A stretch of 64,000 bases of DNA from Candidatus Eiseniibacteriota bacterium (GTDB taxonomy: Bacteria > Eisenbacteria > RBG-16-71-46 > CAIMUX01), in the NCBI GenBank assembly GCA_903844735.1, contig CAIMUX010000087.1, forward strand, positions 4,738-68,737, in the 5' to 3' direction. The translations under genes and the position numbers were made by a program. Below are positions 1 through 64,000 of the stretch, one piece after another (positions within the stretch are counted from its first letter, which is position 1; every line of letters begins with the position of its first letter). The notes beneath the pieces are model-generated. The model had not been told where the DNA came from. It did no database searches and was given only the letters and a program-made list of their open reading frames with translations.

Positions 1-1693
1 TCGCGCGGCACCCGAACAACGATCCCGCCTTCCCCAATCGCACCCGGAGAGATGTCGCCGAGTTCCGTGCGTTGATCGCTGATCTGAAGACTCGCATCGT
101 CCAGCGAGATCCCCAAGATGACCCCGAAGGCCGGACCGGGCCCGGCGTTCTTGATGAAGACCTGGAGATCGATGACTTCCCCATTCTGAATGACTCCGTC
201 GCCGTTTCCGCTGGCCCGCCCTCCGCGGTCCTCCACCCGGACCTCTGCCACTTCGAGACGCGGACGTGTCAGACTCCGGACCTCCAAGTCCACAGGCACG
301 GCCATGGATGAGAACCCTCGGCTCTCCTCCATTGAGAAAACGAATCTGGCGTGCCCGTTGGCGACATCGGGATCTACCGCCACGGGTATGACCCACTTGG
401 CGCTTCGTCCGGGCTGGATGTTACCTGTTGTCACGGACGCCGCCACGTCCAGGGCGTCGTGGTCTTTGTTGATGCGAAGGACGGTGCCGTACGCGCAGCC
501 GGGGCCGGCGTTTGAGGCACGCACGGTGAAGGTCGCCTCCGTTTCGGCCCCATCGAGGGCATTGTTTGGAGTCGCGCAGGCACTATCACTGAATGCGATG
601 CTCAGCGTCAAATTGCACGGTTCATCCCGTCCCTGGGCAATTTCGGGGAGGGCGTCGACCAGCAGTGCTGCAGCGCCATTTTCGCCGCCCACTGCCATCA
701 GCTTCCCGTCGTTGCTAAATGATACGGACAGGAGCGCTCCACAACGTGATCTGAATACGTCGGTAGTGAAACGATCCTGATCGATTCCATAGAGAGTCAC
801 CGATCCCTTGCTCCCGCCGGCCAGAAGAAACCTTCCATCCGGGGTCAGATCGATGGAGGAAATCGACTGATCCGCGACCGGCTCGCGGGAGAGGAGGACG
901 CTTCCATCATGAAGGCCGACGGACACGATGCGGCCATCGTTTCCTCCCGAGAAGACCGACTCTCCAGTGACCTTCAATCCCGCGACAGCGCCCTTGTGGG
1001 CCGACCTGCGCCAGATTCTCTCTTCCGTTCCCGGTTTCCAGGCCGCTATCTCGCCGTCGGCCGACCCAGCGAGGAGGAGTTGACCGGAGGGATCGTAGGC
1101 AAGGGCCGTCGTGCTGCGCGAGGACGCAGAGATTGTGCGCACCAGATTGCAGGTCAGCGCATTGTCAGATGCCACAAGGAGATCATATTGCTGAACAATG
1201 CCGTTGCCGAAACCTATGGCGAGTTGTCTTCCGTCGGGACGGGCGGCAAAGGACGTCACTATGGTTTGCCCAGGAGTGAGTCGGCCGCATTGCCGATATG
1301 AACCCACATCCCAGAACCGGACCTCGCCGTCCCAGCTACCAGACACGAAAACGGTGCTGTTCGGCAACATGAGCAGGGTCCGCACATAGTCCGAATGCCC
1401 GAGCAGGCGGCCCAGGATCTCGCCCGACGGGACGGCGTGCACCGTGACATGGCTCTCGCTCGCGCAGGCCACGCGCTTCTCATCGAGTGCGAGTACAGCC
1501 CATACCGATTCGGCCGACTCCTGCAGCCAGGGCTTGCCTTGCCCCGAGGCTCCGTCCATGAGCTGCGAACTCGTGGACGCGGGTAGAAGCGACAACAGAG
1601 CGGCAAGGATTCCGACAACAGCGAGGGGCCGCGAGAGCCCACGCAAGAGCGTGGCCGGTATCGTCCTCGCAACTCGTCTCAGGCGGAACATGT
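1..1693 (-). CDS. WD40-repeat (beta-propeller) protein with N-terminal signal/anchor and C-terminal CARDB-like domains; partial, its C-terminus lies beyond the window start
   Basis: Reverse-complement translation from ATG at 1693 gives MFRLRRVARTIPATLLRGLSRPLAVVGILAALL..., followed by several WD40-like units (GSWDGEVRFWDV, SADGEIAAWK, GGNDGRIVSV), then GNGDGVIQNGEVIDL CARDB-like repeats. No stop before position 1; the six-frame track misses it because the ORF is open-ended. Confidence 0.6.
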
Positions 1694-1944
1694 TGGCCTC
1701 ACAGGTCCGACGTCGGGACCCCTTCCCACCAGACAGTGAATCCAATACCGAATGTCATGCCGCCAAGGGCGCGATAGTCATGCTCCAACCACTTCTGACG
1801 AACGTGGCTGAGGGCCGGCTTACGGCCGCGCCCGTCCAGAAAGAATCGATCTTCCAGCTCTCGAGGTCGCGGCGACCTCGAGTTTCCCTCTCGATCTCCG
1901 CGAGTGTTCCCTGCGCGGTTGTCAGATCCATGGATCCTCCTGGC

Positions 1945-4917
1945 TTACCAGGAGATCAGCGTTTCCCCGGCGTCCCGGAATAGGACGTAGGGAGTCTGCA
2001 CCACATTCCGGTTCTCGATGGCACGCTTCGGGACATTCGTCTGCAGGTAGTCCTGCATCTCCCAGCTTGTGATGCGTCGGTCGTGATTCGCATCTGCCCG
2101 TCCCTGGAGGGCCTCCAGAAGGCATCTCGTGAACACCCCGTGTCTACTCCCCTTGTCCCAGGCCGCGACCTGTCCTTCGTCGGTTGCCAGGAAGAGGTTG
2201 ATTCCCATGCGGACGGTGCCCGGTCGTGTGTCGATCATCTTCACCATGCTGACGTCGCTCACCAAGGGCTCCGGCGGACCGTCGTTGCTGAACACTTGGT
2301 TCGCGAAGCAGGCGTCCAGGAAGACCCAGACGCTTGCGGCCCCCACGTCTGCGACCATGTCGTAGAGTTCCTTCGTGGCGAGCGCGCTATCTTCAATGAA
2401 GTCGAGGTCGGCCTCAAACGGAAGAATGTACGACTGGTGATCGTTGAATCCGACCGATCCATGTCCCGAGAAGAAAAAGATACAGCGGGACTTCCCCGGG
2501 ACGATCAACTGCTTGACCTTGCGTAGCGCAATCCGAATCTGGTCCATGGTTGCCTCCGCATCGTTGAGACAGATGATGCGAGTCGCTGCAATCCCCATGG
2601 TCTGTTCGCAGTAGCGCTTGAAAGCCTTTGCATCCCGGACGGCGTACTCGACGGGGACGCGGGAGTTGCGATACGTCCGCACGCCGATCACGATCGCCAC
2701 GTCATCGGGTCCATAGACGGATCGGATGGTCGGATTCGGCAGATCGACATCGTCGATGACCGGCATCGGAGCGGCCTCGCCACGACTGTCGACGGAGTAC
2801 GCACCGATCCTCTCGAAGAACCCTTCCGGAATCTCAGCCCCCGGCTCGACTACCCCCGTCGTCGCCCGGGCCCCGACAACAGATATCGGCTGGTTCAAGC
2901 GAAGCGAGGAAAAATTCTGCTGCGTGACGTTCAACCTGTACTCAATCGACTCGGTGGCCAGAGCGCTGGGGATGGGGTCCAGTGTGAAGGCCTGGTTCCA
3001 CTGACTCTCGGGTTCGAGATTGCCGACGGTGTAGTCCTTCTTGAACCTGTAGACTTGGGGAGTCCCGTTCGACGTGGTGTAGGGCCTCTCCGCCTCCAGC
3101 GTCACGACCACGTCGCGTGCCATCAACGTCCCCTGGTTCGTGAGGATCGCCATGAGCTTGCCAGGACGGCCGAGTTCGAGGGGTCTCCCGTTGCTCGTGA
3201 GGAGGGAGATCGCCAGCTCCGGGCGGCGGATCTCGGCGGGAATGTACTCCTCCTTCCTCGCGCGCGGGTTCCCTTCGGAGGAGAGAGAGAAGACCAGCGT
3301 GGCTTCGGACTTGTCGTAGGACGGTGAAAGGGCGACCGTAATGCTCGTGATCGGACTGGTGGCGCCCTCGGGGATTCGCCCGAGAGCGATCTGGGCGGGG
3401 TCGATCTCGATGCCCGGGTCCGCCGTGATCGTGCATGCGCACTCGATGGCGTCCAACCCTCCATCATTGCTGACGGCAAACGCGATGTGTCCGGTCTCGC
3501 CGTTTCGGATCTTTTCCGGCCTTTCTTTGATGATCAGGGCAAGCTGCTCCGCGGCGGTTTGGATGTCAATCGGCCCCCTCGTTGCCTCGACCCCACCGAG
3601 GCGCTCCTCGTGGACGGCGAGGCTCCATTCCAGGCGGGTGCCCTGGATCCGCCGGTCGAGCGCAATTCCGTAACGTAGCATGACTTTGTCGTTGGCGATG
3701 AGCTGGGCGATGGTTGGCGCCCGACCTGTGAGAGTCGCCCCGGCGGTGTCTAGTCGCAACTCCGGTAGAAGTCCGAACGCGGGACCCTTGCCGATGTTCG
3801 TCAGTGGGATGGTCAGCTCGATTGTTTCGCCGTTTTGGACAACGCCATCTCCGTTACCGTCCGCCAGGCCGCTACCCCCGTCACTGATCGTCGGTACCCC
3901 GAACTCCAGCTTTGGAGGAGCCGGGACCCGCACGGGCACGGTCAGCCTGAACGGAGGGCTGTTGTAACCGCGTCCCTCTTCGGCGATGAACTCGAGGTCA
4001 GCTTGGTCACCCAGGAGCGCCCTGGAGGCCTTAAGGGTGACGTTGATGGTCTCTTCTCCATCCTTCGGGATGATGCGGAACTCCTGGACCGGGGCCTCGA
4101 TCTTGATCTCTGGATTGCTGCATGTCCAACGGAGCCGTATGTCCGTGGCCGAACCAGGTCCGGCGTTGCGGATGCGAACGCCGATGACCGCTTCCTCGGC
4201 TGGCTCAAGCGCATTGTCCGGGAAGTACGGGCCGTCGCCCTGCAACTCGGCCAGGATGTCCATCGCACACCCGCCGGGAGTCATCCCGCGGGAGGCGTCG
4301 GAGCAGAGAGCGACAGCCCGTTTCAGTGGTGCTTCATAATTTGCCTTCTGGAGCCTCGGGATCATGGACCCATTGATCGGCATCAGCCACGGAGCGGCGT
4401 CCTCAAACTCACAATTCACGATGGCTCCAACGATCCCGCTGGGAACAATGGTGACAATCGCCCATGGCCAATCGAAAAGGGCGCCCATCGTCATGAGAAC
4501 GGTGTACTTGTGGCCTTTCACCTCATCGACCGCGAGCAACTCGCCCGACGTGAGATTGACGGTGGTAATGCGGACCACTCGACCGGTTCCGAAGGCAGCA
4601 TGCTCGATGTGGATGAGAAATCTGGCGTGTCCAGACAGCGCGCGTATGGCGTCCTCAAGAATATCGTCGTCCTGAATGAACATGACGGTTCTGGGCACTG
4701 CGGCCTTCGTGATGACCTTCTTGAAATCGAAATACCACCCTTTCTGCTCCGGCTGATCCAGAGAGTCGCGGACGACGACGATGTCGTAGGGCGCTTTCGA
4801 CATGGAGCCGCGGACAAACTCGATCGACGAGTAGTTGAGGTCCTTGGTCATCTGCTTGCCACAACCCGAGAAGAGAACCAGTCCTAAAGCGAAGAATATC
4901 ACAACGTGCCGCTTCAC
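1945..4917 (-). CDS. Caspase-domain (peptidase C14, HetF/metacaspase-like) lipoprotein with central CARDB-like repeats
   Basis: 990 aa ORF with lipoprotein signal MKRHVVIFFALGLVLFSGCG. The C-terminal region carries the caspase His/Cys dyad context FFFSGHGS ... FLDACFA. The central part has GNGDGVVQNGETIELT CARDB-type repeats. Confidence 0.75.
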   Translation of the reverse strand: MKRHVVIFFALGLVLFSGCGKQMTKDLNYSSIEFVRGSMSKAPYDIVVVRDSLDQPEQKGWYFDFKKVITKAAVPRTVMFIQDDDILEDAIRALSGHARFLIHIEHAAFGTGRVVRITTVNLTSGELLAVDEVKGHKYTVLMTMGALFDWPWAIVTIVPSGIVGAIVNCEFEDAAPWLMPINGSMIPRLQKANYEAPLKRAVALCSDASRGMTPGGCAMDILAELQGDGPYFPDNALEPAEEAVIGVRIRNAGPGSATDIRLRWTCSNPEIKIEAPVQEFRIIPKDGEETINVTLKASRALLGDQADLEFIAEEGRGYNSPPFRLTVPVRVPAPPKLEFGVPTISDGGSGLADGNGDGVVQNGETIELTIPLTNIGKGPAFGLLPELRLDTAGATLTGRAPTIAQLIANDKVMLRYGIALDRRIQGTRLEWSLAVHEERLGGVEATRGPIDIQTAAEQLALIIKERPEKIRNGETGHIAFAVSNDGGLDAIECACTITADPGIEIDPAQIALGRIPEGATSPITSITVALSPSYDKSEATLVFSLSSEGNPRARKEEYIPAEIRRPELAISLLTSNGRPLELGRPGKLMAILTNQGTLMARDVVVTLEAERPYTTSNGTPQVYRFKKDYTVGNLEPESQWNQAFTLDPIPSALATESIEYRLNVTQQNFSSLRLNQPISVVGARATTGVVEPGAEIPEGFFERIGAYSVDSRGEAAPMPVIDDVDLPNPTIRSVYGPDDVAIVIGVRTYRNSRVPVEYAVRDAKAFKRYCEQTMGIAATRIICLNDAEATMDQIRIALRKVKQLIVPGKSRCIFFFSGHGSVGFNDHQSYILPFEADLDFIEDSALATKELYDMVADVGAASVWVFLDACFANQVFSNDGPPEPLVSDVSMVKMIDTRPGTVRMGINLFLATDEGQVAAWDKGSRHGVFTRCLLEALQGRADANHDRRITSWEMQDYLQTNVPKRAIENRNVVQTPYVLFRDAGETLISW

Positions 4918-5020
4918 CGCATCCCTCCAGTTTCGATCTCCCTGCCTCGATCGGAGACATAGAGTAGAAAACGGCCCGATGAGAGCAGCAGGAAGAGAAG
5001 TAGGGCGGCTGACGCAAGCC

Positions 5021-6226
5021 TCATTGATGATTTCCTGAAATGGCTCTCAGCCGCGCCAACACAAAGAGCGCCTCGGTGCCGGAGACATCTCCCGTGGGAT
5101 TGAATGCGCCCTTCAGGTCCCCTGACATGAGTCCGCGTGTGGTCACCACCTTGATGGCGTTCAGGGCGTAATGATCGCTCGGAACATCCCGGAACTCCGA
5201 TGCCGTTCCCACGAATCGGGTGGGGAGTCGGTCGTCATCGGCGATCCGTGTCAGAACCGACTCCAGGACCCTCGCGAAGTCCGCGCGCGAGATCGGCGCA
5301 AGGGGCAGGAAGTTTCCGTCCGGTGCCCTATCAAGCAGGCCGAACCCGAGCACCTTGTCGACATACAGCCGCGACCACCGACCCTCCAAGACGTCAGGAG
5401 GACGCGCCGCCGCGCCAGGGGTGATCGTCGCCGCCCCGCCGGGAGGGCGGAAGATCACCTGAGCGGATGGAGCGCTCCCGAATAGGTGGTCCAGGTCCAG
5501 TTCCTCAACCAGAAGGGCCGCCAGGTCCTCACGCGTGATGGCGGTCTTCGCGGCCACCTGGACGTATTCCGGAGGGGCACCCTTCGTTGCCGCTGCCTGC
5601 CGGGCCAGGCTGAGCAGCGCCTCCGTCGCCCTTTGATCGCCGGGGGCGAGTGCGAGAATGGCTCCGTACGAATCCCATGCATCCTGGGGAAGATTCAGCG
5701 CCTCCTGGACCTTCCCGATCCAATAGAGTCCATCGACGTTCTTGGGGTCCCGCTTGAGGGCCCCGGTCAGCGTCTTCTGCGCCTGCTCCGGTTTTCCCTC
5801 TGCGAGCTGCAGCCGGCCTTTGGCAATGATCGAGGCCGGATCGGAGCCGTCCAGCTTCAGTGCGCGGTCAATCGCCTTCTTGGCCGCGCGGAGGTCGCCC
5901 GACTCGATGCAAGCCAGACCAAGACCCCGGTGGCCGGGGGCGAACTGGTGATCGAGACCGACCGACCGTTCGAACTCGATCCGTGCAGCGGACGGGCGCC
6001 CGGCATCGAGTTCCGCCATTCCGCGAGAATAGGCGGTGGAAGGTGTGTCTAGAATCGACTCCGGGTGGACCATCACCTTCGGTGCGCAGCCGGCGAGCGG
6101 CAGCAGGACAAAGAAGGCAACAAGGCCTGCGAATCGCAGGGAACTGCATTTGAACCTGAGCACGGGATCTCTCCTTCTTTTGGGCGCCCATGCGAAGGCA
6201 AGGCGGTGTCCAGGGGCCCGGGTCAT
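5021..6226 (-). CDS. TPR-repeat lipoprotein with C-terminal SLH-like domain
   Basis: 401 aa with hydrophobic segment LVAFFVLLPLAGC and TPR-like repeats (LGLACIESGDLRAAKKAIDRALKLD ...). The C-terminus ADFARVLESVL...FRDVPSDHYALNAIKVVTTRGLMSG resembles S-layer homology. Its start overlaps the stop of the upstream gene (ATGA at 6223-6226). Confidence 0.55.
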   Translation of the reverse strand: MTRAPGHRLAFAWAPKRRRDPVLRFKCSSLRFAGLVAFFVLLPLAGCAPKVMVHPESILDTPSTAYSRGMAELDAGRPSAARIEFERSVGLDHQFAPGHRGLGLACIESGDLRAAKKAIDRALKLDGSDPASIIAKGRLQLAEGKPEQAQKTLTGALKRDPKNVDGLYWIGKVQEALNLPQDAWDSYGAILALAPGDQRATEALLSLARQAAATKGAPPEYVQVAAKTAITREDLAALLVEELDLDHLFGSAPSAQVIFRPPGGAATITPGAAARPPDVLEGRWSRLYVDKVLGFGLLDRAPDGNFLPLAPISRADFARVLESVLTRIADDDRLPTRFVGTASEFRDVPSDHYALNAIKVVTTRGLMSGDLKGAFNPTGDVSGTEALFVLARLRAISGNHQ

Positions 6227-6918
6227 GAGTAAATTGCCATCATTCTCTGCAAGTATATGCTGGCGAGGAGCTTCGCCAGTACGAGGGCAATGAGAACGAC
6301 AAAAACGACAGGCGTCTTGAGCTTCGAGAAGACCGTCTGAGCTATCCAGAGGAGAGTGAAGATCAAGTCAAGAGCCATCGCGATCGCTCCCAGGTTCGCG
6401 GCGTTCACATTGACGCCCATGGGCAGGACTACCGCGGTCTTCAAGTTTCGTGCGGCCCACTCAAGCTTCACGAGCGCGTCGCTATGGTCGCTGCTGGCCT
6501 CGTCGATGTGTCTGAGATGTTGAAAGGCTTTGGACGCGTCCCCCGTCTCCACATAGATGGAGCCCAGGTGGTAGTGCGCCTTCTGCACGTATGGGCTGGT
6601 CGGCAGGTACTCCGTGACCAGATCTTCCAACGGGCCGATCGCCGCCGTCTTGTTTCTCTGGAAGATGAGCCTGACCTCCCCCAGTTGCAGCAATGCATAC
6701 TGACGCAACTCCTCGTTTCCCGCTTCGCGAAGGGTGGCCTCCAGCCTTCCGGCGACCTCGTCGTATTTCCCCTCGCGAAGAAGGTCATCAACCGCGGAGC
6801 GTAGTGTGCTGAGATCCTCAACGCGGGACGGTGCGGGCACGATTCTGCTCGGTGCGGCCAGAAAGGGGGTCAGCATGAAAACAAGGAGAAACAACCCGTA
6901 GCGAGTGTGCCGGTTCAT
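6223..6918 (-). CDS. TPR-like secreted/membrane protein with C-terminal transmembrane helices
   Basis: 231 aa with signal MNRHTRYGLFLLVFMLTPFLAAPS, TPR-like helices and a hydrophobic C-terminal tail (LGAIAMALDLIFTLLWIAQTVF...VVFVVLIALVLAKLLASIYL). Translationally coupled to 5021-6226. Confidence 0.5.
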   Translation of the reverse strand: MNRHTRYGLFLLVFMLTPFLAAPSRIVPAPSRVEDLSTLRSAVDDLLREGKYDEVAGRLEATLREAGNEELRQYALLQLGEVRLIFQRNKTAAIGPLEDLVTEYLPTSPYVQKAHYHLGSIYVETGDASKAFQHLRHIDEASSDHSDALVKLEWAARNLKTAVVLPMGVNVNAANLGAIAMALDLIFTLLWIAQTVFSKLKTPVVFVVLIALVLAKLLASIYLQRMMAIYS

Positions 6919-6943
6919 GAGAGATGCGCCTCCCCAACCATTG

Positions 6944-8044
6944 CTACCGATACAACGGCATTCGGCCGTAGACCTTCCCGATATAGGCTTGCGTCTCAGA
7001 CGGCGTATGGGATTCCAGCAGCCGCAAAATGGAGCCGGGACTCACCCCCGCCAGATCCTCCAGGCCAAACCCCGCGCCGCGTAGGGCCCGCTCGACGTTC
7101 GCCGGGCCGCAGTTGTAACCCGCGATGACGAGATGGGTGTTCTTCTCGTCCTCCTGCGTGTTCCCGAAGTAGACGTCGCGAAGAAGCTTGAGATAGGTCG
7201 TTCCGACGAGCACGTTGTGTTCGGGACGGTACAGATCCTCCGCCGCCGGCTTGCCGCCAGGCAGATCGAGGAACCGGTAGGCATCCGCTCCCGCCATAGC
7301 GGGGACGACCTGCATCAGTCCGTAGGCAGGGACGGATGACCGCGCCAAAGGGTTGAACGCCGACTCCGTGTGGATGATCGCCATCACGAGGGCGGGAGAA
7401 AGGGCGTACCTCGAAGCGTGCCGCTGGACAATGGGGGCACAGATTTCCGCCCTATGACGCAGGTGCCCGTCCGCGAGGCGAATCGTGACGGCGCGGCGAA
7501 GCCTCTTCACGTGGTCCGCTCCGACGATCACCGTCGGTGGCTCGACCTTCGTGAGAAGGCTGTCACGAACATAGGTCCGCGCCTCGCCGCTCGAGAGATA
7601 CCGATCGCCCTTCCACTTGATCTGATTGGCCAACGGCACCTCACCCGAGGGGTTGTTGTTCGAAAGGACCCGGGTGAGTTCTGTCGCCAGGCGATCCTCC
7701 AGGATCTGGCGATCGGAGGACGGCTCGACCAGAACCTCCAGACGAACCTCGCCGTTCTCGAAGTCCACCTGAGAGTGACCATTCAAGCCGGCGCTGTAGC
7801 TCGACCAAACCTTCTGGGTGGACTCGTCGAAGGCCCCCCACACACCCTCGACCTCGCGGGCAAAGGCTTGAAACGCGGCGTCGGTTTCGGCGAGGTAACC
7901 GCGATAGTCCCCTTCCATTCTGGCGCTGAGGGAGTCGAATGCAGTGTCGATCTCCCGAAACGGATCGGGAGGAGGCTGAGCGCCCGCGGACGAAAAGCCA
8001 ACTACGCACGCAAGCGTGGCCAGCAGCAATCGAGACGTGGCCAT
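6944..8044 (-). CDS. Membrane-bound lytic murein transglycosylase (MltC-like; SLT domain)
   Basis: SLT catalytic motif ALVMAIIHTESAFNPLARSSVPAYGLMQVVP. The true start is probably the internal Met giving signal peptide MATSRLLLATLACVVGFSSAGAQ (ATG ending at 8044), rather than the 8179 ORF start, which overlaps the upstream gene. Confidence 0.75.
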   Translation of the reverse strand: MATSRLLLATLACVVGFSSAGAQPPPDPFREIDTAFDSLSARMEGDYRGYLAETDAAFQAFAREVEGVWGAFDESTQKVWSSYSAGLNGHSQVDFENGEVRLEVLVEPSSDRQILEDRLATELTRVLSNNNPSGEVPLANQIKWKGDRYLSSGEARTYVRDSLLTKVEPPTVIVGADHVKRLRRAVTIRLADGHLRHRAEICAPIVQRHASRYALSPALVMAIIHTESAFNPLARSSVPAYGLMQVVPAMAGADAYRFLDLPGGKPAAEDLYRPEHNVLVGTTYLKLLRDVYFGNTQEDEKNTHLVIAGYNCGPANVERALRGAGFGLEDLAGVSPGSILRLLESHTPSETQAYIGKVYGRMPLYR

Positions 8045-8052
8045 CGGCCGCG

Positions 8053-9102
8053 TCAGTCCACGACGAAAACGACGCGGCATTCCTGAAGAAAGGGCCGGAT
8101 CGTGTCCGCAGCCATTACCCGTGCCGCGTCGACCGGCTTCAACAGGACGGTGCCGCTGGCCGAACCCATCGTTCCGCACGCTTTGACGAGGAGGGGCTTC
8201 GAGCCGACGCGATCGGCAGACACCGTCTCGGGGCTCTTGGCCCAGCCAGCAATGCCGATCTGCGATACGTACTTCGGATCGACGGCGAGAACCCCGTACA
8301 CCTGCCTGCCCTCCTGGCCCTCAATGAAGACCTGCGGCGAGGCCACAGGGCGCATGAAATAGCCCCTCGTATCTACAACCAGACCGGTGTGGGTCGCCAA
8401 CTCCGGCTCGGTCGCCTTCAGAGCCTGGACGGCCCCCTCAGGCGGTCTCTCCGCCTGCTTGATCCCGATCTTCTTGTACTCATCCCGCAAGGTCGGCAGC
8501 ATGCGCGCCAGGATCCCCTCGTTGGGGTGCTCCTTGTTATAGAGCAGCAGCGCAATCGAGACCTCAGAGATCGCGATCGAGCTGTTTCTCTTGGCTGGAT
8601 GTTCCTCCTGGCGGAACGTCTCGCTCAGAATGGGACCAGTGCGCACAAGCTCAGGAGGCACGCTGATACTGATCTTCCATTTGTTCATGATGGCGTTCTT
8701 CTCGTCAAAGCTCCCGCCAGCTACCTGGCGGAGCCCTCGCTTCTCGATCTCATCTTCCCGACCGACGATGACCCCGTTCAGGAACTCCCGGGCCTTGACG
8801 TAGGCATAGTCACGGGCCTCCATCTTCAGGCCTTCCTCATCCATGAGGTCTTCGGACCTTGCGATTCCCTTGAACACCATCATCCCGTTTGACCAGTTGA
8901 CGAGCACGTCGGACGAGGATCCCGATTCCTCGAACGTGTAATGGGCCTTGGTCAGGTCGGTCTCATCCGTCTTGTAGGAGTCTGCCGATCCCCAGATGGC
9001 TCGCACGGCTTCGTCCCCGACCTGGGCCGCAGCGGACGCGGCCACGCAGCAAAGGACAATCAAGAGTCGCAGAAGAATCGCCACGATACCCTCCTTCATC
9101 AC
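8053..9102 (-). CDS. Secreted hypothetical protein
   Basis: 349 aa ORF with signal MMKEGIVAILLRLLIVLCCVAASAAAQ. Same strand and tightly spaced with neighbours (4-nt overlap with 9099-10037). No domain recognised by eye. Confidence 0.5.
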   Translation of the reverse strand: MMKEGIVAILLRLLIVLCCVAASAAAQVGDEAVRAIWGSADSYKTDETDLTKAHYTFEESGSSSDVLVNWSNGMMVFKGIARSEDLMDEEGLKMEARDYAYVKAREFLNGVIVGREDEIEKRGLRQVAGGSFDEKNAIMNKWKISISVPPELVRTGPILSETFRQEEHPAKRNSSIAISEVSIALLLYNKEHPNEGILARMLPTLRDEYKKIGIKQAERPPEGAVQALKATEPELATHTGLVVDTRGYFMRPVASPQVFIEGQEGRQVYGVLAVDPKYVSQIGIAGWAKSPETVSADRVGSKPLLVKACGTMGSASGTVLLKPVDAARVMAADTIRPFLQECRVVFVVD

Positions 9103-10037
9103 TTGGCTAGGACGACGAGAGGCACGGCTTTCATGATCCTCTCGCTGGGTCGAATCGAATGGATCTTGGCGTAGAGGTCACTGAACAGCTCCTCGGATAG
9201 CTGGGAAAAGTAAAACTCACCGCCGTCGTTCATCGTTCCGTTCCCCTTGGGATCGAGGAACAGGAACGGTTGCTTGGTGGCGATCACGCACATCTCCTCT
9301 TTGCTCATCTTCCGTTTCTCCGGCAGATAGGCCACGAGAGCGATGTGTGGATCCTCCGTTGATTCCGGAAAGCTGAAGGTGGAACCCGCGGAAACAGGCG
9401 CCTGCTCCTTGGTCCTGGCGTTGGGATAGAGCTGGTAGAAGACGGGGTTGCCTTCGTCGTCTGGAGTGATGTCGAGGATCGTGAGATAACAGTCGCGCGT
9501 CGGACGGACGTCAACCGTGAATCTCTCGCCGTCGTGGAGGGTCATCTGGTTGTTCCCATGTTCTGTTTCGATCGAGACATCCAGCGTGAAGTACTCGTCA
9601 ATCGATGCCTTATCGTCGCATGAGCATCGGGCGCAGAGGCGGACCAAGCACTTGACGGATGTTCGTCCCTCGACCACGACGGTGTCCTGAAGGACTCTCT
9701 TTTCGACGACCCATCCGTAGGAGTTGATGTTCAGGGCTTGGAAGCTGAAAGACTCGTCCTTGTGCTTAGCGTACCAGCGCTCCGACTGGGCGCGAACGCC
9801 GCACTGTTCCTCGACGGCCTTGCCTTCTGCCAGCCGCAATGCTGAATTGTGCGCCTGCTCCACGGCTGTCTGGTTGAGGTCGCCGACCGTGACCTGACTG
9901 CTGGCTTCGACTCGGCTCCATCCGTCGGGACAGTCTTGCAGGTTCGAGGCTGCGCTCTGTGCGCCACATCGTTGAGCGGCCAGAACCGATATCACAAGGA
10001 GCACCATCCTGAGCCCGCAGCAAATGCGATCCTTCAC
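9099..10037 (-). CDS. Secreted Cys-containing hypothetical protein
   Basis: 312 aa with signal MKDRICCGLRMVLLVISVLAAQRCGAQ and 4-nt overlap with the downstream gene. Function unknown. Confidence 0.5.
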   Translation of the reverse strand: MKDRICCGLRMVLLVISVLAAQRCGAQSAASNLQDCPDGWSRVEASSQVTVGDLNQTAVEQAHNSALRLAEGKAVEEQCGVRAQSERWYAKHKDESFSFQALNINSYGWVVEKRVLQDTVVVEGRTSVKCLVRLCARCSCDDKASIDEYFTLDVSIETEHGNNQMTLHDGERFTVDVRPTRDCYLTILDITPDDEGNPVFYQLYPNARTKEQAPVSAGSTFSFPESTEDPHIALVAYLPEKRKMSKEEMCVIATKQPFLFLDPKGNGTMNDGGEFYFSQLSEELFSDLYAKIHSIRPSERIMKAVPLVVLAK

Positions 10038-10914
10038 GGAGATCCCCCAGTGGCCCGCCGGAGAGACGTTTGAAAGGCAGGCGATGTAGCATGAACCGGC
10101 AGACCAGCGTTCACTCCGGAGGCGACTCTAGTGAACGACAGGAGACCGCGCAACCGCGTTCGTCCATCCTCACGGGTTATCGTCGGCCGAAGAACCCTCC
10201 TTGCGCGGCCGAGGCGGGTCGCACCGCGGCCAGCTACCTCAGTCGCGAACCGAACGTCTCGCTTCAAGAGCCCCGAACCCCAGGGGCCACGCCTGCAAGG
10301 CAGACGGGTCGAGTCCGTCACCTCCGTACAGAAATTTCTACGACGAGGTCAACAGGCGCTGCAGGACATCATCCCCCGCCCTCCTGCAGGTGTGACCCGC
10401 TTCATGATAAAGGAATGACGCGGTCATTCCAGACCGGGGTGAGCGAGTCCCAAGCGATAGACGGCCGACACGAGCCAGGGCCCCTCTCTCCGACCGCCTT
10501 GGAGCGGGCCGAGCTGATGCTGGAGGAGCCCGCGCCGACGCGAGTTCGTGGAGACGTTCCGGAGACTGGTGCCAGGCACTGTCTTAACTCGCTGTGGCAC
10601 AATACAATCGGGGCCGGCGGGACTCGAACCTTTCTGGCAACAAATCCATGACCCGTTGCTGAGGCATGACTTCGTTGCCTAACCGGTTTACTGCCAAGGT
10701 GTTGCTGCCGTCGATCTTGTCCCCTGGAGTCCCGCTGAGTTGATCCCGCCCCTTCGCTCCCCACAATTCACGTTTCCGCATCCATGAGCCACACATCTGC
10801 CACATGTCTGGCGTACAAGTAGTTATGCCGGCGCCAAGGGGCGGACGGCCCGTAGCAACCAAGAACCATCGCACTCGGCCTGGAAAGGCCTGGTGCCGGA
10901 AACGAGGTGACCGG

Positions 10915-11619
10915 ATGAGCACCAAAGCTACCCTTTCCATCCTCTCCATCGCACTGTCTGCAGTTGTGTTTTCGGCTCCTCTCGCGACACCCTCCCCCGC
11001 CGCGGCCGTTTCGCCCCCCAATCTGTCGGGAACCTGGAAGCTCGATCGCGCACGCAGCGACGCGCCCCGGGGAGGCATGGGCCGTTCGCAGGGTTCGGAG
11101 GCACCCTTGGGAAAGGACCGTCCCGAGGGAAAACTCGAAGACGAAGGCCGGGGCGGGCGCCGTGGTGCAGACGGGCGCGGACCCCGCGGCGAGATGGGTC
11201 CCGGGAACGGGGGCCCGCCGGAGGGACGTCGCGGGCGAGGTCCGGGGCGCCTGCCGGAATCCGTGATCGTGGTCCAGACCGTCGGCGGCGTCGAGTTGCA
11301 AGATAGCACGGGCGTCGTTCTGCGACGCATCACCACCGCCGACTCGACCGGCAACGCGACTGGTACCTCGACCGGCGCGAGCCAGCCCGATCTCTCAGCG
11401 GACCCGAAAGATCCGTCCGTGATCGAAACGTCCCGCGGAATCTGGGAGGACCAGAGCCTGGTCGTCCGGTCACCCAGGCCTGATGGGCCCCAGGCCACCC
11501 AGACCTTCAGCCTGGCCGATGACGGGCAAACACTGAAAGTCACAACCCATGTCGAAGCCTCCGGCGATCGACCCGCAGTCGAGTTCACGCGCGTCTATCA
11601 CAGGACGAGCAGCAAATGA
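10915..11619 (+). CDS. Small secreted protein with Gly/Arg-rich low-complexity centre
   Basis: ATG at 10915 is preceded by GAGGTGA. Signal [29 protein letters not shown]. The central region is [35 protein letters not shown]. Its stop overlaps the start of the ABC ATPase gene. The annotated 10804 start adds a non-signal extension and is unlikely. Confidence 0.45.
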
Positions 11620-12380
11620 TCTCTCCCGTCGCCCAGACCGCCGCGCCGATCATGGAAGACATCATCATTCGGACGCAGGGACTGCGCCGCGAGTACTTCA
11701 TGGGCGGGGAGTGCGTCCGGGCGTTGCGCGGCCTCGATCTCGTCGTGCGACGAAACGAGTACGTCGCGATCATGGGGCCTTCGGGATCCGGAAAGTCGAC
11801 CCTCATGAACATCCTCGGGTGCCTCGACACACCCACCGCCGGCGACTACTGGTTGCACGGCACCCTGGTATCCGGGATGACGGACAAGGTTCTCGCCCGC
11901 ATCCGCAACCGGGAGATCGGGTTCGTCTTTCAGACCTTCAACCTGCTTTCGCGCGCCTCGGCGCTCAAGAACGTGGAGCTTCCGCTTCTTTATGCCGGCA
12001 TCGGCTCCGTGGATCGCAAGAAGCGGGCGATCGCCGCCCTCGAGCGCGTTCAGTTGGGCGACCGGATGCAGCATCGGCCCAACGAACTCTCCGGCGGCCA
12101 GCGGCAGCGCGTGGCCATCGCACGGGCCCTGGTGACCCGTCCGTCACTCCTCCTCGCCGATGAGCCGACCGGAAATCTCGACAGCAAGACAGGAGAGGAA
12201 GTTCTCGCCCTTTTCGAGCGACTGCGGGAGGAGGGGCAAACCATCATCGTGGTGACGCACGACTCGGATATCGCCGCGCACACGCACCGGCGGATCCTGC
12301 TCCGTGACGGGGAGATCGCCTCGGATGATCGGACCGGGCCCACCGCGGCGGCGGTGATTTCCAGCGGGAGGGAAAGATGA
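11616..12380 (+). CDS. ABC transporter ATP-binding protein (MacB/LolD/DevA family)
   Basis: Walker [11 protein letters not shown]-loop, ABC signature [15 protein letters not shown], Walker [14 protein letters not shown]-loop VVTHD. The start could be the internal Met ([11 protein letters not shown], 11652). Confidence 0.85.
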
Positions 12381-13732
12381 GGTGCTCGGTGTTGTTTCTG
12401 GTGACGATGCTGTCAGCGGCGACCGCAACCGGAACCCCGCGAGCGTTTGCGGATCCGTCCGCCGGCGATACTCGAAGACCTGACGCAACGGCGCCGGCGC
12501 CCGGCACTCATGCTTCGGACGCCGGCGTGACTGTAGGCTCGTCGAGCGTGATCGACCCGGTCCCCCGCCCGATCACGCTGGAGGAAGCTGTGTCGATGGC
12601 GCGGCAAAACGCTGTGGCGGTCATCAAGGCCGCCGGGCAGAAGCAAACCAGCGACGCGGAGGTCCGCTCGGCCTACGCCGCTTTCTTACCGAGTGTCAGC
12701 CTCTCGGCGGGAACGCGTCAGTCGACCAGTGTGGCCGTCGGTTCGATCACGCTGTTCGAAGGGGGTCGGCGGATCTTCGAGCTGCAGCAGGCCCGGACGC
12801 GGCAGGCCTCGGCCGTGATCGACGGAACGACCCAAGCGTTTGTCGCAACCCTGGCGGCCAAGCAGCAGTTCTTCAACGTGCTGCAGGCGCGAGAGACCGA
12901 GATGGCGGCCAAGGCCCAGCTCGCTCAGGCCGAACAGCAGGGCCGCGTCGCCAATGCGAGGGTTCGGGCCAGAACGGCGACCCGTTCCGACTCCCTGCGG
13001 GCCGAGATCCAGGTACGCAGCGCCCGAATTGCGGTACAGAACGCGCGCGATGCAGCGAGCATGGCCGGCTCAGCGCTGACGCGCATCGTCGGTTCGCCGG
13101 ACCCGGTGACCGCCACAGAGGGTGACTCGCTCGGGTCTGCCGGCCTGGCGGTTACGGACGAGTCGCTTCGCGTCTTGGCCGAGAGTGGCCCGGATGTTCG
13201 CCAGGCGGAACAGGCGTTGTCGGCAGCCCAGACCGCGCGGCGCAGCGCGTGGGTCGGATACCTCCCGTCGGTGACCGCCTCCTACTCGCGTGGCACAGGC
13301 GGTGGGAGTGGGATCGCCTGGCAGGACGGAAGCGGTTTCTCCCCCACGGGTTCGATGCGGCTGTCGCTTTCGCTTCCCCTCTTCAATCAACTCCAACGGG
13401 AGGGACAGATCACGCAGGCGGAGGTCGCGGTCCACAACGCCGAAGCATCCCTGCGCGACGCGCGCCTGTCGGCCCGGGAGGTGATCTTCCAGTTGCTGGT
13501 CGCCTTCCGGTCGGCGCAGGACCGCGCCGCCTCGCAGGAACTCAATGTCGAAACCGCCGTGGAGGATCTCCGCGTGCAACAACTGCGCTACGCCGAAGGC
13601 GCGTCAACACTGCTCGATCTGCTCACCTCGCAGACCCAACTGGACCAGGCGCGCCGCGACTTGATCCAGGCCCGCTACGACCGGCGGGTGGTCAAGGCAC
13701 AGATCGAGGCGCTGGTGGGACGAGATCTCTAA
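12377..13732 (+). CDS. TolC-like outer membrane efflux protein (OEP family)
   Basis: 451 aa with signal [19 protein letters not shown]. Two coiled-coil/beta repeat halves typical of outer membrane factors ([15 protein letters not shown]..., [35 protein letters not shown]). 4-nt overlaps with both neighbours. Confidence 0.7.
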
Positions 13733-13743
13733 TGGAGGATGTG

Positions 13744-15201
13744 ATGCGACATAACAGCAAACGGCGACACCTGGTGCTATTCCTGGCCGGCCTCACGGTC
13801 GTGCCGGTCACGATCACTCTGGGGTGTGGCCTTCTGAAGCGCGGCGGGAAACAGCCCTCCGTCACCACGGAAGCCGCGGCCCGGCGTGACATCGCCGTGA
13901 CGATCGAGGCGACCGGCGTCGTCGAACCGGTGGACCTTGTGGAGGTGAAGTCCAAGGCATCGGGGCAGATTCTGCGGATGCCGGTGGAAGTCGGCTCCAG
14001 GGTGCGCGTCGGCGACCTGCTCGCGCAGATCGACACGGTGGACGTGCAGAACCAGTATGAACAGGCCTTCGCCGCCGAACGGGCTGCTCGGGCGAAGGTG
14101 GATGTCTCAGCCGCGCAGTTGAAACGGGCCGAGGAGTTGTTCGCCCAGCAGGTGATCACGGTGGTGGAGCACGAGAGTTCGACCCTGGACTACGCCAACG
14201 CGGAGTCGCAGCTCGTGAAAGCCCGCACCGATTTCGACACGGCGCGGCAGCGCCGGGCGGACGCCACCGTGCGGGCGCCCGTTGCGGGGACAGTCCTCCA
14301 ACAGCTCGTCTCGGCCGGACAGGTCATCGTTTCGGCCACCTCCTCGGTGAGCGGTGGCACGGCCCTGTTGCGCATGGCCGACTTGGCGCGGATCCGCCTG
14401 CGCGCTCTCGTCAGCGAGACCGACATCGGAAGCGTCAAGCCGGGCCAGGTCGCCACCGTCTCGATGGAAGCGTTCCCCCAGAGGTCGTTCCAAGGCACGG
14501 TCGAGAAGGTCGAGCCGCAGGCCGTGGTGCAGCAATCGGTCACCATGTTTCCGGTGCTCATCTCCATCACGAACGAGGATGGACTCCTCCTGCCCGGCAT
14601 GAACGGCGAGGTTTCGATGCAGGTCGATCATCGCGACAACGTTCTCGCCGTTCCTCTCGATGCGGTGCGCACGGTGCGCGAACTGCCTTCCGTCGCGGCG
14701 GCCCTCGGCATGAACGCCGACTCGGTGCAGGCGCAGTTGACGCGGCGTGTCGGAAGTCGCCGGATTCGGCCGCCTGGAACACCGGGAGATGCGGACTCGA
14801 CCCGCCGGCATGGCCCCGAAGGGTGGGGCGGCCGGAGTCGCGGCGCGGGCATGAACTCTCCGCCCAACGGTGGCCCCCCCACGGGTGCCGGCGGGACAGT
14901 GTCCGGGAACGGATCCCGCGGTGCTTCCGTTGAGGGCGCGAGCCGCGCTCAAGCGATCCTGATCAAGACGGCAAAGGGAATCGAGCCGCGGCTGGTCCGG
15001 CTCGGGCTCAGCGACTTTGATTATGCGGAGGTTCTGGGCGGCCTCGACGAAGGAGACCAGGTGGTGCTCCTGGGAGTCGTCGAGCAACAGACCAAGCGAA
15101 CGGATGAACAGAGCCAGATCCGGCAGCGCTTGAGCGGCGGTACGCCCGGCGCGCTGCCGGGCTCCGGCGGCGGCGGCCGGCCCTCCGGAGGAGGGCACTG
15201 A
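13744..15201 (+). CDS. Efflux membrane-fusion (periplasmic adaptor, HlyD/MacA family) protein with Gly-rich C-terminal tail
   Basis: GGAGGA RBS then ATG at 13744 (MRHNSKRRHLVLFLAGLTVVPVTI...), followed by a biotinyl/lipoyl-like and beta-barrel region (VTIEATGVVEPVDLVEVKSKASGQILRMPVEVGSRVRVGDLLAQID). The long six-frame ORF from 13249 is rejected because it overlaps the TolC-like gene. Confidence 0.75.
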   Translation: MRHNSKRRHLVLFLAGLTVVPVTITLGCGLLKRGGKQPSVTTEAAARRDIAVTIEATGVVEPVDLVEVKSKASGQILRMPVEVGSRVRVGDLLAQIDTVDVQNQYEQAFAAERAARAKVDVSAAQLKRAEELFAQQVITVVEHESSTLDYANAESQLVKARTDFDTARQRRADATVRAPVAGTVLQQLVSAGQVIVSATSSVSGGTALLRMADLARIRLRALVSETDIGSVKPGQVATVSMEAFPQRSFQGTVEKVEPQAVVQQSVTMFPVLISITNEDGLLLPGMNGEVSMQVDHRDNVLAVPLDAVRTVRELPSVAAALGMNADSVQAQLTRRVGSRRIRPPGTPGDADSTRRHGPEGWGGRSRGAGMNSPPNGGPPTGAGGTVSGNGSRGASVEGASRAQAILIKTAKGIEPRLVRLGLSDFDYAEVLGGLDEGDQVVLLGVVEQQTKRTDEQSQIRQRLSGGTPGALPGSGGGGRPSGGGH

Positions 15202-15202
15202 C

Positions 15203-16426
15203 ATGATGCTCGGCGAAACCATGACCGTCGCTGTCGAGGCACTGCGCTCGAACAAGCTCCGCTCGCTCCTCACGATGCTGGGGATCGTCATCGGCGTCGC
15301 CGCGGTCATCGCCATGGTCGCACTGGGACGCGGCGCTCAGCAGTCGGTGAATCAGCGGATCGCCTCGCTCGGCACCACCCTCCTGACGGTCGTGCCCGGC
15401 CAGGCCCGCGGACCGGGCATGATCGCTTCCGGGTCGGATCGGGCCGCGTTGACGCTCGACGACGCGGTTGCCCTCGAAGACCGGTCCACGCACATTCTCG
15501 CCGTGCAACCGGAGATGTCGCGCCAGCTCCAGGTGCAGTACGAGAGCAAGAACACCAACACGACAATCGTCGGAACCACCGCCAACTACCTCGCGGTGCG
15601 AAAGTTCGCCATGGCGTCCGGCCGGATGTTCACCACAGGCGAAGACACCGCCCGGCGGCGGGTCGCCGTGCTCGGCTCCCAGGTGGTGCTCGACCTGGGC
15701 GTTTCGCCGGCATCCCTGCTGGTGGGCCAGGAAATCCGGATCGGCGGGATCCGGTTCGAGGTCGTCGGTCTGCTGGCATCGAAAGGACAAGGCGGCGGAT
15801 TCCAGAATCCCGACGATCAGGTGCTCATCCCGATCCAGACCGCCCGCTATCGCCTGATCGGCGCCGATCGCCTGCGATCAATCAGCGTCCTGAGTCCGTC
15901 CGAGACCGAGATCCCGGCCACCATGGCCGAGATCGAAAAGATCCTTCGTCGCGAACACCGCCGGACCACCGGCCAGGTCAATGATTTCTCGATCCGCAAC
16001 CAGGCCGACTTCCTTGCGACCCTGGGCGAAACGACCAAGGTGTTCACCTACCTCCTGGCCGGGATCGCCGCCGTGAGCCTGCTCGTCGGCGGCATCGGGA
16101 TCATGAACATCATGCTGGTCTCCGTGACGGAGCGAACACGGGAAATCGGGGTGCGCAAGGCGCTCGGCGCGACGCAGGGCAACATCCTCCTGCAGTTTTT
16201 GATCGAAGCGATGGTCCTATGTCTGCTGGGCGGTGTGATCGGCATCGGCGTCGGAACCGGGGCGGCGACCATCCTGCGGATTGCGTTCAAGTGGAACACC
16301 TCCGTCGGTCCCTCGTCGGTGCTGGCGGCGTTTGGGTTTGCGGCCGTCGTGGGGATTCTCTTCGGGGTGTGGCCGGCGCGGAGAGCGGCGGCGCTCGATC
16401 CGATTGAGGCGTTGCGGTATGAATAG
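15203..16426 (+). CDS. ABC transporter permease (MacB_PCD + FtsX domain)
   Basis: 407 aa starting MMLGETMTVAVEALRSNKLRSLLTMLGIVIGVAAVIAMVALG. It has a large periplasmic domain and a C-terminal FtsX-like 3-TM bundle (REIGVRKALGATQGNILLQFLIEAMVL...). Confidence 0.85.
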   Translation: MMLGETMTVAVEALRSNKLRSLLTMLGIVIGVAAVIAMVALGRGAQQSVNQRIASLGTTLLTVVPGQARGPGMIASGSDRAALTLDDAVALEDRSTHILAVQPEMSRQLQVQYESKNTNTTIVGTTANYLAVRKFAMASGRMFTTGEDTARRRVAVLGSQVVLDLGVSPASLLVGQEIRIGGIRFEVVGLLASKGQGGGFQNPDDQVLIPIQTARYRLIGADRLRSISVLSPSETEIPATMAEIEKILRREHRRTTGQVNDFSIRNQADFLATLGETTKVFTYLLAGIAAVSLLVGGIGIMNIMLVSVTERTREIGVRKALGATQGNILLQFLIEAMVLCLLGGVIGIGVGTGAATILRIAFKWNTSVGPSSVLAAFGFAAVVGILFGVWPARRAAALDPIEALRYE

Positions 16427-16821
16427 ACAGAGGTTGTGGCGAAGACCGGTACCATCGCGCCTGATTCTCGACTACCCGAACGCCGGCAACATCGACGAGG
16501 CGGTTGCCTGTCGGAGGATCACGGAGGCGAAGGTCGCCGGCCTGCGCGCGGCCCTCGAGGCCGGGAGATGTCCTCCCTCGAACACCGCACTCGGAGGCGA
16601 CATTCTCATCCACGGACAGAACCCGAAGGTGACCGCGCAGCTCAGGATGGAGCGACGGGGCCGGCGGCGGCGCGCCGGGTCTGGAACCCGGCGACATGGC
16701 TCCGGCGACGCTGAAGCAGTTCTACAACTGGACGCTCGGCTGCATCGGGATGACCAACCCGGACATCCGGGATCTTTATCAGTACATTCTCGACGGGACT
16801 CCGGTGCAGATCGCGCCGTGA
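16419..16821 (+). pseudogene. Truncated and frameshifted YafK-type L,D-transpeptidase (YkuD_2) remnant
   Basis: Frame 0 from ATG 16419: LILDYPNAGNIDEAV...GGDILIHGQNP (compare E. coli YafK INIGFPNAYDRAHG...LMIHGDCVS). The catalytic-Cys motif TLGCIGMTNPDIRDLYQYILDGTPVQIAP (compare YafK IGCYAMTNQGIDEIFQFV) lies in frame +1 and ends at TGA 16819-16821. A roughly 103-nt GC-rich insertion (16629-16731) separates the His and Cys motifs, and the N-terminal roughly 100 aa of the family is absent. Confidence 0.45.
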
Positions 16822-16888
16822 GGCGCGCGCGGCTTCGCCGTCCTTTGTGGCGACGCATCCCCGACTCCGAGTCCGTCGCGCTCCCGCC

Positions 16889-19546
16889 TCAGATCTCGAA
16901 GTGGTGCGAGACCTTCACCATTACGATGTTGTTCGCCGGCGTCCGGCCCAGCGCGGACAGTGACGGCCGCAGGCTGAAGTCGCCGTCGCCCGTGAGACCC
17001 GTGCGGTCTTGCGTCCACACCACGTAGAGCGCCGAGCCCGGTGCGTACTCCCAGCGCAACACCGCGTCACCGCGCACCGTGCGGTACGTAAAATCCGGGT
17101 GTCCCAGGTCGATCGACGGCGCGGGACCCGCACCGTCCGGGTCGGCGATCACGTCCGCGTCGCCCGAGCCACCCGAAATCGTAGAGCCGCCGTCGCGCCC
17201 GTACGCGAGGAAATCGTACGCGCTCGCGCGGGCCAGTTCGCGGAACTCCGCGTAGCGCCCGGAAGACACGAGCGGCTGCACGTACAGTTGCACGGTCAGG
17301 TGCGACGTGAGCGAGCAGTCCAGACGCGCCGTGGCACCCATGGTGGTCTGCTTCAGTCGGGCAAACACATAGCGGCCGCCGTCGGTGGCCACGGCGAGCG
17401 GATCATCCGCCCGGGTCACGTACTGCGCGTCCTGGCGATTGAAGTCGAACGACGGCCCCGCCGAGAACGACAGGTTCGATGATGGCTTCCATGTCACCGC
17501 GGGATTGATCGGAATGTCCAGCGAGCCCACAACGTCCCCGCTCGGGTTCACCTCCGCGGAAGGGAATAGCCTGGACTGGCCGTTCGTGTCCCAGTACAGG
17601 TCGCCCCACCACGCGCGCGGCTGGAGCATCGCCGGCCCGCCGCGGGTCATGCGATCGCTGTAGGCGCGACCCATCCACCCACCGGAGGCCTGCCAGCTCC
17701 ACGCGTTGACCTGCTCAAGGCTCGACTTGAGGAACAACTGGTTCATCGTGTGCAGGCCGCCGAAATCCCAGCTCTGCGCCACCGCGCCGATCACCCACCA
17801 GTAGTTGCGCCACGCCTTGGGCTTGTCCCACATGTACCCGAAACCGACGTGGCCGTTGATGACGTCCGAGCGCGAGCCGAAGCCCAAGTCGTTGACATCA
17901 TAGCCGGGCGTGAGGAAGCCGACCGCGGAGTTGCTCATCCACGGCCCTTTCTGCCGGTTCACCCACACGCGAGCGCCCACGCCGGTGAGCGCGGTCGCGT
18001 TCGCGTCCACGCCGAGGTCGCCCCGCTCCGGGCGCTGGTAGTAGTGCTGCGGGCTGCGCTCAAGCGCCGCAATGCGCGCGGCGGTCCCATCGACGCGGGT
18101 GGCCGAGACGTGGCCGGAAAGCACCCAGGTCTTCTGCGGATCGAGGGCGGTCCAGCCGTCGACCGCCGTCACGAAACCGTTGCGGTTGAGCTGGTCCGGG
18201 AGCGATGTGCCCTCCAGCGCTCGCGCGGTCTCCATGGCCATGATCCCCAGCCCCTGCCGCTCGCCGTGGAACGAACACATGCCCCGCAGCACGCCGTAGT
18301 ACGTGAGCGGCTCAACGGTCGCCGAGTGCCGGCTGCCGTCCCCGAGCTGGTAGTCCGCCGCTTCCTCGCGCGTGATCGCGTGCAGCATGCCGACGTTCCA
18401 CCGGGGCGCGGGCTGCCCGGTGAGCTTGACCGCGCCAAGAATGTGCGTCGCGACGGGCATGTCGGCGTACACGGCGCCGCCGGGTACGCCGCCCTGCGGC
18501 GTGCGGCCGATGCGCCGCGTGTAGAAGAACGTCGGTTCGGGCCAGTCGAAGTTCCAGTAGTCGCTCGCACCGTTGTTCCCGCAGCGGAACACCGGCAGCC
18601 CATCGGTGAAGAACGGGCGCTTCTCGCCGTAGTAGGTCTCGACGTCGGACAGGTTCACGACTGCAGGATCGATCTCGACCTGTCCGAAGTCCGGATTGAG
18701 GGTGGCATTGAGCGTGAGGCGCGAACCGACGTTGGTGCGCAGGTCGCCGCCGATCGCGGGCGTGTAGTGGCCGCCGGCGCGGAACGGATCGCCGGGAGTG
18801 TGCACGAGGTAGGACGCCTTGCCCGTGGCGTACGGCGTCACCTCGACGACGTGCGAGGTCCTCACTCCATCAAGGCCGACGAGGTCGGGGAACCGCGACA
18901 CATAGCCGCTCTGGCCGCGCGGCGTGTAGACGATCTTGTCGTCCTCGCGCGTGCGGGAGATGGTGCGCGCGAAGTTGACGCCCCAGACCATGTGCTCGCC
19001 GCCGCGGCAGCGGATCTGTGAGAACGGGAAGCGCATTTCGGCGGTCCAGCCCAGCGAGTCGCGCTGCACACGGCCGTTCCACACGCCGTCCCACGAGTCG
19101 TCGCCCCAGTCATCGTTCATGAGCGTGCCGTCGAGCTGCGTCCCCGCCGCGGTCAGGGTGAGGTAGTAGGCCGTGCGGCGATCGCGGAACGTGTCGAAGG
19201 CGACGGCGAACGCGTCCGAGCCACCGTCGCTGTCGCGCCGCGAGAGTCTCGCCACGATCGAATCGGGGTGCGTGTCCCACATGCGCGCGCCAACGTAGAC
19301 CGCGTCGTCGTCGTATGCGATGCGCACCTCGGTGCGCTGCGAGGGCTCGCTGCCCTGGTGCGGGTCGTTCTGGCGGAACGCCATGACGGCGTCGGCCGAC
19401 CTCCACACCGGCTCGTCGAGGATGCCGTCGACGACGATCGGGCCGGTCCGGCGTACCGCACGCACGGGCTGCGGGCGCGAGGCATCCGTCGCGTACGCGA
19501 GGGCCGCGGCGGACAGCACAAACGAAAGGGCGAGTATCCAGCGCAT
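16889..19546 (-). CDS. CBM9-like/DUF5916-family secreted protein (putative outer-membrane-associated)
   Basis: Internal Met gives signal MRWILALSFVLSAAALAYA (ATG ending 19546). The N-terminal region VVDGILDEPVWRSADAVMAFRQNDPHQGSEPSQRTEVRIAYDDDAVYVGARMWD resembles the carbohydrate-binding family 9-like fold. The long beta-rich remainder ends in aromatic residues (HHFEI). Confidence 0.5.
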   Translation of the reverse strand: MRWILALSFVLSAAALAYATDASRPQPVRAVRRTGPIVVDGILDEPVWRSADAVMAFRQNDPHQGSEPSQRTEVRIAYDDDAVYVGARMWDTHPDSIVARLSRRDSDGGSDAFAVAFDTFRDRRTAYYLTLTAAGTQLDGTLMNDDWGDDSWDGVWNGRVQRDSLGWTAEMRFPFSQIRCRGGEHMVWGVNFARTISRTREDDKIVYTPRGQSGYVSRFPDLVGLDGVRTSHVVEVTPYATGKASYLVHTPGDPFRAGGHYTPAIGGDLRTNVGSRLTLNATLNPDFGQVEIDPAVVNLSDVETYYGEKRPFFTDGLPVFRCGNNGASDYWNFDWPEPTFFYTRRIGRTPQGGVPGGAVYADMPVATHILGAVKLTGQPAPRWNVGMLHAITREEAADYQLGDGSRHSATVEPLTYYGVLRGMCSFHGERQGLGIMAMETARALEGTSLPDQLNRNGFVTAVDGWTALDPQKTWVLSGHVSATRVDGTAARIAALERSPQHYYQRPERGDLGVDANATALTGVGARVWVNRQKGPWMSNSAVGFLTPGYDVNDLGFGSRSDVINGHVGFGYMWDKPKAWRNYWWVIGAVAQSWDFGGLHTMNQLFLKSSLEQVNAWSWQASGGWMGRAYSDRMTRGGPAMLQPRAWWGDLYWDTNGQSRLFPSAEVNPSGDVVGSLDIPINPAVTWKPSSNLSFSAGPSFDFNRQDAQYVTRADDPLAVATDGGRYVFARLKQTTMGATARLDCSLTSHLTVQLYVQPLVSSGRYAEFRELARASAYDFLAYGRDGGSTISGGSGDADVIADPDGAGPAPSIDLGHPDFTYRTVRGDAVLRWEYAPGSALYVVWTQDRTGLTGDGDFSLRPSLSALGRTPANNIVMVKVSHHFEI

Positions 19547-19837
19547 GCGACGGCTCCATTCGCTTCCGGTCGGCGTACCTGAGACGGGGCGCGCGGACGG
19601 CATCCCGCACCTACGGGCCTGACTCTTGAAGCGTACCGGAAAAGTGCCGGGCTGCGCCAGGAAGGTGCACGCCGCTTGCCGGGCTTCTTCGGCAACTCGG
19701 TTTCTGCTAGACTCCGCACCTGGGCTGGACGAGGAAACGAGAGCCTGCGTCCGTGGCCCTACGTAGCGATTCAGGCGGAAGTCGTGGGAGACTTGCGACT
19801 CTCGGCGAAGTCCCGGTTGCCCGAAGGGAGCGAGGAC

Positions 19838-20653
19838 ATGGGAGACATCGATCCGACCGTCCAGTATCACATTCACCTGAAGAAGGGCGACGTCGGCTGG
19901 TACGTTATCCTACCGGGTGACCCGGGACGAGTGCCGCAAATCGCGGCATTCTTCGATTCGGCGCACGAGGTCGCGTTCAATCGCGAGTTCCGCACGTACT
20001 CGGGCACCGTCGACGGCATCAAGGTCTCCTGCACCTCCACGGGTATCGGCTGCCCTTCAACGGCCATCGCGATCGAGGAACTGATCAAGGTCGGCGCCGA
20101 CACTTTCATCCGGGTCGGGACAGCAGGATCGCTGCAAGACGAGGTCGGGCTCGGGGATCTCTGCATCACGACCGGGGCCGTACGGGAGGAGGGCACGACG
20201 CGGCAGTACGTGCCTCTCAGCTACCCCGCGGTGGCGGACGTCGACGTGGTTTGCGCGCTGAGGGACGCCGCGCGTGGGCTCGGGTTCAAGCACCACACGG
20301 GCATTTCCCACTGCAAGGACGCATTCTTCATCGAGGGAGACTGCGATATCCCGATCGAGGACGAGAACCGATCGATGTGGAAGGCTTGGCGCCGGTCCAA
20401 TGTGCTCTCGACGGCCATGGAGTCGGCGGCGCTTTTTGTGGTGTCGTCGATCAGGTCCGTCCGCGCGGGCGAGATTCTCGCCGTCATCGGTCTCACGTTC
20501 GAGGACCGCCCGATTGTCGGCAAGATGGGTATCGATGACGCCATCAAGACAGCCATCGAGGCGATCAAGATCCTCGATCGATCCGATAGGATGCAATCGG
20601 GCCTCGGCCATCGTCCCCCACCGCCAAGCCCTAAGGAGGAACACCGACCGTGA
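19838..20653 (+). CDS. udp: Uridine phosphorylase (PNP/UDP family 1)
   Basis: ATG 19838 after GGGAGCGAGGAC. Clear similarity to E. coli Udp: AIVPGDPDRV, REFTTW, CSTGIGGPSTSIAVEEL...TFLRIGTTGA and FPAVADFE are matched here by ILPGDPGRV, REFRTY, CTSTGIGCPSTAIAIEEL...TFIRVGTAGS and YPAVADVD. The 19676 ORF start is an unsupported extension. Confidence 0.8.
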   Translation: MGDIDPTVQYHIHLKKGDVGWYVILPGDPGRVPQIAAFFDSAHEVAFNREFRTYSGTVDGIKVSCTSTGIGCPSTAIAIEELIKVGADTFIRVGTAGSLQDEVGLGDLCITTGAVREEGTTRQYVPLSYPAVADVDVVCALRDAARGLGFKHHTGISHCKDAFFIEGDCDIPIEDENRSMWKAWRRSNVLSTAMESAALFVVSSIRSVRAGEILAVIGLTFEDRPIVGKMGIDDAIKTAIEAIKILDRSDRMQSGLGHRPPPPSPKEEHRP

Positions 20654-22989
20654 GCCTCAAGTTCGTCGGCAAGAACATCACGCGCCCCGACGCCATCCAG
20701 AAGGCAACCGGCAAGGCGCGCTTCCTGGCTGACATCCATCTACCAGGCATGCTGTACGCCGCCATTCTGCGGCCCGGCTACGCCCACGCCCGGATCATTT
20801 CGATCGACACCACCGAGGCCGAGACGAGCGAGGGCGTCGTCAAGGTTGTCACCGGCAAGGGGTGCTCGGACAAGTACCGCTATGGCGACAACATCCGCGA
20901 TCTCGTACCCATGGCAGACGAGAAGGTCCGCTACATGGGCGAGCCCCTGGCAGCGGTCATCGCAGGAAACCCCCACCAAGCCAAGCAGGCGCTGAAGAAG
21001 ATCAAGGTCGAGTACGAGCCACTGCCGGTCTATACACAGGCCCTGGACGCGTTGGCTCCCGGGGCGGCCCTGATCCACGAGGACAGCGGCAGCTACTGGC
21101 ACCTGCCCGGCGTGGGTCCGAAACCGGGCACCAACATCGCGAACCACTACCGCCTGCGCAAGGGGGACGCCGAGAAGGGTCTCCGGGAATCGGATGTCGT
21201 CGTCGAGGCCGAGTTCAAGTACCCCTTCGGCTCCTGCGCGGCCCTCGAGCCGCACGGCGCGATCGTCTGGTTCCAGGAGGATGGGATGATCGAGATCTGG
21301 TCGTCCTCGATCTGCCCGTTCATCATCCGCGAGGAGGTCGCCCGCGTCTACGAGCGGCCGGAGTCGGACGTCCGCGTACACATCCCCGAGGTCGGCGGCT
21401 GCTTCGGCTACAAGTCCGACATCACGGTGGAGCAGACCATCGCCTACATCGCCGGCTTCGTGCCGGGACATCCCGTCAAGTGGGTCGCCTCCCGCAAGGA
21501 GGACTTCACCAGCACGCTTCTGGGCCACGGGATGATCATCCGCATGAAGATCGGTGCCATGAGCGACGGCCGGCTCATGGCCCTGAAGACGACCATTTAC
21601 CATTCCACCGGCGCGTATTCCGACACCGGGGTTCACGTTTCCATCGCCGCCGCGCACAACTCCACCGGCGCGTACGAGTACCCCCACTGCGATCTCGAAT
21701 CGATTCTCACCTACACGAACACGCCGGCGGTCGGTGCCTTTCGCGGCTACGGCCACCCCGAGGCTCAGTTCGCGCAGGAGCGGCTGATCGACATCCTGGC
21801 TCGCAAGCTGAAGATGGACCCGTTCGTGCTGAGGGAAAAGAACTACCTCGGTCCGGGCAAGGTAACCGCCCTCGGCGAGCGACTCCATCAGACCAACGGC
21901 GATCTGCGCAAGTGCTCGGACATCATCAAGAAGGCGGTCTTCGAGAAACCCAAGCAAGAGGAGGACAGCGAGTACTACTACGGTCGCGGCTTCGCCGCAG
22001 TCATGAAGTCGCCCAAGGGAGCGCCGTTCTCCTCGAAGAGCGCCTACGTCAAGTTCAACACCGACGGCAGCGTGGTCATCAACTGCGGCGGCGCCGAGGT
22101 CGGTCAGGGCCTGCGCAACGTGGTCCGCCTGGTCGCCGCCGAGACGCTCAAGATCGCGCCCGAGCGCATCCATGTTTATACCGAAATCGACACCCAGTTC
22201 TCCCCCTGGGAGTGGCAGACCATCGGCTCAATGTTCACCAAACAGGGCGGGCGCGCGGTCATGCGGGCGTGTCAGAAGACCATCGAGCAGATGAAGCACA
22301 CCGCCTCGCAGGTGCTGCGCTGCGACGTCGACCTCCTCGAATACGACGGCGAGTACGTCTACCTCTCGTCGGACCCGTCGATCCGCGTCGAGGTGACCAA
22401 ACTCGTCCGCGGCTACATGTACGAAAACGGCATGGTTGTCGGCGAAGTCGTGCAGGCCTGCGCCGATGCGCGTTTGCCGCGCTACTCGGGCTTCGACGAA
22501 AATGGCCAGGGATCGATGGGCGTTTCGTACACCTTCGGCGCGCAAGCGGCGGAGATCCGCATCGAGAAGAGCACGGGCAAGATCACGGTCGATCACTTCG
22601 CCTCATCCTTCGACGTCGGACGGGTCATCCAGCCGCAGCAGATCCGGGGTCAGGTGACAGGCGGCGTGATGATGACCATCGGCGCGGCACTCTTCGAGGA
22701 GGTGCGCTTCGACGAGACCGGCAAGTGCGTCAACCCGTATTTCTCGAAGTACCGATTCCCCACGATCAAGGACGCGCCGCTTAGGCAGACGGTGCAGATG
22801 GTCGAGACGCCGGGGACCATCGGTCCTTTCGGGGCGCGCGGCATCGGCGAACACCCGGTCATCGGACCGCCGCCGGCCATTCTGAACGCCATTTACGACG
22901 CGACGGGCATCGAGTTTTTCGAGATCCCGGTAACCCCCGACAAGATGAAGAAGGCTCTCGACGAGAAGGCAGCCGGAGGGAACACGTGA
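20650..22989 (+). CDS. Molybdopterin-dependent hydroxylase large (MoCo-binding) subunit, xanthine dehydrogenase/aldehyde oxidase family
   Basis: 779 aa with the Ald_Xan_dh N-terminal domain and MoCo-binding regions (GCFGYKSD, AVGAFRGYGHPEAQFAQERLID, GARGIGEHPVIGPPPAILNAI). 4-nt overlaps with udp and the small subunit. Confidence 0.85.
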   Translation: MSLKFVGKNITRPDAIQKATGKARFLADIHLPGMLYAAILRPGYAHARIISIDTTEAETSEGVVKVVTGKGCSDKYRYGDNIRDLVPMADEKVRYMGEPLAAVIAGNPHQAKQALKKIKVEYEPLPVYTQALDALAPGAALIHEDSGSYWHLPGVGPKPGTNIANHYRLRKGDAEKGLRESDVVVEAEFKYPFGSCAALEPHGAIVWFQEDGMIEIWSSSICPFIIREEVARVYERPESDVRVHIPEVGGCFGYKSDITVEQTIAYIAGFVPGHPVKWVASRKEDFTSTLLGHGMIIRMKIGAMSDGRLMALKTTIYHSTGAYSDTGVHVSIAAAHNSTGAYEYPHCDLESILTYTNTPAVGAFRGYGHPEAQFAQERLIDILARKLKMDPFVLREKNYLGPGKVTALGERLHQTNGDLRKCSDIIKKAVFEKPKQEEDSEYYYGRGFAAVMKSPKGAPFSSKSAYVKFNTDGSVVINCGGAEVGQGLRNVVRLVAAETLKIAPERIHVYTEIDTQFSPWEWQTIGSMFTKQGGRAVMRACQKTIEQMKHTASQVLRCDVDLLEYDGEYVYLSSDPSIRVEVTKLVRGYMYENGMVVGEVVQACADARLPRYSGFDENGQGSMGVSYTFGAQAAEIRIEKSTGKITVDHFASSFDVGRVIQPQQIRGQVTGGVMMTIGAALFEEVRFDETGKCVNPYFSKYRFPTIKDAPLRQTVQMVETPGTIGPFGARGIGEHPVIGPPPAILNAIYDATGIEFFEIPVTPDKMKKALDEKAAGGNT

Positions 22990-23465
22990 TGCCCGAGAAG
23001 ATCACCTTGACCGTCAATCATGTCCCCTGCACCGTCGAGATCGAGGGGTGGGAGAGCCTCCTCGACGTGTTGCGCGATCGCATCGGCTTGACCGGGACGA
23101 AGCAGGGGTGTGACGACCTGTCGTGCGGCGCCTGCACCGTCGTGGTCAACGGCGAGGCCGTCAAGAGCTGCAAGATGTCCGCAACGCGAGCCGCCGGCGC
23201 CGACGTGGTGACCATCGAGGGGCTCGCGCAGGGGACCACGCTCCACCCCATCCAGGAGGCTCTCATCGAGGCAGGCGCCGTGCAGTGCGGCTTTTGCATT
23301 CCGGGCATCGCCATGGGACTCTATGGTCTCTTCAATAAGAACCTCGACGCCGGCGATCAAGAGATCCTCGACGCGCTCGAGGGTCACCTCTGTCGCTGCA
23401 CCGGCTACGAATCAATCCTCGAGGGTGCGAAGCTCGCCCAGAAGAAGCTCAAGGCCCGGCTCTAA
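22986..23465 (+). CDS. [2Fe-2S]-binding small subunit of molybdenum hydroxylase (CoxS/XdhC family)
   Basis: 159 aa with both cluster motifs CDDLSCGACTVVVNGEAVKSC and QCGFCIPGIAMGLYG ... HLCRCTGY. Confidence 0.85.
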   Translation: MMPEKITLTVNHVPCTVEIEGWESLLDVLRDRIGLTGTKQGCDDLSCGACTVVVNGEAVKSCKMSATRAAGADVVTIEGLAQGTTLHPIQEALIEAGAVQCGFCIPGIAMGLYGLFNKNLDAGDQEILDALEGHLCRCTGYESILEGAKLAQKKLKARL

Positions 23466-23536
23466 CCCGGACGAACCGACTCAATCACTCTCACGGCCGA
23501 TCGCAAGACGCCGATCGCGCCAGAGGAGGCTCACCG

Positions 23537-24754
23537 ATGGCATTCGATATCGTCATTCAAAACGCGCGGCTCCGTCACCAGACGGGAACGGTCGACATCG
23601 GCATCGAGAAGGGCATCATCCAAGAGATCGGGAAGCTCGACGGCAAGGGCGCATCGGTCATCGACGCCGGCTCGAACCTGGTGACGGAGTCCTTCGTCAA
23701 CACCCACCTCCACCTCTGCAAGGTCTACACGCTGACCATGATGGACTCCCAGGCCCTCACCTCGTATCACGGCGAGGGAATGGGGGCGGCGATGACCGCC
23801 ATCGAACTGGCGGCGCGGATCAAGGAGCGTTACGACGAGACCTGGATCATCAAGAACGTGCGCAAGTGCCTGAAGTTGGCGGCGATCAACGGCAACACCC
23901 ACATCCGCGCCTTCGCCGATGTCGACTCGAAGGCCAAACTTATCGGCCTCAAGGCGCTGCTCCGGGCCCGCGAGGAATTCAAGGGAATCGTCGACGTGCA
24001 GGTGGTCGCGTTCCCGCAGGACGGCGTGGTCCGCGAGCCGGGCACTGTCGACCTCATCAAGGAGGCGATGGACCTCGGGGCCGACGTCGTCGGCGGCATC
24101 CCGTGGATCGAGTACACCGAGGCCGACGAAAAGACACACATCGACGAGATGATGAAGATCGCGCAGAAGCACGATGCCGACATCTCCATGCTCGTCGACG
24201 ATGCCGGCGACCCCGGGCTGCGCACTCTCGAAATGCTGGCCGTCAAGACCATCGAGACCGGACGCATCGGACGCTCGCTCGCCCACCACGCGCGGGCCAT
24301 GGCGCTCTACCCGGAGCCCTACTTCCGCAAAGTCGCGGCGCTTCTCAAGAAGGCGCAGATGGGCGTGGTCTCGGATCCCCACACCGGTCCGCTGCACGCG
24401 CGGGTGCGCGATCTCCTGGCCAACGAGAACCTCGTCTGCCTCGGGCAGGACGACATCTGCGATGCCTACTACCCGTTCGGTCAGAACAGCATGCTCGAGG
24501 TCGGGTTCCTCAACGTCCACCTTCTGTGGATGACCACCTTCCCGGAGATGGAAACGATCTATGACATGCTGACGGTGAACGCCGCGCGCTGCATCAACCT
24601 CAAGAACTTCACCCTACAGGTCGGCGCGCCGGCCAACATCGTCGTCCTCGACGGCCGCTCGGTCTACGAGGCACTCTGGTACCACCGCCCGCCGCTTTAC
24701 GTCGTCAGCCACGGCAAGGTCATTGACCGCAAGGCCATGGAGTCGGAGGAGTAG
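23537..24754 (+). CDS. Cytosine deaminase-like amidohydrolase (CodA family)
   Basis: Metal-binding HxH (FVNTHLHL) and a long collinear match to E. coli CodA: IDLQIVAFPQEGIL...LGADVVGAIPHFEF is matched by VDVQVVAFPQDGVV...LGADVVGGIPWIEY, and FGHDDVFDPWYPLG by LGQDDICDAYYPFG. Confidence 0.8.
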   Translation: MAFDIVIQNARLRHQTGTVDIGIEKGIIQEIGKLDGKGASVIDAGSNLVTESFVNTHLHLCKVYTLTMMDSQALTSYHGEGMGAAMTAIELAARIKERYDETWIIKNVRKCLKLAAINGNTHIRAFADVDSKAKLIGLKALLRAREEFKGIVDVQVVAFPQDGVVREPGTVDLIKEAMDLGADVVGGIPWIEYTEADEKTHIDEMMKIAQKHDADISMLVDDAGDPGLRTLEMLAVKTIETGRIGRSLAHHARAMALYPEPYFRKVAALLKKAQMGVVSDPHTGPLHARVRDLLANENLVCLGQDDICDAYYPFGQNSMLEVGFLNVHLLWMTTFPEMETIYDMLTVNAARCINLKNFTLQVGAPANIVVLDGRSVYEALWYHRPPLYVVSHGKVIDRKAMESEE

Positions 24755-24786
24755 CGGCCGCGCCGGCGAGGCGGCCGGCCCGATAC

Positions 24787-24870
24787 CACGAAACCCCGGG
24801 GGTCACCCCGGGGCTCGGGTTGACGGTCTGGGCGACCTGAACTGGTGGGCCAGGAATCGTGGCTTCCCGC
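24787..24870. repeat. Copy A of a roughly 85-90 nt hairpin-containing repeat element (diverged, about 75% to copies B/C)
   Basis: cacgaaaccccgggggtcaccccggggctcgggttgacggtctgggcgacctgaactggtgggccaggaatcgtggcttccc aligns with 31008-31095 and 56094-56181. It keeps the first hairpin (CCCCGGGGG/CCCCGGGG) with a compensatory change, and the second hairpin (CTGGGC...GGCCAG). Confidence 0.6.
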
Positions 24871-25062
24871 TCGTCCCCGTACGCGAACCACCCTCGGCGG
24901 TCGGGACAACGGCTCTCACACCGCCAACCGATTTCGGGACCGAGAATGTGGCGAGAGATCACGGGGGGCCGGGGGCGGCGGGAAGGACAGGTGGATGGCC
25001 CTCGGTCCCAAGCCTGCGATTCCCATGACGCTCGCCCACCGGCCAACCATGCCGACAAACAG

Positions 25063-25473
25063 CTATAGCTCTTCTCTCACGTAGCTCCCGGGACTCCTGG
25101 CAACCGCCGGGAACGCCGCAAGAACCTGGCGATCCGACGTCACCAGGGGAACGCCGAGTTGTTCAGCCAAGGCGACGAACTCGCAGTCATAGGCAGAACA
25201 GACTGATTCCGAGACCAAGCGAAGCACTCGCTCCGATCGCACCAGGTATTCTCGACCCAGAAGCAGACTCTCAGCCTTCCGCTGCAAGGATAGCGCGTCC
25301 GTCAGGGATACTTCCCGCTTGCGGACATACTGGGCCAGGACACTGCGAAACTCACTGCGCCACAAGAAGGGGGCCGCCCACTCCGGGTCGCGGAGGAAGA
25401 CCTCCCGCGCGAGGACCGTGCCGGAACCTCCAAGAAGCAGGTGGGCCAGCAGGTTCGTGTCGGTGACGATCAA
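25063..25473 (-). CDS. vapC: PIN-domain ribonuclease toxin VapC
   Basis: PIN N-terminal motif (L)IVTDTNLLAHLL with acidic residues further on. The probable TTG start overlaps the vapB stop (TTGA). The longer annotated ORF start at 25611 overlaps vapB and is rejected. Confidence 0.65.
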   Translation of the reverse strand: MIVTDTNLLAHLLLGGSGTVLAREVFLRDPEWAAPFLWRSEFRSVLAQYVRKREVSLTDALSLQRKAESLLLGREYLVRSERVLRLVSESVCSAYDCEFVALAEQLGVPLVTSDRQVLAAFPAVARSPGSYVREEL

Positions 25474-25712
25474 GGCCGACCCTTGGCTTTGGCACGCCGG
25501 ATGGCAGTGTCGGTCAATGGGCTCAGAGCCACGCGGCGTCGGAGTCGATCGACTTCGGCCAACCATGCCTTGGGATCGACGACCGGGGCGTTGGCCGCCT
25601 GTTCCAGGCATGTGATGATCTCGCTGTTGAGACTCCGGCGATGGAGCACCGCCCTGCGTTTGAGCCGGCCGAACAGCTTGTCGGGGATGCCCTTGATGGT
25701 TACGCTGGGCAT
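25470..25712 (-). CDS. vapB: Ribbon-helix-helix antitoxin VapB (Arc/CopG/FitA-like)
   Basis: 80 aa MPSVTIKGIPDKLFGRLKRRAVLHRRSLNSEIITCLEQA, typical of RHH antitoxins. Sits directly upstream of and overlapping the PIN gene. Confidence 0.7.
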   Translation of the reverse strand: MPSVTIKGIPDKLFGRLKRRAVLHRRSLNSEIITCLEQAANAPVVDPKAWLAEVDRLRRRVALSPLTDTAIRRAKAKGRP

Positions 25713-25966
25713 GATTCCTACCTCCGGTTAGGTTCCACTATGCAACCATGTTGGAACCGTAGCATGGCACCGGCGTCTGGACAAGGTCATCGAGCCCATG
25801 AGGTCATCTCCAACCGTTCCGTAGCTCTCGGCCACCGTGACCGTGCTGTTGCCCGGCTGGCCGTCGACAGGGCGTCGGACGTTGGTTCGGCGTGCGCTTC
25901 GATGAAGGACTCGGTCTGGGAGACGTAGTTGCCCCAGCCCCGGAAGAAGATCTACTGCGCCCGCGC

Positions 25967-27490
25967 CTACTCGCGCGGGGGAAGCGCCAGGCACTTCTCG
26001 TAAAACTCCACGCGCCGAGGCTCGAGGATCGGGCGCGGGGCCACGGCTGCACCCAGCTCCAGTAGCCGCGGCTCGCCGGGATCGAACGCCGGCCACTCCG
26101 GCAATCCCGGACCGTTCGGATCTCCCGTCCGGGCGAAGCGGACCCAGTACGCCGCGAGCGTCTCGGACAGGCGGCGATCGGCATCCTGCCAGGGACGCTG
26201 CAGCAGCCGGAGGTTCGCGAATGCATAGGGCACGTCCGAGGTGTGGAACGCGCCGAACTCCGGATGCTCGGGCCAGGGGATGCCGCGCGTGAAATAGTAC
26301 GCGTGCAGTGGCGCGTGGTCCCGCTCGGCGCGCGTGCGCGCCCACTGCAGGGTCCGGAGGAGCTCGAAGTCGCGCCTGCTCTGCTTCTGCGCGAGCCCGG
26401 CCTGCTCGTCGTTCGAGAACGGATAGAGCTGCAACGCCTCGTCCGCCAGCGTGTCCGGGAGCGAGCGTGCAAACGCCTCGAATGCCGCGGCCGTGACCTT
26501 TCCGTACGTGGGATCACTGCTGCCTTCGTCCGCGGTCATGCCATAGAGGATCGGCACGTCGTTCACCGGAGCGGTCGGTCCGTTCGCGGGAAGGCACCAG
26601 CCGTCCGCCACGAGCCCGAAGGGCCCACCGACCATGGTCCCGGAGGCCGCCAACCCGCGCAGCGCCGAGAGTGAGCTGTCCGGGAACGTCCTCGCCCACG
26701 CCGCACCCGCCTGCTCCGCCTCGGCGAGCGGCGGGTATCCGTCGGACGCGCCACCACTCATCAGGATGACGCGGTGAAAGAGCCCGGTCGCCAGGGGCGA
26801 GCGAATCAGCGCGGCGGCCAGCTCGGCGCCCGAAGACTGCCCGGCGAGCGTCACGCGATCGGGGTCACCACCGAAGGCCGCAATGTTCCGCCGGACCCAC
26901 TGCAGGGCGGCGATGCAATCGAGCAGCCCGTAGTTCCCACAGACGTGCCGCGGGGACTCCGCGCTCAGCCCTGGATGCGCGAGAAAGCCGAGTGCGCCCA
27001 GGCGGTAGTTGACGGTCACCACCACGAGGCCGCGACGAGCGAGTTGGGCGCCGTCGTACACAGCCACCGCGCCGGATCCTCCGGTCAGCGCGCCGCCGTG
27101 CAGCCACACGAGCACCGGGCGCTTCGCACTGTCTGGAGATTGCGCGGTCCAGAGGTTGAGGTCGAGGCAGTCCTCACTCGTCCGCTCCTGCGTGACGAAC
27201 TCCGCCGTCCAAGGCGGCGCGGACCATGGCACCTGCTGGCAGCACGGAGCGACGCTGTCGGCCTTGCGCACACCGCTCCAGGCCAACGGCGGCTGCGGCG
27301 GCTGCCACCGGAGCTCCCCGACCGGCGGCCGCGCATAGGGCACCCCCCTGAAGACGAGGACGCCGGGCACGCCGCTCGGGACGCCTTCGATCCCCCCGCT
27401 CTCGATATGCACCACGGCCGCCTGCGCCGGGGACGGCGACGACCCCACCAGCGCCAGTGCGAGAAGCCGGGCGACGACCCGAGCTCGCAT
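25967..27490 (-). CDS. Secreted carboxylesterase (type B carboxylesterase/lipase family)
   Basis: Internal Met gives signal MRARVVARLLALALVGSSPSPAQA (start 27490). Motifs FRGVPYARPPVGELRW, oxyanion WLHGGAL, and catalytic GESAG-like LAGQSSGAE. Confidence 0.8.
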   Translation of the reverse strand: MRARVVARLLALALVGSSPSPAQAAVVHIESGGIEGVPSGVPGVLVFRGVPYARPPVGELRWQPPQPPLAWSGVRKADSVAPCCQQVPWSAPPWTAEFVTQERTSEDCLDLNLWTAQSPDSAKRPVLVWLHGGALTGGSGAVAVYDGAQLARRGLVVVTVNYRLGALGFLAHPGLSAESPRHVCGNYGLLDCIAALQWVRRNIAAFGGDPDRVTLAGQSSGAELAAALIRSPLATGLFHRVILMSGGASDGYPPLAEAEQAGAAWARTFPDSSLSALRGLAASGTMVGGPFGLVADGWCLPANGPTAPVNDVPILYGMTADEGSSDPTYGKVTAAAFEAFARSLPDTLADEALQLYPFSNDEQAGLAQKQSRRDFELLRTLQWARTRAERDHAPLHAYYFTRGIPWPEHPEFGAFHTSDVPYAFANLRLLQRPWQDADRRLSETLAAYWVRFARTGDPNGPGLPEWPAFDPGEPRLLELGAAVAPRPILEPRRVEFYEKCLALPPRE

Positions 27491-27861
27491 ACCAACCTCC
27501 AACGCGCAGCACAAACTCGTCTGCGGATCAGCGACTTCATCACCCCCGGGCGCCCCTCGCCCCACTGCGAACCGCCGAACAGGACTATGACCGACCTCCG
27601 GGGGCGAATGGAAGACCCATCCCCCGACGGGGAGCGCGGCGAGAAACCACTCGCCGGGTGCATTTCGCTGGATGCACCACCAGCCCTGATGACAGGGCGA
27701 GTGTTTGGAGCGGATGATCTTCTTCGGGGAGAGTCCGTTGAGAAACGCCGCCATGCTACTCTTCCCGGGGCGGGCGAAGGGATGCGGCCCGATGAGGCGA
27801 GGGAACAGAGACACGGCCGGACGGCGCGAGCGAGCAGGGAGCCGGCACAGAGGAGGATGCG

Positions 27862-29115
27862 ATGACCTGCTGCCAGCGTGTGGTGTTCGGAGTGCTGCTG
27901 ATGATCGCCACGGCGAGACCCGGCCTGTCCCAACCGCCGGAGCCGGCCGCGAAGGGGGAACCGGCGGCCGCCGCGTCGGCTGTGCCGGTTTCCGGGACCA
28001 TCCAAGTGCCGGGCGGGTTGCTCTTCTACGAAGTGATGGGGCAGGGCGACTGGCTGGTCCTCATCCACGACGGGATGCTCCACCGGGAGACCTGGGACGC
28101 GCAGCTTGCCCCCTTCGGCCGGTACTTCAAGGTGGTTCGCTACGACCGGAGAGGCTACGGACGCTCCCCCGCTCCCACCGCGCCGTTCTCGGACCTGGAT
28201 GACCTGTACGCTCTCTTCACCCAGTTGCAGATCGACAAGGCTTGTCTGGTCGGCATGTCCGCCGGGGGAGGGCTGTCGATCGACTTCACCCTGGCTCATC
28301 CGGAAAAGGTAGACGCGTTGGTTTTGGTCGGAGCCGTCGTCAGCGGCTATGGATACAGCATGCACATGGCCACCCGGGGCGGACATCTGACGAGGGAAAT
28401 ACTGTCTGATCCAGTACGAAACCGGCAGTACTGGTGCGCGGAGGATCCCTACGTGGTCGCACCCCAGAACACCGCCGCCCGGGAAAGAGTCAAGGCGCTG
28501 CTCGAGGCCAATCCTCAGAACCTGGACAACACGGCGGGTGCCCAGGCCCAACCGCCTCCGCGCCCGGCCCTAGGGTTCCTCGGGGAGATCACGGCGCCCA
28601 CCCTGATCCTTGTCGGGGAGCAGGACATTCCCGATGTGCATGCCCACGCGGGGGCCATCCAGGCCGGGATCCATGGCTCGCGCCGGGTCATCATCTCCGG
28701 AGCAGGACATCTGATTCCCCTGGAGCAGCCCGAGGCTTTCAATGCCGAAGTCCTGTCGTTCCTCCAGGCCCGCGGCCTGGAAGCCGCCCTCGATGCGGGC
28801 AAGACCGAGGACATCCAGCGCATCCTTCGCCGGATCCGGGAACAGGACCCGGCGCCCAGCCCTCGGCTCGAGGCGACGGTGAATCTGCGGGCCTACCGGT
28901 TTCTCCAGGATGGGCACACCGACGACGCCCTGGCACTGTTCCGGATCGCGGTGGAGATCTTCCCGGATTCCTGGAATGCCTACGACAGCCTGGGTGAAGG
29001 CTACGCGGCCAAGGGACAAAAGGAGCTCGCCGTGAAGGCGTACAAGAAATCGCTGGAGCTGAACCCGGCGAACGACAACGGGCGGGAGGCGCTGAAGCGT
29101 CTGGAGGGTCCGTAG
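27862..29115 (+). CDS. Secreted alpha/beta-hydrolase-fold protein with C-terminal TPR repeats
   Basis: GGAGGA RBS and signal MTCCQRVVFGVLLMIATARPGLSQ. Hydrolase core VLIHDGMLH and nucleophile elbow GMSAGG. The C-terminus has TPR-like repeats (AYDSLGEGYAAKGQKELAVKAYKKSLELNP). Confidence 0.75.
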   Translation: MTCCQRVVFGVLLMIATARPGLSQPPEPAAKGEPAAAASAVPVSGTIQVPGGLLFYEVMGQGDWLVLIHDGMLHRETWDAQLAPFGRYFKVVRYDRRGYGRSPAPTAPFSDLDDLYALFTQLQIDKACLVGMSAGGGLSIDFTLAHPEKVDALVLVGAVVSGYGYSMHMATRGGHLTREILSDPVRNRQYWCAEDPYVVAPQNTAARERVKALLEANPQNLDNTAGAQAQPPPRPALGFLGEITAPTLILVGEQDIPDVHAHAGAIQAGIHGSRRVIISGAGHLIPLEQPEAFNAEVLSFLQARGLEAALDAGKTEDIQRILRRIREQDPAPSPRLEATVNLRAYRFLQDGHTDDALALFRIAVEIFPDSWNAYDSLGEGYAAKGQKELAVKAYKKSLELNPANDNGREALKRLEGP

Positions 29116-29735
29116 GCGGGCGCAGAAGACCACGTGCGTAATCCATCGAGTCGCCGTTCCGGAACCGCGCCAGGATTTGCCGCCACTCGCTCTCCGTCCG
29201 CTTGCGGCGGCCGTTCGACAACACCTGCATCCAGCCGTCCTCGTCGAAAGCCGAAGGAAACGAGCGCGCGGGCGCGGCTGGAGATCCCAGCCCTCGATCA
29301 GAAGGCGCTCGCGGGCCTCGTGGACCACATCGAGCTTGTCCTGGCCGAGGCAACCAGTGGACTGTGGCCTCCTGGGCCAGGTCGCCGTCGCCCTCGGAAT
29401 CCACTCGGCGAGTCCTTTCAGACCGGACACCGGTTGGTCTTCTCGCCCGACCGGTCAGGACCTAGCTGGAGACATCCCTTCTCGCCCAGGCGGGGCAGCG
29501 GCGATCGAACGAAGATCGAAGCACTCGCCCCTGCCTGGGTGAAGCGGCTATGCTACCCAGGTTCCGCTAGCCGGAGGCCGAGTCGTGCACCGATCCGCCG
29601 AGGGGGGAGGCGATACTCGGTGGTGGTCCGTTCTGCAGCACAGGATACCTTTGCGATGCCAGGCAGCTCAGTCCGGGCCGGAGGTTGGATGCTTGCCCGC
29701 TTCGCGTTCGACCGGAAGGCCAGGAAGTGAAAGTC

Positions 29736-30314
29736 ATGCCGCGTTTGATTCTTCTGGGTGGTCCCAACGGCGCGGGCAAGACGACCGCCGCGATGCGGAT
29801 TCTGCCGGGCTTTCTCTCGTTGCGCGAGTACGTGAACGCGGACACGATTGCTGCCGGGATTTCCGCGTTTGTGCCCGAATCGGTGGCCGTGGAAGCAGGG
29901 CGCGTCATGCTGCGGCGCCTGCATGAGCTGGCCGAAATGGGCGCGGATTTCGCTTTCGAGACCACCCTTGCCTCCCGGTCGTTTGCCCGATTCTTGCGGA
30001 ACCTGCAGGGGAACGGCTACGATGTGCAAGTGGTCTTCCTCTGGCTTCGGAGTGCGGATCTTGCTGTCGAGCGAGTGCACACCAGGGTTCAGGCAGGCGG
30101 GCACGAGATCCCCCAGCAGGTCGTCCGGCGCCGTTATGCCGCTGGCTGGCGCAACTTCCTGGAGCTGTATCAGCCGATTGCGGACAGTTGGCAGGTGTAC
30201 GACAACTCGGGCATGGAAGAGCGGTTGGTAGCCGAAGGGTGGAGCGGCGAGAAGACCGAGGTCCACGATCTGGAGCTCTGGTCTTTCATAGAAGAAGGAC
30301 CCACCAAGCCATGA
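29736..30314 (+). CDS. Zeta-toxin-family P-loop kinase (COG4185-like)
   Basis: ATG 29736 after GGAAGTGAAAG. Walker A LLGGPNGAGKTT with short kinase fold. The annotated 29685 start adds 17 residues with no support. Confidence 0.6.
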   Translation: MPRLILLGGPNGAGKTTAAMRILPGFLSLREYVNADTIAAGISAFVPESVAVEAGRVMLRRLHELAEMGADFAFETTLASRSFARFLRNLQGNGYDVQVVFLWLRSADLAVERVHTRVQAGGHEIPQQVVRRRYAAGWRNFLELYQPIADSWQVYDNSGMEERLVAEGWSGEKTEVHDLELWSFIEEGPTKP

Positions 30315-30490
30315 ATTACGAAGAGAAGCGGAAACAGCACGCGCAGATCCAGGCCGGGATGCACGTCGCGATCGCCGAGGCGGTCGAAGAGCACCGCCGC
30401 GCCGGGCGCAAGATCGCCATTTGGAGAAACGGCGAAGTGGTGCGAGTGACGGTCGAGGAAGCCAGGGAGCCCGATCTGCCGGCCACGTAG
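30311..30490 (+). CDS. Small (59 aa) protein translationally coupled to the zeta-family kinase; possible antitoxin/partner
   Basis: ATG overlaps the kinase stop (ATGA at 30311-30314). Sequence MNYEEKRKQHAQIQAGMHVAIAEAVEEHRRAGRKIAIWRNGEVVRVTVEEAREPDLPAT. Confidence 0.4.
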   Translation: MNYEEKRKQHAQIQAGMHVAIAEAVEEHRRAGRKIAIWRNGEVVRVTVEEAREPDLPAT

Positions 30491-30553
30491 TGGGGCCTCC
30501 ACCCCGGCCGCATCTGTTGCTTCCCCTCTCGCACCCAGACCTGACCGCGCGAG

Positions 30554-30757
30554 ATGACCCGTTCGCCGCCCGTAGAGTCACAATGGGGATACGACCGCAT
30601 CCTGGGAGCTCTCGCCAACCTCGGGCACAACATCTCGGACACGACGGTCGGCAACATCCTTCGAGAGCACGGCGCCGGTGTGAAAGCGGTCCGCCTACCC
30701 GCTCGTTCGCCCAATCTGAATTCCCACTTGGAGCGGTTCATGAGGAGTTTTCCCTGA
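30554..30757 (+). mobile_element. Internally deleted IS3/IS481-type (rve/DDE) transposase remnant
   Basis: 67 aa ORF. WGYDRILGALANLGHNISDTTVGNILREHG resembles the segment preceding the DDE core (compare PRWGYRRIHALLRREG). It is fused directly to the C-terminal rve motif RLPARSPNLNSHLERFMRSF (compare P.SPq.NG.vERf). No intact catalytic core remains. Confidence 0.5.
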
Positions 30758-31007
30758 CCCTTGGCTCAAGAGCCCCTGTGATCGGCCGGAGCTGGCCTCA
30801 TCGAATCGGCCGAAGTCCCGAATTCTCTGGATCCTAGGCTTCGCTCCAGTATTTTCCCCTTACGGGGTGACCGGTTGGAGCAGCCGGTCACGATGCCGCT
30901 TCTGTTGCTCCATGTAGTGCTCGATGAGCCTTTCCGGATCGTGCGCGCACTCCGCCGAGATTCTCTCGCGGAGAACGCCGAGAAGTGCGCAGTTTCTGGC
31001 GAAGACG

Positions 31008-31095
31008 CGAGAAGCCCCGAGGCATCGCCCCGGGGCTCGCGTTGACTGCCTGGCCGACCAAACCTGGTGGGCCAGCCATAGTGGCTCCCCGGACC
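31008..31095. repeat. Copy B of the hairpin-containing repeat element
   Basis: gagaagccccgaggcatcgccccggggctcgcgttgactgcctggccgaccaaacctggtgggccagccatagtggctccccgg is about 97% identical to 56094-56181 over the first roughly 85 nt. Its 3' end agtggctccccgg matches the tRNA-Asn 3' end region at 57483-57495. Confidence 0.65.
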
Positions 31096-31559
31096 CGCCT
31101 CCATACGAACCGCTCGGCGCGATTCGAGCAAGTGCTCTCAGGCCGCTAACCTAATCCGGGACAGACGATTCGGACAGAGACCATCGAGGGCCGCAGAGAA
31201 CGACCCACCATTGACCAATTCATCTGTTGGCGGGCATCAGTCCCGCCGGAGCTGGGGTTCCTCTGCCTTAGGAGCATCTCTGATCGGCCGCCCCGCGATG
31301 GAAACGAGCGGGGCCGTGGCCTCCGGATCCCCCTGGCCTGGGCAAGTGCGCCCTCTGCTGAAGAAGGAAGCGGACCAAAGTCCACGCGAATGCCTGAACA
31401 TAACCCGCTGCATTTCCGCCAATTCAGCCCGGCCGACTATTGGCACACTACGAGGTAGGTGACCATTCCCTTCGCCATCCAGCCATCCGGAACGAAGGCG
31501 TCCGACGTCCTGTCAGACCACAGGGCAACACGCGCGGGCCCACGCCGCGTGCCCGTGCA

Positions 31560-33545
31560 TCATGGCAGGCGAACCGTGGCCAACTCCCGATCCCCCCGGC
31601 ACGCTGCGCCACCCCACGCGCTGACCTCGCGAAAGTCCCCTGAGGTCCCGCGCGCCCGCCGGTGCTCTATGAGCCGATGAAGCCGGATGCTCCCCTGCTT
31701 GCCCCGACAGCTCCGATCGTAGAGCCCGATGCTGTTCTCGACGTGGACGGAGTCGGGAAGGTCATCGATCAGCCAGCCCTCGGGCAGGACGACATCGGCT
31801 TCGGTCTCCATGCGGGCGGGTGCGCCGAGGAGAGTCTCCCGCGGTGTGGCATCCGGCAGGCAGGTCGGGCTTTCCCAGGTGAGGAAGTCCGGCTGGAGCA
31901 ACAGCAGGTTTCCGACGCGTTGTCCGGGCAGGGGGGCCTCGAACCGGAACCGCCAGGAGATCGAGTCGGCGACTTCCTCCAGGCCGGAGATGGCGAGGTC
32001 GCTGATACGGGCGCCGGGCAGGGACCGCGCGAGTTTCTCCCGGAAGCGGTCTGGCCGCCGCGCGGGTTCGATCCCGTTCAGCCACTCGCGCCAGGCCCAG
32101 GCGGTCGCGCCCGAGAGGAAGCTGGATACCTCGCCGCGCGCGTTCGCGGCGTCGAGTCGCAGCGTGCCCCGGTGCCGGACCGTGTTCTCCGCCGGGCGGT
32201 CTTCGGGAAGCGGCACCAGGTTGGCTACCGCGTCCTTTCCAATCACGAGCGCCCATGCCCCGTCCAGAGCGGTCGGAAGGCGGCCGAACGGGACCGACTT
32301 TGCGGTCGGGTCGAAGTAGAGAATCGAGCCGTCCGGGCGGGCGAGTGCCGTGATGCAGTGATCGAAGAACGGGGACGGTATCTCCCGTCGCACGAAGCCG
32401 CGGCCGCCGGCGCTGGTCAGCACCGGCCAGGCCTGGAACCCCGCGGAGCGGAACAGCGCAACGCAGAGGTGAGCCATGTCCTTGCAGTCGCCGTAGCGCG
32501 CGCGGCGGGTCTCCCCGACGGGGTGGGGTCGGATCTCGCCGTCCTTCAAGTAGACCTGGACGTACCCGACGCTACTACGAACCCAGGTTCCGAGCCGGGC
32601 CGCTCGTTCGTCGGCAGGCACATCGGCCGACGCCAGCTCGTGCACCAGGGCAGCGAATCCGGCCGTGTCGGCCAGCGCCTCTCGGTCGAGCGCTGCGTAC
32701 CAGGAAGCGACGGCGGGCCAGGAATCCAACGCGGGCGCGGGAGTCTCGCCTGGCTCCCGATAGCGCACGAAGAAGGCCGGCGCAGCCTCGGCCGCGGGCG
32801 GAGCGAACGCCGCCTTGTCCTGTTCTGCCGCAATCGGACCCCGCGCCCAGGACTGCCAACCATCTACCCCGGGTGTCGCCGGGGCGTCCGTGAGATCCGA
32901 CATGGCCGACTCGGCCCATGCCGCCTGGCTCGCCCAGCCCGCTGGCAGATGCAGGCGGTAGGTCCATCGAGTCACGGGAAGATCCCCGCGGCCCACCCGA
33001 ATGTCCGTTCGCAGGCCCGGGAAGCGGGTCTCGACCTCTACCAGGAACCCGAAGATGTCGCCGGGAGAGGGGTCCGGGATCTGCACGATGGCGTCGCGGC
33101 AGTCGGAGTAGAGCGCGGAGTTGAGCAGGGTGGTTCGCGTGATCGTGTCGACTTCGCGGGCGACCTTGATGGCGGCGATCTGGCCGCTGGAGGTCATTCC
33201 GCCCGCAGCCGTGCCGCCGTGCCCGACCCATCCGTGCATCGATTCAACGTGTACCCGCGAGTTCTCGGAGAAACGGAAGTAGGCATGTTCCGCGGCGCTG
33301 CCGCGGCGCAAGTGGTAGACGATCCGAATTTCCTCGCGGGATCGACCGTCCGCGTCCACCTCGACCCGGTAGTCCCGGGAGAGCTCCACGAGGTCGGCCT
33401 TGGGGAACGCCGCCTCGCCTTCCGCGATTCCGACGGCGTAAAACCAGTCCGGCAGGTCGCCGGCCTGGGCTGGAACGGCGAAGACGCCTACCGCCAGTGT
33501 GAGGCACGCGTCGCGAAACAGGCGCGCGATCCAAGGACGCCTCAT
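31560..33545 (-). CDS. Secreted DUF3857/transglutaminase-like domain protein (catalytic Cys present)
   Basis: Internal Met gives signal MRRPWIARLFRDACLTLAVGVFAVPAQA. Transglutaminase-like core RYGDCKDMAHLCVALFRSAGFQAWPV with downstream His/Asp context (FFDHCITAL). Paralog of 33677-35737. Confidence 0.6.
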   Translation of the reverse strand: MRRPWIARLFRDACLTLAVGVFAVPAQAGDLPDWFYAVGIAEGEAAFPKADLVELSRDYRVEVDADGRSREEIRIVYHLRRGSAAEHAYFRFSENSRVHVESMHGWVGHGGTAAGGMTSSGQIAAIKVAREVDTITRTTLLNSALYSDCRDAIVQIPDPSPGDIFGFLVEVETRFPGLRTDIRVGRGDLPVTRWTYRLHLPAGWASQAAWAESAMSDLTDAPATPGVDGWQSWARGPIAAEQDKAAFAPPAAEAAPAFFVRYREPGETPAPALDSWPAVASWYAALDREALADTAGFAALVHELASADVPADERAARLGTWVRSSVGYVQVYLKDGEIRPHPVGETRRARYGDCKDMAHLCVALFRSAGFQAWPVLTSAGGRGFVRREIPSPFFDHCITALARPDGSILYFDPTAKSVPFGRLPTALDGAWALVIGKDAVANLVPLPEDRPAENTVRHRGTLRLDAANARGEVSSFLSGATAWAWREWLNGIEPARRPDRFREKLARSLPGARISDLAISGLEEVADSISWRFRFEAPLPGQRVGNLLLLQPDFLTWESPTCLPDATPRETLLGAPARMETEADVVLPEGWLIDDLPDSVHVENSIGLYDRSCRGKQGSIRLHRLIEHRRARGTSGDFREVSAWGGAACRGDRELATVRLP

Positions 33546-33676
33546 CTCGGCGCACGGCATCCCCACTTGCCGAATCCCCGGGTGCGGGTCTTCTGCGCAC
33601 CGCACCCCTGTCGACCTAGCCTCCGCGGGCCCTATCCGCGTGGGGTCGACTCCCGTGCGCCTGATCCCCGCGCGCC

Positions 33677-35737
33677 TCACGGCCCGACCTTCGCCGGCGC
33701 CAGGACCAGCGGCTTGCCGTCGATGTCGCGCACCTCCTGGAACAGCCGCCGCAGCGTGTCGGCCCCCGCCGAGAGGAAGATGTTGTACAAGAGGTCGAGC
33801 TCCCGCTCCCGGACGATCGTCTTCCCGGCGCCGGAACCGGTGCAGCGGAACCGGAAGAACTCCGTCGACAGCGAGTCGGCCGACGACGACGCCAGCGCGT
33901 AGCCGTCGGGGACCGCCAGCTCGACGCGCGAGCGGGTCATTCTCGGGTACTGGAAGTGGATCTGGGATTCCCGCGGCTGGTCGGGAAGGGAGTAATCGTC
34001 CGCTCGAAACGAACCGAGGTTGACGATGGTCCGGCTTCCTGCCGATTGCACCTGGCCGCCCACGCGCAGGCTGCAGGCGTAGACGACGCCGGTGCTGTCT
34101 GCGCCGGCCGATTCGTCCCAGACGCGGAAGGAGGGGCCGATGCCGCCCAGCCGCGCCCTCAGGTAGTCGGCGGCCCCCTGTCCCTGCTGCCGGGTCACCT
34201 CGCGGCGCAGATCGGGGTCGCTTTCACATCGCCAGGTAGCGTGGAGTTGCCCCGAGAGATGGCCCTGTGGCTCCACGCGCAGCGTTGTCACCAGGTCGAC
34301 CCGGTTGTCGCAAGCCTCGGCCATGGGAACGAGTGCGGTCAGGGGGAAACGGACGGCGATCTTCTGGTTGCTCGATCGCTCCAGGATCGCAGTCCCGTCC
34401 TGGGCCATCCAGGGCAACGTCCGGATGGTGCTGCCCTGGAACGAGGGGAATATCCAGCGGATCTTGTTCCCGGAGTCGGCGACCGCCGTGCCGCACAGCG
34501 TCAGTTGGGAGGGATTCTCCCACTGTTTGATAAAGATCCCGTCCTCGCGACTGGGCGCGTGGAACACCGTCGCGGCGTAGCCGAGGCGGCGGAGCATTCC
34601 GGTGTAGAGGGAGGCCAGGCGGTCGTCCGAGCCGCGCCCGGCTTCGAGGACCTTCCTGGCGCTGTCGTAGTTCGGCAGGTCCTCCGGGAGTTCCGCCTCC
34701 GGAAGGTCGCGCAGGTTGCGGACGGTGCGGTGCAGGAGCGCGAGGCAATCCTCGATATCGCGGTCCAGGTCCCGGGGCCGGCCGATGATCTCCTTCATCC
34801 GCGCCTCCAGGCCGCGGTCGTCACGCATGAAGTTGTCGGTCTCCTTGCCCCAATCATCGGCCACCCGCTGCCAGAACGGCGCCAGCGAGTCCTTGCGGGG
34901 GAAGCCGTACCATCCGACGAAGTAGGTCGCAATCTCGCCCTCCGCGGCCAGGTACGGCTCGTCGGGCAGGGCCGAGAGGTTGTACATCGTGATCTGCAGG
35001 TGGTCAGGCGGGGCGTTTTCGGGCAGGGCCTTCGCCTTGACCCCCGTCGCCGGCGGATTGGCGAGCAGGTAGTGCGGCTGGTAGATCAAGTCCCGCAGCA
35101 GTAGCGGGTCGCCCACGATCGCCTCGATCACCGGATACCACCAGGTCAGCTCCGCGCGAACGGTGTAGTGCCGCTGCCGGAACTGAATGCGGGGGATCCC
35201 GCCCCACGCGCGCTCGACGGTGTACCGCCACTCCAGGATGTCGCCGGGGTCAACCGAGGGGAAGGCGAGCGTCTCGGCCTTGAGGACATCCCCGGCCCGC
35301 GAGAGAACCTTCTTCTCCCGGATTTCCCGCTTTTCGACCTCGATGACCCGTCCGTCAGGCTTCATCACGCGCGCCGCCAGCTCCGCGATCCGGCCGGCGA
35401 CAGGCCCCCGGATCTCGATGGTTCGATACGCCTCGATCCCATCGGCATCGAAGACCCGGACCCGGTGGTAGTACGAGTACCGGACCTGTTTTCCCTCGAT
35501 CCCCGGTCGTTCGTCGATCTGCGTCCCATCGAAGATCCGCACGGCGTGCCGGATACCCAAGGCCTCGTTGGCCGGGGCGCTCCAGTCCGTGTCGGTCAAA
35601 GGCAGCCAATCGGAGTAATCGCCATCTCGGGCGAGCGATGCCCGCGGAGCGAGAATGAGCGATGCTGTAGCGACGAGAAGAACCAGGAACGCACGCGGAA
35701 GGAGAGCACGGCGGACGAGGGTCATGATCGCCTCCAT
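33677..35737 (-). CDS. Secreted DUF3857/transglutaminase-like paralog with Ser at the nucleophile position
   Basis: Signal MEAIMTLVRRALLPRAFLVLLVATASLILAPRASLA. The homologous core reads RGSDDRLASLYTGMLRRLGYAATVFHAP, that is GSDD in place of GDCKD. Confidence 0.55.
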   Translation of the reverse strand: MEAIMTLVRRALLPRAFLVLLVATASLILAPRASLARDGDYSDWLPLTDTDWSAPANEALGIRHAVRIFDGTQIDERPGIEGKQVRYSYYHRVRVFDADGIEAYRTIEIRGPVAGRIAELAARVMKPDGRVIEVEKREIREKKVLSRAGDVLKAETLAFPSVDPGDILEWRYTVERAWGGIPRIQFRQRHYTVRAELTWWYPVIEAIVGDPLLLRDLIYQPHYLLANPPATGVKAKALPENAPPDHLQITMYNLSALPDEPYLAAEGEIATYFVGWYGFPRKDSLAPFWQRVADDWGKETDNFMRDDRGLEARMKEIIGRPRDLDRDIEDCLALLHRTVRNLRDLPEAELPEDLPNYDSARKVLEAGRGSDDRLASLYTGMLRRLGYAATVFHAPSREDGIFIKQWENPSQLTLCGTAVADSGNKIRWIFPSFQGSTIRTLPWMAQDGTAILERSSNQKIAVRFPLTALVPMAEACDNRVDLVTTLRVEPQGHLSGQLHATWRCESDPDLRREVTRQQGQGAADYLRARLGGIGPSFRVWDESAGADSTGVVYACSLRVGGQVQSAGSRTIVNLGSFRADDYSLPDQPRESQIHFQYPRMTRSRVELAVPDGYALASSSADSLSTEFFRFRCTGSGAGKTIVRERELDLLYNIFLSAGADTLRRLFQEVRDIDGKPLVLAPAKVGP

Positions 35738-36415
35738 TTCACGGCATGTTCGGATGGACGCGGTTTTGGTGTCCGAAGTGTTTACAGGGCTACCAGGTCA
35801 AGACCGCCCGCACCGAGGCGGTCTCCTGTCCCGCCGTCACCCGGACGAAGTATTCGTATCCCCAGGCCACGACGGTCCCGTCCGACTTGAGGCCCAGAGC
35901 GTGACACTAGCCCGCCGCGACCGCAAGCCGACAAGCATCATGGGGGTTGCCGGAGCAGCACTTACAACGCCTTCCGCTTTGCTGCCGGGTCGATGTCTGG
36001 TGAATCGGTCGCGCGGTGTGTTCACCGCGATGGGTTAGCTTGTACTATGTTGGGGAAATCATGTCAAGCGTCGGGTGAGCCGCCGACCGAGCTCCGCGGC
36101 TTGTCACCCTCCCCGTCCTCGGCGGGATTCATCACGACTATCGCCTCGCGGCGGAGACCTCTGTTCCGTCGCTTCGATCGTGGACTTCTCTGCCGGGACA
36201 AGTACGCCCTGCTCGCACCTCAGCACCGAACAATCCCGTTGAACGAGTCGGCCGCGCCCGACAACGCGAATGAGCAATCCCTTGGAGACTGTTGTTCCGG
36301 GGCGCCTTGGGTGGAAATGTTCGCCGATGGAATAATCGCGGAGCACGGCCTAATCCGCCGTCAGGCTTTGGGCTGTCCCGGGGTCCGCGGTCTGTCCTGC
36401 TCGGTCCTGGCGCCG

Positions 36416-38704
36416 TCAGTCTCCCACCACGGCCACATCGTCCAGGAAGTACCCGATTCCGGCCACCATGGGATCCGAGTGAAACCGGAACCGGACTTGA
36501 ACCCGGTGGCCGGAGAGGGTCCCCAGCGGGATGGAAGCAAGGTGCCAGGCCCTGCTGTCGCCGGTGTACGATTGAAGCGTGGTTTCCTTCCCGTCTTCAT
36601 CGAGAATGGAGATGGACACGTCATCGCACCGCTCGTGCGGGCACTGCTCGAGGGAGAACCAGGACCAGAACTCAAGCCTGGGGTTGGTGCCGGGAACCCG
36701 GAACGAGGGCGAGGTCAGAGACCCGTCCCAGTTTCCGGGGTAGATCGTGTTCATGTCGGTTCCCCAGCAGCGAAGGCCGGAGTGAGCGCCGCCCGGTCCG
36801 ATGCTCGGGATGCCGAGCTCCCAGCCGTTTCCCCGGGACGTCCAGAGATCCGCCTGTTCGAAGTCATCGGTCAATCCGCCCCTGGGAATGACAAAGGGCG
36901 GGCTGTCGTAGCCGGCGGGATCGAAGTTGTCCGAACGATCGGCCAGCGTCCGCCACCGCAGGGCGATTCGGGTCCCGCCCACTTTCTGGTTCGCCTGGAG
37001 ATCCCAGCGTAGGGTGCCGGATCCGCGCCGCGCTCCCCATTCCCACGTTGCCTGGGCCGGATACAGAGGATCGACCCCGGACGGCTGATCCAGAATCCGC
37101 ACCTCGGGACCCGGCTCATCGGCGCGGATGTACTCGCTGAAGAGAACACGGATGCGCATGGGGCGCGGATCCGGTGCGGGGTTCTCCGAGAAGTCGGTCT
37201 GCTCCATCCGAAGGACCGTCGGCGGGATTTCATCCCGCACCCGTAGAATCGGATGGATCCCGCCGGGCCACGGGGTCGCGGCCTGATGGGGCACGACGCA
37301 GAACCTGATCTCGATTCCCGCCAGAGGTGTCGCGAGAGTGTCGTCCACGAAGCGATCAAAGCTGAGGGGGAGGACGACCGAGGCGTTCAACCTTCCCAAG
37401 GCCGGGTCGGATGGCTCTCTGTGCAACCAGATCCAGTCGGGGTGGCGGTCATCGTCACAAACGTAGATCTCGTAACCGCCGGCTCCGGTCACGGACGACC
37501 ACTCCAACGCGAATTCGCGGGTATCAAAGTCGGCTCGGGCGGGTCCGGTCAGGCGCAGATCTTGGACCGATTCGGTGCAGGGGCCGGGCTGTGATCCCGA
37601 TGCGCACGCACCGGGGACGCTCCACGTGAGGTCCCGCCACAGCCTCCACCGGCGGCCCCCGCCGCCGACCAGTTGCAGCTCGAGTTTCATGGCTGTGCCC
37701 GGCTCTGGGAGCGGCCGAATCGGGAGTAGCTCTAGGGCCGAGGTCGAACTCCAACGGGCGGCCAGGGGCGTGTCGTACGCCCCTCCATCCGTCAGTGACA
37801 TCGAGCTGCCGTTCGCGGCGCTGGTGTCCATGGGGGACGAGAAGAGAAAACGGAGCGAGCAGGAAGTCACCTTTGGAATGTCGTGGAATGCTCCCTCCGG
37901 GATGTTCGTTTCAACCAGGCCCGGCTCGTCCGCGAGAGCGCCCGTCAAGGTGACCCGCGTGGTGGCACCGACCACCAGAGCTCCCGTCCAGGAAGGGAAG
38001 GAAACCGGGCCGCGGGGCCCGTCTTGCTCCGCGTCCCGGGGCGCCACGGTCAGCTCTACCAGCGCCGGGGGGAGATGGCGCAGTTCCACGCGTCCGGCCG
38101 AATCGGTCCAAGCCGTTCCCGGGAGACCGTCGGTCACCAGCTCGTGGCCGCTGAAGAGTCCCACCGGCCGGCTCGGGTCGAACCCCTTCCAGTTGAGTCT
38201 CACCCGCCGGCCGACAGCGGCAAACGCCGAATCGCCTCGAAGCGGATTCACCTCCAGGACCTGAAGATCGAGCGCGGCCTGAGCTTCGAGCAGGTGCACC
38301 GCAAGCGAGATCTCTCCTTGCCAGGCGGAGGTGTCCAACTCCGCCCCCAGGGAGGAGTCCGGCCGTGTGACCGGGAATGTGTACAAGACTCCCGCGTGGC
38401 CGGCGGCCGAGATCTGCGTGACGTATCGGCCCCGGGGTAGGCCCCGAAAGAGCACCAGGCCCCGGGCATCCGTGGTCTCCTGCCTGGCCGGCTCGATCAG
38501 ACGACACGCGGCGCGCTCGATCTCGCGCCCGGCCGGCCAGGACACCACCCGGACGGCCACGTCGGCGCTGGACGCCGGGAGGGGCTTGGTGATGTCGCGC
38601 GTGATCTCCTTCGAGCACCCAAGGGCCACCAAGAGACAGAGCGGGAGCAGGGCTGGGAACCGAAGGAGCGGGCGACGGGCGTCCCTGGTTCGGCGGGAGC
38701 TCAT
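36416..38704 (-). CDS. Large lipoprotein with carboxypeptidase-regulatory-like/Ig-like repeats and C-terminal MAM/lectin-like (choice-of-anchor-J-like) domain
   Basis: Internal Met gives lipoprotein signal MSSRRTRDARRPLLRFPALLPLCLLVALGCSKE (start 38704). The C-terminal roughly 160 aa (W/G-rich, YPGNWDGSLTSPSF...GYFLDDVAVVGD) is jelly-roll lectin-like. The 942-aa ORF extension up to 39244 overlaps the upstream ORF and is rejected. Confidence 0.55.
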   Translation of the reverse strand: MSSRRTRDARRPLLRFPALLPLCLLVALGCSKEITRDITKPLPASSADVAVRVVSWPAGREIERAACRLIEPARQETTDARGLVLFRGLPRGRYVTQISAAGHAGVLYTFPVTRPDSSLGAELDTSAWQGEISLAVHLLEAQAALDLQVLEVNPLRGDSAFAAVGRRVRLNWKGFDPSRPVGLFSGHELVTDGLPGTAWTDSAGRVELRHLPPALVELTVAPRDAEQDGPRGPVSFPSWTGALVVGATTRVTLTGALADEPGLVETNIPEGAFHDIPKVTSCSLRFLFSSPMDTSAANGSSMSLTDGGAYDTPLAARWSSTSALELLPIRPLPEPGTAMKLELQLVGGGGRRWRLWRDLTWSVPGACASGSQPGPCTESVQDLRLTGPARADFDTREFALEWSSVTGAGGYEIYVCDDDRHPDWIWLHREPSDPALGRLNASVVLPLSFDRFVDDTLATPLAGIEIRFCVVPHQAATPWPGGIHPILRVRDEIPPTVLRMEQTDFSENPAPDPRPMRIRVLFSEYIRADEPGPEVRILDQPSGVDPLYPAQATWEWGARRGSGTLRWDLQANQKVGGTRIALRWRTLADRSDNFDPAGYDSPPFVIPRGGLTDDFEQADLWTSRGNGWELGIPSIGPGGAHSGLRCWGTDMNTIYPGNWDGSLTSPSFRVPGTNPRLEFWSWFSLEQCPHERCDDVSISILDEDGKETTLQSYTGDSRAWHLASIPLGTLSGHRVQVRFRFHSDPMVAGIGYFLDDVAVVGD

Positions 38705-38709
38705 GACCT

Positions 38710-39630
38710 TCACGACGACGCCTTCCGCCCTTGATATCTGCGGGGATCGGTGCCGGCCGCGCTTTCTCCGTTCCTGCAGGGCCCCGCCCGGAACACCACC
38801 GAGTCGCACGGCTCGCCCGGCGACCAGAGGAACGGACCCGCGCCCGACGTGAACTCGTCGCCTAGAGACGTGAATAACCGGAGATGCACCCGGCAGCTCA
38901 CCTCCCGGCCTCGGAGGACGGGTGCCGTCACCTCCAGCCTCGAAGGCACGATCCAGCGCGGCCGGACCGGCGTCGGGTCGTTTCCCGGCTGCAAGAGCAG
39001 ATCCACCCTGGTGCGGACCAGGGTCGTGTCCATGTTTCGATTGAACTCCCAAAACAAGGTGCAGCTTCGCAGGGAATCGCCCGGGGCTTCCGGAACATTG
39101 GTGGTGTTCACCCTGATCTCGATTCTGCGTACCTCGATTCGAATACGTACGGTGTCTGCCGCGGACAAGTCCACCCGCAGACTGTCGGTCTGATCCAAGT
39201 CTCCGCGGCCGTCGTGGTCGAGATCCGCCTGGGTGCAGACCCATGCCTGCGCCGCGGGCAGGCTGTCCACCATGATCACCCCATTCTGGTCCGCCGTGCG
39301 CTCGAAGGGCAGTCCGGCGTTGTCGAGGAACTGATCCTCAGAGGCGTCTCTCCGTTGCCACCGGGCAAAGCGGAGGACGGCATGAGGCAGATTCCACCCG
39401 CTCGACCGGTCGATCACTTCGGCCCGAAGGCCCGATCTTCGTTCCGCCAGGCGCACGAGGCGGGTGACAACGAAGGAACCCGAGGTGACGGTCTCCGAAC
39501 CGATTTCGACTCGCAGGCGGGTGGTGGCGTATCCCGGCGCGGCAACAGCAACCTCGCAAAGCCCGCCGCTCAGATTCTTGAAGGAGGCGTTGCCGACAGG
39601 ATCCGTTATCTCCGAGCGGTCCGTACCCAA
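38710..39630 (-). CDS. Carboxypeptidase-regulatory-like domain protein with no canonical start (TTG only); possible pseudogene or frameshift fragment
   Basis: ITDPVGNASFKNLSGGLCEVAVAAPGYATTRLRV resembles the CarboxypepD_reg fold. A TAA stop lies immediately upstream in frame, with no ATG/GTG before the domain and no signal peptide. Confidence 0.3.
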   Translation of the reverse strand: MGTDRSEITDPVGNASFKNLSGGLCEVAVAAPGYATTRLRVEIGSETVTSGSFVVTRLVRLAERRSGLRAEVIDRSSGWNLPHAVLRFARWQRRDASEDQFLDNAGLPFERTADQNGVIMVDSLPAAQAWVCTQADLDHDGRGDLDQTDSLRVDLSAADTVRIRIEVRRIEIRVNTTNVPEAPGDSLRSCTLFWEFNRNMDTTLVRTRVDLLLQPGNDPTPVRPRWIVPSRLEVTAPVLRGREVSCRVHLRLFTSLGDEFTSGAGPFLWSPGEPCDSVVFRAGPCRNGESAAGTDPRRYQGRKASS

Positions 39631-40066
39631 GAGACTGCAGACCGCCCCCGGCTGGTCATGTTAAAGCGAACCGTCCGGCGCCCGCCCGGAAAGCCACACT
39701 GAGGGGCCTGTCCGCGCTCGAGCAACAGTTCCCTGGGACCATGACGACTCCTCTCTCGGCGTTCCGTGGGCCATCTTGGCCGCCGTGCCGGGAAGTCACT
39801 ACTCGACCGTGCGCACGGGAACCCGAATCATCGCCGGAGTGAAGGCCATAGATGGGCATGGTCGGACGACCCGACTCCTGCCTAGCCGCGCGATGCCTGC
39901 CGCTGGCCCCCGTCGGAGCCATGGGCCCGCCGCCTGACACCCGCTTGGGCCATGTTGCCATCGCGGACGGGAATGCGGGTCGCAGACCGCTTCGGGTGAC
40001 CGGGTGAAGGCTGGAGCGGAGAGGTGCAATCCGTCTTGATGGAACTACAAGGAGAGAGGTATCGGC

Positions 40067-40816
40067 ATGAAGGTGAAACTTCTCGGGAGAGCGGACTCGA
40101 AGGATGTGCTGCGAACGATTGGAGGGGCGCAAAGGCGTGTTGAGCGGGGACCTCTTGGGAGCCGGGTTATAGGGACCGGCAATCCCCTCTATCGAGACGC
40201 CTCGAGGCTGGTTGTTATCGGCGCCGATACGAAGCCAATGATGTCCGACATACCCTACGTTTGGGTTTTTCGAGGCTGGGCGCTTCGGGTCGAAGGGGTA
40301 GACGTTGAGGGAGCAAGACTCCTGGTCCGAGGAGCCGTCTTGAAGGCCGAGGGGAAGCGAGCCAAGCATGCCAATCTAGAGCAGAGAGTGAAGCTGTTCG
40401 GGAGCCTGGAGCAGCGGCTGCTGGCAGAGGAGAAGGAGCAGCAGCGGCAGGCCAAGCTGGTGCGGCAACTGAAGGCCGAGCTGAAGCAGAATGAGACCGA
40501 GTTGGAGCATCTGCGGGGGGAACAGCTGGAGCTAAAGGAGGCCAAGCTGGCGCAGCTGCAGGCCGAGGCGGAGGAGCGGAAGCAGATCGAGCTGCAGAGA
40601 GAGGAGCGGCGGCAGAAGGCGGAGCAACGACGGCAAGCAGACCCGGCCAAGGAACAGCTGCGGAAGCAGGCAGCGAAGCAACGGCGAGCCGAGGCGAAGC
40701 TGGCCGAGCAGCAGCGGCGGCGGCAGGCAGACCCGGCATATCGGCAGGAAGCCGAACGGAACGATGAGGAGGAAAGGGAGCGGAGGCGACTCAGACGAAG
40801 TCCGCTGGGCTTCTAA
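40067..40816 (+). CDS. Glu/Arg/Lys/Gln-rich coiled-coil protein with small N-terminal domain
   Basis: AGGAGAGAGG RBS before ATG 40067. The C-terminal 150 aa are low-complexity heptad-like (LEQRLLAEEKEQQRQAKLVRQLKAELKQNETELEHLRGEQLELKEAKLAQLQAEAEERKQIELQREERRQKAEQRRQ...). Confidence 0.45.
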   Translation: MKVKLLGRADSKDVLRTIGGAQRRVERGPLGSRVIGTGNPLYRDASRLVVIGADTKPMMSDIPYVWVFRGWALRVEGVDVEGARLLVRGAVLKAEGKRAKHANLEQRVKLFGSLEQRLLAEEKEQQRQAKLVRQLKAELKQNETELEHLRGEQLELKEAKLAQLQAEAEERKQIELQREERRQKAEQRRQADPAKEQLRKQAAKQRRAEAKLAEQQRRRQADPAYRQEAERNDEEERERRRLRRSPLGF

Positions 40817-40844
40817 CAGCAAGACGCTAAGCCAGCACGCTGAC

Positions 40845-40880
40845 ATGGCGGCCAGGAGGCCAAGAGACCGTTGCCGCCAT
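40845..40880. terminator. Inverted repeat between convergent genes (possible bidirectional terminator)
   Basis: ATGGCGGC ... 20 nt ... GCCGCCAT between the end of 40067-40816 (+) and the end of 40932-43838 (-). No U-tract, so weak. Confidence 0.2.
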
Positions 40881-40931
40881 CCTCCTCATCGCTCCCCTCA
40901 ATGGTCAAGGGACAGTAGCGCCTCCGACTCC

Positions 40932-43838
40932 CTACTCTCCCCCCTCGAACTCCGAATCCCGGAACCCAAGCGTCCTCGCATTCTCTCGAATCGTCCGCTG
41001 GAGATTCTCGTCAAAGCCGGCCGCCGACTCGGCATGGATCTCGACCGTGATCTGCACGTTCACTCCGGGCCGCTCGGTGAAGCGGATCACGAGTTCATCC
41101 ACGAGGTCAGCGAACCTCTTCTTGGCCTGGACGGCATCCAGACTGATGGTCCCGTAGAAGCGTCGCTGTACCGGTGCCTTGGCACCTCCGCCCGTGCGGC
41201 CCGCGCCTCCGCCGGGGCCGAGGCCCCCTCCGCCAGTCCCGCGACCAGTGCCACCGGGGGGGTCCGCGATGACCCCTTCGCCGCCCCCGCCCCCGACCGT
41301 CCCGCCGGGCTTACCCGTGGATGCCGCCGCCTCCGCCGCCGCATACTCCCGCGCCACCCTCGGCTCGATGATCAGCAGCGAGCCATCGAACACCGGCGCG
41401 GGTAGCTTCCCAAAGCTGAACCCCGTGTACTTCCCCGCCTCCTTGCCATACGCAAACCCAAAGAAGTCCGTACTCCCCGCCCCCGCCACCAGCGCCCGCC
41501 GAAACACCTCCTCGTCCTTCAGCCGCGGCAGATACAGGTACTGGCATGTCTTCTGCCACACCTCCAGCGCCCCGACCTCGACGACCTCCGCCTTCCAGAA
41601 CCAGGTCGTCAGCATCTTGGCGAGGTGAATTGGCGCCCACTCACTGATCACGAGCTCGTTCTCTCTGAGCACCAGCGCCAGTTCCTTCCCGAGGTCAGGA
41701 CTGCTGGGGTTGAGCGGGAACGCCTCCCACTTGATCTCGGAGACACCGCCGACTCCCGTGCCCTCGAATGCGGGTGTCCCCCCGGAGGCGGCCTTGACCC
41801 CTTTGGGAGGCAGTGCTTCCTGCATCGGCGCGAGCAGCCACCTGTAGACCTCGCGAACCATCCGGGTCAGTGTTTCGCGGGCCTGCGCCAACGCGGCCTC
41901 GGCGTTCCTTGCCATCAGGTTGTCCAGCACGATCCGGTTGTCCCGGTAGTCATTCACGATCGACTGCCACGCCAGCAGCGTCCGGACCAGATCCTTGAGT
42001 CGGGACACACTGTCGTAATCAGCCGCCAGGAACAGAAGCCGGTTCTGCTTCTGTCGCGGCTGTTCGCCCCGGTGTTTCAGGATCTCCGCGGCGCCTTGAA
42101 TCGCAAGGCCGTGGCCGGCGCGGTTGTAGGCTGCCTCGGTCGGCAAGACCACGAGTCGGAGCGACCAATCATCTGGGATATCCGCGGCGGGGGTGAACAC
42201 ATGGACACCACCGAACAAGCCGGGGGTGAGACTCTTCTGAAGACGCTCCCGGATGACGGGAAGGATGTCCTCCCGGTCCTGGAAGCGCTTCTTCCGCTCC
42301 TCCATTTCGCGGCGGAGGTTCGGCCGGGTGTCGAACCAGTATCGGTCGTTGGCCTGGTTGAGATAGTGCAGCCGGTCGACGAGCCGGTTGAGTGCGTCCT
42401 CGTAGAGGCTGAGCTGCTGGTCGGGCTGCAAGCAGCCAAGCAGGACTTGCCCCACCTCCAGGCCGCGCACTCTTTGTCCCGTGGTCGTGGGGGCACTCCC
42501 GAGGAAGATCGCTCGCGCCGCCCGCCGGCACCCCTGCACGCTCCCCAGGCGCGGTTCCTTGTTTTCGATCTCGGTGGTCTCGGCCCGCTCGCCGTCGATG
42601 TCGCTCTCCACCACCGGGTCCCAGCCCGGCGGCAGGTAGTAGATCACCTCGTTGCGCACGTCGGCGTCGTAGAGGGGCAGGTTGGCCGGGAGGATCAGCA
42701 GGTCGTTGTTCCCATCCTTCCAGAGCCGGTAGATCACCTTGGCCATGAGCTTCAGGACACCGCGTGTGCGCTGGAACGACTCGAGCGTCGACCAGTCCTC
42801 GTACAACCGCCGAAACACTTCTGGGTGGATCGGATAGGCGTCGCGCATCCGAGACGTGTACCGGCTGTCCTGGGTCTCCTGGGGCAGGCTGGGGTTGGCG
42901 ACGTAGAGCTCCGCGAAGGCGCGACAGACGGCATCCGCGGCCGCGGCATCGTTCACCTTCGTGAAGAGACGGCGGCGGACGATCTCGAACGCCTCCTCGG
43001 TTCCGACCGGCTTCCAGAGCGCCTGGACGCGGCCGAAGTAATGCTCCAGGGCGTTCAGTGCTCCCTGTCCGCGTTGGCTTCCGGCCTCGCGGTCCGACTC
43101 GGGAAGTGAGGCAAGCAGCACCGCGCTCGGAACCATCTTCAGCGCTTCGGTAAGCGCCTGGATGAACGAGAGGTTCGAGTCGTAGGTCCCGCCCGCGTAC
43201 GACTTCCCCTCCTCGAATTGCCGGATGTAGGCGACAAGTTCGTCCACGAGGACGACGCACGGGGCGTGGCCGCCGAGCAGCCGGGCCAGGACATCCTTGC
43301 CAGGCGACGTGCCGCTCTCGTCGGCCTCGCGGACCAGGGCGTACCCAGACTCGCCCCCGAGCTGCCAAGCCAGCTCTCCCCAGAGTGTGCGCACGGTGAG
43401 CCCGTCGCGCTTGCGGGGCATGTTCGGGGCCAACTGGTTGCCATCGAGGACGGCGATCGTGGCCCGCGGCAGCTCGGTGATCTTCGCGGCGTCGAGGATG
43501 GGCGGGATGCCGGCAAGGTCGGCGGAACTTGCTGTCCCCTTCGCCAGGTGGTAGACCGCCAGCATGGTGTGCGTCTTGCCGCCGCCGAAGGCGGTCTGAA
43601 GCTGGATCACCGGGTCCCCGCCGCGTCCGGCGATCCGCTTCACGACCGAGTCGAGGAGGAGTTTCATCCCCTCGGTGATGAAGGTGCGCTGGTAGAAGAG
43701 CACCGGGTCTTGGTACTCGGGTGTGGCGGTGCCGTCGTGGACGCGCGAGAGGTCGGCGGCGAACTCGGCTTGCTGGAAGGTGCCCTTCAGGACATCCTCG
43801 TGGGGGATGGCGACTTCGCGCCAGGGTTTCAGGGTCAT
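40932..43838 (-). CDS. DUF499-family P-loop ATPase (defence system component; BrxC/PglY-related)
   Basis: Internal Met [36 protein letters not shown] matches my recollection of conserved DUF499 N-termini. Walker [19 protein letters not shown]. About 969 aa from 43838, and the ATG overlaps the stop of the upstream gene (43835). The 160-aa G/R-rich N-terminal extension in the six-frame ORF is rejected. Confidence 0.65.
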
Positions 43839-45391
43839 GGGTTGGATCCCTTTCGTTGAACTGCGGGGTGCCTCGTCTGGCTGGCCAAGGTCTTCTGACC
43901 CTTCTTCGTCAGGCGGTACTTCTGCAGGCGGCTGTTGGGCTTGTCGGGGACCGTGAACTCGACACGTGCGCCTGTCAGGAGCGTCTTCAGCACAACCTTG
44001 AGCTGTCCAGAGACCCGTTCCTGCCCCAGTTGCTTCGAGATGACCGCGATGGGAAGGGCACCGTTGCTCAACAGAGCCAGAACGCGGTCTTCCAGTGACT
44101 GGTACTGGACTGGTACTGGACTGGTACTGGACTCCGGCTGTGTCTCCGGCCGTGACCCTACCCCCGACTCCACCTTTGCCCCTACCTCGGCACCAGCCGT
44201 CTCCCCCACGCGCACCCGGAAGGTCACCACCGCCGCCCCGGTGATCTCCTCGAACTTCGGCTGAGCGATCCCCGCGTCGCGGCACATTTCGACCACGCGG
44301 TTCGTCCCGCGCCCCCACTTCTCGATGAGGCCGGTTCGATGGAAGACGTCCGCAATCAGTGGGTTCCGCTGGACCGACAGGTGGTTCTGCGTCAGGGATC
44401 GGGGCGTGATGCCCTTGGGAAAACCTCCCGCGCTCCAGACCTCCACGCGATCGTCGAAGATCGCCAGCGAAACCGCGCCCCCCGCGATGGAGTAGTCGCG
44501 GTGGATGAGGGCGTTGACCAGGATCTCCCGCATGGCGTCCGGTGGGATGAGCAGCGTTTCCACCCGCCTCATTTGGCCCGGGACGATCCTCGCGGGCATC
44601 GGGAAATGGCGCTGGCAGAAGATCTCTGCTTCCTCCAAGAGCTTGAATGCCGGGCCGCGCACCTGGCGCTGGTCAAGGAACTCGGTCTTGGTCGTCCCCC
44701 GGAAGCGGGCCATGCGAAGCTCGCACTGCGGGTAGTCCGGCATGAACGTCTTGCCAAAGAGGACCACCGCGCCCTGGAGGATGCGGCCATCCGTGCGGAG
44801 ACCCAGCCGGGTCAGCACATCGGGAAGGCTCCGGCCCACGGGTCCGACCAGACGTCCGACCGAGCGGGCGATGTCCACGATGCGGAAGACCTCATCGCGG
44901 TCGATGCCCTTGATGGCCATCCCCTCGGCGGGCTCGTTTTCCCAGCGCCGCTTCGTGTGGGCGCGGGCGAGGAGGAGATTCTCGTACTTCTCCTGGGACA
45001 TCTTGCGCGTGGTGCTGGCTACCCGTTCATACGGGCGACCATCGAAGGTGAACGGAGCCGAATCCAGGGTCTTCGTGGTGCGAAGAATCAGAATCTCCCG
45101 TCCGTTCTCCAACGACAGCCGTTCTATCGGGAGATCCACCGGCGGCTCGAAGCGCTCAAACGCCTGCGCGATATCGCGGAGCGTCTGATCCGAGACCTGC
45201 TGCCCCTCGGGCTGACCGTCGGGACGGACCCCGAAGAGCACCATCCCGCCCGAGCCGTTCAGGAAGGCGCAGATGGTCTGCAAGCCCTCGCGCAGTTCGC
45301 CGGTCGAGCGCTTGATCTCCAGGTTCGGACCCTCTCCCGGTTTCAGGAGCCGGGCGAGGTCGTTCTCACTCGCGGGGATCTTCGGGATCAT
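43835..45391 (-). CDS. AlbA_2 (Schlafen-like 'divergent AAA') + HATPase_c_4 + C-terminal wHTH protein, paralog 1 (embedded in defence locus)
   Basis: 518 aa. N-terminal [44 protein letters not shown] (AlbA_2 family), then a GHKL-like region ([14 protein letters not shown]...GRGTNRV). The linker is encoded by a 12-nt x3 tandem repeat ([11 protein letters not shown]). The C-terminal HTH is diverged from paralog 2. Confidence 0.6.
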
Positions 45392-45486
45392 GCAGCCTCC
45401 ACTTCAGCCGCGGACGGTCACGACCACAGTGTCCGTGGTCTCAATGCATTCCACCGCGGCGATGCCCGGTCTGTCGATCCAGCTCG

Positions 45487-46971
45487 TCACGGGACCACCT
45501 CCCAGCGTCCGCCCTTGTCGGGCCCGATTCGGCGGACTCGATTCTGCCCCTGAAGTGTCCTGAGATTGCGTTCAATCGTCCTGGCACTGACGCCGATAGC
45601 CGCGGCCAGATCGGCGATGGTGGCATCCGGGTGGTCGGCCAGCATGGAGAGAATGCGGCCCGGGGTCTTCTTGGCCGTTTTCTCCGACATTTCCTCCGAC
45701 GTTTTCTCCGACGTTTTCTCCGACCTCTTCTCCCGACCCTCCTCTGGTAGGTTCCCGGGGCGCGCCGGAACGATCGGGGCCCGAAACGTCACCACGACCC
45801 AACCTTCGCGCTCCTCGAACAGCGGCGGGGGAACGCCGTGAGCCAGGCACTCCGCGATCACCCGGTTCGTACCACGCCCCCAAACCTCCACCGCCCCTGT
45901 CCGGTGAAAGGCTTCGGCGATCAGCGGATTGCGAAGTTCGGATCCGTGCGACGTCGATAGCTGTTCCACCGTCACGCCGGTCGGCAGGCGGCCGTAGCTG
46001 CGGATTTCGACCCGGTCGTCAAAGACGACGATGGCGACATGACCTCCGTAGTAGGAATAGTCCCGGTGCATGACGGCGTTGAGCAGGATCTCCCGCAGGG
46101 CGTTCGGAGGAACCGGAAAGCGATCTTCCCGGAAGATCTGGCCCTCGGGAAAACGCGCCCCCAGAGGGAGCGTTCGCTCGAGGAAAGCCATGCCCTCGCG
46201 GACCATGGCGAAGGCATGGATGTGTTCCTGGCGATTGTCCACGATCTCGCCGGTGATCTCCGTGCCACGGAAACGCCCCATCTTCAGGTGGCACTGGGGA
46301 CAGTCCGACAGGAAGCTCTTCCCGTAGAGAACAAGGGCGGCCTGCGTGAGAACCCCGCCCACCCGCAATCCCAGCCGGTCCAAGATGTCGCCCGCGTCTC
46401 TGCTTGTGTCTGCGGAGATCCGGCTCTGCTGAACGGCCAGGTCCCGAGTGCGCAGAATCTCCTCGCGGTCCAAGTCGTCGAGCGTCAGCCCCTCCGAAGG
46501 GAGGTTTTCCCACCGTCGTTTGGCGTGTCCCCGCTCCAGGAGAAGCCGTTCATACGTCTCCTGTGACATCTTGCGCGTGGTGCTGGCGATCCGCTCATAG
46601 GGACGGCCATCGAAGGTGAACGGAACCGAATTCGAAGCCCCTGCAACGCGGAGAATCAGGACCTCCCGTCCGTTCTTCAGAGACAACCGCTCTATCGGGA
46701 GACTCACCGGCGGCTCGAACCGTTCGAGCGCCTGCGCGATGTCGCGCAGCGTCTGATCGGAAACCTGCTGTCCCTCGGGCTGACCATCGGGACGGACTCC
46801 GAAGAGCACGATCCCGCCCAGACCGTTCAGAAACGCACAGATCGTCTGCAGGCCCTCGCGTAACTCGCCCGTCGAGCGCTTGATCTCCAGGCTGGGCCCC
46901 TCTCCCGGTTTCAGGAGCAGGGCGAGCTCCTCCTCGCTCGCGGGGGATCTCGGGATCAAGGCAACCTCCAC
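45487..46971 (-). CDS. AlbA_2 (Schlafen-like) + HATPase_c_4 + wHTH protein, paralog 2
   Basis: 494 aa. The first roughly 300 aa are near-identical to paralog 1 at protein and DNA level. The linker is encoded by a 15-nt tandem repeat (EKRSEKTSEKTSEEMSEKTAKK). C-terminal wHTH (ADLAAAIGVSARTIERNLRTLQ). Confidence 0.6.
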   Translation of the reverse strand: MEVALIPRSPASEEELALLLKPGEGPSLEIKRSTGELREGLQTICAFLNGLGGIVLFGVRPDGQPEGQQVSDQTLRDIAQALERFEPPVSLPIERLSLKNGREVLILRVAGASNSVPFTFDGRPYERIASTTRKMSQETYERLLLERGHAKRRWENLPSEGLTLDDLDREEILRTRDLAVQQSRISADTSRDAGDILDRLGLRVGGVLTQAALVLYGKSFLSDCPQCHLKMGRFRGTEITGEIVDNRQEHIHAFAMVREGMAFLERTLPLGARFPEGQIFREDRFPVPPNALREILLNAVMHRDYSYYGGHVAIVVFDDRVEIRSYGRLPTGVTVEQLSTSHGSELRNPLIAEAFHRTGAVEVWGRGTNRVIAECLAHGVPPPLFEEREGWVVVTFRAPIVPARPGNLPEEGREKRSEKTSEKTSEEMSEKTAKKTPGRILSMLADHPDATIADLAAAIGVSARTIERNLRTLQGQNRVRRIGPDKGGRWEVVP

Positions 46972-46989
46972 TTCAGCACGGGATCCTCC

Positions 46990-49881
46990 TCAGATATCCA
47001 GATCTGTCTGCGTCCCCACCTGCCCCGCCCGATGCGAAGCCGCCTCAATCGCCGCCCATGTCGTAATCAGCTCGTTGCACGCCCGCGCATCCTCCGCCCA
47101 CCCCTTGCGCTCACATAGCGTATACAGCCGATACGCCAACTGCCGAATCGGCTCCATCCGCCCCGGCATCCGCGCCACCAGCGCCCCCGCCGCCATCTCT
47201 CCACCGGAGGTCAGCGCCCGCAGAAGGTGGTGCATCGCCTCCCAGATCGGCGTGCGCTGATCGTGCTCCGGCGACCAGTCGGTCGGGTACTCGGCGGGCC
47301 GCAACAGACGCACGGAACCCCGGCCCGAGGCGACGACCCCGGCTTGTACAACCCCTTCGACGCTGGTCCCCTTGGCGCGGGCGAGCACGTCGGCCTCGCC
47401 GAACTTTCCCTCGTCCCAGGCGTGCTCCTCGAACCAGTGCAGGCAGAACCTCGTGTCGGCGTCGAAGTCGTCCTCCGAGAAGAAGCGGTTTATGAGCTGC
47501 AGTGCGGTGCGCACGCTCATCGGCGTACCGTCGGCCTCCAGGACCGCGGTGTACTTCGAGAAGACGGCCATGCCCGGGCCGATGATCGCCTGGGAGAGGT
47601 CCACCGGCGCCACCGGCGAGTACTCGGCCCCGCGCGTCATGTCATCGAGGGCCTCAGGGAGAGCGGCATTGAGCTCGCGAAGGAACTCCCGCCGGGAGAC
47701 CGAAGGGGCGGTAGCCTCGCGACGGCGGCAGACGATGATGATGCTGGAGGCAAGGACGTTGGTGCCCGAGCCAATCATGCGGTTGCCTAGTTCTGTCCGC
47801 ATCGGCCAAGTGCCGCTTACGGAGAAACCAGCGCGAATCACCGCTTCGAGGAAGGTTTCCCAGCCAGTACTGGCAGTCCCTTCGGTGCATTCGGTTTCCG
47901 ATTGCTTGAACGCGTAGTAGATCGTGACCGGAAACGCTCGATGGGCGTGCTCGGCCAGGCGGTGCATCGCCTGCGTCATGCCGTCGAGGAAGAAGGTTTC
48001 GGCCTTCTCCTTGCTGCCGTGGCGATAGGGCGTGGCTACCAGCTCCTCGGCCTTGGGTACCACCAGCGTGGCGAAGAGGTCCGGAAAGACGGGCTTCAAC
48101 GACCGGCGCAGCCAGACGTAGAAGAAGTCCGACAGGTCGGCGTAGCCGATGTTGTCGTAGTAGGGTGGGTCGGTAGAGATGACCGAGCCATCGGTGATTG
48201 TCTGGGACTGCGCGTCTGCCTGAACCGCATATCCCGCCAGCGTAGCAGGCAACTGGTCTACCACACGCATCATGTTCTTGAGAGAGACGAGCGGATCACC
48301 GGCCATGTCACCGAAGGCATTGGCCTCGGAGTAGTCCCAAACCATCGGCAGCGCTTGCCGTCCGAATGTTGCGATGGACTGATCCATAGTGGTCTTCCAG
48401 CGACAAAGTGATGACTGGGCATCGGACATCTTGCTGATCGCCATCCCGAGATACACCCCCACCGCATCCGAGTAAGCAGTGGCGCCGGTGCCGCCAGCGT
48501 CGAGACTCTTCCCGTCATCGGCGAGGCCAGCGGCAAGGGCGTCGTGCCTCACACGCTCGCGCGCTTCCGAGACCAGATCGGCGAAGGTCGTCAGCGCCAC
48601 GAGCTGACGTGGGGTGAAGAGGTCGGCAAACGTCATTAGACCGTAGTTCGGCGTCTTGAAGTCACGCGGGTTCACGGGCAAAGCGACTTCCGGTCTCCAC
48701 TCCGGCTTCGCCGTGCGCGCCACCGCCTCCATCTCCAAGGTTGGCGGCAGATAGATCCGCCCGCGTCCGCCCTCTGCGACGATGGCCATGAGTCGTGCGC
48801 CCATTTGGCCAGACTTGCCCGCCTCGCGGATGTGATCGTAGGGCACCGGGACACCCGACATTAGGCAACGGAAGGCGGCGCGCTTGCCAGCCGTGGTGCC
48901 GAGCTTCGCAGCCTCGGCGTCCTTCGGGCTGCCCACCTTCACTGTGAAGCGGTAGCCGCCGCCGCCGACTACTGGCTCGACATACGTTTCCTTGCCCGCC
49001 TTCGTGGAGAGCATGAAAGTGGAGACAAGCGGCACGTCGATCTCCGAGTACGCTGGGTTGGGACTCTTCACAGTCCGCGCCCAGAGCCACGCGATGACGT
49101 TGAGCTTCTGGCCAACCAGCGGTTTCAGATCCGGCCGCGGATTGCCCGGATCGCGGACCATCTCCGCGGTAATCGCGACCTTCGGGTACAGGTGGCCGAT
49201 CCGCTTCTCGGCCTCGCCCCACATGAAACCGCCGTAGTACCGCACATCCTCTGCCAAACCCTGCGCGCCGCGCCAGTTCCTCGCGACAAGTGATTTCTCA
49301 CTACGGGCCGCTGGGTTCACCGGCCGTCTCCCGGCGAACTTCGGCGGGATCTCGATCATCGCCTTGTTGATCAGCACTGCCACCGGGTTCAGGTCGCTGG
49401 CGTGGGCTTCCAGCCCCAGCCGCTGCGCCTCCAGCGGCAGCGCACCTCCTCCCGCGAACGGATCGTGGAACGCCGGAAGGTGGTCCGGATCGAACAGCGT
49501 AGCGGCTTGCGGATGGTCGCGGTTCAGGTGGCAGGTCTCCCGCCAGCTCCGGCGGATCTCCGCGCGGGCTTCCTCCAGCACCTCCTCGTTCGTAGTGTTC
49601 TCCCAAAGCACGAGCTTGCGGATGATTCCGAAAAGCCGTTCCCGCTCGCTAGCGGCCTCCTTCTTGTTGACTCCGCGGCCCAGACCACGTTCGTAGCCAG
49701 GGTCGTTCACCATCTGCGCGAAGATCACGGCGCGAGCCGCAGCGAGGGGCCGCCGCGCCCACCAGAGGTGCAGCGTCGAAGGATGCCCGTGACGGATCGA
49801 CTTTTCCTTCGCAGCAGCGACATTGATGTCATCCAGCGGCAGGGCGACCTCGATGAGCTTCTTGGGGCACTTGACGGTCAT
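46990..49881 (-). CDS. DUF1156-domain DNA methyltransferase (DPPY-type N6-adenine/N4-cytosine)
   Basis: Internal Met [52 protein letters not shown], with [11 protein letters not shown] recalled as DUF1156. AdoMet motif [13 protein letters not shown] and catalytic [21 protein letters not shown]. The start ATG overlaps the stop of the CBS-HEPN gene (49878-49881). Confidence 0.7.
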
Positions 49882-50723
49882 GGATTCCTTTCTCGCTGGG
49901 ACGACTCTGCCCGCGCGAGCAGTTCGTCGCGCGTCCCGCACTCCGACTTCAGAATGTCGAACAGGCTGATCCACTTCTCCGCCGCCAGCACTCGGGCGAT
50001 GCACGCATCAAAACCGAAGTTGTTCGCATGAGCCAGGCCGTTTCTCAACTTCTCGATGCCGACTAGCTCCCGCTTGAACCCCGTCACTTGCTCTCTGCCC
50101 CATAGTGCCAGGCGGCCGACGACCTTGCGCTTGTCGCAGAACTCCGACGCCTCTATGAGATCTACATCCTCGGAATTAGCTCCCAGCTTCTCCCAACGCT
50201 CCACAAGATCACTTTCGCGTTTCTTAGTAAGAGTCGATAACCACTTCTTGCTTGGCGATGGATACACGAGCCGCATCACGTCTGCCATCTGCATTTCCAG
50301 GTGCGTGATCACGGCAAACGCCAGGAGGCGCACGGGGAGCTTCTGCAAGTCACTTCGGGTTACGATTCCACATGCACCCTGGCCAGTGTGCACTAACGCG
50401 TACGGAGTGTTTCCGGCTTCACGAAGGTAGGTGATTAGAGGCGTCTCCGCAGCGACCAAGCGAACTTCACGAAACGCCTTCATCTGTGAACCTGCGTCGC
50501 CGTCGTCGCTCGTGGTCTTCAGATGCAGCACACCTACAATCTTACGGCCACGCTTCACCGGAACATGGTCGATTACCTGCGGAGACATACTTCGGCGAAC
50601 CTCTCCAACCAGATCGTCGGCCTTGCAGGTCACGAGACCAAATAACGCAATGTGGCGGACATGGAGACCGGTTTCAAGCCCTCTGAGCGTCTCCTCACAC
50701 ACGCTGCTACTTGCCGCCCTCAT
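49878..50723 (-). CDS. CBS-pair + HEPN-domain protein (embedded in defence locus)
   Basis: ATG 50723 is preceded by AGGAGG at -7. Two CBS-like units ([20 protein letters not shown]; [20 protein letters not shown]). The C-terminal [10 protein letters not shown] fits the HEPN R-x4-H motif. Confidence 0.55.
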
Positions 50724-50797
50724 GACACAGCCTCCTATTCATCAACAAGCATCGGTCGGCATTCTCCGGACAAGCCCGTGGACCGGTGCTGCCCGCT

Positions 50798-51280
50798 TCA
50801 TTCGTCATCATCAGGGTCAGGTCTTTCCAGGTCGATCATGAATCCCTTCGACACATCCTGGGCGATGATCGCACCCGCCACGTCGCCGATCCGAGGCGGC
50901 GCGGCCGCATCCGGGTACTCTGCAAGGATCCTGGCATGGAGAGCGTCCGCCCCGGCCCGATCCAAGCTCAGAAAGTACCCGGCGCCCATGCACATGGGAC
51001 AGATGGCATACGAGTTATCGGCCGGCTGATCCAGGAGACCGTTCCCCTTGCAGTAGAAACACCTCGTGCGGCACTCCGCATACAGACGGTCAGCAAGGGG
51101 GCGATGAGGCCCGACAGGCCGGAGGCCATAGATATTCTGGTAGACGGCCATGGACTCGAGTCGATCGTACTGCCACCCCACGTACTCGCCCGGCCTGCCA
51201 CACGTCGAACACAATTCCGACGTGGTCAGAATCTCTCCGTCTTCGGCACAGCACGTGTACCGCCACCTCTTCATCGGCAT
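50798..51280 (-). CDS. Cys-rich zinc-ribbon protein (embedded in defence locus)
   Basis: 160 aa with paired CxxC motifs (CSTC, C-x3-C-x2-C in [18 protein letters not shown]). Its start overlaps the helicase gene end by 10 nt. Confidence 0.5.
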
Positions 51281-54200
51281 CGGTAACCCTCCGCCCGCCC
51301 GAGCAGCTCATCCAGATCCAAGTTGATGCTGGTCACCGCCCAATCCGGCTCCTGCGTAAACGGCCGGCGCACATAGAACGGCCCCTCGCACCGCTCCTCG
51401 TCAACCAGCACGATCGCTAACAGAAACTTCTCCGCCTGATTGAGCCCGTAGATGATCTCATTGCGCGACACCGTGATCGTCGTCTGTCCTTTGGCCCGTC
51501 CCTTGACCTCGAGATGCCGACACTCCGCCAGCCGCCCCTCTGTCGCCCTCAACGTGCTCGTCACGTCCCACCCGCACTTCTGCGCCGAGACATCCACCAC
51601 CTCGTGTCCGAGGGCGCGTTCAGCGGCCATCACCGTCTCCATGGCGAGCTGCTCGATCCGCGCGCGGGCGAGCGCATCGACGGCCCAGCGCGTGTCGCAG
51701 CGGCGCTGGGCCAGAAGCCCGGCCGGGATGACGAGCGCGCCACCCGCGACCACCGGCGTGGCCGAGATGACGTGGCGCATCGCCTGCAGCTCCTTCGTCC
51801 GCGACTCCAGCCGCACGGTCAGCTCGTCGATCGTCCGACGGGCGTTCTCCAGCGACAGGCGCACGTCGCGCCCGGCGGCCAGGTCGTCCTTCAGCTTGAT
51901 ATACCGGTCGGAGCACGTGTTGATCTCGCGGACCAGCCGCTCGTGGACGGCGGCCAGGGTCTTGTCCACGTGCCGCTCGCGCCGTCCGCGCACTTCGTCG
52001 AAGTGGTCCGGCACGAGGTGGGCCGAGGCGTGGGACAGCGCCACCTGCTCTAAGTCCCGGGTGATCCAGGGCGCCTCGAGGATGTCCTCCACCGATCGCA
52101 GGTCAAACGCGCCGATCGGTTCCAGATCAAGATGCGGCGCCCAGCCGGCGTCGATCGAGTTCCCCTCGGCGTCGATCGCCACGAACTGCATCCGCCGCGA
52201 AACCTCCCGCGACGGGTCGTGCCCTTCTTTCACGGAGTGATCGAGGATGAACATCACCCGCGGCACGACACCCGGGTCGTGGGGGTCCACCAGTACCGCC
52301 CCCTGCTTGAGCTTGTTGCGGTGTTGCTCGAGGGCGAGGTCGGTGACCGCATGCATCAGGGGGTGGCCGGGGTGGAGCAGCTCCGCCCGTGGAGCCCCCG
52401 CCCGATCGAGGAGCCGCACATACTCCTTCTCGAAGCAGACTCGCTCGTACCGGCGCAAGACCGGGTTGAGGCTGCCCCGGTCGCGGCCGGTGATCTGCCG
52501 GTCCCGCTCGCGGATCACGGCCGGGACGTGGGTGATCTCCCAGCGACCGGTCTCCCGGGGACGCAGCTCGCCTCCCAGGCCCTGGAACACCTTGGCAAAG
52601 AACGAGCGGATGAAGAACGGCTGGAGCTTGCGGGCCTCGGCCTTCTCCATCTCCTCCTTGATCGCGAAGAGCCGTTCTTCGTCGATCACCTCGTCGCAAA
52701 GGGCGTTGCGGTGGATGATCGCCCGGAGGTGCTCGGTGTCGAGGACCCCTTCCACCCGGCGCAGGAGCCGGGCGCGGATCTCGGGATCGTCGCCGTAGCG
52801 GACCGCCTCGATCAGGAGTTCGCGCAGGCTCTTCTCCTCGAAGATCTCGCCGAGGATGTCGAAGACCCGGCCGCCGAGCGCCTGACGCTCAACCTCCAGC
52901 TTGTCGAAGAGCCGCTGGAAGACATCTCCCTCCCGCGTCTCGTTGGCCACGAGATTCCATAGGTGGCAGACCTCGGTCTGGCCGATGCGGTGGATGCGGC
53001 CGAACCGCTGCTCCAGCCGGTTGGGGTTCCACGGCAAGTCATAGTTGACCATCAGATTGGCGTTCTGGAGGTTCACGCCCTCGCCCGCGGCGTCGGTGGC
53101 CACGAGGATGCGTGCGGCCGGGTCGTTGCGGAAGATCTCCTGAACCTTGCGCCGCTCCTCGCGCTTCACGCCGCCGTGGATGGTGACGATCGCTTCCGGT
53201 GTGCCGAGCAGTCCGCCGATCTTCTCCTCGAGGTAGTGGATGGTGTCGCGGTGCTCGGAGAAGATGATTAGCTTCCGCTGCCGCCCTTCGGCGTCGCGCA
53301 TCTGTGGGGTGTTCTGGAGCAGCCGCGACAGCTCCTCCCACTTGCGGTCCTGACCGCAGTGGACGAGCACCCGGGCCTGCTCCTCCAGGTGTTCCAGGAT
53401 GAGGATCTCCGCCTCCAGCTCCTGGATCGTCTCGGCGGCGGTGGCGTCGTCCACCAGCGCCGACTCGATCGTCTCCTGCTCCTCGGCGTTCAGGTCATCC
53501 GTGTCGTCGGGTACCGACCACTGCGGCATCTGTGCTAAGACGCTGTCGCCCCGCCGGCCCAGCTTCTCCTCCTCGACCTTCCGCTTGAGCCGGTGGTGGC
53601 GGCGGCGGAGCGACTGGTAGATTGCCTCGGGACTTGAGGCCAGGCGGCGCTGCAGCGAGGTCAGCGCGAAGCCGACCGACCCCTTCCGCTTGCCGTCCGC
53701 CATCTGGTCGACCTTCTTCCACTCCTCCTTCACGTACCCGGTCACCGCCTGGTAGAGCGCGGCTTCGAGGTCGGAGAGCTTGTAGTTGACGGTGTAGGCC
53801 CGCCGCTCCGGGAACAGCGGCGTCCCATCGAACCGCAGCATCTCTTCCTTGACCATCCGCCGCATCAGGTCGCTGACGTCCACCTTGTGCGCCCCGTCCC
53901 TCGGCTTGCCGTAGAAGCGGTCTGTGTCGAGCAGCGACAGGAAGAGCTGGAAGTCCTCCTCCTTGCCGTTGTGCGGCGTCGCGGTCATGAGCAGCAGGTG
54001 GCGGGTGGTCGAGCCGAGCAACTCCCCCAGGTGAAAGCGCTGGGTCTTGTTGATCTTGTTGCCGTAGTAGGTGGCAGCCAGCTTGTGCGCCTCGTCCACG
54101 ACCACGAGATCCCAGCGCGTCTGGGCCAGCTTCTCGTGCAGGTCCTCGTTCCGCGAGAGCTGGTCCAAGCGGGCGATCACCAGCTCGTGATCGTCGAACG

Positions 54201-54783
54201 GGTTGCCCGTGCGGGACTGCTCGACCTGCTCCCGCGTGAAGACCAAAAACGAGAGGCCGAACTTCTCATACATCTCGTCCTGCCACTGCTCGACCAAGCT
54301 GCCGGGGGCCACGATCAACACCCGCCGGGCGTCCGCCCGCATGATCAGCTCGCGGATGTAGAGGCCCGCCATGATCGTCTTGCCGGCGCCGGGGTCGTCC
54401 GCCAGGACCAGCCGCAGCGGTTGTCGGGGCAGCATTGTCTCGTAGACGGCCGTGATCTGGTGGGGCAGCGGCTCCACGTTCGAGGTGTGGATCGCCATCA
54501 TCGGGTCGAAGAGGTGGGCCAGGTTGATCCGGTAGGCCTCGGCGGCGAGCTTGAACTCCTCGCCGGGGGCGTCGAAGGCCCAGGGGCGTCCGGCCTCGGC
54601 CAGGGAGAGGTTGGGCTCGTCGGTGCGGAAGAGCATGCGTTCGAGGAGGCGACCGTCGGCGGTCTTGTAGTAGACCGTCAGGGCGTCGGGGCCGACGGGT
54701 TCGGTCGTGACGACCCGGACCACTAAGTTGGGCTCGATGCCCGTCACGGCGGCGTTCTTGCGGATGTCTTCGAGTTTCAGCAT
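51271..54783 (-). CDS. SNF2-family helicase with C-terminal PD-(D/E)xK-like (DUF3883-like) domain
   Basis: 1170 aa with SNF2_N motifs ([14 protein letters not shown]-like VVVDEAHKL), Helicase_C ([45 protein letters not shown]), and C-terminal [13 protein letters not shown]...CRHLEVKGR resembling a restriction-endonuclease-like fold. Confidence 0.75.
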
Positions 54784-55278
54784 CCGGGGTCGGGCTCTTG
54801 GGTGGTCAGGGGGCCTCCTTCGGTTTCGGGGTCAGCCGGATCCGGGCTGGCCGCGTGCGTCGATCGTTGGGGGATCGTAGGGGATCCTTGGCTGCCGCTC
54901 TAGTGCCGGTTCTTGGCGGTGGACCGGAAACGCGCTGACATCATGCGGGAGGGGGTACGACAGGCGCTGACGGCCCCTCCGAAAACTGCTGGCGCTGGGC
55001 GCGTCATCATCCTCCCTTAGCGGCCACGTCGCTGCGACCATATCGCACAACCTAGTCACCTGGAATGCTGCCATCCGATGGATACGGATGGTCAGCCCGG
55101 CAAGAGCGACCCTGCGGACGCTGCTCTCGCCCGCCACCCTCCCGTGCGAAGCCGCGCGACGACCCGGTCCGCCGCTCAGACTCAAAAACCCGCCGCGCAG
55201 CCCCTCCGGCGATGCCGGTGAGTGCGGGGAGATCTCGGGCGAGCCGGGAGCATGATCGGCGAAAGGGCGGATCGTTTC

Positions 55279-55830
55279 GTGCACCTGCCAGTACGGAAAT
55301 TTACACTGTGAAATGCGATTCAGCATGAAGCGATGCCGAGTCCCCAAAGCCGGCCGCAGCGGAACAAAGACCAGTCTGACGATCTGCACCGGCGGGCGCA
55401 CCAGTGCAGACGGGAGTTCGGAAACCGGCCCGGGTGCGTGCACGATGGCGCGCACCGGTTCAAGAAGTCATCCGACCCTCTGCGAAATGGCGCGAACCGG
55501 TACGGAAATCCGCCCGAGGCTTTGCACAAATGCACCCACCGGTACAAAGATCCGTCGGTCCTCCGCACGATTGCAAACGCCGGTACAAAAAGGCGGCGGG
55601 CCTCCGGCTCGAATGCTTCTACCGGTGCGAAACGTCGCCCGACCCTCCGCACAAATGCGCGAGCCGGTAGAAAACTCGTCCGCTCCTGTGCACAAATGCG
55701 CCCGCCAGTACCAAAAGCTGTCCGACCCTCCGCACGATCGCTTCCCTCATTGCAGAAAGTCGCCCGACCCTCCGCGCGATCACTTCCGTCAGTGAAGAAA
55801 CCCGACCGACCCCGCGCGCTATCCCATTTC
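55279..55830. repeat. Array of about 12-13 degenerate 41-42 bp tandem repeats
   Basis: Units such as gcacaaatgcacccaccggtacaaagatccgtcggtcctcc / gcacaaatgcgcgagccggtagaaaactcgtccgctcctgt / gcacaaatgcgcccgccagtaccaaaagctgtccgaccctcc, with consensus about GCACAAATGCGCNNACCGGTACAAAANNNGTCCGACCCTCC. Open in several frames but with no RBS or start, and no unique spacers, so not CRISPR. Confidence 0.7.
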
Positions 55831-56093
55831 ACTTTTTGAATCTCCACCCGAGCCGGGTCCAGGACGCAACGGGTCTTCCTCCCGCTCGGACCGCCTGCTG
55901 TCAGGCGGAGCCTGCTTCTATGCCGTTCACTGTGAACGGGCCTCTGGCGCTCTCTCCCCGGCAGGCACGAGAGAGAGCCCAAACAGACAAGACCGGGACG
56001 CATCCGGACGCGGTCGTGCTCTCTGCCGAGTAAATCCTTGGATGGTGTCGATGGTGGCGAGCGCGGAAAAGCCCGCGATTACCGGTCGAATAG

Positions 56094-56181
56094 CACGAAA
56101 CCCCGAGGCATCGCCCCGGGGCTCGCGTTGACTGCCTGGCCGACCAAACCTGGTGGGCCAGCCATAGTGGCTCCCCGGGCA
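56094..56181. repeat. Copy C of the hairpin-containing repeat element, with a 3' end identical to the tRNA-Asn 3' end (att-like)
   Basis: cacgaaaccccgaggcatcgccccggggctcgcgttgactgcctggccgaccaaacctggtgggccagccatagtggctccccgggca. The last 16-17 nt (agtggctccccgggca, 56166-56181) are identical to 57483-57498 (reverse complement of the tRNA-Asn 3' end plus 2 flanking nt). Confidence 0.65.
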
Positions 56182-56502
56182 ATACCGTTCTCGAACCGTC
56201 CGGGCGTTCGTGGCAGCCCTCGTTGCGGCCTAACTGATTAGGGATCAATATGGTAAGTCTCACGCTTTGGCGATGACGCCTCCGGTACAGGGCGCGAGAG
56301 ACTGGTTCGCAACCGATCGCGCTCGGCTGACTTCGCGCACACAACCCCGTCCGGGGCGGAAACAGACCGAAGATCCACGGCACGGCTGCTCATCGCTAAC
56401 CGTGCATGCTGTAGTTCAGGACGGAGCAGCTCATGCCACCCTGCGGTCCACCGTGATAGACTAATAGATGCTGCCCCTGGGGGCGCAGGATTGGAGGCAC
56501 AG

Positions 56503-57177
56503 ATGCGATACGCACTTACGCTCAGTTTGGGCGCGCTGCTCCTGGCTGCCGGACCCGCCGATGCCGGCTTCCAGGAGAAGGGCTACATTCCCGGTTCCAT
56601 GCCGGAGAGCCCGAACCTCCCCAGCCCGCCGGTCATGGAGATGAACGGGGATTTCCTGAGCCCTGAGGTGGTAGTCGTCAACCCCCACGACGGCCAGATG
56701 GAAGTTGGAATGGTCGAGTTGGGATCGAGCCAGATCAGTTGGATTCACGTGATGAACTGGCCCGAGCCGCCGGATCGCATCTACTACCTCGACGTGGACG
56801 ATGATGGACTGCTGGACGCAATCATCTCGGCCACGTGCGGCGTGCTCATCGTCGGGTGGTCAGACGAAGCAAGCGCACTTGAGCCAGATGCCGGAGGAGC
56901 GGTGCGGCTCTCGGCCACGGTACGTTCCAACCCCGCCCATGACCAGTGCCAGGTCGCGTTCTCGAACTCTCGCTCCGGACCCGTCTCTGTGGTGCTCTTC
57001 GACTCCTCCGGGCGCCGCATTCGCGAGATCCTGTCCGGGTCTATGCCGCCCGGCTTCTACAGCCCCACCTGGGACGGCCGGGACGACTCCGGAACCGAGG
57101 TTTCCTCCGGGGTCTACTTCGCCAAGATCACGACATCCGAGGGGGAGCAGACGGCGAAGGTGGTGCTAACCAGATGA
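56503..57177 (+). CDS. Small secreted protein with T9SS-type C-terminal sorting domain
   Basis: Signal MRYALTLSLGALLLAAGPADA. The C-terminus VVLFDSSGRRIREILSGSMPPGFYSPTWDGRDDSGTEVSSGVYFAKI...VVLTR fits the Por secretion C-terminal domain pattern and is shared with the M14 peptidase CTD. Confidence 0.6.
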   Translation: MRYALTLSLGALLLAAGPADAGFQEKGYIPGSMPESPNLPSPPVMEMNGDFLSPEVVVVNPHDGQMEVGMVELGSSQISWIHVMNWPEPPDRIYYLDVDDDGLLDAIISATCGVLIVGWSDEASALEPDAGGAVRLSATVRSNPAHDQCQVAFSNSRSGPVSVVLFDSSGRRIREILSGSMPPGFYSPTWDGRDDSGTEVSSGVYFAKITTSEGEQTAKVVLTR

Positions 57178-57484
57178 GGTCGTGTCGTGGTGGGCGTATT
57201 CGTGCCGCCGAGGCGGGGCGCCGCTGGGACCAGAGCTGTATGCTGCGAGAGTGATGTTGAGGAGAGAATCGGACGGTCCCCAGGCGGCTCCTCTGGCCGC
57301 GGGGGGAAGACCCGTGTTTCCCACCGGACCCCCCGGTCGCCCGGTTTCGAACCAGAGATCGCACACGGCCGATGAGAGCCGCGCGAGAATCCCTGCAGAA
57401 GCCGCACACGAAGAAGCCCCGAGAACTCTCGCTCTCAGGGTTCTCCGCTAACAGGCAAATCGCTGAAAGGACGCGAGCTAAGAG

Positions 57485-57559
57485 TGGCTCCCCGGGCAGG
57501 ACTTGAACCTGCAACCCTGCGGTTAACAGCCGCATGCTCTACCATTGAGCTACCGAGGA
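57485..57559 (-). tRNA. tRNA-Asn (anticodon GUU), CCA encoded
   Basis: Reverse complement TCCTCGGTAGCTCAATGGTAGAGCATGCGGCTGTTAACCGCAGGGTTGCAGGTTCAAGTCCTGCCCGGGGAGCCA folds as a 75-nt cloverleaf with 7-bp acceptor stem, 4-bp D-stem, anticodon loop CTGTTAA and GTTCAAGT T-loop. Confidence 0.9.
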
Positions 57560-57819
57560 ACAAACCTGTCGGTGCAAAGATCGTCACCGGCGGGCGCGAC
57601 CTTAAGCCGTGCATCGCCAGGACGCCATCGCGCACCGGAAGATCAAGGCTACAGTCAGCCCCTCTCGATGTCAACCCTCCCCTTCTGGACCTGAGATTCG
57701 GAGCAGGATTCGGGCTTCAGGCTTCGGGAGGGCAGGCCACGAGCTAAGGACCCGTCTGGGCCGGTGGAGATGGCCTTCCACGAATGGCTTAGGGGGACCC
57801 GCCGACGTCCGGTCCGTGG

Positions 57820-59907
57820 CTACCGCACCACCGTGACCCGTCGCGAAGTCGTCTCGTTGCCCGCCTCAAGACGGATCCAGTAGGTCCCCGCCTCCACAGC
57901 TCTGCCGCCCGCATCGCAGCCATCCCAGAGCTCCTGTTGGCCCCGGCCCGCCGCCCGAGGGGTGCCGGCCAGGATCGCCCGCACCTTCCGCCCCGCCACA
58001 TCGTAGATCGCCAGCGAAACAGGGCCTGCCTGTACCAGATCGAACGTCACGCGCAGGGAGGACGTCGTCCGGTCAAGCGGGTTGGGGGACGACGTCAGCC
58101 ACAGCCGCGCCACCGTGGTGTCCGTCGGCGGAACGTCGGTGGAGTCGATCACGAGCGGGAAGTTCAGCGCCTTGGGCCCGCCGAGCGTGACCGGCTGCGT
58201 CAGAGGCGTGTAGCCCGACGCAATCGCCTTCACATCGTACATCGACGAAACGAGCGTCAGGCTGTACTGGCCGGTCGCCGGATCGGTCTGCGTCGTCCCG
58301 ATGATCTGGTCGTTCCCGGGGCGCCTCGCCTCGATCGTGGCCGCGAGCGGTACCCCGGTGCCGGCGGCGGTGACCGCACCGGTCAGCGCATAAGTAGAGG
58401 TGGGCTGGAGCGCCGCGCCGCGCACCGTCATCTGCCCGTCGACCACGGCGACACCGGTGAATGTGAGAGTCTCGTAACCGCTCTTGGTGAAGGTCAGCGT
58501 GTAGATCCCGGGCATGAGCAGGCGGTGATAGTCGCCTACTTGGAGGTCGCTCTTGATGACTTTATTCACCTGCGTGACGTTGACGTCTGCCTCGATGGGC
58601 AGGCCTGTGACCGTATCCGTGACGACACCTTTCACGCCGGTGGCGATGACTCGGTTCATATACCAGAGCATCGAGTCGCGGTTCTGGTTCCAGAACGTAT
58701 CCATCAGGCTCCAGGCGGGCCACTTCGTGGTCGAGACCTCGATGCAGATGTGCAGTTCGTTGCGCCAGTTGTACGACCAATCCTGGAAGCCGCCGTGAAC
58801 GACGTACCAGGCGGCGCCATTGGTGACGCCGTGGACGAAGGGAGGGGTGTTGTTGGCATACATGGGCGGGTTCAAGATGGAGTATCCGATGCCCAACTGC
58901 CAGAAGAGGGCGTCGTCCGGGGCCAGGGCCGTCCGGCAGTCCCACGGGAGGTTCATCACCAGTTCGCCGCTGTGGTAGTTGGCGCCGAGGATGAAGTTCC
59001 GCGGGTACTGGAAGTTCATCAGGTGCTGCACTTCGATCTCGCGCCCGGTCGTCGTGTCGTTCGGATCGCTGACGGGGTCGGGGAAGTTCCGGTTGAGATC
59101 GACGCCGTTTGCGTTGTAGCGCGTCCCGGCGGTCATCCCGTCGGGGTTGCTCATCGGGCAGAACCAGAGCTCGGCGCCGTTGACCAGGTTGGCGATGGCC
59201 GGGTCCGTGCTGTAGTTGTCGATCAGGTAGTGCATCATGCGGCGCGTCAGCTCCATCCCCGTGACCTCGTCGCCGTGGAGGCTCGAGCTGAACTTGAACT
59301 CCGGCTCGTTCTCCTCAATCGTGGCGTTGTCGGAGATTTTCACAAACCAGACGGGGCGGCCCAGGACGCTGTTCCCGATGTTGACGAGCTGGACAAGAGC
59401 GGGGTTGGCGGCGGCGAACTGCTGCAGTTCGGTCGTGAGCTCGGGGTAGGAGTACCAGCGGGTCCAAGTGGCGTCCTTGTTCGGTTTGACGGTGGCCGGG
59501 TCCAGCGCCCCCTCGGCCTCCCATTGACGGTAGACCTGCTCCCACATCTCCTTCGCCTGGTTCGGAACGGGGGTCACGGTGTAGCCGACCGACTGCAGCG
59601 TGGCTCGTTCCGTCTCATTCACGTAGGCGGAGACGGTGCCGGGCCGATCGGGACCGTCGGCGAGGGCCACGCCGTCAACATCGATGTTGAACGTCTCCAG
59701 CATCCGCACTTGTTCGATGTTCTTCACCGGAATCTCGACCGGATAGCGGTCGGAGAAAGCCCCGGCTGCTTCCGGACCGACGCCGACAGCGTGAGCGGAG
59801 GTGACCGCCAGAGCTGCCGCGTTAAGCAGGAACAGGGCGAACAGCACGAGGCCCGCCGCGGCACCCTTGATCTTCGTCCATGGTTCCCGCAGCCCTCGGG
59901 TGCCCAT
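57820..59907 (-). CDS. Secreted M14-family zinc carboxypeptidase with carboxypeptidase-regulatory-like domain and T9SS-type C-terminal domain
   Basis: Internal Met with GGAGGGA RBS gives signal MGTRGLREPWTKIKGAAAGLVLFALFLLNAAALA. M14 motifs SSLHGDEVTG, NPDG and NANGVDLNRNF. C-terminal LAIYDVAGRKVRAILAG...WDGCDAGGRAVEAGTYWIRLE...VTVVR. Confidence 0.8.
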   Translation of the reverse strand: MGTRGLREPWTKIKGAAAGLVLFALFLLNAAALAVTSAHAVGVGPEAAGAFSDRYPVEIPVKNIEQVRMLETFNIDVDGVALADGPDRPGTVSAYVNETERATLQSVGYTVTPVPNQAKEMWEQVYRQWEAEGALDPATVKPNKDATWTRWYSYPELTTELQQFAAANPALVQLVNIGNSVLGRPVWFVKISDNATIEENEPEFKFSSSLHGDEVTGMELTRRMMHYLIDNYSTDPAIANLVNGAELWFCPMSNPDGMTAGTRYNANGVDLNRNFPDPVSDPNDTTTGREIEVQHLMNFQYPRNFILGANYHSGELVMNLPWDCRTALAPDDALFWQLGIGYSILNPPMYANNTPPFVHGVTNGAAWYVVHGGFQDWSYNWRNELHICIEVSTTKWPAWSLMDTFWNQNRDSMLWYMNRVIATGVKGVVTDTVTGLPIEADVNVTQVNKVIKSDLQVGDYHRLLMPGIYTLTFTKSGYETLTFTGVAVVDGQMTVRGAALQPTSTYALTGAVTAAGTGVPLAATIEARRPGNDQIIGTTQTDPATGQYSLTLVSSMYDVKAIASGYTPLTQPVTLGGPKALNFPLVIDSTDVPPTDTTVARLWLTSSPNPLDRTTSSLRVTFDLVQAGPVSLAIYDVAGRKVRAILAGTPRAAGRGQQELWDGCDAGGRAVEAGTYWIRLEAGNETTSRRVTVVR

Positions 59908-60224
59908 AGATCCCTCCCGTGAGTACCTGAAGATGGGTCGTGTCGGATTTCGAGCGCCACTGGCTGGGCGCCTGGACAGAGGATCCTCTATAAGCATAGC
60001 AGATGAAGTGCGCTCCCCCAACGCGGAGATCGTGATTCCGAGGCATCGCGGCGCCCCGATTCCGCCCGATTCCGGTCGCCGGAGCACAGCATCGCCCGCC
60101 GGATCGGCCAGGCTCGGGACCGTTGGGGCGTTGCAGCGGGATCGACGCGCCGATAGACTGCGGGTGGTCTGGACTCGCCCCGTGGAGCAGTCAGACCTCA
60201 TGGAGGTGCGTCGCGGTGGGAAGT

Positions 60225-61100
60225 GTGGTTGCTTGGACGCGGGCTGGAGTTCGCCTCACCTGCCTTCTGATCATCTCTCTGGAAGTAGTATCGGTGGCTT
60301 CGGCCCGGATGAGTCCTGATGCCCCATCGCCCCCTCCCGCCGAATCAGTCCCGTCGACGCCGAGGATCCCGGGTGCCGCAGGCGCGTCAGATTGGCTGCC
60401 TGGCAGTCCGGCCGCCGCGGACTCGGCGGCTGCTGACCGGGCTGCCTCGGGGCGGCCTGGGGCGACCGCGGGGGACGCCCTGCGGCCAGGCGAGGTGATC
60501 GCGAGCGAAGGCAACAAACCCACGACAGGCGCAACCGACACCAAGGCCTCCGCCCCCGGCCGGACGCCGGCGAACCTGTCGAACCTCCCCGGCTCCGCTG
60601 CCGACTTCACGCCTGACTCCTCGACCGGTGTCGCTACTCCCTCCTTTGCCGGCCCTCCCCTGAGCCCTACAACCGCAGACCGCTTCTTGCGGCTGCCCCC
60701 CAACACTGCCACGGGCATCTCGGTCGGCTACCCCGCCTATCCGGGACTCTTCGTCGTGGCCCCGGCCGATGGTCCACTCGCGTTTCGCAGCGGTTTCACC
60801 GGGTTTCCCACCATCGGTCTGCTCTGGACCCCGGGCCTGGAGTACCGCTTCGGCCAGGAGCCGAGCACCCTTTCCCAGAACGGCGTCTATGCGTTCGGCA
60901 ACGCATTTCTCGGTCGAACCTATCTGGAACACGATCGCGGATACGCGGGCGCGGAGGCCGGACTCGGATTTCGCTGGTTCATCGACGACCGGCGCGGGGT
61001 CCGCTGGATCGCGGCCTTGGAGGCGGGCGGCTACTGGCGGGGCGATCCTGTGCGGCCGCGGCATCCCTGTTTGCGATTTCTCTGGACTCTCGTGGAATGA
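60225..61100 (+). CDS. Hypothetical secreted/outer-membrane-like protein with Pro/Ser/Ala-rich N-terminal region; start uncertain
   Basis: In-frame GTG at 60225 would give a signal-like RLTCLLIISLEVVSVASA. The C-terminal region has alternating aromatic beta-strand-like segments (GVYAFGNAFLGRTYLEHDRGYAGAEAGLGFRWFIDD). Confidence 0.35.
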   Translation: MVAWTRAGVRLTCLLIISLEVVSVASARMSPDAPSPPPAESVPSTPRIPGAAGASDWLPGSPAAADSAAADRAASGRPGATAGDALRPGEVIASEGNKPTTGATDTKASAPGRTPANLSNLPGSAADFTPDSSTGVATPSFAGPPLSPTTADRFLRLPPNTATGISVGYPAYPGLFVVAPADGPLAFRSGFTGFPTIGLLWTPGLEYRFGQEPSTLSQNGVYAFGNAFLGRTYLEHDRGYAGAEAGLGFRWFIDDRRGVRWIAALEAGGYWRGDPVRPRHPCLRFLWTLVE

Positions 61101-61159
61101 CGCCATCCGGGCGACCTCGGACCTCCGTCGCCGGGAAACCCGATCGCGCCTGCGCAGCC

Positions 61160-62485
61160 CTACTCCGGCGCCGCCAGCCAAGGGCCACGCCACGCGGCCT
61201 CGACGGCCCGCACTGAGCCCGGTTTCCTTCTCACATGGTCGTAGGCGAAAAGGCAGACTCCCGAGGGGGAACGCCGCCGGGCCCAGCGGAGTTGCTCCCC
61301 TAGCCCACCGGATTCCACCCGATCGGCGCTAAGGCCATATATGAGACGCAGACTGTCGGCCCCGGCGAATACGGACCGGCGGCGAAGATCATCGAGCTTG
61401 AAGATCGATGCGGTGTAAGCCATCGGAATGGCGCGGTCGATCCAGCCTTCCCGCAGCCACTGTACCCAGTCCTGCCTCACCGCCGTGACAGCCTCCTGTG
61501 GGTCGGGACGCACCGCCGCACTCAGGAGGATCCGCGGCCGGAGGGCCCGGGCGAGTTGGGCAGCCTCCGCCACGAATCGGCTTACTGCGTCCCGCTGCGA
61601 CCGCGCCCGCGTGGTGTCAGCGATGATGTCACCACCGGGATCGGCTGGGTCGAGACAGGAGTCGGACGGATAGCGGACATAGTCCCAATGCAGACCGTCG
61701 AGCGGGTAGGCACGAACAAGTTCGTCGACGAGGGCCAGGAGATGCCGGCGCACATCGCCCGAACCGGGCGCGAGGTAGGCTCCCTCCAGACGGGCCCGAC
61801 GCCGCTCCCCGGACGACAACCCCAGGCTCGACCGGCCGTCCGCCAGACGAAGTGCCCATCCCGGGTGCTCGCTGAGGGCATGTCCGGGCGGCGGATCACC
61901 CGGACCCGACCAGGCCACAAAGCAGTTGAACCAGGCGTGCACCCGCAAGCCTCGCGCGTGTGCTTCTTCGATGAAGAGCCGGAGAGGATCACGAGTGAGA
62001 ACCTGCAGCGCAGATCCATGTATCGCTGTGAGCGCGGGCGAGGCGGGCACCAGGCGAGAAGGATAGAGCGCGTCACCGCGCACGCGGACCTGCACGAGAA
62101 GGTCGGAGGCGCCCCAAGCCGCCGCATCGCGCACCGTCTCGCGGATCGATCGGTCGGTAGCCAACTGGTCGGCCTTGACCCACACCGCCTTCCACGCTTC
62201 GGACGGTGGTGCCGCGCGGTCCGGCACAATCAGGGCGGCCGGGAGGGCGGAGGTGAGGGCGGCCGTAGTCTCCCCGGCTGTCACTGCCGGCGCGCCGGCG
62301 GACGCGACGGAGACCTCGGAGGCGAGCGGGCCGACGAAAACAGCGGAGGCGATGGAGGTAAGAACAAGCAGGGTGAAGGCGACGGCCGGACCATCCCAAG
62401 GCAGCCGCCCCGCGCGGGAGATATGACGCGGGCGGAAGGACCGTCGTCCTCCCGCCCGCATGGCCATGAGAAAACCCCAGGTCAT
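61160..62485 (-). CDS. Glycoside-hydrolase-like family 10 (GHL10/DUF187-type) protein
   Basis: 441 aa with N-terminal TM/signal (AVAFTLLVLTSIASAVFVG) and TIM-barrel-like motifs (LLVQVRVRGDALYPS, GLRVHAWFNCF, GLHWDYVRYP). The first ATG overlaps the rplQ stop (TCAT at 62482-62485); internal Met at 62467/62461 are alternative starts. Confidence 0.55.
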   Translation of the reverse strand: MTWGFLMAMRAGGRRSFRPRHISRAGRLPWDGPAVAFTLLVLTSIASAVFVGPLASEVSVASAGAPAVTAGETTAALTSALPAALIVPDRAAPPSEAWKAVWVKADQLATDRSIRETVRDAAAWGASDLLVQVRVRGDALYPSRLVPASPALTAIHGSALQVLTRDPLRLFIEEAHARGLRVHAWFNCFVAWSGPGDPPPGHALSEHPGWALRLADGRSSLGLSSGERRRARLEGAYLAPGSGDVRRHLLALVDELVRAYPLDGLHWDYVRYPSDSCLDPADPGGDIIADTTRARSQRDAVSRFVAEAAQLARALRPRILLSAAVRPDPQEAVTAVRQDWVQWLREGWIDRAIPMAYTASIFKLDDLRRRSVFAGADSLRLIYGLSADRVESGGLGEQLRWARRRSPSGVCLFAYDHVRRKPGSVRAVEAAWRGPWLAAPE

Positions 62486-63135
62486 TGTCCGCGCTGGGAT
62501 CCTCGCGTCTTCTTCGGCGCAGAACCAGGACCGGTCTTGCCCTTCGTCCAGTTCCGGCCGCCCTTGTCGGCATTATCTTTGGCCCGCACCTTCCCCGACT
62601 TCTTTTCGGTGGTCTTCGCCTTCGGCTTGTCCTTCTCGGTCACAGCGTCTGTGTCCGCAGCCGCGGCAGCGGGCGCCTCCTCCTTCTTTCCTCGCCCGAA
62701 GAGGCCTCGTTTCTTTGGCTGTTCCACCGTAGCAGCCTCAGCCTCCTCGCGCCGCTTCCGGTCGGCGTCCTTCTGCTCGCGCGTCTTCACCAGCTCAAGG
62801 ATCCCCATCTGCCCGGCGTCCCCCAGGCGAATCCTCGTCTTCAGGATGCGCGTGTAACCACCTTCGCGGGTGGCGTAGAGGGGAGCGATCACGTCAAAAA
62901 GCCGCTGCACCGCCTCGGGCTCGAAGAGCACGGCCGCGCAGAGCCGGCGCGAGTGGAGATTGTTCCTCTTGGCGAAGGTGATCAGGCGCTCGGCGAGCCG
63001 TCGCGCCTCCTTGGCCTTGGCCACAGTGGTCTCGATGCGCTCGTGCATGAAGAGCGCGGTGACGAGGTTGCGCAGCAGAGCCTTCCTATGGGAGGCGGTA
63101 CGGCTGAGCTTGCGATGATCAAGACGATGTCTCAT
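62482..63135 (-). CDS. rplQ: 50S ribosomal protein L17 with about 95-aa Lys/Ala/Glu-rich C-terminal extension
   Basis: MRHRLDHRKLSRTASHRKALLRNLVTALFMHERIETTVAKAKEARRLAERLITFAKR...GGYTRILK is canonical L17. The tail is EQKDADRKRREEAEAATVEQPKKRGLFGRGKKEEAPAAAAADTDAVTEKDKPKAKTTEKKSGKVRAK... Confidence 0.9.
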   Translation of the reverse strand: MRHRLDHRKLSRTASHRKALLRNLVTALFMHERIETTVAKAKEARRLAERLITFAKRNNLHSRRLCAAVLFEPEAVQRLFDVIAPLYATREGGYTRILKTRIRLGDAGQMGILELVKTREQKDADRKRREEAEAATVEQPKKRGLFGRGKKEEAPAAAAADTDAVTEKDKPKAKTTEKKSGKVRAKDNADKGGRNWTKGKTGPGSAPKKTRGSQRGQ

Positions 63136-63183
63136 AGCTTACTTCCCTTCCCCGGGCCTGGACGCGGAAACGGCGCCGGCCTC

Positions 63184-64000
63184 TCAGATGTCCTGATCGG
63201 CATCCTCAGCGTCGTCGCCGTCCTCGACGTCGCCATCGTCCGCCAACTCCGCCAGATCCTCATCGGCATCTCTGCCGGCCGCGGGTCCCATGACCCCAAG
63301 GTAGCGAGTGACGTCCATGCCGAAGTGCAAGCCCATGGCGACCAACAGGTCCGCGATTTCCTTCAGAGACTTCTTGCCAAAGTTGCGGTACTGGAGCATC
63401 TCGGCCTCGGACTTCTGGACCAGCTCGCCGAGAGACCCGATCTTGGCCGCCCGGAGGCAATTTGCCGAGCGGACCGACAGCTCGAGCTCGTCGACGGTCT
63501 TCTCCAGCTTGGCCTTCACCTCCAGATACTCCGTGTCGACGATCTCCTCCCGCTCTTCCTCGAACGGCTCCTCGAAGCGCACGAAGAGCTTGAAGTGGTC
63601 GCTCAGAATCCTGGACGCCATGGCGAGCGCGTCCATCGGCAGCATGGATCCGTCGGTCCAGAGTTCGAGGGTCAGCTTGTCGAAATCGATACGCTGGCCG
63701 ATCCGCGTGTTGTCCACCGAGAAATTGACCTTGCCCACCGGGGAGAATGCGGTGTCGAGGGCGACCCAACCGATGGGGCGTTGATCCGCACCTGGCTGCT
63801 GCTCGTAGGGAACGAAACCCTTTCCAGCCGCCACCTCGATCTCCAGCTTGAGTTCGCCGCCTTTGTTCACGGTTGCAACCGGCATAGCGGGGTTGAGCAC
63901 CTCGATGTCAGATGAGATCTCGAGATCCCCCGCGGTCACCACCTTCGGACCCTTGGCATGAAACATCCCGCGCCTTGGCCCATCCCCATGGTGCTTGAAA
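63184..64000 (-). CDS. rpoA: DNA-directed RNA polymerase alpha subunit, 3' portion (the N-terminal part lies beyond the window end)
   Basis: The C-terminal domain [56 protein letters not shown] matches the alpha-CTD, and the body matches the alpha-NTD insert regions. The reading frame stays open to position 64000. Acidic C-terminal tail. Confidence 0.85.

Follow-up and report, generated by a model that had tools for sequence, protein, structure and literature searches.

Proteins that join CBS domains to a HEPN domain have been on record since 2013, when Anantharaman et al. catalogued such fusions (PMC3710099), including the CBS(+HD)-HEPN proteins alr3009 and gi 118580987 of the Abi2/Swt1 HEPN branch. 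In these proteins CBS domains accompany an active HEPN domain, and the predicted function is nucleotide sensing that leads to RNA cleavage; that survey draws no link between the fusion and an R-M-like operon of DUF499 and DUF1156 proteins. More recently, DS-11, an anti-phage system consisting of a single CBS+HEPN protein, was shown to defend E. coli (DefensePredictor, Science 2026; PMC13092281). DS-11 was mutated in its CBS part (Y157A) and in its HEPN part (R330A and H335A), and defence was lost when either domain carried mutations.

The Hma system has a literature of its own (Payne 2021; PMC11232893), and HEPN and Schlafen proteins were described in 2026 as back-up effectors inside Hma/BREX-related loci (PMC12839542). 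Those loci carry an HmaA/B/C operon with in-operon RNases as a suicidal second layer, and their HEPN domains are standalone, fused to MNT or fused to HmaC. The term 'CBS' is absent from the text and from six supplementary files of that report, and a CBS-gated HEPN protein fixed 5' of hmaB is thus undescribed there. Here, we describe a gene for a putative protein of this kind in a 64,000-nt stretch of DNA (the window) from a high-GC metagenomic bacterium, Candidatus Eiseniibacteriota. The novelty implied by a preliminary description of the locus was overstated, as CBS-HEPN fusions, HEPN effectors within such operons and DS-11 had all been published.

The Hma operon and its CBS-HEPN gene

The genes around it form an Hma (type-1 BREX-related) system: HmaA, HmaB and HmaC are encoded in one operon, all three are matched by PADLOC, and we found no minus-strand terminator-like site between hmaA and hmaC. 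The preliminary view of a DNA-modification-based defence operon was therefore correct. Its genes are as follows.

40932..43838, minus strand: HmaC, DUF499 AAA+ ATPase, 968 aa, without an N-terminal HEPN domain (PADLOC HmaC, E=0)
43835..45391, minus strand: second Schlafen/AlbA_2 + HATPase_c_4 (+Fic-like_C) protein, a tandem paralog of the first (Pfam)
45487..46971, minus strand: first Schlafen/AlbA_2 + HATPase_c_4 + wHTH protein, accessory effector (Pfam)
46990..49881, minus strand: HmaB, DUF1156 DNA methyltransferase, 963 aa (PADLOC HmaB, E=0, residues 2-962; Pfam DUF1156)
49878..50723, minus strand: CBS-pair + HEPN protein, open reading frame with ATG start, 281 aa plus stop
50798..51280, minus strand: Cys-rich 160-aa ORF with two DnaJ-type CxxCxGxG motifs (translation; weak DnaJ_CXXCXGXG match)
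51271..54783, minus strand: HmaA, SNF2 helicase with C-terminal NOV_C nuclease, 1170 aa (PADLOC HmaA, E=0; Pfam SNF2-rel_dom, Helicase_C and NOV_C)

The two Schlafen-HK-wHTH genes, which share 85% nucleotide identity over 300 nt, match the published description of Schlafen-HATPase-wHTH proteins, a common embedded effector architecture of BREX and BREX-related loci (PMC12839542). The start of hmaC overlaps the stop of the preceding gene as ATGA. A longer, 1128-aa reading of hmaC was rejected, its first 160 residues being Gly/Arg-rich out-of-frame junk and M161 the true start. PADLOC 2.0 holds no model for the CBS-HEPN gene, which marks it as an accessory rather than a core component of Hma.

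Two further features concern the expression of the CBS-HEPN gene, both read directly from the sequence.

50731..50736, minus strand: Shine-Dalgarno sequence AGGAGG, 7 nt 5' of the ATG
49878..49881, minus strand: ATGA overlap of the CBS-HEPN stop TGA (49880..49878) with the hmaB start ATG (49881..49879)

The end-to-end PADLOC match of HmaB backs the hmaB start at this overlap. With the open reading frame, the ribosome-binding site and the overlap with the methyltransferase start all present, the earlier claim of a genuine gene holds. The gene appears to be translationally coupled to hmaB, and it would thus be co-expressed with a DNA-targeting, methylation-based system. The placement first given to it, between helicase and methyltransferase, stands on one side, where it overlaps the hmaB start; on the other, the helicase gene is not its direct neighbour, as the 160-aa ORF, which overlaps the hmaA stop by 10 nt, intervenes. 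The GC content of the CBS-HEPN gene is 57% (GC3 66%), and this GC3 is well under that of hmaA (91%) and hmaB (80%), which is compatible with recently acquired cargo.

The small zinc-finger ORF might be thought to act as an antitoxin that restrains a HEPN toxin, as in HEPN-MNT modules: it lies directly 5' in the same operon, and a 61%-identical copy is found directly 5' of CBS-HEPN in one other locus (L078). However, it is missing from two loci (L009 and L011), its slot in a third (L004) is taken by an unrelated 178-aa protein, and tblastn showed it in no other metagenomic locus. Domain scans detected a nucleotidyltransferase (MNT) domain in no neighbouring gene, and there is no AbiF-type ncRNA or tandem repeat, and no Rfam match, between 49.8 and 51.3 kb. 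A toxin-antitoxin pair is thus very improbable, and the 160-aa ORF is cargo that varies between loci rather than a fixed partner.

Domain structure and conserved residues

The AlphaFold2 model of the full-length protein (pLDDT 90.4) contains two folds.

50340..50666, minus strand: CBS pair (Bateman module), residues about 20-128
49881..50339, minus strand: all-helical HEPN domain, residues about 129-281
50028..50045, minus strand: R227-N-G-L-A-H232, the predicted catalytic R-x4-H motif of the HEPN domain (conservation; alignment to Csm6 and HepS)

The Pfam CBS score of the window protein is borderline (23.7 bits against a cut-off of 24). Nevertheless, the Bateman fold of two tandem CBS motifs is clear by structure, and Pfam CBS is matched in 32 of 36 homologs, both of which bear out the N-terminal CBS-like units first proposed from the sequence. 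The ribose-binding motif of CBS domains is G-h-h-T/S-x-x-D/N. In the homolog alignment this motif is lacking from CBS1, and CBS2 carries G119-I-V-T-R-S-D125, which we take to be the ribose-binding motif here.

No HEPN family was matched directly in the window protein by Pfam, PADLOC or NCBIfam scans. Among 36 members of the family, weak profile signals were obtained for HEPN_RiboL-PSP (11), HEPN_Swt1 (eight) and HepT-like (three), and weak Abi_2 matches also occur. Structure comparison nevertheless gives an all-alpha HEPN bundle for the C-terminal domain, and R-x4-6-H with a polar residue after the arginine is present, as is typical of the HEPN superfamily. The best structural matches are AbiF/AbiD (Abi_2), AbiA, Csm6 and HepS, and in alignment RNGLAH falls on LRNKVAH and IRNKYAH, the motifs of Csm6 and HepS. 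The domain also carries E143 in its first helix and a conserved D197-K198. The preliminary description had taken RNGLAH and the helical region around it as a fit to the HEPN RNase signature. A bare R-x4-H arises in 48% of shuffles of the protein (RN..AH in 0.14%), and the motif alone is no evidence; conservation is the real evidence. Both checks proposed with that description, for a HEPN fold and for conserved R and H among homologs, came out in favour of the assignment. Over 147 representatives, each taken from a different 50%-identity cluster, D125, E143, R227 and H232 are invariant, and N228 and A231 are conserved in at least 90% of 36 homologs.

Inactive HEPN domains are known, such as that of eukaryotic Swt1, and typically lose the motif (PMC3710099). 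The domain could in principle be catalytically dead and serve as an RNA- or nucleotide-binding or dimerization module only, but the invariance of R227 and H232, and the near invariance of N228, over 147 divergent sequences make this extremely improbable.

Relationship to DS-11 and other HEPN proteins

We compared the family with DS-11 by means of its profile model (NCBIfam NF053863, DS11_antiphage, 'CBS domain-containing anti-phage protein', E. coli WP_000257686.1). The model is matched by 88 of 147 members at E<=0.01 (best 5e-9), and the match is co-linear across the CBS and HEPN parts (in member P0042, for example, residues 23-230 correspond to model positions 78-284). The equivalog cut-off of 260 bits was not reached by the window protein (13.1 bits) or by the best of ten individually scanned relatives (34.3 bits). 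The two proteins share one domain order, the CBS pair coming ahead of a C-terminal HEPN domain that carries an exact R-x4-H (R330/H335 in DS-11, R227/H232 in the window protein). In contrast to the 281-aa protein of this high-GC bacterium, embedded in an Hma operon, DS-11 has about 365 aa, with an additional region at its N-terminus, and acts in E. coli as a one-gene system. On profile similarity, the window protein is a distant relative of DS-11 and no new kind of system.

AbiF/AbiD, AbiA, Csm6 and HepS share the fold and an aligned LRNxxAH, although their sequence similarity to the window protein is at the level of the motif only. Csm6 is likewise a ligand-gated HEPN RNase but has a CARF sensor in place of CBS, and the ncRNA partner of AbiF, the reverse transcriptase/polymerase of AbiA and the CRISPR context of Csm6 have no counterpart here. 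The fusions catalogued in 2013 include some with an HD domain, which the window protein lacks, and the likeness to it drawn here is one of domain content and predicted function.

Distribution and genomic context

A word-indexed search returned 39 homologs, and a profile search of the whole library gave at least 747 50%-identity clusters (E<=1e-30). The single window protein matched nothing in genome contigs; loci there were recovered with sub-alignment A4 as the query. No phage-borne relatives were found in IMG/VR or among GenBank phages, and plasmid relatives were limited to three on haloarchaeal megaplasmids, at about 25% identity.

Of the 55 metagenomic relatives whose context could be assessed, about 24 lie in the slot just 5' of hmaB, as do 7 of 10 loci from genomes (Chloroflexota, Acidobacteriota, Acetothermia and Bacteroidota). 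The distance from the CBS-HEPN stop to the start of the first match to HmaB is between -9 and +27 nt in 17 of the 22 other loci embedded in Hma. Such a fixed place, by overlap or with a gap of at most 27 nt, would be expected if CBS-HEPN were an integral, Hma-dependent subunit that binds HmaB or the Hma complex, is activated by Hma or regulates it, and has no autonomous function in this operon; it might, for instance, fire only upon a block of Hma restriction or methylation. The presence of CBS-HEPN in Hma operons of several phyla at 26-55% identity, the scatter of Hma-linked members among many different branches in a rough NJ tree, and the lack of the usual HEPN domain from HmaC in the window also favour this. 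However, between 23 and 31 of the 55 assessable relatives, or about half, lie outside Hma, so any functional coupling to Hma is putative, and DS-11 functions as a single gene (PMC13092281). Furthermore, HmaC has an N-terminal extension of roughly 160-200 aa bearing RNxWAH in 12 of the 12 other CBS-HEPN loci with a complete HmaC, so that CBS-HEPN is no replacement part. The junction of hmaA and hmaB also takes unrelated cargo (DUF4917+NYN in L010, Septu in Halomonas), and the GC of the CBS-HEPN gene is lower than that of its neighbours. On balance, we regard an integral subunit as rather unlikely, though to be kept in mind. The idea that CBS-HEPN is the split-off N-terminal HEPN of HmaC was rejected, since hhalign gave a match at motif level only (probability 7-32%) and that domain is kept in all 12 loci.

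The relatives outside Hma bear on another reading, namely that CBS-HEPN is a housekeeping regulator that adjusts the stability of bulk RNA under stress in response to an energy or nucleotide signal sensed by its CBS part, independently of phages. Such a role was suggested for CBS-HEPN fusions by Anantharaman et al. (PMC3710099), and some of the standalone relatives do lie among housekeeping or metabolic genes (homocysteine S-methyltransferase, HemD, aminotransferase). Other relatives, however, adjoin type I R-M, McrBC or CHAT-SAVED genes, the gene lies within a defence operon in the window and at many other loci, and the relative DS-11 is proven to be defensive (PMC13092281). Patchy distribution and atypical GC are, moreover, compatible with mobile defence cargo. 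We therefore consider a housekeeping role highly unlikely.

Discussion

The protein described here is distantly related to DS-11 and is probably a ligand-gated abortive-infection RNase, in which the CBS pair would bind an adenosine-containing ligand and the Abi2/Swt1-like HEPN domain would act as endoribonuclease. The reading frame, both folds, the conserved catalytic and ribose-binding residues and the synteny are shown by our analysis, and on these we base a proposed mechanism. CBS pairs and HEPN domains would each dimerize, bringing two R-x4-H motifs together to build one RNase site. The RNase may then be turned on by a ligand that occupies the CBS2 site, or by a change of ligand in the course of infection, and RNA cleavage would arrest the infected cell as an abortive-infection or back-up layer. 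In the window, the module occupies the variable cargo slot between hmaA and hmaB, and there may be crosstalk with Hma.

A more specific role can also be imagined. The CBS pair could guard the methylation arm by sensing SAM, SAH, an HmaB-linked adenosyl metabolite or a nucleotide released by HmaA/HmaC, and set off the HEPN RNase once Hma has been put out of action by a phage. CBS-HEPN would then count as a fourth functional subunit, and such Hma operons as a distinct subtype. The two grounds for this role are the conserved hmaB junction and the fact that SAM or MTA is a known ligand of some CBS pairs, and we think it quite unlikely. A SAM lyase or a methyltransferase inhibitor would be examples of phage triggers for such a guard. 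If it did exist, the coupled position before hmaB would reflect a physical or stoichiometric partnership.

In summary, the presence of a CBS-HEPN protein in Hma reveals no new principle. What it does add is a large and previously unnamed branch, of at least 747 clusters, to the group of CBS+HEPN defence proteins that DS-11 exemplifies. In several phyla, members of this branch are repeatedly lodged at one precise spot in Hma/BREX-related operons, just 5' of hmaB. This offers a natural setting in which to ask which ligand the CBS pair binds, and whether an RNA-cleaving suicide layer talks to a methylation-based, DNA-targeting layer.

The CBS-HEPN gene and its operon

The minus-strand reading frame that the preliminary description had read as a CBS-pair and HEPN gene is real: it has an ATG start, encodes 281 aa (49878..50723) and carries AGGAGG at 50731-50736, 7 nt 5' of the ATG (upstream sequence ...GAATAGGAGGCTGTGTCATG). 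The proposed 4-nt overlap with the methyltransferase gene is also present, as ATGA at 49878-49881 is common to the stop of this gene and the start of hmaB, and the latter start is real because the 963-aa HmaB product aligned end to end with the PADLOC HmaB model. The host operon is an Hma system, with E=0 for HmaA, HmaB and HmaC alike in PADLOC. In the hmaA-to-hmaC span there is no minus-strand terminator-like site, the sole such site coming after hmaC. Type-1 'BREX-related' is a newer name for the Hma system (PMC12839542), and protection against T4 by HmaA alone has already been shown (PMC11232893).

Genes of the operon, in order of transcription
51271..54783, minus: HmaA, 1170 aa; SNF2 helicase with NOV_C nuclease
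50798..51280, minus: small ORF, 160 aa; two CxxCxGxG motifs
49878..50723, minus: CBS-HEPN gene, 281 aa; CBS pair and HEPN
46990..49881, minus: HmaB, 963 aa; DUF1156 methylase
45487..46971, minus: Schlafen-like 1, 494 aa; AlbA_2, HATPase_c_4 and wHTH
43835..45391, minus: Schlafen-like 2, 518 aa; AlbA_2 and HATPase_c_4; tandem paralog
40932..43838, minus: HmaC, 968 aa; DUF499 ATPase

The small ORF and the end of hmaA share 10 nt, and its motifs (CFYCKGNG and CPMCMGAG) are of the DnaJ zinc-finger type, although the product could be assigned to no family. In one other locus (L078, 9439-9918), CBS-HEPN is immediately preceded by a 61%-identical version of the small ORF, which is absent from the remaining loci. 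A local GC trough covers 49878-51280, the small ORF having 61.3% GC (GC3 73%), against 66.8% in hmaA and a mean of 65% for the window. The Schlafen-like pair (43835-46971, minus), inserted between hmaB and hmaC, shares 85% nucleotide identity over 300 nt, and its C-termini carry wHTH in one and Fic-like_C in the other; the stop of the second member and the start of hmaC share ATGA.

Domains and conservation

RNGLAH occupies residues 227-232 (50028-50045). In shuffles of the protein a bare R-x4-H arose in 48% and RN..AH in 0.14%; the motif alone is thus no proof, and we relied on homologs and structure instead. A word-indexed search gave 39 homologs; in a full profile search, the clusters at 50% identity numbered 747 at E<=1e-30 and 2497 at E<=1e-10. 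AF2, run on 36 sequences, produced a confident model (pLDDT 90.4, pTM 0.85) in which the N-terminal half is beta/alpha and the C-terminal half consists of helices alone. Structural matches of the C-terminal domain (scores in brackets) were to AbiA (8.8), PbAbiF (8.3; 124 residues aligned), AF0298 HEPN (8.1), HEPN-MNT toxins (7.4-6.9), Sacsin HEPN (7.0), Csm6 (6.7), HepS (6.1) and Swt1 (5.5). Among 36 members, HEPN_RiboL-PSP was matched by 11, HEPN_Swt1 by eight and HepT-like by three. Furthermore, LRNxxAH of the C-terminal profile falls on the R-x4-H motifs of two Csm6 proteins, of HepS and of one further CRISPR-associated protein (E 0.02-0.14).

Across 147 representatives from separate 50%-identity clusters, the only invariant columns are D125, E143, R227 and H232. 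G-h-h-T-x-x-D is the ribose-binding motif of CBS domains; D125 is its last residue in CBS2, where binding is predicted from the motif, and E143 belongs to helix 1 of the HEPN domain. With the structural matches and the invariant R227 and H232, the two points on which the preliminary description had staked its case, a HEPN fold and a motif conserved among homologs, both hold, and its observation and interpretation are correct.

Cargo or subunit

Relatives were placed in 68 non-redundant metagenomic loci, drawn from look-ups and scans: 24 are in Hma operons, 23 clearly elsewhere, eight have no hmaB downstream, and the other 13 do not extend far enough for a verdict. Within the Hma loci the gene occupies the hmaA/hmaB junction in 23 of 24 (hmaB/hmaC in L061), and its stop lies -9 to +27 nt from the first HmaB match in 17 of 22 measurable cases. 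HmaA and/or HmaB also flank it in seven of ten loci from species-representative genomes (Chloroflexia, Thermomicrobiales, Bryobacterales, Acetothermia and Sphingobacteriaceae). Copies outside Hma adjoin type I R-M, McrBC, CHAT-SAVED or a UvrD-like helicase, or sit amid metabolic genes, and Hma-linked and standalone members interleave in a rough NJ tree. No relatives were found in the phage collections searched. The precise, recurrent position upstream of hmaB is compatible with a functional partnership, and a guard partnered with HmaB that senses SAM or the state of Hma is conceivable, although we think it improbable.

Other observations are evidence for cargo. The hmaA-hmaB junction elsewhere holds unrelated genes: L010 has DUF4917+NYN there, L004 a protein of 178 aa, and Halomonas has Septu. 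CBS-HEPN, at 57.3% GC and 66% GC3, is far below hmaA (GC3 91%) and hmaB (80%). Three homologs (P0008, P0015 and P0019) open with a copy of about 30 residues of the DUF1156 N-terminus of HmaB, which suggests that recombination at the hmaB 5' end may have inserted CBS-HEPN. L010 has two DUF1156 genes (6407-9253 and 13885-16410), which, like these N-terminal copies, look like a trace of such events.

HmaC of the window (40932-43838, minus, 968 aa) is alone in being without the N-terminal HEPN_Swt1 domain of about 160 aa; a 1128-aa reading of its ORF is an artefact of the high-GC open frame. The HmaC HEPN, with RNxWAH, is kept in all 12 other CBS-HEPN-bearing loci compared (L004, L009, L011, L013, L019, L030, L035-L038, L040 and L061), so CBS-HEPN is not a general substitute for it; the two HEPN domains are alike at motif level only.

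Flanking features

Some 2.7 kb upstream of hmaA is a tRNA-Asn(GTT) gene (57485-57559, minus). Its 3' end is repeated exactly over 16 nt (AGTGGCTCCCCGGGCA, that is, AGGTGGCTCCCCGGGCA minus the first G), with copies at 56166-56181 and 57483-57498, 1.3 kb apart; the two may form an att pair and mark a site of integration at the border of the defence island. Just beyond the tRNA, 57820-60201 (minus) encodes an M14 zinc carboxypeptidase of 793 aa that also has CarboxypepD_reg and FlgD_ig domains, presumably ordinary chromosomal flank. Also upstream of hmaA, 55440-55823 holds at least seven degenerate tandem repeats of 41-46 nt (61-81% identity); as the units run head-to-tail without spacers, a CRISPR array is unlikely.

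Mechanism and relation to known systems

The best-supported mechanism, and probably the right one, is that CBS-HEPN would act as a CBS-gated, dimeric HEPN RNase forming an abortive-infection layer. Fusions of active HEPN domains to CBS, both with HD and without it, have been catalogued, with nucleotide-regulated RNA cleavage proposed for them, and a HEPN-DUF499 R-M-like operon was described in the same work (Anantharaman et al., 2013). RNases of the HEPN and Schlafen types that lie within BREX and BREX-related loci are regarded as back-up suicide effectors (PMC12839542, 2026); CBS is not mentioned in the text of that paper or in six of its supplementary files.

DS-11, a one-protein CBS and HEPN system, was validated by DefensePredictor, and mutation of either domain (CBS Y157A; HEPN R330A, H335A) abolished defence (Science, 2026). 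Of our 147 representatives, 88 are hit by the NCBIfam DS-11 model at E<=0.01 (best 5e-9). The matches are co-linear through the HEPN part. Scores lie at 13-34 bits against a cut-off of 260 bits and, by this sequence comparison, the protein is a remote relative of DS-11 rather than an equivalog. It is a distant new member of a recognised, experimentally validated class, and its host operon belongs to a type in which RNase back-up effectors were already known.

Follow-up and report, generated by a model that had tools for sequence, protein, structure and literature searches.

Repeat units downstream of tRNA-Asn as probable recombination junctions of tandem, integrase-less islands in an Eisenbacterial genome

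Direct repeats of 16-17 bp from the 3′ end of tRNA-Asn are classic for tyrosine-integrase islands, among them the Yersinia high-pathogenicity island type, which carries a ~17-bp repeat of the tRNA-Asn 3′ end and a P4-like integrase next to the tRNA. Islands that are flanked by att sites need not encode their own recombinase, as seen for pseudo-SCC elements, which are devoid of ccr genes. CIMEs and tandem accretion involve att-flanked islands that have neither integrase nor transfer genes, arrays that grow by successive integration events at one site, and attP-like inner junctions (PMC5704250, PMC6323972). The closest precedent for the locus described here is provided by the ssrA islands of Dehalococcoides, which form tandem arrays downstream of a single tRNA-like gene and are each bounded by a ~20-bp repeat of the 3′ end of that gene (PMC3146451). 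Fifteen of the 31 Dehalococcoides islands have no integration module and were read as cis-mobilizable or accreted, and the integrase of these elements is a ~540-aa serine recombinase that adjoins attL on the reverse strand (PMC3146451).

The whole stretch of 64,000 nucleotides analysed here (termed the window) belongs to an Eisenbacteria-like lineage, and its L17 protein is 77-88% identical to those of Candidatus Eisenbacteria MAGs. It shares with Dehalococcoides the tandem islands after one gene, the repeats of the 3′ end of this gene and islands that lack an integrase. However, the target is tRNA-Asn instead of tmRNA, the host belongs to a different, Eisenbacteria-like phylum, the integration module is found in none of the islands seen, and two of the inserts are single-gene elements of 1.3 and 2.7 kb. 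The islands of the window are also candidate counterparts of CIMEs and pseudo-SCC elements in being att-flanked, integrase-less and arrayed; unlike for CIMEs, no complete autonomous partner element was seen. Similarly, a repeat of the tRNA-Asn 3′ end bounds the island as in tyrosine-integrase islands at asn tRNA genes, but no P4-like integrase adjoins the tRNA in the window. We propose that the repeat units described below are very probably the recombination junctions of tandem, integrase-less islands that were inserted successively at the 3′ end of tRNA-Asn by site-specific recombination.

The only tRNA gene found in the window by ARAGORN and Rfam is the proposed integration target, tRNA-Asn(GTT), at 57485-57559 on the minus strand (Rfam tRNA, 70 bits). 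Its last 14 nt together with 2 further nt make up the first core repeat, TGCCCGGGGAGCCACT (57483-57498, minus strand), an exact 16-mer that is present exactly twice in the window, here and at 56166-56181. As only ~3e-5 such occurrences are expected, chance cannot plausibly account for two exact copies of the 16-mer within 64 kb. An earlier note on this DNA had described three copies of a hairpin element, A at 24787-24870, B at 31008-31095 and C at 56094-56181, which end in the tRNA-Asn 3′ end plus 2 nt. The three copies were confirmed at these coordinates and are co-oriented, all of them on the tRNA (minus) strand and downstream of tRNA-Asn, and the match to the tRNA end is complete in copy C (16/16). 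Most core nucleotides are retained in copy B and copy A is degenerate, as had been claimed (14/16 and 11/16, respectively, the latter counted from the alignment); core identity thus falls with distance from the tRNA. The proposed size of ~90 nt has to be revised, since on the minus strand the homology runs 80-100 nt further upstream of the 16-mer, giving a unit of ~175 nt in longer alignments and in a profile of the units. The units extend over 24787-24965 (A), 31008-31185 (B) and 56094-56262 (C), and the profile built from the three recovers 24782-24962, 31003-31184 and 56088-56256.

Each unit is a composite which, on the minus strand, consists of a variable distal arm, a core corresponding to the tRNA 3′ end and a conserved arm termed F. 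The distal arm of each unit possesses GGTTCG exactly 13 nt before (C)GGGRAGCCA, and arm F is composed of hairpin 1 (CUGGCC.ACCA...UGGU.GGCCAG), GUCAACGCGAG, a GC hairpin (CCCCGGGGC...GCCUCGGGG) and UUUCGUG, in this order. In unit C, the distal arm of P type (56182-56262, minus strand), which is assigned to island 1, has its GGTTCG at 56192-56197, 13 nt before the core as checked by regular expression; it is followed by the core (56166-56181, minus strand) and by arm F (56094-56165, minus strand), in which hairpin 1 lies at 56136-56161, the GC terminator-like hairpin at 56101-56121 and the U-rich tail at 56094-56100. Unit B, also on the minus strand, has a P-type arm at 31096-31185 (GGTTCG at 31106-31111), a core at 31080-31095 and a hairpin and terminator arm at 31008-31079. 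In unit A, on the same strand, the corresponding parts lie at 24874-24965 (GGTTCG at 24884-24889), 24858-24873 and 24787-24857; unit A is the oldest and most decayed of the three.

The decisive comparison is with L040, a metagenome contig of 71 kb that encodes a GHL10 protein 79% identical to that of the window and retains the same gene order of rplQ, GHL10, M14 peptidase and tRNA-Asn. In L040, the 3′ end of tRNA-Asn joins arm F directly, and is followed by the same spacer, the 42-nt repeat array and HmaA. Alignment by blastn showed that L040 15467-15721 corresponds to window 56181-55928 and L040 16697-21227 to window 55096-50570, while arm F of unit C matches L040 15481-15560 with 82% identity. 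The L040 tRNA is therefore joined directly to window sequence from 56181 downwards, which makes 56182-57482 a 1.3-kb insertion. This insert of 1317 bp is bounded by the 16-nt direct repeats and consists of a proximal arm termed X, one FlgD_ig/T9SS gene, which is missing between tRNA-Asn and the hairpin flank in L040, and the distal arm. Judged by this alignment, unit C is an attR-type junction composed of the distal arm of the insert, the core and the old trailer of the tRNA. The assignment of the units as attL/attR-type direct repeats of the tRNA-Asn 3′ end, made in the earlier note, is thus upheld, directly for C by the L040 comparison and by analogy for B and A.

Arm X, which would be the proximal arm of island 1 and now serves as the trailer and terminator of the tRNA (57291-57482, minus strand), was recognized by homology to two further loci, L007 and L005. 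In L007 it directly follows the tRNA (19342-19542), as in the window, and in L005 it follows a distal junction (15998-16189). Arm X contains a hairpin at 57417-57440 followed by CTTCTTCG, has a fold z-score of -3.6 and is called terminator-like by a terminator scan. It is noncoding over ~200 nt and conserved at 72-77% in three genomes, well past the terminator and including a GGGTCCGGnGGGAAA...CCCACCGCGGCC stretch; such sequence conservation suggests a function beyond termination, for example as a recombinase-binding arm or a small RNA.

The L005 locus reveals the order of events. Downstream of its tRNA lie another terminator arm (Y), a single Ser/Thr-kinase gene (a 2.7-kb insert) and then a junction, in which a distal arm homologous to that of unit C (15939-15982, with GGTTCG-N13-core) is immediately followed by arm X. 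Past arm X, an IS110 element and an RCC1/FlgD_ig gene precede a second junction, GGTTCA-N13-TCGGGGAGCCA, which is flanked by an X-like hairpin and terminator. L005 thus has two further insertions nested at the same tRNA, which indicates that new inserts enter at the tRNA and older ones are pushed outward. Insertion polymorphism between the tRNA and the distal repeat is hence seen twice, in L040 for unit C and in L005 compared to L007 and the window for the kinase insert. The idea of serial accretion with the newest island beside the tRNA is therefore borne out for C and by the nesting in L005, and extends to B and A by analogy. The IS110-family transposase of L005 (DEDD_Tnp_IS110 and Transposase_20 domains; 16119-17558) sits just past arm X. 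A role for IS110 and a bridge RNA was considered and rejected, as tblastn found no trace of this transposase in the whole window and arm X is present in genomes without the IS, which identifies IS110 as an independent insertion in L005.

By virtue of their shared architecture, junctions B and A would have arisen in the same way as C. The search for an empty site of unit A through amidohydrolase homologues found relatives of 95-96% identity with unrelated neighbours and no tRNA-Asn nearby, and for unit B the sole usable contig with a DUF3857/transglutaminase homologue stops 275 nt past the gene. All same-species contigs from other metagenomes show the arrangement of the window, with no presence/absence polymorphism among them. 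Several independent assemblies of the same species from other metagenomes (L026, L027 and L028) break exactly at units A and B. Breaks of this kind are expected for ~80-nt repeats and make short-read binning and assembly of the hot spot unreliable. Units B and C do not differ at any position across 78 nt of core and arm F (31015-31092 and 56101-56178), and their upstream distal arms diverge despite this identity. By contrast, the orthologue of arm F in L040 is 82% identical, so that an additional event is needed to explain the identity of B and C, which is likely the product of gene conversion between direct repeats 25 kb apart.

According to the proposed history, an incoming element would carry an attP-like site composed of a distal arm (in which 13 nt separate GGTTCG from the core), a core that is a 13-16-nt copy of the tRNA 3′ end, and a proximal arm from which the tRNA gains a new hairpin and terminator. 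Integration would rebuild the tRNA with the proximal arm of the new element next to it, and would move the old trailer to the far end of the insert, where it would be preceded by the new distal arm and a copy of the core. The resulting unit would thus combine the distal arm of the newer island, the core, and either the proximal arm of the older island or the original trailer. Proceeding away from the tRNA, one encounters island 1 (1.3 kb, FlgD_ig) followed by unit C, then island 2 (25 kb, Hma) followed by unit B, and finally island 3 (6 kb, with toxin-antitoxin genes and hydrolases) followed by unit A, the newest island adjoining the tRNA. The recombinase presumably acts in trans.

The hairpins of the units raise the question of whether these might instead be dispersed small repeats of REP or MITE type, or an independent small RNA gene with a tRNA-like 3′ motif. 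The earlier note had likewise suggested a structured RNA, terminator or sRNA, which holds in a trivial sense only: the pair of hairpins once formed the trailer and probable terminator of tRNA-Asn, and in L040 it is still in place. The arm F hairpin is very stable, with a fold z-score of -4.8; in L040 it follows tRNA-Asn, and its tail is just UUUCGUG. Owing to this short T-run, a simple terminator scan calls X but not F. A stable GC hairpin and a U-rich tail make up every arm that adjoins a tRNA, namely F in L040, X in the window, Y in L005 and the flank in L051, which suggests that each element brings a putative replacement terminator. The predicted hairpins are strong (z-scores of -3 to -5), there are three co-oriented copies of which B and C are identical over 78 nt, and unit C is divergent from the FlgD_ig gene, so that a promoter of its own is conceivable; all this would suit a repeat or RNA gene. 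However, the hairpin half of the unit is a plain tRNA-Asn trailer in L040, and the two halves have separate histories, as the distal arm in L005 occurs with a different right arm. Moreover, a compensatory change that had been claimed for copy A turned out to be one-sided, converting G:U to G:C on the minus strand and an A.C mismatch to G:C on the plus strand, which suggests that it is on the minus (tRNA) strand that the hairpin is of importance. Copy A also breaks pairing in hairpin 1 without compensation. For covariation analysis there are too few independent copies, and these contain one-sided changes only, with no genuine double-sided covariation.

Searches beyond the units agree with this assessment. 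Rfam applied to the window and to units B and C, at gathering and at permissive thresholds, returned tRNA only, the best matches of the units being to unrelated families with E > 0.2. The unit profile finds tRNA-Asn-linked sites only, in the window and 0.6 Mb of fetched loci, and no copies away from tRNA-Asn were seen in the loci or in scans of the collections. The exact hairpin-1 pattern has no match in the genome collection and a single one in the metagenome collection, neither of which contains the source species; the single match lies inside a flavin reductase gene and was dismissed as chance. We therefore regard a dispersed repeat or an independent RNA gene as very improbable.

The tRNA-like character of the core admits yet another explanation, namely that the units are decayed duplicates of tRNA-Asn genes with the same terminator and not integration products. 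Tandem tRNA-Asn genes are common in bacteria, which fits this idea, and GGTTCG does resemble a T-loop, with the core representing the acceptor 3′ strand and CCA. Nevertheless, the arms upstream of GGTTCG have no similarity to a tRNA body, and neither ARAGORN nor Rfam detects a pseudo-tRNA. All five arms have a spacing of 13 nt and not 8 nt, a uniformity not expected of independent decay, and L040 and L005 display insertion polymorphism exactly at the core. Decayed tRNA duplicates are for these reasons scarcely credible as the source of the units, and we retain junctions formed by site-specific recombination.

No integrase of the tyrosine, serine or DDE type was detected by Pfam among the likely coding ORFs of the window that were tested. 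Queries with viral serine recombinases (tblastn) returned nothing in the whole window, including decayed genes beside the units, nor in any Eisenbacterial locus. The sites themselves provide some indication of the enzyme. The five distal arms share little besides GGTTCR at N13, and the T-loop of the tRNA has GGTTCA at N8. Serine integrases recognize a zinc-ribbon-domain motif that is shifted 5 bp inward in attB relative to attP (PMC3783163), and this 5-bp rule is matched in the left half-site only, by N13 in the five arms versus N8 in the tRNA. The Eisenbacterial distal arms thus have an attP-type left half-site, in which GGTTCG lies 5 bp further out in the element than in the tRNA half-site, resembling the sites of large serine integrases (A118/LI, Bxb1 and phiC31 class; Rutherford et al. 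2013, PMC3783163).

A scan of viral contigs with GGTTCG-N13-CCGGGGAGCCA returned four matches, three of which overlap the 3′ ends of large serine recombinase genes, and at each of these three sites a 49-bp palindrome that ends in CGAACC has the motif as its left half. Two of the three recombinase genes share just 26% identity with the third, and the reading frame of the motif differs. The control patterns N12, N14 and GGTTCA-N13 gave 0, 2 and 4 matches, none of which (0/6) is near a serine recombinase gene. Scanning with CCGGGGAGCCA-N13-CGAACC recovered the same sites and two proviruses, both of which have a real tRNA-Asn (N8), then N13-CGAACC, and then a convergent serine recombinase gene, placed as in the Dehalococcoides islands. 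The spacings at the viral sites are therefore 13/13 in attP and 8/13 in attL (L030 2513-2561, L031 4720-4768, L033 1896-1944; proviruses L060 984-1078 and L061 14049-14142). These viral attP and provirus sites establish that serine integrases targeting exactly the tRNA-Asn core exist. As a side observation, phage large serine integrases of at least two distant lineages have an attP that overlaps the 3′ end of their own gene and targets the tRNA-Asn 3′ end; in those phages, integration would replace the last ~20 to 40 integrase codons by tRNA-derived sequence.

The right half of the Eisenbacterial sites differs from those of known large serine integrases in having no inverted motif: arms X, Y and F, read by eye, contain no CGAACC at N13 or N8, so that the assignment to a serine integrase depends on one half-site. 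In addition, no linked gene of this kind is present, since a cognate large serine recombinase gene is encoded at the viral sites and at none of the sites in the window or the Eisenbacterial loci. On balance, a large serine integrase is the leading candidate for the recombinase, with roughly even odds of being correct. A P4-type tyrosine integrase, the kind of enzyme behind most islands at tRNA 3′ ends, would make the ~175-nt unit a long attP with arm-type sites. It would account for the 16-17-bp repeat of tRNA-Asn, which fits the classic tyrosine-integrase islands, for conserved sequence that extends well past the ~50 bp that a serine integrase needs, and for right arms that are asymmetric with the left arms. 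Tandem arrays, attP-like inner junctions and integrase-less members have moreover been described in tyrosine systems (PMC5704250, PMC6323972). On the other hand, it is not obvious what part a tyrosine system would assign to the invariant GGTTCR-N13 of five otherwise divergent arms, a spacing that exceeds that of the tRNA by exactly 5 bp. Independent viral matches of the motif sit at serine recombinase genes, and no tyrosine integrase was found in the window either. A tyrosine integrase is thus possible but doubtful.

The cargo enclosed by the units is typical of islands and comprises a complete Hma system, VapC and a zeta toxin; all three islands are flanked by units, and neither integrase nor conjugation domains were found in the window by Pfam and PADLOC. 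Island 1 contains a small secreted protein with a FlgD_ig/T9SS sorting tail (56503-57177, plus strand; Pfam). Island 2 (~25 kb, 31186-56093, minus strand; Pfam and PADLOC), whose proximal 5.6 kb are shared with L040 at up to 92% identity, contains the 42-nt repeat array, the Hma system, two Schlafen/AlbA_2 genes, lipoprotein-like genes and a DUF3857/transglutaminase pair. The Hma defence system is complete (PADLOC, E = 0), with HmaA at 51271-54783, HmaB at 46990-50004 and HmaC at 40932-44318. Between HmaB and HmaC sit two paralogous Schlafen/AlbA_2-HATPase_c_4 genes (43835-45391 and 45487-46971), which share a 300-nt direct repeat of 85% identity. As the HmaC ORF overlaps the first of them by ~480 nt, the true HmaC start is probably near 43838. 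The HmaA region (window 50570-55096 against L040 16697-21227) is 92% identical at the DNA level, compared to 79-86% for the adjacent core genes rplQ-GHL10-M14; this excess in the alignment suggests that either the island was exchanged more recently or constraint is unusually strong.

In the 1.3-kb noncoding stretch between arm F and HmaA, a 41-42-nt unit, roughly GTGCGGAGGGTCGGRCGA..TTT..TACCGG...GCGCATTT, is repeated in tandem at 55422-55823 (minus strand) in about ten degenerate copies. The array is kept at 74-82% in L040 (15880-16180), gene callers put conflicting ORFs across it, and it might serve the Hma locus as an iteron-like or regulatory array. Island 3 (~6 kb, 24966-31007, unstranded) encodes a zeta-toxin-like kinase, two alpha/beta hydrolases and a VapC(PIN)/RHH pair (Pfam; gene calls of L026 and L027). 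Base composition does not mark the islands in the window, with a GC content of 0.61-0.70 inside them and 0.63-0.68 in their flanks. Separately from the islands, the first 11 kb (1-11000) have a lower GC content (0.60-0.62 versus 0.64-0.70 elsewhere) and encode a caspase-like (Peptidase_C14) protein of 990 aa, TPR/SLH proteins, a DUF4384 protein and an SLT transglycosylase.

Altogether, the locus is a real but ordinary island hot spot, with no new RNA or new mechanism, as the insertion of islands at tRNA ends is a well-known route of bacterial gene gain. Its only unusual traits are that none of the islands seen has an integrase and that two are single-gene elements. The 13-versus-8-nt spacing offers a cheap signature that may reveal serine-integrase attP/attB half-sites at tRNA genes without an integrase gene, and a by-product of its use is a set of phage serine integrases targeting tRNA-Asn. 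The exact junction sequences can be searched for in reads to find excision products and used to identify the responsible integrase. A bolder reading, which we consider unlikely, is that tRNA-Asn in this Eisenbacteria-like lineage acts as an integron-like capture site, where a large serine integrase with its gene elsewhere would act in trans to insert cassettes and islands with only an attP-like site, the array growing at the tRNA end and the left half-site alone setting specificity. If this were true, very small single-gene cassettes (1.3 and 2.7 kb) and larger defence islands would each bring their own tRNA 3′ end and terminator. For the organism itself, the analysis locates a hot spot of gene acquisition in an uncultured phylum and puts its layers in order of age, which comprise a FlgD_ig gene, an Hma system, and toxin-antitoxin and hydrolase genes.
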